A DNA stretch of 59,097 nucleotides, the filler included, from Sphacelaria rigidula (lineage: Eukaryota): the NCBI GenBank assembly GCA_964200075.2. It is 8 parts of 8 records of this genome, joined end to end, with 100 filler letters (N's around TTAATTAATTAA, not from the genome) between each part and the next. Parts side by side here need not be neighbours in the genome. Positions count along the whole stretch, not along the records: positions 44,400 to 51,698 come from CAXNAA020015557.1; 7 more parts are not named here. One strand, written 5' to 3'. This document shows positions 1 through 59,097 of this stretch, piece after piece (positions within the stretch are counted from its first letter, which is position 1; each line of letters begins with the position of its first letter). The notes beneath the pieces were generated by a model. The model was not told where the DNA came from and ran no database searches. It worked only from the letters and a program-made list of their open reading frames with translations. The position numbers were made by a program, and so were the translations under genes.

Positions 1-78
1 TTCCCATTTCGATTTACGTGAAGATTTTGCTTCCCAAAACCATGCACTTTTGGGGGGGGGGCTATCGTAAAAAGTGTC
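1..78. mobile_element. Right end of MITE family F, abutting the gypsy integrase
   Basis: Ends in GGGGGGCTATCGTAAAAAGTGTC, matching the right end of the complete copy at 30756-31018 and the partial copy at 22201-22265. Confidence 0.75.
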
Positions 79-500
79 GAGAGAAGCCGTTTCGGGCAAC
101 CATAGTGCTTGGTATAGTCATCAACTAAGGTATTAGCTGTGCCCGCCGCTGTGTAGTCCAGCGGTGACTGCGTACATGGCTGCGTGACGGCTGAAACGGT
201 CGGTAAAGAGTAAGATGTAGGTGTTGCCACGGTCAGTGGGTGGTAAAGGACAGAAATAGTCGAAAGACACGAGGTCCCCAGGAGCGTTGGGAAGTGCCAT
301 CGCAATAACTGGCCAACGTACAGTCTGTCGTGAGGTTTTGCGAGCTTGACACTTGAAGCATCACCGAATCCAGAAGCGGGTGGACACTTCCATACTGATC
401 CACCAGTAAAAACGTTCGAGTAACGCTAATGTGCGCGTGACACCAAGGTGGCAAGACAGGTCAGTGTGGGAGCCTTTCATTACCCACGGTCGCATCAAAA
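79..500 (-). pseudogene. Gypsy integrase, H2C2 zinc finger and start of catalytic core (disrupted)
   Basis: HTDLSCHLGVTRTLALLERFYWW..WIR*CFKCQARK, then DLVSFDYF, YILLFTDRFSR and YGCPKRLLS; cut off by MITE F. Confidence 0.85.
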
Positions 501-1439
501 ATGGGACATATATCCGAGTGGGTTCATCGTCGAGTAGGCGCGCATGGCGTCCAGTGGGTGCGGGTGAAGTTACACCCCGCTGGAGTGTAGATCGGCGGAC
601 AAGCAGTTCAATTCCGTCATCAGTTGTGAAGATAGTACCTTCACGTGCGAGTTCGTACACTTCAGCGGCGTTTGGAGGTGGCAGTGTGCCAACCGGAGCC
701 AATACATTGGCCGGGATAGGGGCAGGGCTTCCAGCACGGAGGTGCCGCATGGTTGCGCGGCGTAATGGTTCTGCTTGTTTTTCACGAGCCCAGTCACGAT
801 GACAGTGACTGGGGAGAAATTCGCGCAGTTGGCCTTCCGCCGGAGAGCCGACCAGACATGGTGGCTCAGGAAGTGGTGGAATAGGCGATGGGGGGGAAGT
901 GCCAACGTCGATGTGTACATCGAGAGCATCAGAAGGGGTGGGCACTGACGGGGCCGCGGCGGGCGGCGATGTCGCAGTAGTGCGCGCCGGAGATCGCGCT
1001 CGGCGCTTGTTGTGAGAACGGCGCGTGGCGGGGGTTGTCAAGGGTCGTGGTACGGTGTTGCGGGGAGCCGGCGCCACGTTGCTCGCAGGAGCAGGAGGTG
1101 TTGTCGGTGGCGGCGGGGTGCGGGAGGGTTAGCGCGGGTGGCAGATCGAGAGCGCGTATTGTCGGGAATGAGATGGACAACTGGAGGTGGCGAAACTGCA
1201 ATATTGGCGCGTGGACCAATAGTACGGAAATCGGCGAAATCGGCATCTGTGGGTTTTAGCCCATCCAAGACTGCATCATAAGGTAGGGGGCGAGAGCCGC
1301 CCATGTGCACACCCGTCTCTGGGCAATGAAGGTCAAGGGCGTAAGTGAGCGTTGAGAAACGCCGGATAGGGTACACGCCGGATTCATCGGGTTCAGTCAG
1401 TCGGCAAGCGGGGCTGAAATCGACAGCCGTTGGAGGGAG

Positions 1440-2700
1440 GGGCAAGCGGGAGAGAAGGTCAGCATTCCCGTTGGTTTTGCCAGGGCGTTGTTTGATAGAA
1501 TACTGATAAGATGTCAGAAACCCCTACAAGCGTTGCACACGCGGGTTATGTTCGCCAACTTTGGCGAGTTGTTCGAATGCTCCGTGATCCGTATAGATTT
1601 GGAAAGGCACATGGAACAAGTATTGTCGAAGGCGCTTTATGGCCCAAGTGATGACTCCGTTTTCCAGCTCCAGTGGACTCCAGTTGGTCTCGTTTGGCAG
1701 AGTGGCGCGACTGATAGAGAAGATGGGTCGAATAGAGCCATCGAGTTAAGGTTGATTCAGGACCGCGCCGAACCCGTTGGTGCTCGCGTCTGTATGTAGT
1801 TGAAAGAGGCGAGAGCCGTCTTGTACGGCATCCCAATCTGGGAAACAAAGGACCGGTTTTTCGGTGAGCGTTCTCAGCAAGTCGCGCACGATAGCTTCCA
1901 TGTCTTTGGTGAAAACAAACGCGGCGCCTTTTCAAAGCAAGTCCGTAATGGGGCGAATCCGTTTGGACAGGTTAGGCAAAAGATTGCGATAGTAGGACAG
2001 TCCATCTAATAATGAGCGGAGCTGAGTAATGTTTGTGGGCATCGGCAAATCAGTCATTGCCCTGACTTTGTTGGTTTCGAGGTGTAGACCTGCCGGTGAA
2101 GTGGAATGTCCCAGAAAATCCAGTTCAGTCGCGCCAAGGTGAGCCTTGGATGGAGACAGTTTCAAATCGTGCTTCCGCAGGCGAGGAAGAAACGCTCGTA
2201 ACGTGTGCACATGCGCAAGAGGGGAGGCATCCAATGCGATAGCGTCGTCCAAGTACATGATGACGTGTTCGAGATTTTCTGTAACGCGTTGCATGAAGCG
2301 TTGGAAACAACCTGGTGCAGTGGCGGCGCCTTGTGGCATACGGAGCCATTCGTAAAGCCCAGAAGATGTACAAAACGCTGTCAGTGGGACTATATCAGGG
2401 TGGATGACATTCTGGAAAAGTCCAGAAGCGAGGTCGACGGTACTGAATATTTTGCCTTCGCCTAGAGAGTCGAAGACTTCATCTATGCAGGGAATGGGAA
2501 GTTTTCCCACTACAGTAACGCGATTGAGCCGTTGATAATTCACGGTGATGCGTATGTTTCCATCCTTCTGGGGGACTACCACTAGCGGTGAGGCCCACGG
2601 AGAAGAGGAGTGTTAGATTAATCCGGCACCTACGTACGCATCTAAAAAGGCGATAAATGTTTTGGTAAGGATGGGGTTCGTCCGATACGGTCGAGAAGAG
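1440..2700 (-). pseudogene. Gypsy reverse transcriptase and RNase H (disrupted)
   Basis: ORF 1932-2582 has FSTVDLASGLFQ, YEWLRMPQG, YLDD and DFLGH; downstream LHTDASTNGFGAVL and PGKTNGNADLLSRLP. Confidence 0.93.
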
Positions 2701-3304
2701 ATTGGCGAAACGCCAGGTTGAAGGGTGATTTCATAGGGCAGCGTTTTGCAATGCCCCAGATCCGTTTTGGATCGAGAAAATCGGTCTTGGTACTCCAATA
2801 AAACATCGCTCAGTTTTTTTATTATAGCGGGTTCCCAACCGGGTCCATGTAGGTCAAAGTTGATGTCACGTAAATGGGGTGGAAGTTGATCCCACATGTG
2901 CAAGAAACTTGTCCGAGATTCTGGTGATAGGCGTTGCAGCACTTCAGCAGGAGAGTCGGACGTTGACGGTGCAGGGTCCACGGCGTGGATACGTGATGAA
3001 GACAAAGAGGTTACGTCGAAGTAAGGCTCATCGACGTAATTGACAGAACCGTCTGTCGGAGGCGCCGGGTTGGACGCCGACGGTTCAGTGGCACATGTCT
3101 CAAGTAGAATGTGCATGAGGGGAGCAGCAGCAATACCCAAAACATCTCCGGGTTCCAAGTTAGCGTGACCCGTGAGTGGCAAAAGTTGTTTCCCTGCGGA
3201 GACAAAGTGTTCTGTGCCGGCAGGCGCACCAACCCGAGGAAGCATTTCAGGGAGGTAATGTCCCGTAAGGGCAGCCATGCCATTTTGGCGAACTAGGGCA
3301 ACTT

Positions 3305-3800
3305 CTAGCAGTTGAGGATCATCGGAGAGGATAACACCAGCAGTACCACCGTATCAGAGGTGGTAAGCAACTCCGGTAGCTTGTTCACTTTTTGGTAGGC
3401 CAAGGCGCCGTGAAGAGTACCGAAATGTTCAAGGTTGAGTTCTCCACGAGGCGCAGACTGTGACGATAATGGTGGTAGTGTGCGGTAGGTGCGTTGGTCA
3501 AATCGCGTATAACTATCTCGGCCCATGAGTAAGGCGTGAGCCATGGTGCTGTCGGGGACAACATATGCCCAGACTGCAAGGTTGGCAGAACGAGTTGTGC
3601 TGTGAAAGAATTGCACACTGAGACGAACTGATATTCGTGTGGTCAAAGGTGCTGTGGAGTCACCGAAACCGCCCCATGCTCGAGGTTTGGTGGTGATTTC
3701 GCAAGCTGCTGAAGCAGCGCCAATCTGTTTCATATGTTTCCACATTGGTTCACGAATAAATGTTTGTGGGCTGCTGCTATTTAACAAAGAGACACATTTG
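3305..3800 (-). pseudogene. Retropepsin-like aspartic protease remnant
   Basis: SLLNSSSPQTFI is a decayed LLDSGS-type motif; ALLMGRDS is the C-terminal motif; lies upstream of RT. Confidence 0.65.
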
Positions 3801-4917
3801 GCAGTCGTGGTTGCTTATGGTCCACAATGGAGTGCTACGCGAGTAGTGAAAGTGGCAGGATCAACAGGCACTTTGCCGCCGACAAGATCCGGAACATGTT
3901 CAGCCAAGGTGAACTGACCGGAATCAGTAGTGCTGACGGCAAAAACGGACGGCGGGTCATCCGTCGCGGGTTCAACTTGCTCACCAGAACGTTTGGTGGA
4001 TTATGTGTGATCCCCAGAGTGAGCACAGCTCGTCTGATCATTAGCAATTTCATATGTGACCGTGTTGGGAAGGCAGGGATCAACGTCTAAAGTATAATCA
4101 TGTTATTCAGTGTAGTCCGCAGAGGAAGTAGAGGAAGTAGAGGAAGTAGAAATATCTGATTTGGATTATTCTGGGACACTTGATAAATTCATCGAGCTCA
4201 AAGTCGTCGCATTTTGGAGAGCGTGAGGTCGAGACTCCTCACTCGAGGGAGGTGTACGTGTTGATGCGCACGCTTCAGTGGGGGCATGTTCACGGGGCTT
4301 CCTCTCTCGCCGTGACAAAGGGCGGGGAAAGCCCAACTGCGTCCCGTTGAGTGGATGAGATCAGCATCGGGGCATGCTCGGGCGAAGCTTGTGGACTGTC
4401 CGCTGGCAAGCTTGGCTAAGGAGTCATAGCCGAAGGTATAGTATGATGGTTTAGGTGGAAACCAGTAAGGGGTAGCTTTGCATGGTGCAATGAACGCGAA
4501 GAATGAACTCGTTCGACGTGGGTGGGTGTTACATGGTCCGAAGCGGTCAAATTCTGACCAGCGACACTTGAAGTAGTCGAGTGAATTAGACTATTTTATT
4601 GTGCGTGCGGTCGCTGAGGGAAGACTTTGCCTCAGAGACGGGCAGTTGGTGTTCCCACACCTCAGACTTACGCTCAGTTCCGGAGGACCAAGTCCAGACC
4701 CGAGGGCAGGGCTAAGTTTTGAGTTATCGCAACAGTTACGCTGTGTTCGAAAAGGTCAAGACGGGGGTCAATATGAGCGGCCGTCATTAGTACTCCTGCA
4801 TAGTGCTGGGGAGGTGCAGCGAGAAAGTTTTGTCGCTCGTTCCGCGGTTGGTTTTGAAACAGTCTTCGTGTAGGCTGTCGGCGGCACCGAAGACGTAAAA
4901 ACGCCGGCGTCGGCATG

Positions 4918-5660
4918 TCATGGATCGGTATGATCAGTCATAAAGGAACCGGGGTTTCTGGCATTGTGAGCCGGCCCCGTGCGCTGGTGTCTATCAGCAA
5001 AATTCTGGTGACGGTGAGAAGAACTCTCTCTTCGCCGGAAGCCAGAGTTGTCGGAGTTGTTGGGGCGACTGTCGCGATTTGAGCGAGTGTTATCGCGGTT
5101 GTTGCAGGGGCGGCGAGAATGACGGTTGGGTGTATATTCACGCATGCATTTCTGCCATCGGCGCCATGCTGGCTCATCGTCCTGTAGCTCAGAGTTCATG
5201 AGGTCGAAATAATTGATACAAGGGCGAGCACAATCGCGCATACTGTGCCCTTGGGTGTTAAAACGCAGTTGCGGCATAGCATCGCGGCAACTGCTCTGAT
5301 CGGACGCAGATCCAAGTGAGCTCCACGGCTTTGTCCGACTCCGTCCCGACACATCCGTCGCGTATAGCGAGAGTGGCACCCCGCTCGTTTCCGTGGCAGG
5401 GCGTTTGAAGTATCAAACCTGCCTTGAAAAAGGCGTGCAGCGTGAAGTACAATGCGATGGGGGCGGAACTACGCAGCAACAGGGAGATAAAAGCGGGGAT
5501 GCAGCCGAAGTTCAGGGTTGGTGTGCTCCAAGTGCGAAATTCAAAATCCTGCGGGAGTGGGCACGAGCCCATCCAAGACGACACTCAGGGTAAAAAGCCA
5601 AGGATCATTGGTGAGAACTTTTCGTTCAACCCGGCGGATCAGCTATCGCGTGTTATGAGC
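4918..5660 (-). pseudogene. Gag remnant with frameshifted CCHC zinc knuckle
   Basis: CRNC, frameshift, then GHSMRDC near 5230-5280, followed by an R/N/S-rich tail; upstream of the protease. Confidence 0.55.
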
Positions 5661-5719
5661 AAAACTTAATGTCAATTGAAAAAACACAATTCGTCAGGAC
5701 GCAATACCCAACTCAAAGC

Positions 5720-6090
5720 AATCGTCCGGCGGAAATACGGCCTACAACAAGGGCGGTAAAAGTAGTCATTTCCGGGGGAACACTGAACCACGAGCAACGG
5801 AACGACACAAGAGAACACACCCGTGTCGCCAGCTGACCAGGTTGCGCCACGGGATAGGGGTAGAACAAACAAACGAACACATCCAGATGAATTGTCGAAA
5901 TGCAGCACCTCACTTCAACCTGAAACAGTCGTCCGGCATAAATACGGCCTACAACAAGGGCGGTATCATTAGCAGTACACAGTGAAACCAAGTACCCGGG
6001 CAAGAAGACGATGTAAGGGAATACTCCCATGCGGCGAGCTCTCTTGGATGGTGGCAGGGGGTTGAGCAGTGACAACAACAAACACATCCA
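5720..6090. repeat. Diverged two-copy tandem repeat (~205 bp period) in the gypsy 5' leader
   Basis: CGTCCGGC..AAATACGGCCTACAACAAGGGCGGTA at ~5724 and ~5930; AACACATCCAGA at ~5876 and ~6081. Confidence 0.75.
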
Positions 6091-6342
6091 GAGAACGAGT
6101 CATCAAAATTCCAAACATGTGGGAGGCTGGACTAAATCTACAGTCCTCTCATCGCGTAAAGAAACCCCGAAGACAAGAAAAAAGAAACCCACTAGATGCT
6201 CAGGAAACACGGACAGAAATACAACAGTGACAAGAAATGTGACCATGGCTACTAAAAACGCAAGCACCAAGAAGGCGAACTCAGCACGAAGGGACATGGC
6301 ACCAAAACCAGTGGGGGGCTACAACGCAGCAAAGGGGAGGGG

Positions 6343-6584
6343 GGGGGCTATGATCTGATATCTGACCAGATCGGATTGGGGGATCCAACTCCGCCAAGGT
6401 GAGGGGGGCTGCGATCTGATATCTGACCAGATCGGATTGAGGGGTTCTGAAGTCCACCAAGGTGAGCTCATCGCTCGCCGCATCGCCGAGGGACGCGGGC
6501 GTGTGTCGTAGCAACTGGAGTATAGGCTTACGATACAACGGGTGTTGGGGGGCTACGATCTGATATCTGACCAGATCGGAGGGG
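6343..6584. repeat. Three copies of GGGGGCTnnGATCTGATATCTGACCAGATCGGA
   Basis: Identical 24-nt core starting at 6352, 6413 and 6557. Confidence 0.9.
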
Positions 6585-6850
6585 TGGATGCTGGGAAGCA
6601 GCCAGGACAGCAGCATATGGAAGGGGCACGTGGGCTGTGTCCGAAGGCGTCTCTTCTACAAGGCAAAATGTTCGAGCTCGAGTATTATTTCCATAGTACA
6701 GCAAAATATTATACTTTGCACCCATAAGGGGGGACATGGTGCGCTAGAAATCCCTGCGCGGTTACGGAACCATTTCTCTCTCCTTGACAAGGGGCGGGGA
6801 CCATCTGATACGACAAGAAAAAACTTAATCGGGCCGGATTGAATTGATGT

Positions 6851-7140
6851 CAAACATCGTGGGGTGGCCACGCAAAACTTGTGGCCTTCCATCCGAGGGC
6901 AAATATTGTCGCTAAAACCACAGTACTCCCGGCGGGAGTCATCTGTAAATACAGGAAAAGTTCAATCAGGCCTGACTGAAGTGATGTGGGCAAACATCGG
7001 GGATGGCCAACAAACTCGTGGGCTTACATCCGAAGCCCAATTTCTTCTGGAAGGCCATCAAACTCGTGGGCTTACTTCCGCCAACGTTTTTCGAATGCAA
7101 ACAAACCTGTGGTCTTACATCCGAAGGAAAATCTGTAGTA
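6851..7140. repeat. Four degenerate copies of an AAAC(T/C)yGTGGnCTTaCaTCCG motif
   Basis: Copies near 6875, 7012, 7060 and 7103. Confidence 0.7.
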
Positions 7141-7300
7141 GTACCCTTGACGGAAAACAAAAATACATACACCATGACAAAAAAAACGGTGGGGCGGCGT
7201 GTCCCAGTATGGCGGAAATCAACTACTGTAGAGTCGAATCAGTTGTGCCAACATCAACAACGCGACGTACAGTATTATATGCGTGTGCTGTCACAGGGGA

Positions 7301-7400
7301 NNNNNNNNNNNNNNNNNNNNNNNNNNNNNNNNNNNNNNNNNNNNTTAATTAATTAANNNNNNNNNNNNNNNNNNNNNNNNNNNNNNNNNNNNNNNNNNNN
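7301..7400. other. Artificial contig linker
   Basis: N44-TTAATTAATTAA-N44 (stop codons in all six frames). Confidence 0.98.
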
Positions 7401-7525
7401 GAAACTAAGAAGCGGCAGAATGTTGGAGGTGTCTCTATTAGGAACGGTGCTCCGTCTCGAAAGGGATGCGTGGTCAATGGTCAAATTACTAAGGCAAGCA
7501 ACAAATGAGTACGCCCCCCCCCCCC
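7401..7525 (+). mobile_element. LINE family A, 3' end fragment with C12 run
   Basis: GTGCTCCGTCTCGAAAGGGATGCGTGGTCAATGGTCAAA...ATGAGTACG then C-run; homologous to the end of 49215-49856. Confidence 0.85.
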
Positions 7526-10500
7526 AATGCACGCTAGGCCGGCGACATAGCTCGAGGGTTGTGCTTAACCCGGAGACGAGAAGAAGTCCGTTCCGCGCAG
7601 CCGGAAGAGATTCACAAAGTCATGACTAGACTGATGACTTACTATTTTCGACAACCAACGCGCGTAGCTCATGCCTCATGTTCCCTTGTTTACTTTGTGT
7701 GTGCAGGCAAAACCGTCCGAGGTAAAGGTAATAACGATGGCCCTTCGTAACGCGCAACTTCTACTTGATTTTTCCATCCCAACATGTATTCATCTTGTCT
7801 CTGGATACCTTTTTGTTGAAAGCCTACGTGAGCAAGGGACATCGACGCCACACCACACGTTTTGTTGTGACACCTAAGTGCCCCTCCCCCTTCTTTGAAG
7901 GAGCATACGAATTGCTTAAAGACGTCAACCCAAGAAGGCGCGGACCATCAACAAGAAACGTGCATTTATTTTTTACATCATAGCAGCTAACTGCATGAGT
8001 CCAATTATCCCTGTTATCATATGCCGAGATTAGAAGTTCCTCCAAATCCCTATTATAAAAATAGGCTCGGCATTTCTCAAGGAATACAGTGAATATCTTC
8101 TCAGTGGCGGCCTGATACTCCACTAAAGCAATTACGAGACATTTTTCAAGTATTGTCTACGCTGTTGTGCGATATGTTGTGTCCATATACCATCTACTCA
8201 ATACTTTTGATGCTCTCACTTGCATTGGAGTCACCGTCGCTTCCCCCAGAAAACTTTTTTTTTTCCTGTTCTGGCTCCGTGTCGTTTCGAAGGTACGACC
8301 ACGTGTCTACAGCCAACCCGTGCTGCTTCGCGTGCCGGTCGTGGTGTTGCGGCACACACGGGGAAAAGATCACGTTCAGGGCTCCGGTTTTGTGCTGCCC
8401 GTCAGCCAAATATTGCGGGAAAGAAGTGGCTTCTATCCTCGTCACCAAGGGGACAGCCACGCGAACCTGTCAGATTATCAACACCGCTCGCGACAACACA
8501 AGAGCGATGATGAAGTAGTAGTAGCTGGCTGTAGTGTTGTAGTGGTGACCAAGCCGCGAAGAAGTTGTGAAAGCGAGCAGAAGAAATGCGTGATGTTTTC
8601 TATAGGACAGCATAGTGAGCGCCTTAATACGTTTGCTCTATGTATATGAGGTGCATACAAGCACGCCTGAAAGTACTGCGCAGATATTGGAACGGCTCTT
8701 GAATGTGAAGACAAAGACAACAACAACGTGAGAGCACGCCGCGGAACACTTGTGCAATGCATTTCACGAGACGAGTACTCCTTTGAAAGATTGACCGCAC
8801 ACACGCGATTCGTCACGATATTTTGCCGACGTGCGTTTATTTACTCGTCGACGTCTTCTTGCCGAGCGCGCTGTATTTCGTCGGCAACCGACCAATACAT
8901 GATAACATCGACCATTTGGTCGCCAGGGTGGGCCATCAGGATCTTTCACTCTTCCCCCAAAGAATGCCGATGTCATAGATGACCTACTCCGGCGATTAAA
9001 CGATTGAGATCAAGCCAACCGCGGCGACTGCTCCTGGGGAAGCGGATGCTATGTATTGTGTAGTCCTTGCCGCTCTCGTTGCCGGTGGTGGGTAGTGGGT
9101 GGTGGATGTTGGCGACGGAGTTGAAGTTTTGAGGCTAGACATGTCAACATCTGCGTGGTCAAATAGCGGATTAACAACTCAGAGGGAACTCTTCAACATG
9201 GTTTAGCTCAACCTTTGATTCGTCTTGGCCGGTAGGCGGAGTTGCGCAGAGTCGTCGTGAGATGCACTCAGCTTCACGTGAAGAGAGCGTGCTCAAGCAA
9301 GGAAAGCAAGACTGATTCACGGTACATGTATCTGTACCTATAAATCGTATATTCCACCGCAGAGCCACCAGAGAGAGTACGGGAGCAGAAGGGTAGAAGC
9401 ACGGGAGGGTAAGCCAGTGTGCGTGCCCACAAAGCCGCCTGAAAACTTATTCTACGCCATAAAACCACAGAATGGCACTGCCCAAATTTTATGTGCGCTA
9501 TATCGTACGGAGTTCTGCTGTTTGAACATCCAGCATCAATTCATCTCCACTTCCGTAGCTACCTCCTTAACGAAAACAAAATATCCTAATGGTACGGTCC
9601 TTTGATGAACGTTGAACGTTGGATCCTACCGAATAAATATATGGTTATTACTCGCCCCATCACCGCACTTTACACCCCATGCCAATCAAAACTAACAACA
9701 CCTGCTTGCCCTGACTACGATATTGATAGCTTGCTGTTGCACCAGATTGTCATTCAACAGGGGATATAGACCACAGTGGATTGCAGGATAACTAAAGGTC
9801 TTGTTTTTGGGAGCCAGAGAGCACGTAACAACAGTGTTCGCTGCCCGCCGTGGTAAAACAGATATTAGCACACGTCCCTAGCAAAGGGCAGAATACACAG
9901 CATACCTCACGAATGCCTGAATGTGGATAAGGGCACCAGCATCAACCATAATAATCTACGTGAGCCAGATTCTCAATAACTTCGGATAGCCATCCAACAT
10001 ACGCAGGTTACCTCACGGGAGCTGTTATTTCTGCAATTCCAGACGGGCGCCGAATGGTGCCGTTATTCTGGTTTTGAATATAGCAGTAGAGGCCGTAAGC
10101 GGGATGAGTAGCTCAGAAGGCACTGCTTGTAGGGCTGGCGATGCATACATGGGTTGCGAAGGGAATCGTGAAGAGAAGTTGCCAGACATCATCAGCGCCA
10201 CGCGCAGGACCAAAAGAAGCACGAATTGACGAAGACCTTATCAAGGCAAGAAGGATGAACACTTGTTCCCCGAGACCTGACGAAGGGCAACACTTCTTGC
10301 TTTCCTGGCGTATAACAATAGACTGACGGGACTAAGTTGGAATACTTTGAGGTCGGATGAAGAGGTGCCGTCGCTGCTGTTACACGCTATAGTCCGCAAA
10401 TGGACCATGCAGGAAGAAGGACATATGGTGTTTTGTGCTGCTACTGGCACAAGTATGGATCATTATATGAAGGGGGATTACTTGATTGGAGTTCGCAACG

Positions 10501-11439
10501 ACTGACGATATGTGCGGGCAGAAGGCGTGTAAAAGAAATATACCGCGCGGTGTATACCACATAACAGAGTAAACTAGGGAACTAACGCACAGTCGCAGTC
10601 GTCTTACTCGTGCAGAATGAAAGGAACTTTAGCATCGAAACCTCTTCGCCTATTCAAAGCAAATCTTCACGCATTGCGTGTGACTGTTTTCATCAAGGGT
10701 TGTACATATGATGTATTCGACGTAGATCTCATTGGTAGATCCTCGGGTGTGCAATCAACCAGTCAAGTGAGACCCAGTGCGGTTCACTACACAAAGTACC
10801 GGCAGGAATTGTTCCAGGCCCGGAGCCACTACAGCTCAGTGCGAGGTACCAGTAGGAACGATTCGAGGACCAGTTTTGTCGCCAGTGTGATTAAACCGAG
10901 CCGGAATGGCCCTGTAGCTTCACATTGAAAGTCCTACAGTTGGGGTTCAGGGCTGCGATTCAGACGGAAGGTTCAGATAGAAGTGTGCACCAAGCTAGCG
11001 GATGACTTCTGAAAAAGTAATCCGACTAGGTAGGGCTCTGCAGCCTCCAACGTGGGTCAGTCGCCTGCCCACCACATGAAGATATTTTGTGGAAATTGTC
11101 TTGCTCCGCTATGAACGATGCACTGCGAGAAAGTGAGCCAAGGCCATACAACACATCTCACAAGTACACGAGTTAGTGAGCCTCGAGAACTATCGAAACA
11201 GACCCACGCGAGCTGCCCATCTGAACGGATGCTCGTGGACACTCGCGAAAGATGTAGGAATCATCGAGACTCGTATCTCAGGATACGCAAGGGCAAATAA
11301 CTGTACCATCCGCTACGACTGAATTACGCCACACCCGGCATTCCCACAGCAACGACGGCAGCGGATCAGCGTTGGACATACGGAAGGCACTGACGCAACT
11401 CACAGTTTTTCTGGTTCCTCCTGGCACAAGCTACAATAG

Positions 11440-12561
11440 GGTCAGCCACAGCCATCGACGACGTTCATATTCGCGTCGGTCAACAGTCATAGACAGATTT
11501 CGACTCCCCGTGATTCGGGAGCGAATGTCAACATGACTTCCTGGAAAGGGGATCTCAGGAACACGCGTACGGTCGATCGAAGCTGTGCGTTTGGGAACAG
11601 GGGGCAACTGCAGGCGCTGGCAATGGGGAAGATGGCAGCACACGTGAAAGTTCAGGGCACGGAGACTCCGGTAGACGTTACAACGAAGAACGTGCTTAGG
11701 GTCCCAGGACTACCTTGCCGACTGCTGAATACCGGAACGATTCGGCGTGACGGAGGAGGGTTCATGGATTCCGGTATAGGAAGGATAACTCTCTTCGGTT
11801 CAAAAGGATGGACCAAAGATCCTCCAGCCGAGAAGAAAGGAGCCTTGACCTTGTCGACATCCGTGCAAGGGAATGGCAACCAGGTGGCATCGGCGCAGGC
11901 TTCACTCGCAAAGAAGCACCGCCTGGCATTGAAGTACTGGCACGACGCCGTAGGACACATCGATCCAGCCGCCATCAACCCATATTGGAGAAACGAGAGT
12001 TCATCGAAGTAAACGATGTAACTGTCGCAACGGATATGCGGTGAGCAGTAAGCAGCAAATTCGAATCTTGAATTCTCTCCCACGAAACACGAGTTTGAAG
12101 TACTAAAGCACCCGGGGATGCCATACATGCCGACCTGGAAGGGATTTTTCGCTCCAGCATAGCCGCAATGAGGTACTTCCAAGTTTCAGTGGATGAAGGG
12201 ATAGGTGACAAGCGCGTTGTGGGACTGAAAACTTATGATGCGGTTGCCAACGCAGCAGCAAACTAAATCGATGAGATAGCTCGAGAAGGGGTGGTGATCA
12301 AAAGCCTGAGCAGAGGCGGAGCCGGAGAACTTGGAAAAATTATCAGGTTTTAACGCATGCTGCCGGATCGGGAGGTTAGGTGGGGAAGCATACCGCCTCG
12401 GACACCTCAATCTAATGAAATTGCTGAACGTTCGATTCGACAAGTTATGAGGATAGCGCGCAGCCGACTGATGAAAGCAGGACGCAGAGAGGACTACTGG
12501 TGATTTTCTGTGGCAAACGCGGCATTCAAGACCACAGTAATGTCCCAAGAACCCCTTGAGG
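11440..12561 (+). mobile_element. Decayed Ty1/copia pol: protease, GAG-pre-integrase, integrase core
   Basis: DSGANVNMT; KNVLRVPGL; YWHDAVGHI; AIHADLEG..RYFQVSVDEG; TPQSNEIAERSIRQVMRIARSRL. Confidence 0.88.
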
Positions 12562-13610
12562 TATTCTACAGAGAACTGCTTTAGGTCATAAAAGGCCTTG
12601 TCCGCCTTGATGTTTTTTGTCGGCAGCTCTAACCAGATGTTCCCCACGAGCGGCGGATTCAGGTACGCCTACGTGAGACCCAGCAATCTAATTCCTCATT
12701 CCGCAGAGCAGCTGTCGCTGTAATGGTGCGCATGATGTCCAAGCCTACGACCGGGCGAAACGTCCCGGAGAAGTCAATTCTCCTGCGCTCCCGTGAACCC
12801 GCAAGCCACCAGTCGGGCCTTGTATATCTCTCTACCTCTCCTTGATCGCGCGCTTGATCGCGCATATGATCCGTGTCTTGATTGAATTCTCACAGTGCGT
12901 CAGGGGTTCATCGGCGAACGTCCCCTGATCCGAGAGGCCTTCTATTTCCTCTCCCATGGCTACTTTTATCTGCCATCATTGGGCATTGCCAGGAATTTTC
13001 TCTTGGTCGACAGTTCCTTTGGTCTGGTGGCAAGTTTACCTACTAACCCGAGCATGCGGAATGCGTCTTCATCCCCACTTTCTAGGAGGGTGGCGAGGAA
13101 ATTTTCGTAATCGGAAGTGCTTTCGTCAGAATCCCTCATGTGTTGTTGTCCGGTTTTTGCTCGACACAGTTGCGCCAGCCTACCGAACTTGTGCGGTCCG
13201 TTGTCCGAAATAGAGTGCTTCGACCACGTCAGGTCTTCTGGTGGTTGTCCACCCGGGCCATCATCACCGTCGATTTGCACTTTTTTTTCATCTTTTCCCG
13301 ACGGTTTGCCCTCGTCGTCGCTCCGTTCGACAGCCTTTTCCTCGCTTATGATGTCTAGGATCTCAGTCTCTGATTCGAACGTGATACGTGAAGACTTCAC
13401 GAGCTTGGTTTTCTCCGGTAGACATACATAGCAGCATGACGATAAGCGGTTGTGTCCGACCACTATCCTGCGTTTCGCATCCGGGTGAAACTTCGAGTAT
13501 GTTCCACACTGTGGCTGGTTTTCATGCACGAAGCATCCCGCGCGCCTCACATGTTGAGACAATTGTATTAAACGGCTCCCCTGTGAACCGCTCGCATGGG
13601 ACCTCCCCCC
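12562..13610 (-). mobile_element. Inverted segment of the same copia pol: integrase C-terminus and RT N-terminal half
   Basis: EVPCERFTGEPF; KFHPDAKRRIVVGH..VKSSRITFES; IDFSGTFRPVV; IWLELP..KAFYDLKQ. Confidence 0.85.
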
Positions 13611-13735
13611 TGAGGGAAGGTGGCCGCCTCGGGTCCGGCTAAACACGTGAAGATACCGTCGAACAGCAAGACCAAACTTTTCTGGGATTGGCATCAGACA
13701 GTCCGTGGAGAACGGAACAGAAATCGACAAGTTAC

Positions 13736-13990
13736 GAGTGATGCTACGATAGGGTTGCACTTTTTGAGCGAAAATGTTTCTCGCGGTGTTGCACGGATAA
13801 TTTTGATAATTGGCATCATTTTCACTTGTGAAAAAGACTGAAGATGATGCCGATTCATGAAGAGGCCCCTGTGTGCATCTCCATGTCCTGTCCCCGGAGA
13901 TTTTAGTTGCACGGTAAGCCCCATATATTTAGGCTCCTACAAAAAGGAGACCTAGAAACAAAAAGTGCGACCCCTATCGTCGCATCACTC
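13736..13990. mobile_element. MITE family E (GAG...CTC termini, 4-bp TSD; Sola-like)
   Basis: ~30-bp TIR GAGTGATGCTACGATAGGGTTGCACTTTTT / AAAAAGTGCGACCCCTATCGTCGCATCACTC; TSD TTAC. Confidence 0.9.
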
Positions 13991-14700
13991 TTACCGTTCG
14001 TAATAGAAAACAATGCGCATGAAACGCTTTGCAGGTTGGAAAACACGTCTTTTCATGGAGAAGAAACTCTCCGTACCCCCATTAGTGTCGTATGCGGTTG
14101 TAAAAACTCTACCGTCCTTCATTAATACCTGGCGGGAGGACAGGGAAGCCGTCCTCCCTCAGGTCTTGAGAGCCGTTTAAATTGGACGGATGCACTTGAG
14201 AAAAATCAAATGTTTAGCTTTCATACCTGTTGCGAACTTCCGTCGGGAGTGAGTACGGTAGAGCAACGAAAGCTAGCTATGATCGGGTTTGCCTGCTGTA
14301 CCACCGACGGCGTTGCGTGAAAGCTACAAGACCTTTGCCGTCGGCGGTTGATGGCGTGGGTCTCAAATGCAACAACAAGTGGTTGATCGTAGAGCACTCT
14401 CGTCCCAGCTTGTAATGCATGATCTCCTCATATCGGAATAGTTCTGAGGACAGCTACTCGTACTGTACCGAGGTGTTCACGCGACCAGCGTGTGCTCCAG
14501 ATTGCAGCATGGACGGACTCCTGTGCGCCACACTAGCAACAGTAAGGTCACCACCGTAGGTATCTTTTCTCGCTCAGCATGTCAAGGTCTCACAGTACAA
14601 GTGTTTGATCTCTCATACATCCCCCTCAACTGGCGTGTGGCACGCTGTTCTCGTCGGGCACCCAGAGGGTCAGATGTGGGTAAAATCAACGATGAATAAC

Positions 14701-14800
14701 NNNNNNNNNNNNNNNNNNNNNNNNNNNNNNNNNNNNNNNNNNNNTTAATTAATTAANNNNNNNNNNNNNNNNNNNNNNNNNNNNNNNNNNNNNNNNNNNN
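14701..14800. other. Artificial contig linker
   Basis: N44-TTAATTAATTAA-N44. Confidence 0.98.
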
Positions 14801-15043
14801 TTTTAATCCTCCGGGTTCTCATCCTCAATGAAAAGCACCATCCTCAACATAGATGATTGGCTGTTTAAAGCAAAACAACACATCATTTTTCGCTTCTCAT
14901 ACCCCCCCCCACGCTTACAATGACGGAAGTCATATACCCTTTCCGACAAAAAAAATCAGCTGATGCACCTGACAAGTCAAAGCTGCGTTTTCCCCGATCT
15001 CATAGTATTCAATTGTACCATTAGACCAGCGGGGCGCGGCAGC

Positions 15044-15048
15044 AAAAA
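15044..15048 (-). terminator. Pol III oligo-T terminator of tRNA-His
   Basis: TTTTT on the minus strand, 12 nt after the discriminator base. Confidence 0.7.
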
Positions 15049-15060
15049 TAGACTGTCCCA

Positions 15061-15132
15061 TGACCAATCCGAGAATCGAACTCGGGTTTCCACAGCCACA
15101 ATGTGGTGTACTGACCACTATACTAATTGGTC
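15061..15132 (-). tRNA. trnH-GUG: tRNA-His (GTG)
   Basis: GACCAATTAGTATAGTGGTCAGTACACCACATTGTGGCTGTGGAAACCCGAGTTCGATTCTCGGATTGGTCA: 7-bp acceptor stem, CCACA/TGTGG anticodon stem with GTG, CCGAG-TTCGATT-CTCGG T arm. CCA and G-1 not encoded (eukaryotic type). Confidence 0.97.
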
Positions 15133-15221
15133 ACTGTTGGGCACTGTGCCGGCACATGCCTGAATATCCGTCTCCCGAGGGGGCGAGAGGCATATGCTTG
15201 CTTTGATGAGCGGGTGGTTTG

Positions 15222-15243
15222 CTGACCACTATACTAATCGGTC
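15222..15243 (-). pseudogene. 5' fragment of tRNA-His (acceptor 5' strand and D arm only)
   Basis: GACCGATTAGTATAGTGGTCAG, one mismatch to the tRNA 5' end, at an offset of 111 nt. Confidence 0.75.
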
Positions 15244-16044
15244 ATCTTTGAACTGTGTGGTAGCCCACGCCTCAATATGCGCCCCAGACGGGAGTGAGAA
15301 GTACATACCCGCTTCGATAACCCCCATCTCCGGCCAATATCCACCTGCTTTCCTCCCACTACTTCAACCTCATACCACACTAACCAACCCACCATTGCTG
15401 TCACTGCACGACGACGTTATTATGTGGTCGAGGCAGGCACACGTTGTTTTACCCTTCCTGAACAGGTTTATCGGAAGCAGGAGGTGTACTTCAGCCGGAA
15501 AGACATACATGTAACTATGCGCCGTCGACATGTATGTTGTGAGCTATGGGCGATGCGGTCAAGGAGGGCATGACGTTGATCGCCCGTCGTGCGTGCAAAT
15601 TCACGCGCGATTCACGTGCTGCTGCATGTGCTACTGCATATGTTGCTGTTTCGATTGTGAGAAAATCTCAAGCTATGTCGCATTTCCATCCTCGAGAGTA
15701 GCCCACCAACCGCTCTAGAGAGTGTGAAATCCCAGTACCGCACTGCCCGTGGCACGGCACGACACTTTTTACCCTTTCTTCACGATTTCTTCATTGAACT
15801 AGAGGCTTGTGGAAATCTTGTATGATACGGTATTATTGTCAATAGGCATATCTCCCATCTCAGGAGACAGGATCGCAGAGGATGCAAAGCAGCTGCGAGG
15901 CTTACTTGCGTCTGGAGTGAAAGGAAGAAGTAAAAATATAGTGTTCATGGGTGCTCATTTGGCCAAAACAGAAAAAAAACATGCAGTCTCCTCTGAAAGC
16001 AAATAACATTTATTTGCAGAGTGTGAGAAAGGGAGGGACGTCCA

Positions 16045-16267
16045 TGTAATGCGTGAGAGGACCGCGTGCTTAGAGGACCGCACCGTAGTTCAAAACACCT
16101 CAGGATCGACGTTTTCCAAAACCAATCGGGCCAGTCCCTGCAGGTACCACGCCCCTGACCATAACCCCAACACTAACCCTAACCCTAACCCTAACCCTAA
16201 CCCTAACCATAGGGGTGTTCAAATTCCGATGCGATCCTCTAAGCACGCGGTCCTCTCACGCATTACA
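16045..16267. mobile_element. MITE with TGT...ACA termini carrying telomere-type repeats
   Basis: ~40-bp TIR TGTAATGCGTGAGAGGACCGCGTGCTTAGAGGA; second copy at 18616-18814. Confidence 0.88.
16173..16208 (+). repeat. (CTAACC)6 interstitial telomere-type repeat
   Basis: Six perfect units with degenerate flanking units, inside the MITE. Confidence 0.95.
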
Positions 16268-18615
16268 GCAGCCTCACCAGTATACCGTGCGGCACGAGAC
16301 GTGCATGCGGTCTCCTCTTCTTGTTCCTCCCGTCTCTCGACGCTGTTCACACGCACATTTATTTCAGGTCGGTTTGCTGCGCTTGTGTTTTTTCCTTTCT
16401 TATATATCCTTCCCTTTCCCGAGTTAACTTCAGCGAATGTTTCCCTTCATCTTGTGCGCTTGTCTGTGACCACGGCTGGGTACGTGACGATCCTATAAAG
16501 GTACACAATCAAGCACACAAGTCGGTAAATCACTGTGAAAAATTACCTTGCACATAATAGAACGAGCGAAATCATGGGCTTCACGAGCAAAAATATGCGA
16601 AAGTGGACAATCATCATGTGGCAGCAAGGCGTAGCAGAGTCGACTTGCGAGAATTGTACAGGCGCAATTCCGAACCCGAAGACGTAATTCATCACGAGGA
16701 CAGAAAACCAAAATGCGGACAACTAGCTTTCTTCTTGTCTTGTTCCATCTTTTTTTCGTGTTTTTGCGTTGTTGTCCCGCTATCCAGCCGATTGCGATTC
16801 AAGTGGAACCGCCCGCGTATACTACAGTAGAGCTGCAGAAAGACTCACGTGTGCATTTACTCATAAAGTTAGCTGTCCGCGACCTAGCTTTATTTGCCTG
16901 CCGTCGCTTGCGAGAGCCCGGGAACTCATGGAACTCAGGGTGCAGGAAAATGTGTCTGCTCAGCATGCCTTGGTGGTAGATCGTCAGTGAATTGTGCGTG
17001 GCTCCAATCAAATGTCCTGACACATTTTCTGCTGAATGTTTAGATTCCAGTGGGCTGCATGCTGTCGTTGTACCATATCCACTGTACCTCTGCAGGAAAT
17101 CAAACCGTGTTGGAAAAAGCGGCAGTCTGCGCACGTGAGCTTTGCGGAAAGCAACCGTATAGTACTGTACGAGGAGGCCAGCACCGAGATCGCGATTCAC
17201 TGTCACAATACGCCGAGGCAAACATAGTCGGCATTGCTTCAAAGGCTGTGCTCGGAGACGGTTGCACGAAAGTTCCCATCTACGAAACACCGAGACCATA
17301 ACCAACGCAAGCGTCCGTACATGCTCTAGATTGTAGCAACGTCGAGAATGGGTGATGAACGTTGAGAATGCCGATTATTGCAGATACGATGGCTGCGAGC
17401 GATATCTCAACTGCGGCATATCGAGGACCAAGCGCGTACTGCTTCAGCTCGCACCGCGCTGAAACATCAGTAATGGACGGGATAAATAAACGAAAACGCA
17501 ATTGCCACGTGTGCGGTATGGCGTGGACTTGGAGAGTGGTGCTGCTTGCGGGGGAGCAGCGGAGGATGGATGAGGGTGGAATGCTTGCTTTACGGGGTGA
17601 AAAAGGCACGATCGTACCACAATTGATTTGGGCACGATCTTAGATTGGTGAGAGCAGACGGGATATAACAATTAAATGTTGTAGCAGTACTCGTTGTCTT
17701 GGTGTATGAGGTTCGCTGGTTTTATACTGATTTCATTCGTATGCAGTTTGCGCCTTGTGGTGTTCTTGTCTCCACGATGTAACAAACGAGCAGTCTTGGG
17801 TGCGTGTTGACCAGGCGATCCTGGCGTACTCATCAAGTAGTGCAGCCAAGAAGAGCCCGCGCTGTGCCATGCCCCGTCTTCGATGTTTCTGCCTGCTGGT
17901 GTGTATGTGTCCATTGAATGCACCACACTCCTACTACCATACGATGCAGGCGTTACGTCGGGCGATAGGATATCTGGCGCCTCCCGGCGTGCACCTCGCA
18001 TGCGACCTTGACTTGGATGTATGCCTTGGCAAAGTGTTGATAAGTCTTTGTGTAGTGTGAACGTATACATTTTTTTTTCGCGCGCACGGAGGAGTGCTCA
18101 TTTGTCCAATCCCACGCGCCCTATTTGTGCGGTGCACGCAGTAGTAGTCGGTCGAACACACAGTGTAGCGATGATGACATGCCATGGATGGCCATTTTGC
18201 ACTGTGTGTTCACGTACTCTGTGGTGCTGTCTCTCATAACTCTGGCATAATTTCGACTTGCATGTACTCTTTACGAGGGTATGATCTTTTACCTGCTCTT
18301 CGAGACACATTCCGCTGTAAAGTAGATTGCCTGAGGACAAATAACGCCCGGGTTCGAGCTGGGGGATACTGCACGGAGATTTTCTCGGTGAGGATGTTTC
18401 GTCATTAAAGTCCGTGACTTCCTGGGTACGGGGCACCCCCACCTTGGTACCTACCCGTACATCGGACCGCCTTGATGATGAATTGGTATAAGCGCTGAAT
18501 GGTTTCGAGGGCTGACTTTGAGGCGGCGGCGAGGTGGAGCGCATTTGGAAGCGCTGTCAGAAACTAGATACAAAAAATTTTACAAGTTGGGGATGGATTT
18601 TTGATCGAGGGTGAG

Positions 18616-18814
18616 AGTAATGCGTGAGAGCATCGCGTACTTAGAGGACCGCATCGGATATTGAGCGTCTCCATGGTTAGGGCTAGTGTTGGGGTTAGGG
18701 TCAGGGGCGCGGTCCCTGCAGGGACTGGTCCGATTGGATTTGAAAAACGTCGATCTTGAGGCGTCTTGAACTACGATGCGGTCCCCGAGGCACGCGGTCC
18801 TCTAACGCATCACA
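18616..18814. mobile_element. Second, inverted copy of the telomere-repeat MITE
   Basis: Same TIRs and body; internal GGTTAGGGCTAGTGTTGGGGTTAGGGTCAGGGG. Confidence 0.85.
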
Positions 18815-18997
18815 GAACCTGTCCCACGTGAACTGCATCGCGTTCAAAAACGTGAATTTACACTTGACGAGCAACTCGTGAAGCACGTGTGTGACTGCGT
18901 TCGATCCCCTTTTGCCGGTGTCGCTTGACGGGGCTGCTTCGTGGGATACGCACAATCGCCTGAAATGTACCGTCAACAACCCCCTCCTCCCGTCACT

Positions 18998-19066
18998 TGC
19001 TCCGTCTCGAAAGGGATGCGTGGTCAATGGTCAAATGACTAAGGCAAGCAACAAATGAGTACGCCC
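18998..19066 (+). mobile_element. LINE family A, 5'-truncated 3' end with 18-bp TSD
   Basis: CCCCCTCCTCCCGTCACT at both 18980-18997 and 19067-19084. Confidence 0.92.
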
Positions 19067-22000
19067 CCCCCTCCTCCCGTCACTCACGGAAATTTGCACG
19101 AACGATTAACCCTTGCATCACTCTATCGAGTCATGATTCTGTATGGGGCGAGTATAGGTCCGATATTTTCATTGAAAAAAGATCTAGAAACAAGCCGAAT
19201 ATTCATTTGCCTTCTTCATACTTTGCTGCTTCGTACAATTGTCGTTTTCCTACGTGCGGCGGGAGCGCCTGGCATATGCACCCTTTCTTGAGCCGTTGAA
19301 CACCAGGGGTACCAGAGGCTGTGAGCGGGCGAATGGTCGTTTTTCATTGTTGACATCCGAAACAAAAAACAGTCTTTCGGTTTTTTGCTTCATAGGGACG
19401 GTATTGTTCCAGAGCTATGATGGTACCAGGACCAACAGAAAAGCTGATGCCAAGGCATCATCTCTATGCTTCACGGCCGAGTTACAACAAGAAGTGGAAT
19501 TAAATATGACCAGCACTGCCGCACGCGGTTCCATGAAACTGTCCCATATATAACCATTTCCTCCCGCCGTGGGGTCGACAAGATACAAGCAACGGGGAGC
19601 GCCATGGAGCATCATCCCCGGCTACGAGTGTCAACCTTGAACAAAACGGACACTAAAAAATACGAAATGCCTGTATTCTAAAGCTAGATATACCGTGACA
19701 TCACCCAACCTTCCAAGGAGACTTCGAACCACAAGTATGTCAAAGCTCCTATTTCGTCGCCCTGACCGTACCCTACTGCCGCTATCCTCACACTACGTTC
19801 TATGAAGCCTAGGAAATCTACCAAGCAGTGTCTATTGCTCGTCTTTCATGGTCTTGTACCGTTTGGCCACATCCTCCTTCGTGGGCATCACATCATGGAA
19901 GCACATCATGTCGTGCATCATCTCCGAATGTTTGCGCACGTTCGGCAGTTGCTTCGGGAATTTCCTGCGGCAGTACAATTTCGAGAGAAATGCAAACACG
20001 CAAGCAAGCGGCGCCATTAAACAAAAATAGATGTACATCGTGTCTATTTCAAACGGCGAAGGTTGCCGACACATGAATAACAGGAACCCGTCGACTTATA
20101 CCACTCAACCGCTTGCGCTGAGGCTGTGCAAATTTTGTGCAGCCGAATGAACAGGGAGCAATGCTAAACGTCCAGCAAGTACATGAAATTCCAAGGCAGT
20201 GACAAAGCATGTCCCGATTGTACAGGAAAGAATAGTTGCACTATGCCGGCTCCGAAACCATCAATGTGCAGCGGAGTTATGTCTTCATGCATCCGGGTCC
20301 TAATGATAACCCTGAGTCACGCGCGCGACAGGAGGAAAGCTCGGAGGAAAATCCAGAGTTAACCCACGCCGTATCAAACATGCCTCAAGCAAAGGGGAGG
20401 CGACTGCAGAATCCATCACCACTGAAGTTCATCAGTGGCACGTGCACGGTGACCTGTTGATTGCTCAAGTCTCGCACTGAGTTAATAGAAATGAAACAGG
20501 GGGGCACTATCGAATGGGATATAAGGGGTCTGTGGGGTGATGTTCTGGTTTCCAGCAGTGCCTTCTGGTGTGGGGCAAGAACGGAGGTTTTCAACGACAC
20601 CGTTCTTCTTCCCTTGTCGACTCTCCTGTTGTGACTTTTCCCGCCATTTCCTCGGGTACGACCGCCTTGTGACCACGGCTGGATCATGACTCACAATACA
20701 TCAGTGAAACCATGAACATTAGTGAAGCACAACACACGCCAACAAATGTCACATCAACAATCATCGAACACCGTCGACGGCGAACGGACGAGACAGCCGT
20801 GCTGCCTGATACATGTCTACAGTGCAACAAACACTCGCAGATGAGCGAACGACGGCGTAACTTACCCGCCTATTTTCACTCCTTCTCTACAATACGAGAG
20901 TACCCGCTCGACATGCGCTTGCTACTCTCCACTTTACAACTAAACATGTTTCCCAACTTCGTACAAGAATTCACTCAGGCGTCGTTCGGTTGGTCCTGAT
21001 TATCGATCCAAAATAGTTCAAGAGACACTTTGCATGTACTGTATATCACGCCTTCGTCAGACACGAACCAGACAGTGTTCCTAACCCTGATACTGGCAGG
21101 TTCCATAAACTCTTCGTGTGCTGCCAACGTAACTTTTGTGAGCGTAAATATCCAGGGGACGGCAGGGTTCCGGATGCCGCTCTTTTTCCAACACTACAGT
21201 CAGTACACCTCACGACGAAAAATCATCACGATGAGGAAACGTCGACTTCAGAAAAGTTCCACTTGATGAAATATCGGAAAAAAAAAGCCGTAGAGTTGAT
21301 GGGGGGCCAGAAAACGGGTAAGTGGCTAGCAAAAGCAGACTTCCACAAATTTACAGAAAAGTCTTCGGCGGAGATTGTTGGCTTGGCGACCCAACACACG
21401 CAAGACATGTGTCAAGACGCGTGTATGAACATCCTCACTGCTGGGCGGCGAAGAAGGCCATCCCTATAAAAATATTTCTCGCCAAAGAACGTATGAAAAG
21501 ACGCCCGACAGGGGTGGGGGGTGATGTGGATACAAGCACATGGAAGGAAAACACCCCCACAAATGTCCATCGAGGTATCATGTTTCTGAGGAAATGCGCT
21601 TGTGCAGTGTGGCGTAGTGGCTGATTTCACTCACCATGTTGGATCTTCCCCACCGAAGGCAGCCATCATGTGATAGGTGGTCACCGCCAGCTGTAGGTCA
21701 CCTATAGTTAATTCCTCACCCTCCAATAGATCTCCCTTCGCGTATTTGAGCGATTCTTCGACTGCCTTCAGCCTGCCAGCACGTGTCAATTACAAGAGCA
21801 GCACCAAATATCCAGTGAAACTTGTGATGGATTCAGAATTGCCACTTAACCTGCAAGTCGTGATTGAAAAATACTGCCACCGTATGATGGTCAACTTATT
21901 TAGGGACATGACGTTTTCCACACGTTTTCTGAAGTCAAATTTGACCAATCCTGCGAAACGCAATTTTACGAAAGGGCAAAAAACTCAAGAGGTCAAGAGC

Positions 22001-22100
22001 CCAAAAGATGGAGAGGTCAAGAGTGACGCTGAGGACCGACGCCCGGATGGGTGGGTGACTCGTGTACAGAGTCGAGCTAGGGGACATTGTAGGAGGTTTG

Positions 22101-22200
22101 NNNNNNNNNNNNNNNNNNNNNNNNNNNNNNNNNNNNNNNNNNNNTTAATTAATTAANNNNNNNNNNNNNNNNNNNNNNNNNNNNNNNNNNNNNNNNNNNN
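22101..22200. other. Artificial contig linker
   Basis: N44-TTAATTAATTAA-N44. Confidence 0.98.
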
Positions 22201-22265
22201 CTACGTGAAGATTTTGCCTCCCAAAACCGTGCACTTTTTTGGGGGGGGCTATCGTAGAAAGTGTC
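22201..22265. mobile_element. Right end of MITE family F
   Basis: Matches 15-78 and ~30950-31018. Confidence 0.75.
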
Positions 22266-22267
22266 AT

Positions 22268-22884
22268 CTCCTATAGCTTATCCAGGGGCAATGTTACGGT
22301 AGGGGTCGCACTTTTTTTAGCGAAAACGTTTCTAGCGGCTGCTCCGGGTGTTGGACGGGTCATGTTGAGAAGCGGCATCATTTTTACTTGGAAAAAACTG
22401 AAAATTATGCCGTTTCACGAAAAGACCGAGCGTTCCAACAGCATGTTTCTGGGAGTCCGGTCCCCCGAGATCTGGGTTGCACAGTAAGCTCCAAATATTT
22501 GGGCTCCTACAAAAAAGAGACCCAGAAACAAAAAGTGCAACCCCTACCGTAGCATTGCTCCCAGCGCGAACATGTGTAGCTCATGTAGCTCTCATAGGTC
22601 ATCCAGGGCAAACATGTGTGGCTCATGCATCTCTCGTAGTCATCCAGGATAAACATGCGTAGCTCATGCAGCTCTCATAGCGGGTTGATAGCTCACCTAT
22701 CGCAAACGTGCGTAGCTCATCCAGCTCCCACAGCTCACCCAGGATGAATATGAGCTGATGAGCTACGGGTTGGTAGCTAACGTACGGTAAACATGCGTAG
22801 CTCATGTAGCTCTCATATAGCTCAGTAGGGAGCTACGCTCAAAAAGAGCTACGCTCAAAAAGAGCTAGCTCGAGCTATAGGGAG
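22268..22884. mobile_element. AGCT-rich TIR element with internal ~41-bp tandem units, interrupted by MITE E
   Basis: CTCCTATAGCT ... AGCTATAGGGAG ends; about five AAACATGYGTAGCTCATGYAGCTCTCATA-like units. Confidence 0.6.
22286..22560. mobile_element. MITE family E
   Basis: GGGCAATGTTACGGTAGGGG ... CCCCTACCGTAGCATTGCTC; TSD CCAG; body homologous to 13736-13990. Confidence 0.9.
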
Positions 22885-22913
22885 CCGATCTATCCGACGT
22901 GTGAACTTTTCGG

Positions 22914-23090
22914 GTGACACCGCTGCGCCCCGGTAATCTAAGTGATGCAGGAGACTTCAGTTATGGAGGTCACGAGTTGGGATCCCGACAGGTCCTCTTT
23001 TTTTCGCAGAATTTGTTCTTGTCGTTGAAGTTATATATTATGCAGTACGTTTTTCTTCTAGCGACAGATCGTGCATGGCCAGATCGGTCT
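22914..23090 (+). mobile_element. tRNA-derived SINE family G
   Basis: GTGACACCGCTG head and B-box-like GGTCACGAGTTGGGATCCCGAC; homologous to 39400-39613 and 44043-44225. Confidence 0.6.
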
Positions 23091-23463
23091 GCAGTCAACA
23101 GCTACATACCCACGTCGGGCTGATTCGGGAGAGTGAAAAAGACTTTGTTGCCACGGGGTATGCACATTTTACATCTTACGGCCGGCCCAGCAGCTCGTAT
23201 ATCCAACGACGAACTCTTCGGAATGTTGACCATTCAACCGCCATACCAGGGTTGGCAATCTGGGTCACGCAGTAACTTTCGAAGTGAAACATGATGGCCG
23301 TTCCACAAGTGGATACCTCTGGTGCTGAATGTCCGTTTGTCGAATCGGCTTAATTTTTACCTCTTTTTTTCAAGTGAAAATGGACTGACAACCTCACGCT
23401 CAATCAAAGGCCAGACACTCAATCCGGCGAAAAGATAATTGACCGTGAACCCTGCAAATATCC

Positions 23464-23598
23464 CACATCCTGGACAAAAGATGACAGCGTCAAAAAAACG
23501 TCCTGCGTACAGTACTAACCGTTGTGTCTGTAAAGTATAATATATTTCATACTGTGCGCAGTACAATTCTTGACAATGTTATATACTATCCGGGTGTG
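23464..23598. mobile_element. Palindromic CAC...GTG MITE, diverged copy
   Basis: CACATCCTGGACAAAA ... CCGGGTGTG; homologous to 28955-29092. Confidence 0.7.
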
Positions 23599-23824
23599 AA
23601 AATATTCGAAAACGATGATTCTTCACTACATTCAGGTTTATGTGTCACCACATTTCTCATTTGCGCCGAAACTGGGGTAAAAAACTAGTGTTGCAGTTTT
23701 GCTAAATTTTACATCTATCATCGGTGTCAACACATTCAACCATGCACGAGTATCTCATATATCGTTCTTTATTACTACTATAATACACCATGAGAAATGT
23801 TTGGGATGCAATCCAAGTACTGTT

Positions 23825-24100
23825 CTACAACTTCCATTCATCTTCCACGACGACGGTCTCGAGCATCCTCAAAGTTTTTCGGGTGAGATCCTGCAAGCCC
23901 AACCGTTGATAAAAGTCCAGCAAAGGTCCAGCACCCCGCCCGGCTCCCAGCTGGAAGTATCGCGCTTCACCCACAGGCCGGATTCCCGCGACACTTTGTT
24001 GGCTCTGGTCATCCCGTGGAGGTCGCAGAGGCACGTCCGTGCGAAGATTGACGACCTCACGTGCCAAGAGAATTCGAGCACGAGTCTCCTCGACGACCGC
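23825..24100 (-). CDS. 5'-3' exonuclease (DNA polymerase I N-terminal type), last exon
   Basis: CAG acceptor, phase 0; AVVEETRARILLAREVVNLRTDVPL...LLDFYQRLGLQDLTRK...EWKL then TAG; fits the end of the 5'-3' exonuclease C-terminal fold. Confidence 0.8.
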   Translation of the reverse strand, partial: AVVEETRARILLAREVVNLRTDVPLRPPRDDQSQQSVAGIRPVGEARYFQLGAGRGAGPLLDFYQRLGLQDLTRKTLRMLETVVVEDEWKL

Positions 24101-24675
24101 CTGAATTGCGAATGATTTGCGACACGAATTGCCCAGCTTTTGGTAAGTGCTGCTGTTGCATGGAAGCACAACTAACAACGTTTTCCGTCTCGAAAACTTT
24201 TTTTTTTTCTCTGGCAACGAATGGATGAATGATGGGCTGTAGTGGTGCAACAGCGTGGGTGTGCCACAGATCATGGGCCTCCGAACAAGAGCACAAGTCA
24301 GTACAACACAACATGCACATACACAGTGCAGATAAACGTCTACCACACGGCACAACATACAATAACGTTTTCGTGAGATCGAGAGTAAAGCGCTGATTGA
24401 GAGTGGCTTTGAACATTCGCTCGAACTTAGCCATTTTTTTATTCCGTGCGTGCTTTTCTTTGCCTCCATCACTGGCGTGTGCTTACAGCTACACGTCAAT
24501 GTCCTACTCAGGAATAACAGGGGCCTCAGTGACAAGTTACTACAGAAATCATATTAGGCATCGTGGAGAGGCATTTCGGAACAGGAACGATTAATTGACT
24601 AATTGACCGCTTTTCACTCTCAATCTCATCCTCTACTCTCAATCTCACGAAAAAATACTGCTATACATGCATCAA

Positions 24676-25715
24676 CCCTTTTGGGACCGACCCCCCACTA
24701 ACACAGGGTTGACCCTGTGTTCGTGAAATGATACAAAAATAAGTCTTCCAGCGACCTGCCCAATTTAGGCGAGGCGAAATTTATCGACCAGGCCCGAACG
24801 ACCAGCTCGGGGATTGTTGGCGAGTGTGATGCCACTGCAAAGATCCTGTGGGGGCCCTATCCCTGGCCCAGATAAGCATTCCTAGGTTTCGAAGTGCAGG
24901 GCGGTCAGAACTTGGTTTATGGTATTACTCGCACTCAGTGTAGCGTTCCCGAGTTTTTCCGGAGGGTTTTTTGGGCCAAATTCTACACTAAAACGTTGTG
25001 ATTACACTAACGCAGAGTGGAGCGGAAAAAACTGAGAAGGAGTGTACATGCCACAATGTGGTCATTTTCACGAGGCACTAAAACCAGATGGGCTGTGAAA
25101 AGACAAAAGGAGCTACCGTCATCAGTTCTGCTTATCCCTTTGCCGATGACTTGCAGTGTGCAGTGGACAAGTATGTAGTGGATGGGGATGAAGAAGCTGT
25201 ATATAGGCAATTGATCTCGGTAGCTGAAAACTGCCCAGAACGTTGGCGTCAGTATGCTGCTGCAACTGCGACGGCGATCGGGGAGGCGTACTACACTGCA
25301 CTGTACTATGCTGTATGCATGCGCGCCGCAACGCTAATACCCTTCGAAGAGAATTTGCCGTATGCAATAAAGAGGGAAATGGCGGCCCACCTCGACCACA
25401 AGGGCTGTGTGGCGAGATGATGGGGACAATAATATCATCCATAGCCACAAGTGGCGGGCGGCCCGCCGGTCGACGCACCCTGTTGGAAGCTCTCTGCCAC
25501 GACCCATACTGCTTGTTACATCAGATGTACTGTACACTACTAGATGCGCACCCTGCACCTGGAAATAAATAGATTGGATTAAACTTTCGGTCTTCGTCAT
25601 AACCCTGCGGTTACTTACGCGGATTTCACGCGCCACTGTCTGTTCCGTGCGGACGCCAGATACGTCATTCCTAACCAGTCTCATTGGTCGTTCTGGAGGC
25701 CCGTCCCCAAAAGGG
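24676..25715. mobile_element. piggyBac-like non-autonomous element in an intron
   Basis: TCAA|CCCTTTTGGGAC ... GTCCCCAAAAGGG|TTAA. Confidence 0.65.
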
Positions 25716-25719
25716 TTAA

Positions 25720-25930
25720 TTATCGCACATTAACTGACCTTCGAGGGATCCGGCGATGGTCATTATCCACAAGATAGATATACCCAAGGAACACGGAACG
25801 GAAACACTCGCTAAAACAAATACGGGGGGAAAACAAAAACAAAAAACAGAACAAAATGAAGGCAACCGAGACAAGAAAAAAGGCACCAAGCAGAGAAAGG
25901 AAAGGAAAAGAAAGGAAAGGAGTAGAAAAA
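25720..25930 (-). mobile_element. Retroposon family J, 3' part
   Basis: GCGAGTGTTTC..TTGGGTATATCTATC..GACCATCGCCGGATCCCT, homologous to 51258-51475 and 49040-49206. Confidence 0.5.
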
Positions 25931-26375
25931 TGAAACAAAAAACCCGGCGTCTCAGTGAAAAACAATGGGGGCAAAAGTAGCCAAGGCCGGGCCCTGCAGC
26001 ATGCCTTCAGCTGAGGAGGCCGTGCGCAGAAAACACACATACACCCCATATCCCACACACAAAACAAAACAAAAAGTCCGTATGGAAAGAAACAGAAAAC
26101 AGCTACTTGTAAGCTATTCCGGTACCACATATTATGTGGACATGAGCTCTTCTCACCCGCGAGCCCTATGGGAAAGCAAGGCACATGCACTGCTGCCGCG
26201 TAACGCTGGGACATGACTGTAAGTAAAACAGAATTGTGTCGGTGAAGCATGGACGAGGCAGCAAGTGATGAATGGCGTTCTCGCAACACTCGAAAACATA
26301 ACGTGCGTCACAAGATATAACGTACGTCACAAGATCGAGGTGCGACTCACCACAACAACAACAAAAAAATCTCAC

Positions 26376-26453
26376 CGGATCTTTTTTTTTCTTCGTCAAT
26401 GTTGCACAAATTTCGTCGATTGCTCCCTCCAAGGTTTTATGCTTCGCCAATAC
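26376..26453 (-). CDS. 5'-3' exonuclease, internal exon
   Basis: TAG acceptor and GTGAG donor, 78 nt, phase 0; VLAKHKTLEGAIDEICATLTKKKKDP continues the H3TH motif (LL..YGSLE.I equivalent). Confidence 0.75.
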
Positions 26454-26932
26454 CTACCGCGAGCGCGGGGCGGGGGCGCGTGATCTTGGATCATGAATCA
26501 TGACACATACCAAGGGAAGCAACGAGAATACCAGGAAACGCACAGCCACTGTAGAATCTTATCGGGTAACCACACTACCGTCAATGGTACTCCATCATGC
26601 CACAAACGAATAACCAGTGGCCAGAAACCGGCAACATGAGGCGGCGTCATGCTAACGAACAGACAGCAGAGATGAGCAGACACTTCTCGCCATTTTTGAG
26701 ACAGTTCAGGGCACAGAACAGCTTCGGCGAATTGCTCGCAAACTTCCGAGCTGTGCTATTAATTTCACCTTTCCGCCCGTCTTCTTTCATTTTACCTCGC
26801 GGGACATGAGTAGAAAGGAGGCAATACCCCCGCGTTCTCGGTGGAAACGACTGAAACCGGGTCGAGCTCATCTTTCTTTCGCGCTCCCCCCCCCCCTCCT
26901 CCCCCCCCTCCCCCCCCCAAAAAAAGCCAATA

Positions 26933-27200
26933 GAGCAATGCTACTATAATACGGAAGGGGTGCACTTTTTTGCGCGACATCTCGTCTGGTTCAGGGGCTC
27001 CTCACGATTCTAGATTGATAAGAATATGTGTCAGGGCATCCCCGTTTGCAAATTCATTCGGGATATCCCCGGCACATTGGAATAGTAGTCTTGGCGGTAC
27101 TCTCAAATATTTTCATAAGTCGTGTTCTGGACGAGATAAAGGGTTCCCAACAATTCTAATCCTAAAAAAATACATGTGCACCCCTACCGTAGCATCACTC
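26933..27200. mobile_element. MITE with family E termini and a different body
   Basis: GAGCAATGCTAC ... CCCCTACCGTAGCATCACTC; flanks AATA/CATA. Confidence 0.75.
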
Positions 27201-27411
27201 CATATCCCCGCAGTCAAGAGGGGCCAGAAAGAACCATGTGTATCTTTTCCCCTGACCATTGTCCACATACAAAGGATACACTGTACCTGTACATAATATC
27301 CGATTTTGTCGTCTAAAACTTGTCGGAAGGGATTGGGTCGCCAACAAAACCCTACAGAAAAGGGGGGCGGCAGAACGGCAGAACAGACGGAGGTATTTGG
27401 GTACCACATCA

Positions 27412-27686
27412 GAGCACTGCTATGGTAGGGGTTACACTTTTTGTTTCCGGGTCTCTTTTTTGTAGGAGCCCAAATATATGAGGCTTACTGTGCAACCCAA
27501 ATCTCGGGGAACCTGGAAATCAGAAACACAGTGTTTGCACGCAGGGGCCTTTTCGTGAGTCGGCATCATTTTTTGTCTTCTTCAAGTAACAGTGATGTCG
27601 ATTCTCAAAATGACCCGTCCAACACCCCGAGCAGCCCCGAGAAACGTTTTCGCTAGAGAAGTGCAACCCCTACCGTAGTATTGCTC
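27412..27686. mobile_element. MITE family E, opposite orientation
   Basis: GAGCACTGCTATGGTAGGGG ... CCCCTACCGTAGTATTGCTC; flanks ATCA/ATCT. Confidence 0.88.
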
Positions 27687-27904
27687 ATCTAGCCTACACA
27701 GGGGCAGTGAAGAGGTTCTTTAAAGGTAAGGATCTACCCCTGATGCTCACGCACGTGCAGACTTCTTCTGTACCATAAGCCAGGGCAGTTAAGGTTGCCC
27801 GAACCCTCACCAGTGTCCGATTCTTACTTGCGTTTTATCTAATGCATTTCGTAACGTTTTTTTTTTCAGTGAAACCGACAGTTTTTATCCCAACTTTTTT
27901 TTTG

Positions 27905-28205
27905 TTTTTCTCACACTTTCAATCCTTCCCCTTCCTCGGGATGAGTCCATGGTCTCAAGGAATCAACCCATCTCTCCCCCGGTACGCGCCTTTCATTTTG
28001 GTCTCGCAGATTGGGTCAGAACTCCCGCACCGCGTCAACTTCCGTCACACAAACCCAGTCAACTACTTTGTTTACTGACGTTCTCACACTTTCCACGGTG
28101 GAAGTCATACACTACAAAGAAAAAACCCAACGCATCGGGAATCGAACCCCCGTTCTCTCCACCCTAATGGCGACAGTCGGGGTATTACACCACCAACAGA
28201 TTTGA
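27905..28205 (-). mobile_element. tRNA-derived SINE family D
   Basis: B box GGTTCGATTCCC; body GACGCGGTGCGGGAG..GCGAGACCAAAATG..CCGAGGAAGGGG shared with other D copies. Confidence 0.7.
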
Positions 28206-28706
28206 ATTACCCCCACGCGGCCGAACGGCCGAGGGGAACCAGACGGCCCGAAAGTGTCCGTACTTCGCCCCCTTTTCCGGGGGCAAGAAAACGAAACTAA
28301 TTAAAAACGCTGAGAAAACGAAAAAAAAAGGAGTCCAAAACTCTTTGCTTTTGCTTACTTCCCGTGCTGAGGCTAGCTACGCCTCGTCCAGAACCACTTT
28401 GTCGCGTGTTGACTCATGTCCAGCACGAGAACGCCAAAAAACGGTCAGAGTTGGTGAAAAAAAAAACGGATATGAAGGGGATAAAATTATATAATATTTT
28501 AGTCCGAATTCAGCAAAAAATATATACGTAAGGTTTCGTCATTCTTTCATCGGCTTCCCGTAAGTTTCATCATCCCAACGATACCAACTTTAGTGTCTGT
28601 CGCACAAAAGCTGTTGGGGGGTGACGGCGGGCTCCCTCCCTGTAAACCCAGAGAATTCTAACTGATGGGACAGAAGAAGTATCACTTGTATCGTGGCAGC
28701 ATCTAC

Positions 28707-28823
28707 CTTCGCTGCGTTGACGGGGCCGTATCCATCTGCCCCCTTTATCCCGTCGGACTTGTCCCCCGCAATAGCCAATAAGTCGGCAAGCCGCCCGGGT
28801 GGGGCAAGGTACTTGGCAAGTAC
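28707..28823 (-). CDS. 5'-3' exonuclease, exon with helix-3-turn-helix (H3TH) motif
   Basis: AG/GT bounded, 117 nt, phase 0; VLAKYLAPPGRLADLLAIAGDKSDGIKGADGYGPVNAAK matches D.LAL.GD.SD.I.G..G.G...A.K. Confidence 0.88.
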
Positions 28824-28954
28824 CTTTGTCCGTCCGTCCATTCGTCCGCCCGTACATGCATAGAGAGAGAGAACCACGTTCGTGCACGCGTGCAACGCTC
28901 AGGTGGAAAACATGACAAAAACAACGAGACTCGAGTGACGGTACGGTACGGTAG

Positions 28955-29092
28955 CACACCCTGGACAAAATATCATGTTGTAAAAAAATGTACTGCGTAC
29001 AGTATGGAATCTATTGTCTATTGCAACAGGCGCGATAGTCGATACTGTACGCAGTACACTTTTTGACTGTGTATTCTTTTGTCCAGGGTGTG
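28955..29092. mobile_element. 138-bp palindromic MITE (CAC...GTG, 2-bp TSD; CMC/CACTA-like)
   Basis: CACACCCTGGACAAAA / TTTTGTCCAGGGTGTG plus inner GTACTGCGTACAGTAT / ATACTGTACGCAGTAC; flanked by AG on both sides. Confidence 0.85.
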
Positions 29093-29163
29093 AGAGTGTG
29101 CTTTATGCCCGAAGACCTTTTCCACCGACGCCATGTTGCAGAGGCCGGCCATTTCTAGTTATT

Positions 29164-29196
<33 letters not shown>
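29164..29196 (+). repeat. (TTG)11 microsatellite
   Basis: Read directly. Confidence 0.95.
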
Positions 29197-29197
<1 letters not shown>

Positions 29198-29500
29198 CTT
29201 CGTCCTTGTAATTGTGTTGTTCTTCCTATTTTCTTTTTGTTCTCCCTTCGCCCACTCCGTCCGTCCTACCTTCATGATTTCTTCACTTTTCTTCGCAAAG
29301 GTGGGGGGAAAGGGCCGACGACACACACGCACATACGCACGCATGCACACAAGAATGAAAGGCTACCTGGCAACACTAGTTCGTACATGTCAGAACAGAA
29401 AAAAACTCATGGCAAGGGGGGGGGGGGGGGGGGAAGAGGGTTTGATTCCAAAAAAAGGGGGGTTTACGGGGGTGTGTTAAGCCCACCTAACTCTCCGCGG

Positions 29501-29600
29501 NNNNNNNNNNNNNNNNNNNNNNNNNNNNNNNNNNNNNNNNNNNNTTAATTAATTAANNNNNNNNNNNNNNNNNNNNNNNNNNNNNNNNNNNNNNNNNNNN
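29501..29600. other. Artificial contig linker
   Basis: N44-TTAATTAATTAA-N44. Confidence 0.98.
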
Positions 29601-29614
29601 GGGGGGGGGGGGGG

Positions 29615-29652
29615 CGTACTCATTTGCTGCTTGCTTCAGTCGTTTGACCATT
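29615..29652 (-). mobile_element. 38-bp LINE family A 3' tip between two G14 runs
   Basis: Minus strand reads C14-AATGGTCAAACGACTGAAGCAAGCAGCAAATGAGTACG-C14 (one run reaches the contig end). Confidence 0.8.
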
Positions 29653-30068
29653 GGGGGGGGGGGGGGCTATTGCAGCGTTACTCATGTACCCGCGTGTGCA
29701 ATTTCCCGAACCTGAACAGCAATGAGGAAAATACAACTTCCGCCGTATCTGAAGGTGCTCTTGTTTCACGCAAGGGCAACCCAGTGCTGGATACTGAAGT
29801 TTGCGCTTTTTTGACTGAGCTGTTGGTGACTGGCTTGACATGATCCCAGAAATATGTATACCGCAACAGAAGATCGACTTCGAACAAGCTGGATCCACCA
29901 GTGCCATACATACTCGGAAATGGTCGGAAGGCAGTCTACATGGTACAGCCTTGTCACGGAATTCTCTAGGGTGTGTTGGGTTGAGTGATCTCCAAGGGTC
30001 CTCCTACACGTCACACTCACTCGTTACGTTCACGTTTCACGTCGAAAGTCGCCAAAAGTTAAGCCAGG

Positions 30069-30322
30069 CTTTTTTTTTTCTACCTTGACGGGAGGAGGAA
30101 ACCCAACACAACACTTGGAACCTGCAAGCGACTTTCGCAAGCGAGTTCGTGTGCCGAATACCCGAAGGCTCGGTTGGACCACTTTGCGGGTGTCATGTGG
30201 GGAAGGCGCCTCGAGCCGTGGCTCAAAGGAAGGAGTTTGGGGAATGCTCCCATTAAAACCCCTTGTCAACTTGGCGCAGTAAACGCACCACCCTGCCCTT
30301 GAAAGCTTCGACCCTAGAAGTC
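30069..30322 (-). mobile_element. Poly(A)-tailed retroposon 3' fragment, family H
   Basis: T-run at left, CAGGCTT on both sides; homologous to 38507-38780 (GTGGGG.AGGCGCCTCGAGC, TGGGGAA, CTTGGCG). Confidence 0.6.
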
Positions 30323-30755
30323 AGGCTTGGCTAGTACCACGGTGTCGTACGGGTATCACGTGGGGAGCCCTGTTAAACCCCCTTGGTACGGGCGATGGAA
30401 GAGTGCTGATTTCAAGATGCTAGTTTTTTTCATCAAGATACGGCTGATTGTTTGCAGCTTCCAGGAGCCACTATTTCGGCCAAGGCGTGTTTTTCAGACC
30501 CGCGACTGCTTCCAACTGGCGGTGAATCGCGCAAATACGGTATCGCACCTCAGTCCTTCCACGTGTGGTGGAGGGATTTCTCTGCTCTCGGCCATGCTAC
30601 TTTGTTGCTCTGATGTGACTTTAGCACGAATGCCCAAGTGTTGGGCGGGTACGACTTTGGGGCTGCAGCACAACAGTACTCCGGTTAGGTGCGTGACCTT
30701 CATGAATGTGTGCCGCAGTGCCGCAGTGCTACGCAGGACTACATATATAGGAAAT

Positions 30756-31018
30756 GACACTTTCTACGATAGCCCCCCTCCCCCCCCCGAAAAACTAGCC
30801 CGAAATTGTCACGAAAAAAATGGCCATACAGCGCCTGATGTTCGGGTTCAGGCTGCATGGAGCGACTGATACCGGCGACATTAGCTAGAACGAAGCCAAG
30901 CGTGGGAATTTCCGGCTACTCGTTGTGTTCGGCTTCTCTCATATCGATTTCTGTGAAGGTTTTGCCTCCCGAAACCATACCACTTTTGGGGGAGGTGGGG
31001 GCTATCGTAAAAAGTGTC
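30756..31018. mobile_element. MITE family F, complete copy
   Basis: GACACTTTCTACGATAGCCCCC ... GGGGGCTATCGTAAAAAGTGTC; flanks AAAT/GAAT. Confidence 0.85.
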
Positions 31019-32104
31019 GAATATCAAGGTGCTGATTTTTGTTGTATGAAATTCAGAGGCCGCGGTGGTGCTTTTTGCTGTGTTCTTTGGGGTAAATATA
31101 CTCTGCCTGCTGCGTCCCCTCATTCGATCAAACTAATCCGACCGCACCGGGGTGACATTTTTGGTGCGAGCATGACGTATGTCGTTGGATTCTTCTGTGA
31201 CCTTCCGCCGTAAAAATGGTCGTTGTCGGTATTTCCTTTTCTCGTATTTCCTTATTTTTCAGCGCTTGAAATACTGAGGCGCCTGGACCGCAGACGGGAT
31301 GTGGGAGGGTTCCCAAATGGTTGGGAGTCGAGTGAAAATAGGGCTCCTCATGTGGTCTCCGTCCCCCACCGTGGTACTAGCCTGGCTTAACTTTTGACGA
31401 CTTTTGACGACTTTTGACGTGAAACGTGAACCTAGCGAATGTATATCCTACAGTCGGGTATTTTGAAAATCGTGTCGTAGGTACCCATAATTCGGGAAAT
31501 GCATCTACATCGTACCCAACAACGCCCAGGCTCTCGGTAAAGGATTGCGATCATACTTCTCTCTACTTATTGGATCGAGGTGGGAGGTCGGACCATCTCA
31601 ACATATTATTCGGGTGAGTAAATACCCGGTCTGTGTATGGTAAGTTGCTCGTGTCCTGTCCAAAAAGTGAAGTACACTCATCATAGCGCCCGTGGTGACA
31701 GTGATCTGCACACACTTCATTTTCCAGATATTTTTGTCCTTCGGGGTGCTGGTTTTTTCACCTGTATATCGAGCGGATATGCATCTACACGTATATCCGA
31801 AATTTCATGGAAAACATATCTTCACGCACCGAAAATGCGTCATGTTCTACACCCACCCGAACAGCGATGATGAGAAATATAACTTCCGCCGTTTCTGAAG
31901 GCGTTCTTGTTTTTACACAAGTGCTGCCCAGTGCTGGATACTGAAGTTAGCGCTTTTTTTCCGAGCTATGAGTGTCGGGTAGGCATGCTTTGGAAAACGA
32001 ATGTACGTGAAATAACTCAAATATCGCATGCGGTACGGCCATTGGTAGCTGGAGGGTTGCAGCTCGAGAAAACTTTGTTATCCTCCCCCCTCGCCTGCCC
32101 CCCT

Positions 32105-32292
32105 ACGCGCGTCTCGCCGAACACACCACGGCGTTTCGCGCGCTTCGTGCGCTTCGTGCTTGGTGAACAAATGCGAGCCTGGTTGGGCAAAAACCCGGCG
32201 TGCTCCGTCCCGTCTTTGCAGGGATACGAGGTCAACGGTGTCATGAACAACGGCATGCAATATCACGAGTATCCCCCCACCTCCCGCCCCCC
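32105..32292 (+). mobile_element. Family B retroposon, 5'-truncated
   Basis: B tail ending TATCACGAGTATCCCCCC; similar C-rich tracts on both sides (decayed TSD). Confidence 0.8.
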
Positions 32293-32308
32293 GGAAATAT
32301 GGACTTGA

Positions 32309-32410
32309 CCCTCAGACCGCGGTGCGGGTAGTCCATCTGGATCATGCATGATTTTCCCTAGTGAAAATTGATGCCGATTCAGCAGGTGACCTACCCTCGC
32401 GGTCAAGGGG
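32309..32410. mobile_element. ~100-bp piggyBac-like MITE
   Basis: TTGA|CCCTCAGACCGCG ... CGCGGTCAAGGGG|TTAA. Confidence 0.6.
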
Positions 32411-32417
32411 TTAATTT

Positions 32418-32479
32418 CTCATGTGTTGCTTGCCTTAGTCGTTTGATCATTGACCACGCATCCCTTTCGAGACGGAGCA
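32418..32479 (-). mobile_element. LINE family A 3' end fragment
   Basis: Minus strand TGCTCCGTCTCGAAAGGGATGCGTGGTCAATGATCAAACGACTAAGGCAAGCAAC. Confidence 0.8.
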
Positions 32480-33279
32480 ACCCCCCGAACCCGGTTAGAC
32501 ACCCGTGGGGCAGTGTAAAAGCCATGGCTGTCTCTGGAAGTGGAGATACCACAGAAAAAAGCAACTCATTGTCGGCTGTCATCCAAATGCAAGATAATCA
32601 GTAGGCTTCGGGGGTGGGTGGGGGTAGGAGTGTGAGTAACCCCGTCGGAAACCGTTGAAGATTTTTACTAGTGTGAATGATCATGATTGTGACTTGAAAA
32701 CGACTGAAGATGATGCCGAATCACAAGAATGATAAATGTCCAAAGAGTTCCAAAAGGGTTGAAAACGCCTCCATTTCTATTCTTGTCTTGCCGTTCTCGC
32801 CACGTGGTGCTTTTGCCGCTCTCTGTATCCATGGCTTACCCTTCGATGTCCAGTGTAGGTCGTAAGTTTGGTCATCATTTTTCTTTTTCACTCGATAAAT
32901 AAATGCGAGGCCGATATAACCCACCGTGGCGAGCAAAAGGCCCATCCGATAGGTGTATGTATATTTTGTGCGCAATCTTCGCCCCCCATTCGCCGTCTCC
33001 CGAGGCGCCGGGAGTTCCTCTAAATGAGTACCAATGCGTCGGGAATCCCGACATCATGAGTGATCGAGCAGACTTTGACTCACCAAATTGGAAGAAGGCT
33101 AGGGCTGTGTCTTGGCACTATCCGTTTTCGATCGAAAAAGTGCGGCAAAAAGCGAAGATCCTGATATGATAAACCGTGTTTTCAAGCATAGAAGACTTTC
33201 GGGATGATGGTTGAAATTGCGATCTGCATCAGGTCTGGATTTTCGTTTTTCACCGCACAAAATCGATCGAAAACTAGTG

Positions 33280-33722
33280 GTGCCAAGGCTACTTCTTCTG
33301 TATCGAAAAATGAATCTTGTTGAGACGTGCGTTTTTTTGGCTTTTCTCCGTTGTTTTTTTCCCTCTAAAAGAGGGCTAGGCGGATGTTGATACCTTGGAA
33401 TGACTTGCAATACTTGGTCAAACTTGCATTTTCAATAACGAACAGTCAAGTTGCCGAAAACAAATGGCAGCAGTTTCGTCGCTGTTTTTTTGATAACTTG
33501 AGCGTTCGTCCTGGATAATGTAATATTGGCCAAGAACGAAACGGTGACCTACGGGAAACGCAAAGGTGATCTAGAACCGTCTCGGCGAGTAGAGCAAGTC
33601 ATTCCAAGGTGTCAACGTCCGCCTAGCCCCCTTTCTCGGGGGAAAAACGACGGAGGAGGGCCGAAAATGCACTTTTGTAACAGAATTCATTTTTTGATCA
33701 CATGAGATTGAGCCTGGGTCAC
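33280..33722. mobile_element. Foldback element with ~130-bp imperfect inverted arms
   Basis: GGGCTAGGCGGATGTTGATACCTTGGAATGACTTGC versus GCAAGTCATTCCAAGGTGTCAACGTCCGCCTAGCCC. Confidence 0.7.
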
Positions 33723-33884
33723 TCCCTAATTGGCATGGAAGTATCTACCCCGCCTCTCTCTCTCTCTCTGACTTGATGTGTAGAAAGTCGCGTCATGATT
33801 GTCTCCAGCACCTTCCTTTGCCGAGTTGGACACGTCATGACTCAACTCAGTTATCATGTGGTATATAGTCCATCCCGATAAAAG

Positions 33885-34040
33885 AGGTACCGCTGAGTAC
33901 TCAGCAGCCGAGTTGTACCTGCGGTGAAGGGTTCGTTATTGTTTGCACCCCATGGAGTTTTTCTCACACAATGCCCCAACAGTGGAAAGCGACCATGTCG
34001 TGAGTACACAAATATCGACCTAACGGTCGACAAGGGTCCC
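33885..34040 (+). mobile_element. SINE family C, diverged head and body
   Basis: TTTTTCTCACAC.ATGCCC.AACAGTGGA.AGCGACCATGTCGT shared with 53660-53735. Confidence 0.7.
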
Positions 34041-36900
34041 AAATTTTGCTTATTCTTTCCGTCGCCGTGCATCTGTTGTCTTTGTTCTTCACATCTCTCG
34101 GGTTCACACGGCACTGAACTTGTATCGAACCCCGTACTTTTTTGTTTTTCACGTGGGCCAGCGGCCGAAACTGAAGCAGTCGGCGCAAATATGGCCTTTT
34201 TCTCCCCCTTTCCGGAAACAAGGGAGGGCGAAAATGAAAACTCGGTATAATGGCGAAAAACGCAAGAACGTACAGAAATGGCTATTCGTTTTCGCGTCAT
34301 CTTCGATGGACGATGGACGATAGATGATGAACAATAGACGATACCCTCGCCTCGTCTGAAAAGCATGTCATCATGTTGTCAGCTGTGCTTAATTCTTAAA
34401 CGACGAGCGTCGCCTCGGAATAGCGGTACAGTGGACAGTCCAGAGACATCCGGGGGTTTCCAGAGCTCGGGGAGGATGTCTCTCCGTGGAGTATCGGAGA
34501 AGCTCACGGAGTCGACCATGTATGTTCGGAAGTTTCCCGCGGAAAGTTATGGGCCGTGCACGAGGCCCGAGAGGCGCGGGATGACCATCCTGACCAATCA
34601 CGGTCGTCAAAATGAACATCTTTGTTTTGGTAGAGGTTAACAGCTGGTAGACCCCTTCGCCGTCTGCCCTCAAATGTCATTTTGATCATTCCAACTCAAC
34701 CGTAGATTATAAGCCCAAAAAGCATTTGTTTGAGCATCTTCGGCACACCGTGTCTTGTCTGTTCAGTACTGCCTGAGCGTCGTACGAGCTCCACAACTCC
34801 ATCTGGTGCAAAACGTCATGGTGCAACACGCGAGCGGCGGTCACGAGTATCCTACGCACGTAAATGTAGACAAGCACTTCGACGGTGAGTCAGTCGTGGG
34901 GGTTCGCGGCGGTAGTCATGGTGCGATATCCAAACGCATGCTGCGTATACTCGGCACGTGCAGCCGCGGCGCGATACACTACAGACTGCACAGCAAAAAT
35001 ACGAGGCCTATTAATCATGTCGTCTTCAGGCTGATAATCGTTTGTGTTATGACTCTTACAACTGTGTGCCTCTCTTACACTCCCGGTCCCTCCCGCAGTA
35101 GAAAATGTTTTGTTTTGAGTTTTGAAAAAAGAATGACTCTCAACCCAAGAAGTGTAGCGTCTATCTTAGTCTAGCAACGGGGATTCGCTGTCGAAGGGTT
35201 GGAAAGGAAACAGGCGACATTCGTTGATATTGCGCCGGAATGATGGGCACAATCGGTCGAAATCAACGTAAATTTGGCCAACTTCGTCCCGCGATTTGTC
35301 CATACCACGAACTCAGATTTGTGACTGCGTGGTTGCGACGAGCTTAACCATAGTATCGCACACCCTCCCTCTCAAAATATATGGTCCGCGCGCCGTAACG
35401 GACTTTCTCTCATGTCTCTGAGGAAGCATATATACATGTAAATACATAACCTCTCCTCCTTACTCGGCACGAGTTAGTCCATGGTCCCAATGGATCAATG
35501 GACCCAATCTCTCCGTTCCCCGATACACGCGTTTAATTTCAGTAGTGATGACGAATCGGATCAGGACCCCCGCACCGAATTCACGCCAGCAAATCCCAGT
35601 CAACGATGTGTCTGTACGCACGTAACCTCCGGTATTCTAGCACTACAAGCTGGGCCGACGAAAACGCCAGCATTCAACCGATATCGCTGTGCCCCGCTCA
35701 GTTTTTGGAGTTCGGGTCTGAAATTTGGACACGTGATTCAGAGCCGTTTGCTGAACAAATTACTTGGAGGTCGCAAAAGAAAAGAAGTTTTTTTCTATAC
35801 TTTTTTTGTCAATAATGTGATCCTGAATTTCCTTAGTTCGACCGTAAGTCGGCAAGATTATTATTTTTTTTTTGCGACCTCCAAGTTTTATTTTCATCAC
35901 ACTACTCTCAATCGCGTGGCAAAATTTCAGGTTCCAATTCCCAAAAGTGAGTGGGGCACGGCGAATCTTGTGATGGACGCTTTTCCTCAGGAATTCCATG
36001 GAAAACCTGCAAGTGTCTGCATAAAAATCAGCGAGAAAGTCTCGAATTATGTTGCCTTTTGTGACTGCTCCCTACGCTGGATGGTGATTGCAAGGAAGTA
36101 CACTTAGGACAGCTACAGGGGGAGTGGTCTTCACCCACTGCATGATATCTGGCGTGTGCAGGGTCAGCAGAGAGCTCTTGCAGGGAAGAAACTGCTGCGC
36201 GGCTGAGCTGTCGTCTGCTGTAACACTTGATTGCACCGCGTTTTTTTTTAAATTTAACGAAAATGACCGTTTCGCGCCTCAATTACGCCGCGCACCATAG
36301 CGGGCTGTGATTGGTCAGAAATTCTTCAAGTGCAGAACGTTCTCTCTGCGGGATCTGGATGGTTTGAGCTTCAGCGCATGAGTTCACCAATTGCAGCAAT
36401 GTTTCCGGTTTGAGCTACAACCTAGAGGAAGTAGAGATATGGCGATCTGACACATTGTGAGCTTTCCGGTCGGCCCAGCTTGTACCTCGTTTCATTTCGA
36501 ATTATGAGGTTCAACACTTTTGAAACCCGTTGACGGCGTCTGTCGACGCGAATCGGCATCATTTTTTGCCATTTTCAAGTCAAGATGATGTTGATTCCCA
36601 GGAACAAGGATCATCACAGCGGGTTCCAAAAGGGTCAACACAAGGTGGTCTAGAGACCAATCAAGGACGCAATTTCAACTCCGAACGTCAATCGCTTGTC
36701 GTCCGTGGTTCCGAAGGCTTGGAAATCATCCCGCAGGCACTTCAGCCAGTTTTGCCCGGGGGACCCCGATCCTGAATCCTCCCCTCCCACTAGTCTACCG
36801 AATGCCAATCGCTTCGGTAGTCGTCCGTCCTGTTGTCTAGCTAGGGCTCCTGCGAACAGCGCTCGCCGTTGCCGAACGATGGCCCCAGTAGACTAGTGAG

Positions 36901-37000
36901 NNNNNNNNNNNNNNNNNNNNNNNNNNNNNNNNNNNNNNNNNNNNTTAATTAATTAANNNNNNNNNNNNNNNNNNNNNNNNNNNNNNNNNNNNNNNNNNNN
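36901..37000. other. Artificial contig linker
   Basis: N44-TTAATTAATTAA-N44. Confidence 0.98.
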
Positions 37001-37971
37001 CGCATCTGTAAAACACTACGAGACACTGCTTCAAGGTCCACACGTTACACATGTCACGTTGCATTTTTCCCGTCCAAAAATTCAAACCTTACGTAGCGTT
37101 AAATGGCCCAAAGTTACGTTTTTTCCGGTTTTTTCAAATATGTCACGTGTGTCACGTATCCCTCCCTGGAAATATTCACCTGGAAAGCCTATGCGGAGAA
37201 AATCTAAGTTGAGAAGGCTAGAAGAATACCAGCGCAACGCCCACTCCGGCTGCCAGACTATTTGCACGGCCGTCCCAGTAGTGGTGGGGCTGTCTGTACC
37301 GGGATGTCGCCCCCAGTACCAGGTACGCCGGCAACGGCCCGTCGCACTACCCACTGTTCTCGCGACAGGAGCTTAACCTTCGACTTCCGACCGTTTTGGA
37401 GCGGAAACGCTCACCTCCCAACCCCCATAACTGATGCTTGTACGTTGGGTTTCTTCCAGCGTTCATCCATAACTGGGCGGAGATCGATGGTGAGGACGGC
37501 AGGATCCGCTGCATGCAGCGTGCTCAACTATCACTGTACCCACTATAGTCGTCATCAGACAGCAGGGAGTTGAAAAAACAAAATCCCACGCACAGTGATG
37601 AAACACCGTTTCAGTACAGACCGGGCTATCAGCAACTTCCCCTACCGCAGCTGTGACTGTGACACCTTCCTCTAATCCCAATCCACACATTCTCCCAAGT
37701 TTTGGCGTCATCCGACATGAGGTGCGGATTCTCTTCACGCCTAAGCCGCTAAAACACCGCCTCCATATTACGGGAAAAAAATAACACTGTAAGAGGAGGG
37801 GGCTGCTGAACCCCTCTCGCGATGTGAAAGAAAAAATCGGCGAGCACCGCAAAAGGAAGATGAAGTACTTGTGTAAAGTAAAAGAAAAAAAAGGATACCT
37901 TTCAAGGGTCGGACGAATAATGATAGATCTGGAAATTACTTGATTCGTCCTGACCGTGAAACATTTGTGTC

Positions 37972-38066
37972 GGACCTTCCTCCTGTGTGACCCCGGCTAA
38001 TGCGCTTATATGCACCGAAAGGTGTAGGGCGACGTCCGGAATAGATGGGACGACAACACAAGACAC
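37972..38066 (+). mobile_element. 3' tail module shared with SINE C
   Basis: CTGTGTGA.CCCGGCT.ATGCGCT...ACCGAAAGGT...ATGGGA.GACA.CACA; also at 51799-51872 and 53841-53932. Confidence 0.7.
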
Positions 38067-38506
38067 TCGTACGTGGGGAGAAGTAGGTTTACGGGGTATT
38101 TCTGCTATTATCTTTGCTGACACCGCGCTTTTCCAGTCGTCTTCACCCGCTACTTTTGCACTGGACTGGAAGCGCCGAGCACAGCTCTTGTGCAACCTGC
38201 GTATCATGTACAAGCGCCATGTGTTCTCAGGAGGTGAACTGAGTGCTGCAATTATGAACATTCCCGCGGACGCTCGGCGCTCCGCGGAATGAGCACTCAC
38301 TTCACTGTCTGTGCTATACGTGATGACACTGTGCTGACTCCCAGTTGCGCTTTCTCTGCCCCCGAATCCATCGCCGAGCGCTTTCCATTGAACAAGTTTG
38401 ACAGCAGCGACATAGGACCCGGTGTAACCGGAAGAAGAAGAAAAATGATAGTGAGATTGCGAGAGTGAGGATGGTTAGTGAACTCTCGTCAAGATTGGTC
38501 TCTGAT

Positions 38507-38780
38507 TTTATTTTATTTTTGTCGTTGGAGGAAGGTGTGGAAACCCGACCCAACAGTTACCCCGAGCAACCCCAAGCGGGTGCAGGTGCCATTTACCCAG
38601 AGGCTGGGTTAGACTGCCTGGCGGCAGTCGTGTGGGGTAGGCGCCTCGAGCGTTCGCAAGCTTTGCTCGATGCAGTGTGGGGAACCGACCTACTGGAACC
38701 CCCCGTCAACACACTTGGCGTAGTGTACGCGCCGGCCTACTCTTATGAGCTCCGGCCCCAGGTGGCACTGGAGCACTACG
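38507..38780 (-). mobile_element. Retroposon family H 3' fragment
   Basis: A-rich tail on the minus strand; homologous to 30069-30322. Confidence 0.55.
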
Positions 38781-38994
38781 TATTGGTCTCTCTTTTGTGC
38801 CCGCATCAATTCTGCAAGGAAATTGGCGGCGCTTGAATTAGTTTCTGTGACAGCGGAGGAACAACCTGATGAGCGTGCGGAAGGAGAATGGTTTCCACAT
38901 GAGGGCCGTTTGTCAGCGTAATCGTCATTCTCACATTCCCATTCCGAGTTATTGTCCCAAAAGGACCCGGCCTTGTACAGTAGTAGTATATCTA

Positions 38995-39262
38995 CTTTGG
39001 GAAGTGGCGATACCAGAACGTGAAGCAACTTCTTGTAGGCTGTCATCTGCATGCACGATAATCAATAGGCCTCCGACATAACGATATTAGCAGGATGCAG
39101 GTCACCCTTCTTGCGACTCGCCGAGCATACCATGGCGCTTCGCGCTCGGTGATTGATCGCGAGCTGGGTCCGGCGAAAACTCGGCGTGCTCCGTGCCGGC
39201 TTTGTAGGGATGCGAGGTCAATAGTCGGATGACTACGGCATGCAAGGTCATGAATAGACCCC
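38995..39262 (+). mobile_element. Family B retroposon, 5'-truncated
   Basis: Aligns with 41335-41600. Confidence 0.85.
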
Positions 39263-39399
39263 AAATGCAAGACCTTACGTCACCGAATTTCTTGGAGTGA
39301 AACCAGAAACACACTGAGGCGAGAAAGACCGCTTCGCGCATGTTTCGGACAGGAGCTCGAACGGAAGTGCAGCAAGCAATCACCCTTCTCAGCTGAAAT

Positions 39400-39613
39400 G
39401 AGATAGTCCATGGTTCGGTATAAAAAATAAAGTCTACGGCGGGAACCACGTGATGCGAGGGGGAGAAAACTGCCGGATTATGCATTAAAAAATAATCTGC
39501 CAAATTATAGGGAAAATAAAAATGGTAGTGTCGGGGTTCGAACTCGTGACCTGCGTATGCGGAGAATCTTGTTTTTTTGTATGAATTCGACCACCGGAGC
39601 ACAGCGGTGTCAC
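39400..39613 (-). mobile_element. tRNA-derived SINE family G
   Basis: GTGACACCGCTGTGCTCCGGTGGTCGAA...GGTCACGAGTTCGAACCCCGAC (B box). Confidence 0.65.
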
Positions 39614-40284
39614 ACAAGAAGTGCCAGGCTGAAATTGGAATTTTCAGCCGAAGTTTGACCAGGAATTCCTGCACGCAATTACGTACAACATTTCTGGGGT
39701 TGACGCCGTTTTTCTTTCATTTCACGCAGTTTTTGACATTTTTGTAGTTTTTACTGACGTTTGAAATTGCTCCCACTTTCTGATTTTTTTTCCCTCTTTT
39801 ATATTGGTATCACCAGAAATGTTACGCGTGTTGATGATGACATTGTCATGTCGGAATTCCAGCGCCTAACTCCTCGAATTTGCCATCATCGCCGGACCCC
39901 AAAACATGAAAACAAGTACTATCCATAATATTTTCTATATTTTTTTTCGATCTCGAGTCACTTGAGAGGGCTATAACATAACCCATTCGGCCAACGAACC
40001 TCACCTCCGACCGACTGCGGTTTTGTTTTTTCTCTTGCCGTCAACAGGAAGATGACGCAAGAATTACCATTAGAAGCAGCAATTCGACTGATGATGTTGC
40101 GACCGACCCGTGCGTCTGGATGGTTCGGAAGACTAATGGCGCTACGCTGAATATCCACATCTGGTGAGCGACGAGCGCGGGGTACGTTTTCCCCAGGTTC
40201 CATACCGTTCTACTTGCCCCAATTGCCGGTGTACCCGTGTTAATTCAACGTTAAACCATGCATACCCTTTTTATGTCACCGCTG

Positions 40285-40610
40285 CCGCCGCCGGGCCCGA
40301 GTGGTGTGTGTAATGGTCCGACTGTTGCCATCAGGGTGGAAAGAAGGAGGATTCGATTCCCGATGCGTTGCGTGTTTTTTTCATCTTATCTTCGTAGTAT
40401 GTATTCCCACTGTGGAAAGCGTAAGGACGTGAGAGAACAAGGTAGTCGACTGAGTTTGTCTAATGTGAGTTTACGCGGTGAGGGAGTGCTGATGGTCATC
40501 ATCCAATCCGCGAGACTAAAATGGAAGGCCTCTACCGCGGAGAAATGGGCTGATCCCTTGAGACCACGGACTCGTTCCGAGGGAGGGAGGGTTTCAAAGT
40601 GCGACATGTA
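40285..40610 (+). mobile_element. tRNA-derived SINE family D
   Basis: GATTCGATTCCCGATGCGTTG head, D-type body and tail. Confidence 0.7.
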
Positions 40611-40710
40611 AAATAAAAATTATAATAAAATATGGCGCCCGGTCGCTCTGTCCATCGTAAGGCGACTTCTTATGTACCGTAAAAATAATTATCTGAAAGT
40701 GGTTCGAGGC

Positions 40711-40998
40711 GGGGGGGAGGGAGGCGTACTCACTTTTTGCTTGCCTTGATTCATTTGACCGTTGACCACGCATCCCCTTCGAAATGGAGCACCGTTCCTA
40801 TTCCTAATTGAGACACCTCCAAGATTTTGGCGGTCATTACTGTTCTTCCGTACATCACACGAAAACCTTTTCACATATCTTAGTATCCCCTTCCTCATTC
40901 GCCGTCTGTGGCCACCACCTATCTTGTAGTATGGTCATGTTTTCCTCACTTCTGTCCGACATATCAAACGATTTCATGGCACCTTCGTTTACTCCATA
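40711..40998 (-). mobile_element. LINE family A, ~290-bp 3' fragment
   Basis: Decayed coding TILQDRWWPQTA...NLGGVSIRNRNGAP, homologous to 49600-49856. Confidence 0.85.
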
Positions 40999-41033
40999 CA
41001 GTCCCCCCTCCTTGAAGGGAGAGGGTGGGGGTG

Positions 41034-41609
41034 CTGGTCCGGCGAGAACCCGGCGTGCTCCGTCTCGCATTTGTAGGGGCAGACCCCGTACGGGATTGGC
41101 GTCGGTTGGCGATGAAGCTGTAAAACGTATCACTCACTGCGTAAGCCAGGCAGCCAGGTTACCGATTTTATGTTGCGCGCTTGAGTTGTTTGTGCCGTAG
41201 CCATGACGGTAGTCGAGCTAGATCATATTGTGCGGGGTGGGAGAACCTCAACGCCGCGCGAAGGAGGTGATCGTACTACGTGGTGTCTGTAAGTGGTGCT
41301 ACACCCATGAGGCAGTGTTTAAGCCGTGGTTGTCTCTGGAAGTTGCGATACCAGAAAATGATGCACCTCACTGGGGGCTATCATCTAAATGCGAGACAAG
41401 AAGTACGCTTCGGATCGAACAAAATCAGCGGTATGCAGGTCACCCTTCATGCGACTCGCCGAGCACACCACAGCACTTCGCGCTTGGTGATTGAGAGCGA
41501 GCCTGGTCCGGCGGAAACCCGGCGTGCTCCGTGCCGGCTTCGTAGGGATGCGAGGTCAATGGTGTTACGACTATGGCATGCAAGGTCATGAGTGCCCCCC
41601 CCTCCCCCC
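41034..41609 (+). mobile_element. Family B retroposon, apparently full length (~570 bp)
   Basis: Colinear with 49866-50435 from the same CTGGTCCG start; internal direct repeat; C-run end. Confidence 0.88.
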
Positions 41610-41631
41610 TGAAGGTGGTGGGGGAGGTGTA

Positions 41632-41696
41632 GGGCGTACTCATTTGTTGCTTTCCTTGGTCATTAGACCTTCACCACGCATCCCGTTAAGACGGAG
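41632..41696 (-). mobile_element. LINE family A 3' end fragment
   Basis: GGGCGTACTCATTTGTTGC...CACCACGCATCCC on the plus strand, G-rich flanks. Confidence 0.75.
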
Positions 41697-41931
41697 GGGA
41701 AGGGGGGGAGGGCAGATGGTCTTTTTGAAAACGTTTCTTATGGCCCCTTTGTGTGGGAGAGAAGTGGAACGAGGTCGAGAGTCTTTTCCGGGGAAGTCCT
41801 CCCCACCCCCCCTCCCATCTCGCCATGAACAGTAGGCTGGTTTCAGAGAGACGCAAGTTTGTCGAAAAGGGGACGGGGATGTATAGCTATGGAGTCGTCG
41901 CGATGAGGGGCAAGGAAAGAGACGGTATGGC

Positions 41932-42428
41932 GGGGGGGGGGGGGTACTGATGATGGCGTGCCATAGTTATAAGACCATTGACCTCGCATCACTACAAAGC
42001 CGCGACGGAGCACGCCGGGTTTCGCCGGACCAGGCTTGCATTCGAACCACCAAGCGCGAAGCGCCGTGGTGTGCTCGGCAAGTCGCATGAAGGGTGACCT
42101 GCATACTGCTGATTTCATCCGGCCCAGAGCTTATTAATAGTAATCATCTTGCTCATGGATGACAGCCTCGAATGAGTTGCTTCATTTTTTGGTATCGCCA
42201 CTGTCAGAGACAGGCACGGCTTCTACACTGCCTCGTGGGTGCCTCAGCATTTAAACATTACGTGGTACGATCGTCCCCTTTCCGCGGAGTTGAGGCTCTC
42301 CAACCCCGCATCATGGTTTAACTGAAAAAAAAGCGACAAGCGAGGAGAAAAATCGGCAACCTGGTTGCCTAGCTTACGCACTGAGTGTCGTGTTCTGCAA
42401 AGTCGTTGCCGACCGACCCCAACTCTCC
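41932..42428 (-). mobile_element. Family B retroposon, lacking the 5' repeat
   Basis: Reverse-complement match to 41090-41600; G-run at the 3' end and G-rich other flank. Confidence 0.85.
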
Positions 42429-43497
42429 GAAGGAGGAGGGAGGGGGGGATGATGAAGTGAAGATACGTTAAAAAAAGGCAGTGCAAATGTTGCCGGTCTG
42501 TCCGTTTTTCAATTTTTTGTCGTTGTTTCTGGCTCAGGGCAGAGGTTTCATGACTCGCCGTGGATGAAAATAGAGGTCTTGATGGCTAATTCGAGTGAGT
42601 CGCAAGATAGATTTTAGCGCATCGGATCAACAGCAGTACGGTTCGTGTTCCGAAATCTCCACGGCTGGAACATGACTGTCGGGTAGGACCGTCACCAGAT
42701 TTGAATATTTTTGAGGGCTTGACAGTCCCCCGAGTGCGTCCGTCGTGTGTAGCACGCTCTTCAGCTCCACTCGGCGTCGTATACTGGAGGGCGTCGATCT
42801 ATCGAAGCTCCTTCAACGCACACTTGGCTTAGGACATTGAAAGCATCCCCGTCCCTTCGTCCCCCGCCCCCCTGCCCCGCCCTGCCGGAAGGTTCTCGAT
42901 CTGCCTCTTGACTTGAGCTGAGGGCGGGGTCAGGAGGGCAATAGTGTTGAAGCTCGAAAAATACGGAGTATGTCACGAGTGTTCCCGGCGATACGCGTGA
43001 AGGCCTGCTCCTGATTTTGTGTTTGTAACGAGCAATTTGTCCTCCGGGCGGGACGTATCTTTCCTCGTCTTTTCTCGTCCATGCTCAAAATCTCCCGGGT
43101 GAAACGCGTTTCATTTGTCGACCGTGTACTACATCCTCCGGGCGGAACGTGCGTGCGTGTGTGTGTCAATCAACCATGGGATTTCAAAATTAACAGTGGG
43201 CAACACAACATCCATGAAGAAAAATGCCGATAAACACACACGCACACGTACATGTACCCCCCCGTATATTTTGGGAATATCGACCGCTACGCCTGAAAAA
43301 TTGACCGACTGGCGTTCTTTACTTCCACGCCCCACTCGTGTTGTTGTTGTTGTTAAAGTCCCGCCGCATTTGTTTTTCAAATGTTTGTTTTTTGGTTATT
43401 ATTGGCCTGCTTGCCCTGTGCAGGCCTGCTTATGACAAAGCCTGCTTTCGCGTGGCCCCCCGCGCGCGTGTGCGTCTTACGTGTGAAAACCATAAAG

Positions 43498-43649
43498 GGG
43501 CACCGACTTTGCCGAAGGTGACCAACTGAGGATTTTGGAAAGTGATGAGTCCCGGTGGCTTGTCAAGGGTACTTTCGAGAATGGAATGCAATACAACTTC
43601 GACGGGGCGGACAAGGGGGAGACCAAAGACGAACCGCTGCAGATCAACA
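43498..43649 (+). CDS. Probable internal coding exon, product unknown
   Basis: AG acceptor and strong GTGAGT donor; open frame GTDFAEGDQLRILESDESRWLVKGTFENGMQYNFDGADKGETKDEPLQIN with GC-rich third positions; no family recognised. Confidence 0.4.
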
Positions 43650-44042
43650 GTGAGTTGTCATTATTGTTTCTGTTTTTGGTGTCACACCCTGGACTAAACA
43701 TTATATTGTCCAAAAATGTACTGCATACAGTACGAGCTGGGCCAGCCAAGAGTAGGTTTGAATCTCGCTCAGGCGACGCGCGGCGCGATATATGGAGTTG
43801 GACGCTGAAATTTTGACAGTCGCTTTTCATGATCGAGATGCAGAAGATCACGTGAGTAGCAAATTAAAAAAAGAAGTTGCGGGCATTTGAAATTTCAGCG
43901 GAAAAAAGATCATGCCATAAGTCCAGGGAAAAATGAGAATCTGCAGCTTGACACGCGAAGTATCAGTTCCTTGGGTGCAGAAGGTCTTCCTGCAATTTCA
44001 GCTCAAGAGTCGTCGAATTGGGCCGTGCGTTCAACATTTTCC

Positions 44043-44225
44043 GTGACGCTGCTGCACCGCTATAAATCAAGTGATGGAAGACTCCAATTATGGAGGTCAT
44101 GAGTTCGGATCCCGACATATTCTCTTTTTTTTTCGTCTGTCGTTGAGGTCATACATTATGCAGTACATTTTTTCGCTTTTTTCTTCTTTCAACGGCGATG
44201 CCGTGTGTCACCAGGTTGGTCTACA
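44043..44225 (+). mobile_element. tRNA-derived SINE family G
   Basis: TTATGGAGGTCATGAGTTCGGATCCCGAC and ATTATGCAGTAC shared with 22914-23090. Confidence 0.6.
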
Positions 44226-44299
44226 CTACACTTCCCAGTGATGCTTCCTCTGTCCCTTAAGTAAAGTCCGTTATGTTTATACGAGCCCTTGAAGGTATC

Positions 44300-44399
44300 N
44301 NNNNNNNNNNNNNNNNNNNNNNNNNNNNNNNNNNNNNNNNNNNTTAATTAATTAANNNNNNNNNNNNNNNNNNNNNNNNNNNNNNNNNNNNNNNNNNNN
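44300..44399. other. Artificial contig linker
   Basis: N44-TTAATTAATTAA-N44. Confidence 0.98.
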
Positions 44400-47300
44400 T
44401 ACTGATTATCTTGCATTTGGATGACAGCCTACGATGCGTTGCTTTATTCTTCGATATCGCCTCTTCCTGAGGGGGGGGGAGGGGGGCGACTGAGGCTCGC
44501 ACAGCGAGCTCCCTCGGCTTAGCTCGATCGGTCACTATGCTCACCTATATATATTCATCGTTTATGGCCACCGTCGGCGGGTCGACAAACTTTTGATGAA
44601 ATGGTCCAGCTTTTTGTGACTTTTGCATTCCAGCGAAGCACAAGTGTACTGCAGTGAGAGAGAGCAATCTGTCTTCATGGTAGTATTTTAGTTGCAAAGT
44701 AAATATCCACAACTATAGATGGCAGCAGTCGAAGCTGCTGAGCGCGATCGAACAGTGTTCTTGCATACTACCCGTCCTCGAATTCGATATCTTGGGCGAC
44801 ACGCTGCTGCTGTCTAAATGTGAGAAACGGCTTTCAGATCCATTTGTGTGTGTTGTGCTTGCGTGCAAAGTCGCTTATCCAACGTGATGACCTCGAGGGG
44901 AGGTTTCTCAAATACGCGTCTTGATGACAGACGAGTTAGTATCCCGATCGATAGGTCGTTAAAGTTTACGCTGTCGGGTGTGATCAAAGCATCCCCCCCT
45001 CCCCCTCCCATCCCTCCCACAGTACACAGCTCCTTATATGATCAGAGTTGTGTGAAAAGAGTACACCGAGGAAACCGTTCGGGCATCTCCGCGAAGAATC
45101 TTCGGGGTTTTGATGTATATATTGCGTCCTGCCACGAGACTAATCGGCTAACCAATGATGAAAGATTCGGTTTCGAGGACTGATTCTGCCCGTATCGTAG
45201 GTCTAGCTTGAGGGCTGCGGTACCCCTCTCCCTCGCGTGGGACGTGTGCAGTACCGGGAGAGAGATGAGCTGGTTCGTTGAGAGAACCACTTGTCCCGAG
45301 GAAGGGGAAGGGTTGAAATCTTGGCCAGAATAAGAAAAATAGTAAGAATAATAGTGATGATAATAATAAATGGCAAATGTGCTCCAGAATAGTTTGCTTG
45401 CTGGAGATTCGACTCTGGTTCACGCGACTTTGCGTGTCACGAGGAACTGCTACAAGCGCCCACACGTGAGGTCAGCTGTTACTACTTACACATGCTCGCG
45501 CAGCTGCAGCCGGCTTCCTCGCGGTCATTACACCGCCTGCATATTACAGTTGACTGCTGTGCTGTGCTCCTGCACGGCCCTTCCTCTGATGCATGCATAC
45601 TACACACACTGATCATGATGGTCCTTGATGAAAGAGGGGAATTCGGCTCTTTCATGTTCACTGTAATAGGGGATTTTTCTTCCCCTATCTGAATAATCCG
45701 CCGTCGGGCCTAGGGGATGTAACTGCGAGTCTGATTACCGACCGGTCATTACTGGTGGGCAGTATCGTAAACCCCTGATTCATGAGCGGGCAGGATCTGC
45801 TCACCTCCCATGCCGACAGTGGAGTATAGTACACCATGAAAAGACTGCGCTGTGCAATTGATCTGTTTTTTCCGCCGTCCACGTCTACTGTAGTGCCGGA
45901 CTGTACGAGTAGTATCATGCTTCTGCTCTCCGAAGCAAGGGCGAGCGGGTAGAGAAGTACTTTGTTCGCGGACAAGAATCATCTGTACAGCTGCTGAAAC
46001 TGTTCGTCACGGACTAGGATGGGGTATGTGTGCGGTGGCTGTCCATACTGTTTTGCCCCGCTGCATGGTTGATGTACTATACCGTTGTACTACCAATACC
46101 TGTACACGGGAGTAGTGTACATTTGTGCAAAAAGTTTCAGCGGAAAGCACGGTGGGCTGGCAAAAGGTACAGCGTGCCGTTTTTTTGGACAGTTCAAGAT
46201 GTTGAAGCCAACAACGAAGTTCACATTTCAGTGTTGCGCCAAAAGAGGAAGGAAGTAGAATAATTGCGGATTTTCGCGTACACAAGAGTAATCGTTTAAA
46301 ATATCAGCTTAGAGCATCCCCAAAGTAGGTATAATCCACACGAGCCAGGAGCTCCTTGGGAAGGACCTACGGCCCAACACGCGGCATATCTGAAAAGCTA
46401 TGTTCAAGGCTGGGTCGTCGGCGCAAGTTGCAGGCTGAAAACGTGATTATGTCCCGCGTTCGGTGGTGTGCATGGTTTTGTGTATCTAACAAAAGTACAA
46501 ACGAGGTCCGACAGCTGGTTAGAGTGTTGGACCCCGATTCCTACCCGAGGGTTGTAATCATTCTAATCAGCGCTGCCCCAAGCGGTTCGTCGGCTCACAG
46601 GCGGGAGAATGTGTCCTACTTATAACGACTGGTGATGTGTACCATGCTTTTCAGGTGTGTATCCCAGACTTTTTCTCAGATCGTGTTTCTTCTGCAAAAA
46701 ATGGCGTGAAGATGGTCTTGGGGGGATCGAACCCCGGTTGTACTTTTGTTAAGTCAGCGCTGGCTGATAGCTCAGTGGATATGTTCTGTATCTAACATGT
46801 TGCCCGGTACGGGTGCCTTGCGGGCCCCATGGTACGCCGATGGTTGGCGGCCACGGTTCGCGTTCCCGCCCGTCACCACGCCCAGGGTGTAGTACATGGA
46901 GTGTGCAGTTCGGCTGGATAAAAAGGATCTCAATTGCTTTCAGCACAAATGAAAACGGCATGATCGTTTGAATGCATGCCTGGCGGCGCAGCTGGTGTGT
47001 TTGAAATTTGAAAACTCTGTCTCGACCATTATAAAGTGCAGTATAAGTATAATTGTTGATGTAATGTACTGTCTCTCCTGTCCGTACTGCATTTGACAGT
47101 ACCGTAATACTGCGTGACCGCATCTGATATGCGGCGTAACCAGGGCGTAACCGAATCTCGATTTCATTTAGAAACTTTCCTAGGGTAGACCTCCGATTTT
47201 TAGATCAAATTTCGTTGTGGATTGCTCGCCTGCAAGTTCGCGTTCCCTTATGAAACTTTGCGCACGAGTCGGACATAACACAAGCAACATACGCGCCAAG

Positions 47301-49039
47301 CGCCCGCACGATTGGACCCCGCACAAATTACTAACATGGCCACAAGCAATTTCGGGGAATGCCATCGATGCGCACTCTAAGCGGCTCTCCCGCTGTCCAG
47401 ACTTGGTGCACCAGAGATGAATGCATATATGCACGCGCACGCCGACTAGCTTCGATATCTTCAGCGGCTGGGCGGATGATATAGGAGAAAACTGACACCT
47501 GTCTGTACTGCGGCCCTTTCTGAATCATGACCACCGGTAGTGTACCGATCGGCATATTGACTGCAGAGGTGCGCAGTTCATGACGCACGGCCCTACGTGC
47601 GCTGTAGACGCTGAAAGGTGCTGTAATTTCGGTCATATGTTATGAGAACCACAGTCAACAGTTCCACATCACTATCTCAGGTGCTGCGCGTTGCAGTAGT
47701 GCGCACTAGAGGGAAAAGCGGTCAAATTCTGTTCCGAAAAATATATATTTCTTCTCTTTGGCGCAACACTAATTTTGGCCAGAAGAAAGCGATGTGTCAC
47801 CTGTTGTCGTTTCACATGCTGTAACCTCCAACCTCTCATCTGATTCATGGCGTTTTACCTTCCCCAGGATGGGTTGATGTTCAAATACTGAAATGTCGCG
47901 AGTTTCGTAATTGACGGGCCTTGCTGTATTCACCGCAAATAGCCAACTCAACATGATCGCCCAACCTGACTCTCCCCGCGGTATGTCAGAGTCGAAGCAC
48001 AAGCAAATATTCGTCTTGTTTTTTTCATTTTTTCACGTGCTTCGTTCATGTTAGATTATATTTACATCGAGCATCCTCTGCGGGAATGACGTTTACCCCC
48101 ATCACCCAAAAACTACCATTTTGCTTGGGTCGTACAGTGGCAGAGCGAGTACCGACGGTGCACTGCCAACTCAGACCAGAGGTCGACCTTGGACCGCAAG
48201 TTCTCAACCGCAAAGTGACTGTTTTTTGCCAGGGCAAGGATGGGAGCGTCGATGGCGACGGGCTTGGTGGGCATGGAGGAGAACTACTTCGTGGCTGATT
48301 TTTTCGACAGGCTCGGGTTCTTCCCCCTGGCGGAGGAGCGGTGAGTCAAAGATTGCTAAAATCGTGGGAAAGTTGGGAGCTTATGACCCAGTAGACCTCA
48401 CTCACTATTGGTCGTACCTAATGGTTGGTGCTTGGTTTTACTTCAGTTCAGACTGAAGACCGATGTTCGGTTTTTCAGAGGGACTTAACAGTCCCAAGTG
48501 CTCTTACAAGAGCTCGTCCAGAATGCGTTCTTGATCGTTTTGCCAGTGTCGGAAGGTGATGAATCCTTCCCGGAAGACACTTACTTCTCTGTTGTGGGTG
48601 GGAGAGTTTTCACGAACTCTGTGCTTTTCTTCAAAGCTGCTGTATCCATACAACGTGAGAGTTGCCAATTTGACGGTCATCATCTGTACTGGTATGTATA
48701 CAAAGAATCAAAAGCAGGCACGGTACGGCCGATTTTGCTGTGCCGCCACTTCCCAAAATTGAGGACGAGCTCCATGGTCACAGCGTGTAGGCTCCGAGTC
48801 GTGGTGGTGAACTTGAAAGAACGCAAGATGATGAATAATCCTACCCAAAAAGAAGCGAACGCGGCTCGTAGCACAAGAAGAGAGCAAACTGTAATACACA
48901 ATTATTTGTTCGTCCGATGAGCAGCGACAGAAGGAAGCGTAACCCAACTCGTGATGGCACCCCCCCCCTCCCCACAAGTAGATAGATCAGGAAATTGTAA
49001 GGGCAATACAGCGTAAAAAACATGCAAAGAAAGAGGTTA

Positions 49040-49206
49040 CCAGGCATGGCTGATACGGTTGTATGGAAGGAAATGAGGAAAGGGAAGGCTGGAATGAGGT
49101 GGATAGCGTTCGTTTTTGTTGGGTACGTCTATGATGAGACCACGGCTGGACCCCTGGGGAGTCAGTCCAAGTGCGACAATCAATCAATCAATCAAACAAT
49201 CAATCA
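49040..49206 (+). mobile_element. Retroposon family J with (AATC)n tail
   Basis: TTGGGTACGTCTATGATGAGACCACGGCTGGACCCCT followed by AATC repeats. Confidence 0.6.
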
Positions 49207-49214
49207 GCGTAGTC

Positions 49215-49856
49215 GAGAAAGTATGGACGGAAATAGGAGGAAACCAACATGAGATAATGTCCGTAAGGTGAATGTGGGGGGAACAAGACAAGAGTAAGAG
49301 ACATGATGGAAGTAAGGGGAGAACAACTACCAAGACGGAAAGTAGACGAGGAACAGCATCTAAAGATATACCAGGGAGAGAGGGGATAGGGTTGGAGACA
49401 TATCTGCATGGCCCAATGAACTCAGCGAAAAAAATGGAGATGCGATTTCGGGTGAGAGACCTGGACCTGCTAGGAAGAAGCGAGAGGTATACCAGCAGTC
49501 AAGTGAAGGAGAAATTAGATGCACATAATTGCTCCTATGGCAAAGCAGTAGAGAGTAAAACTCATATAGTGGCAGGATGTGAAGTATACAAGGAGGAACG
49601 GGACGTGAACGAAGGTGGTATTAATTGGTTTTGATACATTGGACAGTAAGGAGAAAACGGTGGCTATACTAGGAGATATATGGTGGCTACGGACGGCGAA
49701 ACAGCACAGTTTTATGAACGTGTGAAGAAGATGTGATGAGCGCCCAAATGTTGGAGGTCTCTACTGGGAGCAGGAAAGGTGCTCCGTCTTGAAAGGGATG
49801 GGTGATCGATAGTCAGAGGACTGACGCAAGCAACGAATAAATACCCCCCACCCCCC
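49215..49856 (+). mobile_element. LINE family A, longest fragment: decayed ORF2 C-terminus plus 3' tail
   Basis: MRFRVRDLDL...HNCSYGKAVESKTHIVAGCEVYKEER resembles the post-RT C..C-x-E-x3-H-x4-C zinc finger of non-LTR retrotransposons; ends in the A tail and a C-rich run. Confidence 0.8.
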
Positions 49857-49865
49857 ACAGACCTC

Positions 49866-50435
49866 CTGGTCCGTCAAAAACCCAGCGTGCTCCGTCCCGG
49901 CTTTGTAGGGAGGACCTTCTATGGAGTTGGCGTCGGTTGACGATGACGCTGTCGAAAACGCCACTCACTGCGTAAGCTAGGCAACCAGGTTATCGATTTT
50001 TTTCGCGCGCTTGCGTTTTTATTGCGGCAACCATGATGATACGTAGTCGAGCTACATCATATTGTGCGGGGCGCGAGAACCTTGATTCCGTACACAGGAG
50101 GTTACCGTACTACGTAGTGTTCAAATGGTGAGACACCCGTCAGGCAGTGTGGAAACCGTGGCTGTTTCTGAAAGTGTCGAGACCAGAAAATGGAGCAACT
50201 CATTGGCGGCTATCATCCAAATGCAAGATAATCAGTAGGCTTCGGGCCGAACAATCTCAGTAGGATGCAGCTCATCCTTTATGTGTTTCGCCGAACACAT
50301 TATCGCACTTCGCGCTTGTTGATTGATCAGTCGCCTAGTCCGGCGTGCTCCGTCCCGGCTTTGTAGGGATGCAAGGCCAATGGTCTGATGACTATAGCAT
50401 GCGATATCAGGAGTACCCCCCCCCCCCCTCCCCTG
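49866..50435 (+). mobile_element. Family B retroposon, apparently full length
   Basis: Colinear with 41034-41609; ends ATATCAGGAGTAC then C-run. Confidence 0.88.
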
Positions 50436-50999
50436 CCCCTTGCATCTCTGCTGAACGAACAGGTCGGTGCAGCGCGCCATCATGGACCTCCTGTTTCAGC
50501 CGGCTAGGCAATCTACGGAGAATGCTAGGCGCCGCCATTTGGGTACGGGCGACGAAAAAACGGGCGGGCAACTGGCGATGGCGATGCATAGCATGGGCAG
50601 CTCGTCCGAGCGCGAGGAGGTGTGCTTGTACGGCTTGCCATTTGGCGCGTGATGTGTGTGGAGGAGGGGGGAGGGGGGAGCGGCACGCGGGGAGGAGGAA
50701 CTTGCCTAGGAAATAAGTAACCCAGCCTCATTTCGTTCCTCATTCAAACGATACTCGGTGGATGCTGCTGATTTTTTCTTGCCGTGTTGGACGAGTGATG
50801 TTTATATTCTCTGCGTCATGCGTCATATATGTCGATGCTTCAGCCGTATTTTGATCAGGGGCGTAAGTGGCATCAATGTTTCAAACACTCGAGTGCTGTC
50901 GAGCATCTCATGTTGTTTCGACATGAAGCGTACGGTACGGTATAGTATAGTATAGTAGCATATGAAAAAATCCCCCCCCCCCCCTTCCCCTTTTCATGT

Positions 51000-51496
51000 T
51001 GAGACACTTATGGAAGTAGCGGTACCAGGAAATAAAGCAACTAGTTCGAGGCTGTCATCCATATGCAAGATGATCAGTACGCTTCGGGCAGAAGAATATT
51101 AGTAGGATACAGGTCACCAATCATGCGACCCGCCGAACACACCATGGCGCTTTGCGCTTGGTGATTGAGTGCGAGCCTGGTCTGGCGAGAACCCGGCGTA
51201 CTCCGTCCCGGTTTTGTAGAGATGCGAGGCCAAGGGTCTCATGACTACAGTATGCAATGATTGATTTTGGTTGATTGTCATACTTTAAGTGGCCCTCTAG
51301 GGGTCAAGCCGTGGTCGCATGATAGACGTACCCAAGACGAACAAAACTGAAACACTCGCTCAAGAAAACAAGGAACAGGAAGAAAGTCGAACAGGACGAC
51401 ATAGTAGACTACGACGTGAACGAAAAAAAACGAACAATGATGAAGGAAATCAACCAAAGCAAAGCACCGAAAGAGAATATCATGAGTATACCCCCC
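51000..51496 (+). mobile_element. Family B copy interrupted by family J
   Basis: B sequence stops at TATGCAAT (~51258) and resumes AATATCATGAGTATACCCCCC (~51476). Confidence 0.75.
51258..51475 (-). mobile_element. Retroposon family J, nested in B
   Basis: Minus strand TTGGGTACGTCTATCATGCGACCACGGCTTGACCCCT...AATCAACCAAAATCAATCA. Confidence 0.65.
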
Positions 51497-51511
51497 TACC
51501 TACCCACCCAA

Positions 51512-51595
51512 TCAGGGGTAGGAACGGTGCTCCGTCTCTAGAGGGAATGGTCAAACGACTAAGGCAAGCAACAAATGAGTACGCCCCCCCCCCCC
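51512..51595 (+). mobile_element. LINE family A 3' end with C12 run
   Basis: TAGGAACGGTGCTCCGTCTC...ATGAGTACG then C12. Confidence 0.82.
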
Positions 51596-51698
51596 AGGTA
51601 TGGTATGCACCCATGAGGCAGTGTTAAAAGCCGTGGCTGTCTCTGAAAGTGGCGATACCAAAGAATAAAGCAACTCATTGTTGGCTGTCATCCAAATG

Positions 51699-51798
51699 NN
51701 NNNNNNNNNNNNNNNNNNNNNNNNNNNNNNNNNNNNNNNNNNTTAATTAATTAANNNNNNNNNNNNNNNNNNNNNNNNNNNNNNNNNNNNNNNNNNNN
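51699..51798. other. Artificial contig linker
   Basis: N44-TTAATTAATTAA-N44. Confidence 0.98.
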
Positions 51799-52498
51799 CT
51801 GATGCACCCACATACACCGAAAGGTGCAGACTGGTGCCCGGAATAAATGGGACGACAACACACACAACACACATGGAGATATGCGAGAGTCGTACGGAAT
51901 GAGAAATAATGTGATGAGAATGGTGTGGCGCATGGCGGACACTGCAACATGTATATAGTGCATGATCATCTTTTCTCAATACACTACTGAAACGTGGGAG
52001 AAAAGCACTTGTTGTACGGTTACCGTAGTCCATTGGTTCTGCATATTCTTTGCATCATTTTTTTTTCGCTGTACGTGTGCACTGCCCATCGTTCCTGGTA
52101 CTCTGTACTGCTGTGTCCCCCTTGATGTTTCGGATTTAGGATTTTGTCTGTGTCCACCTGTAGAACCGACCCTATCCCCCATGCACATCACACCAATAAT
52201 GTAGAATTTGCGATACGATTCCCTTGTGCCACCTGGGCAACCCACGGCATACAGTACCTGACGGACTGCCCACAACAAATGATGAACAAAAATGCAAGCC
52301 ACAATATCCGGCGTGTATATACGTCAACATGCATGATGGATGCTGAGCCCATCGAACACTACCAGTCGTGGTGCGGACGAATTCGTGGCGGCTACGAGCG
52401 TCATTTCTTATCGTCGTACTCCAGCGTGCGGAGGCGTTTTCTCGAGCTTCAGCACCTCAGTCGCGTTGTTGTGGGACGTGGGACACAAGCGAAGGGTG

Positions 52499-52594
52499 AT
52501 GGCTGAACTGAAGACTGCTTGCGTCGCTATTGTGACAGCCTTCATTTGGCTGGCTTTGAGCTGCTCCGCCTTCGTGATTGCACCGGCTGGTCAT
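52499..52594 (+). CDS. First exon (signal peptide) of a plastid-targeted PDZ-like protein
   Basis: MAELKTACVAIVTAFIWLALSCSA|FVIAPAGH: hydrophobic core and ASAFAP-type cleavage with +1 Phe; GTGAG donor, phase 0. Confidence 0.72.
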
Positions 52595-53574
52595 GTGAGA
52601 GTCAGCCACGGAATGATTCATGCATGGTTGTATGTATGTCGTGTTCATGTTCATGAGGCATTCTTGAGAGGAGCCGGAGTGCTCGATCTACAATACACCA
52701 CAGCCCAGTGTACAGCACAGTGCACCACAGCACCGTATCCACTGTAGAACAGTAGGTACCTGCGCCTGAACGTTACTATTGTACCTGAGAGGTAATGTGC
52801 AAGCAGGAGAGGGTGTTACTGCTCTCTCATAGGCGTGCCCCTCGGGCATATGAAGGATGTATGCGTTCAGCCCTGTCTGGCGTACTGACCGTTGGTCGGT
52901 TCTCGAAGGCCGTGTGCTGAAAGCTGCTGCATCTTGCAAAACCGATGACACCGATACTCTGTAACGCTCTCGACTCTGGCTTTTGACACACTGCATCATG
53001 CCACCATCAAGAGGAGAAGGTCTCTTAAGATGCTGAGCTGCTGTGATGTACAGCAGCAAGGTCTACCGTGTGTCGTGGTGAACAGTAGGTAGGTGTGGCT
53101 TCAGGGATGTGATATGGTACCGCCCGTCATTTTAGGGCAAGCAAATTGCGGCCTGCGAGTCGTGACCCATGACGGCACATGTGTTCGTGTGTCAAATTGC
53201 CGCACTTATGGTGAAGGTAGAACGCAGGCCACGGGTGGCAGGCCGTGCACTCGAGTAGTGGGGCTGTGGTACATTTATTCCTGGCTGCACTTGTAAGCGA
53301 CACCATCGCAACGGACATAATTCCGTCTCTCAATTTATCTTCACACGTGCATCCTACACGTGGATGCCTTTAATCCGTTCAGTAGGACGAGTCTGAGATC
53401 TTTGATTCTACTAAAAGATACAGCAGGAGGAGCCGTATACATTGTACAACCATCAATACTCAACGTTGTGCATCGGCGCACATGAACTCATATGCACTGC
53501 GTCGCGGACAAACAGTCAACGCAAGAAAGGAGATTCCCAATATAGATGATATACGGAGTATAGCCCCCTCCGTT

Positions 53575-53932
53575 TCCGGTGGCTCAGTTGGTCATCTCGA
53601 AATCTTCTGACGGTTGGGTCGTGGGTTCGAATCTCGGTGCAGTCATACGATCTGGAATTTTTTCTCACACCATGCCCAACAGTGGAGAGCGACCATGTCG
53701 TCGGTACACAAAACATTCGACTTCACGGTCGACGAGGGAAAGGGATCGCTGCACCCCTCTCGCGATAAAGAATAAGACAAGCACCGCAGAAGGAAGGTGG
53801 AGTATTAAAACAAAAGGGACAAAAAAAAAGCTCCTGTGTTGGCCTTCCTTCTGTGTGATCCCGGCTGATGCGCTCACGTATACCGAAAGGTCTATACTGG
53901 CGTCCAGAATACATGGGATGACATCACACATC
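53575..53932 (+). mobile_element. tRNA-derived SINE family C
   Basis: A box TGGCTCAGTTGG, B box GGTTCGAATC, body shared with 33885-34040, tail shared with 37972-38066. Confidence 0.75.
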
Positions 53933-53938
53933 TCCGAG

Positions 53939-54330
53939 TGCCGCCGCCCTCCGGTGGTCAAACTGTACAACTGACACCATTAGATGGGGGAAAACCGGGT
54001 TCGATTCCCGCCAGATTAGTCTAGTTCGGCTTTTTTCCCCATCCGAACATGATTTCCATACTTGAAAGCGTGAGCACGTGGGTAGCAAGAGAAGAGTCTG
54101 GCTGGCTGGCTGGCTGATGAATTTGCTAGACGACAGTCGACCTGATGCGGGAGTGCTGATGGTCATGATGCAGTCCGCGATACCAAAATGTAAGGTGTGT
54201 ACCGCAGGGTGAAATAAGTCGGTATCCAGGGACACGAGAGACCACAGGCTTGTCTCACGGAGGAGAGATGAGTGGGTCCCCCGAGATCACGGACTAGTTC
54301 CGAGGAAGGGGAGGAGTAGGAAGTGAAGGA
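53939..54330 (+). mobile_element. tRNA-derived SINE family D
   Basis: CCGGTGGTC..GTACAACTGACACCATTAG..GGGTTCGATTCCC head; D body and tail. Confidence 0.72.
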
Positions 54331-55141
54331 AAAAATGGTCAGGTTGTCAATTTGGATTCCAGATCATTGCGATAGCCACGCCGACCGAAGGTGGCATATT
54401 CGGAAAGCGCATCAGCAAATCCTTCCAGTACGTGGAATCTCCCGGAACTACTGTCCGTGGTGCCGCTGCTCGAAAATATCGGAGTTCAAACACACGCACC
54501 ACCGCGCTCGGTGCTATTCTTCCCCCTTTCTGTCGCAAGTGTTGAAATATTCCGAGTATGTTTTTCACCTGGAATCGCCTCCCAAAAAACGCACGGCATA
54601 GATTCTACGTGTTTTGCCGCAGTTGGATAGCTGTGTTCTCTATTCCTCGTCTGCTTTTGTGAACAAACTCGGGGGGCGAGTGGATGACGCGAGCATCTTC
54701 ACCTCGAATATTTTGATATAATCGCCGTGGATACGATTCGGAGATCGAGTTAATCGAGAAGAACCTCCATGGTGTGGTCCCATTATTTTCCTCGAACGAC
54801 CTCTAAAGCCGACCCCTCCCCCTACCATCCTACCTCCGCTCTTACCTTCACCTGCCTAGCCCCAAAGCTCCTCTGTTGCTCACCACTGGCAGCTAACCCT
54901 CAACCTCCGTCCTAACCTCCAAATCCCAACTACCTACCGTGTTTGATGGAGTATGACAACTCTCAAAACTACCACCCCCGGGGGAGATGAAGGTTTTGAC
55001 ATCTTACGTTCGCTGTGGCCCTTCAAAAAGAAAGGTCCCGTGCGCATAGCATAATGTCGAAAAGCCAAAAAGATACTCTCGGGCGTATCGAGCAGGAAAA
55101 ACTCCAAGGGGGGTGACGGGTAAGGGGTATACCCAATATAC

Positions 55142-55163
55142 ATATATATATATATATATATAT
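55142..55163 (+). repeat. (AT)11 microsatellite
   Basis: Read directly. Confidence 0.95.
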
Positions 55164-55589
55164 CTTTTTTAAAGGAAGATCTGACCCATGCCAAGAGCAG
55201 CAGCCAACCCACTACTGTTGTTCCCCTCTCCAGAGTCCATACAAGCCATTGGGACTGACTTGCACAGATGATGTGCGACTTTTTATGATACCAAAATATC
55301 GGGTATACCAGATGTTGCCCGGCACGCCCTTGAAAAAATCTAGGGTGCATTTCCAACAACAACAGTTTTTGGGTGGTGCGACTCACCATTTTAGTTTTAC
55401 GAGAGAAAAAAAACAACGAGGTGGACAAAACTTGGCAAGAGGGGGAAAGAAGGGGGAGGGGGGAGGGGTGGCGGGGGGGGGGGGTCACCCCGTCGTGAGG
55501 TAAATATCCGCACCGCTGCTGTAACCCTCATCCCACCCAACCAACCTCAACTCTTGAACCCCACATTCCTGTGTTCCAACGTCTCCCAG

Positions 55590-55901
55590 CACACCGTGGG
55601 CCGCACCGTTGTATCTTCGGCGTCCTTCTCCGCTTCCAGCTTCGGCGCTCGAGGGGGACGAGGAGCAACCTCTTACGGATCGCCTGTTGCTGCACTAGGT
55701 AGATATCCCGTTACGGGGACAGTATGGGGTGGCGCTCAAGTGGGCAGGCGTGGCGGCGGCGGCGCGGGGGGGTTGAGAATGGGAGAGTCTGAGATTGTGA
55801 ACGTTACGCTCAAGAAGCCCATGGGGCTTGTGCTGGAGGAGAACGTGTTCAAATTTGGGGGCATGAAGGTGAAGGAGGTCAACGGCGGAGGCTCGGCAAA
55901 G
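55590..55901 (+). CDS. Exon with plastid transit peptide and N-terminal part of a PDZ-like domain
   Basis: Pyrimidine-rich CAG acceptor, 312 nt, phase 0 (compatible with exon 52499-52594); S/G/R-rich, acid-free stretch ending GLRM, then EIVNVTLKKPMGLVLEEN..GGMKVKEVNGGGSAK; GT donor. Confidence 0.82.
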
Positions 55902-56489
55902 GTGTGTTGTTTATTTGTCTTGTGGTGTGTGTGGCATGTGGTTCTGGTGGTTGGAGAGGGAGTAGATGAGGAGGGGAGAACCGCGAAAGTGTGCTGTTGT
56001 TTATACTCCGGACAATGGAAACATTATTTTCAAAAACGAGCTTGAACATTGAAATGAGGTTCAATTCCTAAGCAGTACTTTCCCCCACCAAAAGTGATGA
56101 CAATGACTTCCTTCCACACGGACGACCTCGTACCCCCGGACCTCCCTACGACTATTTTTGAGGGTTTCTCGTCTTCCGTTTCCCCGAGGGGAATGTACGA
56201 AAGCCCCAATTTCGGGCTAAAAAACGTACATTTTTTCACCCCGAAATCGAGGCAAAAAGATGCTTTCGTACATACGCTGTGGGGGAACGGAAGACGGGAA
56301 ACCTTGAAATGTAGTTTCAGCGAGGTCAGGGAGCACGAGGTCGTCCATGCGACAGATGATTTTTCATAACTTTGAGTAAGAGAAACCACTGTGGTGGAAT
56401 TGAACCCCATTTCAATGATTAACCTCATTCCGAAAATAATACCTTTATATACGAGCTGGGCCAGCCGAGAAGCGAATTTGTAGTTTGCA

Positions 56490-56759
56490 GGCCCATTGTA
56501 CGGCCAATATTTAGAGTCGGACCCTGAAATTTGGTATGGACAATGAATAAGGCATATTGAAAACAAATACTAGTGCACAAAAGAGTTTTTTTTCCTTGTT
56601 CATGAATTAGGGTCATTTTACTGATACCTGAAAACTGATTATTGCCCTTAACTCATGAAAAAAAACTTTTGGGCCCTGGTATTTGTTTTTGTTATGCCCC
56701 ATTCATTGTCGATACCAAATTTCAGGGTCCAACTCAAAATATTGGCCGTACGAAGGGCC
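56490..56759. mobile_element. GGCCC-ended MITE with ~70-bp TIRs
   Basis: TACGGCCAATATTT..GGACCCTGAAATTTGGTAT versus ATACCAAATTTCAGGGTCC..AAATATTGGCCGTA. Confidence 0.75.
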
Positions 56760-56811
56760 GTTCAGCGACAGGGTCACAATAAATTCGGAACAGTATTTTG
56801 CAGGCCACTTA

Positions 56812-57277
56812 GACCCACTTTTGTGGCAACGAATCTCGATTTGTACAAATATGAGGACTTCAGCCCGTCTACAGGCGATTTTCTGCAGTGGATTGATTTT
56901 TCGGACCCCAGTCCGTTGGGCAATGTTTTTCGGCTAGCTGTGAGCAAATCAGATCACTTCTCCGATTCTCTGGACGTTTACTTTCGGTATACCATCTCTT
57001 TGCTCAAATCGGGAGACTCCCGCATCTCCCCCGAGTTTTTTACATCGGGGAAAAATCGGCGGAGACGCGGGAGTGTCCCGATTTCAACAGAAGGGTGATG
57101 TATCGAACGTCAAAGCCCAAAACTCGGAGAATCGATCTGGTTTGCTCACAGCTAGCCGAAAAACATTACCCAACGGACTGGAGTCCGAAAAAATAATCCA
57201 CGGGAGAAAACCGCCTGTAGACGTGCTAAAATCCCCATATTTGTACAAATCAAGATTCGTCGCCATGAAAGTGGGTC
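56812..57277. mobile_element. Foldback MITE with TTA TSD (PIF/Harbinger-like)
   Basis: TTA|GACCCACTTT ... AAAGTGGGTC|TTA; arms pair over most of the 466 bp. Confidence 0.85.
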
Positions 57278-58034
57278 TTACCGGCCCACGTTTGGTATTT
57301 GTGTATTGAAACTTCGTGCGGGCCGTGGCCACGTCATAATTGACGAAACAAAGTGGGTCAGGTGGATTTTGTTTTTTTTCTTCACTGGTTTAGGGCGTTT
57401 CAGTATGGAAATCGCCATTTTTTTACGAAAACGCCCGAACCTTTCCCAAAAAAACTGAGGGCCCAATTTCTTCATTTAGCATACCTCTGTGGTTCTTTAT
57501 CCTGAGTTTGAAATCACAATTCTAACAATTGAGCTAAAAAATTGAGATGAGGCCCATACGCAGTGTTCATTTCTCCTCAGAACTACCTTGAAAAAAAATG
57601 AAGAAAAAACGAAGAAAAAACGAAAAAAAAAAACTGTGTCTTGCAAGCTTTATTATGCGCTAGCGGTTCTCCATACGAATTTTCATCGCATAACTCTCGA
57701 AAACTGAGACGCGATATCCAGGTTTAATTCATCTAGTGCATCTGCTCGTAATATTCTGATTTTAGTATAGAAACCTATGTGCGCCATATCTCGAGATAGA
57801 TTACGAATTATGTGAAGGTCACGGTGTCTATCGTCTCCCCGTGCTCCAGGAAATGTCCACAACAAAATTCATTGTCATCCGCTGAATGCATCGATCGGGG
57901 GTTTCATAGAAATTTTAGTATGGACGCTATCTCCGTACGGTATAGGAATTACTAGACATGGGGTTTAATCAACTAGAAAATATGGGCCCAAACTTTTGAG
58001 CAGATTGGCACCTTCCCCTTGGTTAGATGATTAA

Positions 58035-58513
58035 CCCTTTTGGAACCCTCCCTTCCTGTCCCTGGGCCAAACGCCTCATTATGAGAAGCGCTGACAAAGA
58101 GGAAAAGATGGAAGCAGAAAAGGCCGACGGCAAGCATTTCATTATGGAAAACCGAAGAAGAGTCCAGTAGCACACGCGGCGGGTGCAGGAAGAAACGTCG
58201 TATCTGGAGAGGTCGAGTGAAGTTGTCCAATCATGCCACGCAACGGATAAAGTGTGTCCAATTGTTTTCATCGACAATGATCACCAAAAATACTGTAAAG
58301 CAGTCCATTAAAAAAACAGCAGTGGGTTGCAGGGTCTGGTACGGCACATCGGTGAATAGAAAACCTTCTTTTGTTCCACTTGTCACTCGCACGGGTCTGA
58401 AAAATACGCGTTGGGTGAATATTGTTGCGTCTGAGCTGTAAACCATCCACCATATCTTGCTCAAAAACCGTCAATCACAAATGATCAATTCTCCACTATA
58501 AGTTCCAAAAGGG
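58035..58513. mobile_element. piggyBac-like MITE
   Basis: TTAA|CCCTTTTGGAAC ... GTTCCAAAAGGG|TTAA; perfect 12-bp TIR and TTAA TSD. Confidence 0.9.
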
Positions 58514-58624
58514 TTAATACGATATGCGGGTCATGGCCCAACTTGTCCGTGCCGACGAGATATTGCTTTGAGAGCTTAAATCCGTGTCTAGGCGGGCCCA
58601 GCTCGTATATCTTGTTTCGATTAG

Positions 58625-58928
58625 GCACATTTTCAACTCCTCACCTTTATCTGGTCTCGAGGGATCAATTAAGCCATCTAGAATATCTCTCCCTGGTACA
58701 CGTCACGTATTCGATCAGCATCCCGCACCGCGTCGATTCTCGCCAAACAAAAATCCGTCGGAACAACCCCTGTTTTGGCTACTCACATACGTCTCGACGT
58801 TCTCAAGAACGAAAATCAGACACTTGCGAAATAAAACCCCGCGTGCGTCTGGCAGGACTCGAACCCACTTTTTTACCATCCTAATGGTGTCAGTTGTACC
58901 ATTCTAATTCAGATCCCCGGGGCGCGAC
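58625..58928 (-). mobile_element. tRNA-derived SINE family D
   Basis: ATGGTACAACTGACACCATTAG...GGGTTCGAGTCCTGCCAGA...GACGCGGTGCGGGA. Confidence 0.7.
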
Positions 58929-58999
58929 GACAAACGCTGCTGTATATACATGTGTGTGTGTTTGACTGTAAATATGTGATGGTGGTACATGGAAAAGGA

Positions 59000-59097
59000 G
59001 GGGGGGGCGGGGGGGGGCGGGGGATGTTACTCATGATCATGCATGCCGTAGTCATCAGACCATTGACCTCGCATCCCTACAAAGCCGGGACGGAGCA
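59000..59097 (-). mobile_element. Family B 3' tail, cut by the contig end
   Basis: Minus strand TGCTCCGTCCCGGCTTTGTAGGGATGCGAGGTCAATGGTCTGATGACTACGGCATGC...ATGAGTA then C-rich tract. Confidence 0.88.

What the first reader, a model, noticed from the sequence alone, without database searches (positions are those of the whole stretch)
49215..50435. Candidate LINE and non-autonomous partner sharing a 3' tail and ending in oligo-C instead of poly-A
Seen: family A (8 fragments; the longest has a decayed LINE-type C-terminal zinc finger) and family B (about 10 fragments, no recognisable coding) look unrelated except for the last ~70 nt. A reads GTGCTCCGTCTCG--AA--AGGGATGCGTGGTCAATGGTCAAATGACTAAGGCAAGCAACAA-ATGAGTACG-Cn. 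B reads GTGCTCCGTCCCGGCTTTGTAGGGATGCGAGGTCAATGGTCTGATGACTACGGCATGCAATATCATGAGTAC-Cn. Copies are variably 5'-truncated, share the 3' end, and lack A-tails. Established: shared 3' tails mark stringent LINE/SINE pairs, and tails are usually poly-A or short A-containing repeats. Inference: B is mobilised by the RT of A or a close relative, and the system uses a C-tail. I know of no description of this but could not search.
Basis: partly seen in the sequence, partly recalled or inferred. Interest (0 to 1): 0.82.

Follow-up and report, generated by a model that had tools for sequence, protein, structure and literature searches.

The report
Brown-algal LINE and partner with C-tails
The region holds a decayed end of a LINE retrotransposon followed by a roughly 550-base non-coding hitch-hiker that carries the same 3' end and an oligo-C tail, a real pairing but one already listed in the 2025 Ectocarpus transposon catalogue.

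Summary
The window holds 8 fragments of family A and 10 of family B. They share only their last 64-66 nt (78-79% identity). They end in C-runs, never in A-runs.

Family A is a true autonomous LINE. A public contig (L001) carries an intact 1359-aa ORF with an APE endonuclease and a reverse transcriptase, and its 3' end is the family-A tail.

One detail changes. The shared "tail" is not a UTR. It is the last 21 codons of the LINE ORF plus TGA, and only GTACG separates the stop codon from the C-run.

Family B is a discrete non-coding element of about 550-580 nt. A ~45-nt stretch at its 5' end recurs just before its tail. Insertions sit in C-rich target sites: one has a clean 17-nt duplication, and 8 of 11 readable 5' flanks hold a C-run.

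The Ectocarpus transposon paper (PMC12477816) lists RTEX-1/RTEX-2 LINEs ("single EN-RT ORF; (C)n 3'", C-rich TSDs). It also lists the 604-607-bp non-autonomous RTEX-N1, which shares 60 bp of their 3' end at 83%.

I could not align the window copies to that library because its FASTA files were unreadable here. The match therefore rests on features, not sequence. Verdict: real, ordinary for the RTE group, already catalogued.

The parts
48956..49114 (+). Upstream piece of the longest family-A (LINE) copy. It is 5'-truncated after the RT domain. Its 5' flank is the C-run 48960-48968.
   Evidence: tblastn with P0155 residues 1084-1136. blastn L001 4335-4471 to 48974-49109, 75%. C-run listed.
49115..49205 (.). 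Unrelated ~90-nt insert that splits the LINE copy. It ends in a (CAAT)n-like repeat. A related piece lies inverted inside a B copy at 51258-51335.
   Evidence: Self-blast 49119-49194 to 51335-51258, 81%. Sequences shown.
49206..49846 (+). 3' 640 nt of the decayed LINE copy: the C-terminal region of the ORF with 5 in-frame stops.
   Evidence: blastn to L001 4467-5151, 70%. P0001 against P0155: 47% over 137 aa, E 7e-34. 301 library hits at E<=1e-3.
49530..49580 (+). Remnant of the C-terminal CCHC finger (C-S-Y-...-H-...-C). The second Cys has become Tyr.
   Evidence: Read from the sequence. Intact relatives read CPCGKAxESRTHIVGEC.
49779..49846 (+). Family-A copy of the shared tail. In the intact LINE this is the last 21 codons, TGA and GTACG.
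49844..49856 (+). C-rich run (CCCCCCACCCCCC) that ends the LINE copy. It resembles the 5' flank 48960-48975 (a decayed C-rich TSD).
49865..50415 (+). Full-length family-B element, non-coding. It is about 551 nt here, or 568-578 nt if the ~18 consensus bases upstream are counted.
   Evidence: blastn to the other full-length copy (41034-41607), 76.7% over 580 nt. Longest stop-free stretch 60 aa. The contig consensus breaks at 49865.
49865..49911 (+). 5' copy of B's internal direct repeat. It includes the first 24 nt of the LINE-like tail.
   Evidence: 49882-49911 = 50340-50369 at 96.7%. The same arrangement is seen at 41034-41078 / 41503-41547.
50340..50369 (+). 3' copy of the direct repeat. This copy has an 11-nt deletion.
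50345..50415 (+). B's LINE-like tail. Indels break the LINE reading frame.
   Evidence: blastn to L001 5101-5164, 78%. Alignment.
50416..50439 (+). Oligo-C tail of B: 13 pure C (50416-50428), then C-rich to 50439.
18997..19063 (+). Short family-A copy, 100% identical to L001 over 67 nt. It has a perfect 17-nt C-led TSD, CCCCCTCCTCCCGTCAC, at 18980-18996 and 19067-19083.
41016..41607 (+). Second full-length B copy with its C-tail. Its 5' flank is CCCCCCTCC.

Best explanation
Family A is an autonomous non-LTR retrotransposon of the RTE group. By its features it is the RTE-X type catalogued in Ectocarpus. It has one long ORF: an N-terminal region of about 170 aa, an APE-type endonuclease, a reverse transcriptase and a C-terminal CCHC finger. 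The ORF runs almost to the end of the element, so the 3' UTR is just GTACG followed by (C)n.

Family B is a non-coding, non-autonomous element of about 570-600 nt. It has kept only the last ~65 nt of the LINE RNA and is copied in trans by the RT of the A lineage or a sister lineage.

Inferred mechanism: target-primed reverse transcription.
- The RT binds the ~65-nt 3' element.
- The terminal C's of the RNA pair with a G-run on the nicked bottom strand of a C-rich target.
- cDNA synthesis often stops early, giving 5'-truncated copies.
- The staggered second nick gives a target-site duplication that starts with C's and merges with the tail.

Because each insertion leaves a C-run on both sides, old tails become new targets. 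That would explain the nested and head-to-tail arrangement seen here (A-Cn-B-Cn).

Shown: the anatomy, the ORF, the shared end, the C-runs and the C-rich flanks. Inferred: RT recognition of the tail, priming on G-runs, and trans-mobilisation.
For: LINE identity:
- L001 holds an intact ORF at 1068-5147 (1359 aa), with Exo_endo_phos at 170-414 and RVT_1 at 740-989.
- That ORF ends NGAPSRKGCVVNGQMTKASNK-TGA-GTACG-C13.
- P0155, P0158, P0153 and P0152 end in the same peptide, apart from one or two substitutions in P0158 and P0152.
- Window A copies are 70-100% identical to L001's 3' end.

Tails outside the window: L085, L114 and L148 carry the same end, apart from single base changes, with C8, C11 and C10.

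B:
- It shares only the last 64-66 nt with L001.
- Indels destroy the reading frame, yet the nucleotide blocks are kept. This argues for a nucleic-acid-level role.
- The contig consensus for B's end is GAGTACA plus at least 15 C, in 286 (X1), 238 (X3), 32 (X6) and 33 (X7) contigs.

Targets:
- One copy (18997) has a 17-nt TSD that starts with C's.
- 8 of 11 readable 5' flanks hold a run of at least 5 C, against 2.7% of random 25-mers in the window.

Abundance: 56150 contigs of run X1 lay on 49000-50700 at 80% likeness or more. That total includes other repeats in the stretch.

Literature:
- Matching features are catalogued for RTEX-1, RTEX-2 and RTEX-N1 in Ectocarpus (PMC12477816; passages and supplementary file 1).
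- A single ORF and a very short simple-repeat 3' UTR are described as RTE hallmarks (PMC2887409; passages).
Against: - No copy in the window carries an RT domain. The link to the RT rests on relatives.
- Sequence identity to the published RTEX consensus sequences could not be checked, because the FASTA supplements were unreadable.
- Placement in the RTE-X clade was not tested by phylogeny.
- Folding gives no significant structure for the tail: z-scores 0.29, -0.15, -1.70 and -0.44. Only 1 of 13 predicted pairs shows a compensatory change.
- 3 of 11 5' flanks are not C-rich, though their element boundaries are uncertain.
- In the cleanest case the tail adds only 3 C beyond the TSD (8 against 5). 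How much of the C-run comes from the element is therefore open.
- A second LINE lineage (the P0161 type, labelled Ectocarpus) ends in the homologous peptide NNAPSSRGRVVNGLTAK. Which lineage drives B is unresolved.
Confidence: 0.8

Rival explanations
1. The elements have no C-tail of their own. They are site-specific for pre-existing C-runs, and the whole run downstream of GTAC(G) is duplicated target DNA.
For: - 8 of 11 5' flanks hold a C-run.
- One copy (29653) has 13 C upstream and at least 13 downstream.
- In the 18997 copy only 3 of the 8 downstream C's are not accounted for by the TSD.
- The curators themselves wrote '(C)n termini/TSD' for RTEX-2.
Against: - The downstream run is longer than the upstream one where both can be read: 8 against 5 at 18997, and 8 against 6 at 41016.
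- The contig consensus for B's end has at least 15 C, longer than most C-runs in the window.
- RTE relatives carry templated simple repeats right after the stop codon (PMC2887409).
Confidence: 0.12
2. B is not a separate element. It is the 3' end of a second, longer autonomous LINE.
For: - Another LINE lineage with a homologous tail exists (P0161 type).
- Some positions of B's tail (GGTCTGA...GCATGCAA) look closer to what that lineage's peptide implies. This is an inference from protein sequence only.
Against: - The two full-length B copies start at the same point.
- 666 (X1) and 540 (X3) contigs break at 49865 into C-rich sequence preceded by only ~18 conserved bases.
- B has no long ORF.
- B's body has no blastn similarity to L001.
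- The catalogue lists a complete 604-607-bp non-autonomous element.
Confidence: 0.03
3. B multiplies as a tandem or circular-RNA element (retrozyme-like, with a ribozyme), not by LINE-driven retroposition. Its 5'/3' direct repeat would be the unit junction.
For: - B carries a 45-nt direct repeat at its 5' end and again just before its tail.
- The catalogue notes that it 'can be present in tandem'.
- The tail contains CTGATGA (read).
Against: - A permissive Rfam scan of the whole window (E up to 1) found no hammerhead, HDV-like or other ribozyme.
- Copies are dispersed, 5'-truncated and flanked by C-rich duplications.
- The 'goes back' joints are explained by the repeat itself and by the 11-nt deletion in the local 3' repeat.
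Confidence: 0.03

Closest known systems
RTEX-1_Ec32 / RTEX-2_Ec32 (RTE-X LINEs of Ectocarpus; PMC12477816, supplementary file 1)
   Same: - Single EN-RT ORF.
- (C)n at the 3' end.
- C-rich TSDs.
- Thousands of mostly 5'-truncated copies.
- Brown-algal host: the closest named proteins are labelled Ectocarpus sp. CCAP 1310/34.
   Different: - Sequence identity could not be checked.
- L001 holds at least 5153 nt of the element without reaching its 5' end, against 5511-5867 bp for the published consensus sequences.
- In what I read of the paper (passages and supplementary file 1), the shared end is not said to be coding, and no mechanism is given for the C-tail.
RTEX-N1_Ec32 (604-607-bp non-autonomous partner; more than 6000 copies; same paper)
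   Same: - About 570-600 nt and non-coding.
- The 5' head is of unknown origin.
- The last ~60 nt resemble the LINE end (83% published; 78-79% over 64-66 nt here).
- C-rich TSDs.
- Found next to other copies.
   Different: - The window copies are old: 70-88% identical to each other.
- The 45-nt repeat between the 5' end and the pre-tail region is not mentioned in the passages and notes I read.
RTE-clade LINEs of animals (lepidopteran RTEs and others; PMC2887409)
   Same: - Single APE+RT ORF.
- Extremely short 3' UTR made of simple repeats directly after the stop codon.
- Abundant copies that consist only of the end of the coding sequence plus the repeat.
   Different: - Those tails are di- or trinucleotide repeats, and their targets are described as not sequence-specific.
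- Here the repeat is a C mononucleotide and the targets are C-rich.
- This LINE also has a CCHC finger after the RT.
Stringent LINE/SINE pairs that share a 3' tail (for example eel UnaL2/UnaSINE1; recalled, not from a call)
   Same: The non-autonomous partner keeps only the LINE's 3' end. A terminal simple repeat is thought to pair with the target during priming.
   Different: - B has no recognisable pol III-type head.
- The shared element lies inside the LINE ORF.
- RT recognition of the shared end is untested here.

Membership tests
Non-LTR retrotransposon, RTE group | Single ORF with an APE-type endonuclease N-terminal to the reverse transcriptase | tested here: met
   L001 ORF 1068-5147: Exo_endo_phos at 170-414 (E 7.9e-11) and RVT_1 at 740-989 (E 6.7e-32). 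No other ORF of at least 150 aa on that strand.
Non-LTR retrotransposon, RTE group | Extremely short 3' UTR made of a simple repeat directly after the stop codon (hallmark as described in PMC2887409) | tested here: met
   TGA, then GTACG, then C13 in L001. The window copies at 7514, 19064 and 51584 show the same.
Non-LTR retrotransposon, RTE group | 5'-truncated copies with a common 3' end and target-site duplications | tested here: met
   8 window copies end at the same point and start at L001 positions 4335 to 5114. One has a 17-nt TSD.
RTE-X clade | Placement of the RT domain within the RTE-X clade in a phylogeny with reference elements | not testable with these tools
   No reference RT sequences were available. 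The clade name is taken from the published classification of Ectocarpus elements with the same features.
RTEX-1/RTEX-2/RTEX-N1 families of the Ectocarpus library | (C)n 3' end and C-rich TSD | tested here: met
RTEX-1/RTEX-2/RTEX-N1 families of the Ectocarpus library | Non-autonomous partner of about 600 bp that shares about 60 bp of the LINE 3' end at about 83% | tested here: met
   Two full-length B copies of 568-578 nt. 64-66 nt shared at 78-79%.
RTEX-1/RTEX-2/RTEX-N1 families of the Ectocarpus library | Nucleotide identity to the library consensus sequences (80% rule) | not testable with these tools
   The FASTA supplements MOESM1 and MOESM2 cannot be read here.
SINE in the strict sense | 5' head derived from tRNA, 7SL or 5S RNA with an internal pol III promoter | tested here: not met
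   The Rfam scan at E up to 1 found no tRNA, 7SL or 5S match inside 49865-50415 or 41016-41607. A and B boxes were not searched separately. The published curators also left the head unassigned.
Stringent LINE/SINE partnership | RT recognition of the shared 3' element, with the partner mobilised in trans | not testable with these tools
   Only the shared sequence is shown. This needs a retrotransposition assay.

The most novel reading that the evidence does not exclude
The ~65-nt signal that lets the RT find its template doubles as the last 21 codons of the RT's own ORF. It is old in this LINE lineage: relatives with only 46-48% RT identity still end in ...GCVVNG/GCVADG-like peptides. The element also primes on G-runs, so every insertion duplicates a C-run and seeds new targets. 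The family would then build its own insertion hot spots. That would account for the roughly 45-fold excess of C8 runs in this window and for the nested A-Cn-B-Cn arrays. None of this is stated in the passages and supplementary notes of the catalogue paper that I read.
Probability: 0.35. Interest if true: 0.45.

Novelty: already known. Interest (0 to 1): 0.22.

Why it matters
For annotation it settles what these repeats are. They are RTE-X-type LINE ends and their short non-autonomous partner, which together are the most abundant repeats reported for Ectocarpus.

A mononucleotide C-tail with C-rich target duplications is an unusual variant of the simple-repeat tails of RTE elements. It would make a clean system for testing how tail-target pairing primes reverse transcription.

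The existence of the pair and of its C-tail is already recorded, so the finding adds little. Two things may be new: the shared end is coding sequence, and B repeats its pre-tail segment at its 5' end.

Tried and rejected
- Whole genome: none is held for this window.
- Earlier scan notes: three look-ups returned nothing.
- Ribozyme idea: B's tail contains CTGATGA, but the permissive Rfam scan found no ribozyme.
- Word-index protein search with the 120-aa ORF, longer lengths: no hit. The exhaustive search and a profile search then worked.
- B as a deletion derivative of the LINE: blastn found no similarity between B's body and L001 outside the last 65 nt. L001 lacks the LINE's 5' end, so the published 'weak homology to 5' of RTEX-2' could not be tested.
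- DNA pattern scans for more tails were largely wasted.
  - In genome contigs, 56 of 57 hits were a conserved bacterial gene whose codons for ...MGCVVNGPGE... happen to equal the 20-nt core. I take it to be ispG; that name is recalled. Only L045 (the same contig as L001) was real.
The three real hits (L085, L114, L148) were all A-type. No B or second-lineage DNA was found.
- A scan of genome contigs for the second LINE lineage with P0052 found nothing.
- RNA structure: single-sequence folds are not better than shuffles. The alignment fold gave 13 pairs with 1 compensatory change. Only a 5-bp hairpin, UGGUC-loop-GACUA, recurs. I rejected this as evidence.
- Expression: no RNA holder is listed for this stretch. 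Runs X6 and X7 are only guessed to be RNA, and their contigs read through the C-run into flanks. Nothing can be said about transcript ends.
- The 'goes back' joints were considered as evidence for tandem B units. I rejected them because B's own direct repeat explains them.
I read them off instead.

Full report
**What is in the sequence.** The window is a transposon-rich stretch of an algal genome. The runs that hold it are labelled with one coded organism and 'algae metagenome'. The closest named proteins are from Ectocarpus and Sphacelaria.

- The head motif of the shared tail matched 16 times against 3.95 expected, and 0 of 100 shuffles reached 16.
- C8 runs matched 84 times against 1.86 expected.
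- 7 of 8 A copies are followed by a C-rich run. The eighth is cut at its 3' end.
- 6 of 7 B copies that reach the 3' end have a run of at least 6 C. One has only 4.
- No copy has an A-tail.
- A and B resemble each other only over their last 64-66 nt, at 78-79%.

**Anatomy of the flagged region.**
A ~90-nt unrelated insert follows (49115-49205), then 49206-49846. Together these correspond to residues 1084-1360 of the full-length protein P0155.
- This copy has five in-frame stops and a finger in which the second cysteine has become tyrosine (read).
- It ends in CCCCCCACCCCCC (49844-49856). Its 5' flank is a similar C-run (48960-48975), probably a decayed duplication.
- Eight bases later a full-length B element begins (49865-50415), followed by 13 C and further C-rich sequence to 50439.
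- The flagged region is therefore A-Cn-B-Cn, one element inserted at the tail of another.

**Family A is an autonomous LINE.** No RT of this family lies in the window. The only RT there belongs to a gypsy-type element at 1932-2612.

An exhaustive protein search with the decayed C-terminal region, stops read as X, gave 301 hits at E<=1e-3, mostly short fragments. A profile built from them then found full-length proteins of 1360 and 1328 aa with endonuclease and RT domains.

A 5259-nt public contig (L001), filed in a bacterial bin, carries the DNA.
- It holds one intact ORF at 1068-5147 (1359 aa), with Exo_endo_phos at 170-414 and RVT_1 at 740-989.
- Its 3' end is ...GGAACGGTGCTCCGTCTCGAAAGGGATGCGTGGTCAATGGTCAAATGACTAAGGCAAGCAACAAATGAGTACG followed by 13 C.
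- Window A copies are 70-100% identical to this end.
- Three further metagenome contigs carry the same end, apart from single base changes, with C8, C11 and C10.

**The 'tail' is coding sequence.** Translating L001 shows that the shared 70 nt are the last 21 codons (NGAPSRKGCVVNGQMTKASNK), the TGA stop and five more bases. All four long relatives end in the same peptide, apart from one or two substitutions in P0158 and P0152.

The LINE thus has practically no 3' UTR: GTACG, then (C)n. A single ORF with a very short simple-repeat 3' UTR directly after the stop codon is described as the hallmark of RTE-group elements. So are abundant copies made only of the end of the coding sequence plus the repeat (PMC2887409; abstract and passages).

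B keeps the nucleotide blocks of this segment. A 5-nt longer loop and other indels destroy the frame. What is conserved in B therefore acts at the nucleic-acid level, most plausibly as the RT's recognition site.

I found no statistical support for a particular fold. Z-scores lie between 0.29 and -1.70, and 1 of 13 predicted pairs is compensatory.

**Family B.**
- Two full-length copies (41016-41607 and 49865-50428, 76.7% identical) start at the same point.
- They have no long ORF; the longest stop-free stretches are 60 and 106 aa.
- Their bodies have no blastn similarity to L001 outside the tail.
- The first ~45 nt of B are a direct repeat of the stretch just before the tail and running into it (49865-49911 / 50340-50369; 41034-41078 / 41503-41547).
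- Public contigs were laid on 49000-50700 at 80% likeness or more. 56150 contigs of run X1 aligned, though other repeats in the stretch contribute to that total.
- The consensus beyond B's 3' end is ...GAGTACA plus at least 15 C, in 286, 238, 32 and 33 contigs of the four runs.
- The consensus upstream of 49865 is about 18 conserved bases preceded by C-rich sequence, in 666 and 540 contigs of X1 and X3.
- B is therefore a discrete, very abundant, C-tailed element, not the end of a longer LINE.

**Targets.**
- The 18997 copy has a perfect 17-nt duplication, CCCCCTCCTCCCGTCAC, that starts with C's next to the element's 3' end.
- The downstream run has 8 C against 5 upstream, so only about 3 C need come from the element.
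- 8 of 11 readable 5' flanks contain a run of at least 5 C, against 2.7% of random 25-mers in the window.
- The other three have uncertain boundaries.
- This is the L1 geometry with C in place of A: a bottom-strand nick in a G-run, pairing with the RNA's terminal C's, and a TSD that begins with the same base as the tail.
- How much of each C-run is templated and how much is target cannot be settled from this window.

**Comparison with what is known.** A full-text search for 'non-LTR retrotransposon' plus 'poly C tail' found no paper. The Ectocarpus transposon paper, however, describes this system (PMC12477816).
[quoted passage not shown] It notes 3' conservation with the autonomous RTEX-1 and RTEX-2 and a 5' region of unknown origin (passages).
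- Its curation table (supplementary file 1, part 1 read) records:
  - RTEX-1a: 'single EN-RT ORF; (C)n 3'', TSD 'C-rich', 5867 bp.
  - RTEX-2: '(C)n termini/TSD'.
  - RTEX-N1a: 607 bp, '5' head unknown ... can be present in tandem', '60 bp 3' end 83% RTEX-1_Ec32/RTEX-2_Ec32'.
  - RTEX-N2: a 188-bp element with a similar tail.
- An RTEX-1 consensus was also built for Saccharina japonica in 2015 (PMC4421812; passages).
- Every feature I could test matches.
- I could not align sequences to the library because its FASTA supplements cannot be read here, and I ran no RT phylogeny. 'Same family' therefore rests on features, host group and named Ectocarpus relatives, not on identity.

**What may be new, modestly.** In the passages and notes I read, three points are not stated:
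- the shared end is the ORF's last 21 codons;
- B's 5' end repeats its pre-tail segment;
- a second LINE lineage (P0161 type) and much more distant relatives (46-48% RT identity) still end in GCVVNG-like peptides.

The idea that C-run duplication makes the family seed its own targets is inference.

**Verdict.** The pair and its C-tail are already catalogued, so interest is low.

Noticed in passing
window 49115-49205 and 51258-51475: A small unrelated sequence interrupts both the LINE copy and a B copy. 49119-49194 matches 51335-51258 inverted at 81%. Both carry a CAAT/ATTG-type short repeat. The bin covering 49114-49170 has very high contig depth, so this is itself a highly repeated element of unknown kind.
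   Followed up: partly
window 2-80 (-), 22202-22265 (-), 30746-30790 (+), 30937-31020 (-): A repeated ~50-nt motif, ...GACACTTTYTACGATAG-(C)8-16-AAAAGTGCAYGGTTTTGGGAGG. Conserved sequence lies on both sides of the C-run, so here the C-run is internal, not a tail. The family is unknown.
   Followed up: partly
window 6314-6589 (-): Three tandem units of about 145-160 nt, each ending GATATCAGATCRTAG followed by 6-9 C.
   Followed up: no
window 361-2612 (-) and 11440-13928: Remains of LTR retrotransposons. RVT_1 (E 6.5e-21) and the integrase zinc-binding domain lie on the minus strand at 361-2612. Copia-type Pol fragments lie at 11440-12012 (+) and 12966-13928 (-).
   Followed up: no
window 15061-15132 (-) and 56491-56758: A tRNA gene (67 bits). 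Also a palindromic stretch that matches the MIR2630 model on both strands, below its gathering score (86 against 144 bits). The latter is probably a MITE-like inverted repeat, not a miRNA gene.
   Followed up: no
L005-L061 (genome contigs), all but L045: The 20-nt core of the LINE tail (GGGATGCGWGGTCAATGGTC) is identical to a conserved stretch of a bacterial gene encoding ...MGCVVNGPGE... in many phyla. I take the gene to be ispG; that name is recalled. It is a coincidence of codons with the LINE's KGCVVNGQ and makes DNA pattern scans for this tail return bacterial hits.
   Followed up: yes
L001-L004: Contigs carrying this algal LINE are filed in public bins labelled as bacteria, one of them 29 kb long. 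This points to algal DNA contaminating those bins.
   Followed up: no
L001 1068-1575 (ORF residues 1-169): The ~170 aa ahead of the endonuclease domain have no Pfam match. By eye they look like an RNA-binding (RRM-like) module fused to the single ORF. This is unverified.
   Followed up: no
window 7301-7400, 14701-14800 and onward every 7400 nt: Paired 44-nt blocks of N recur at a fixed period. They hide the upstream part of the A copy at 7421 and the flank of the copy at 29653-29602.
   Followed up: no
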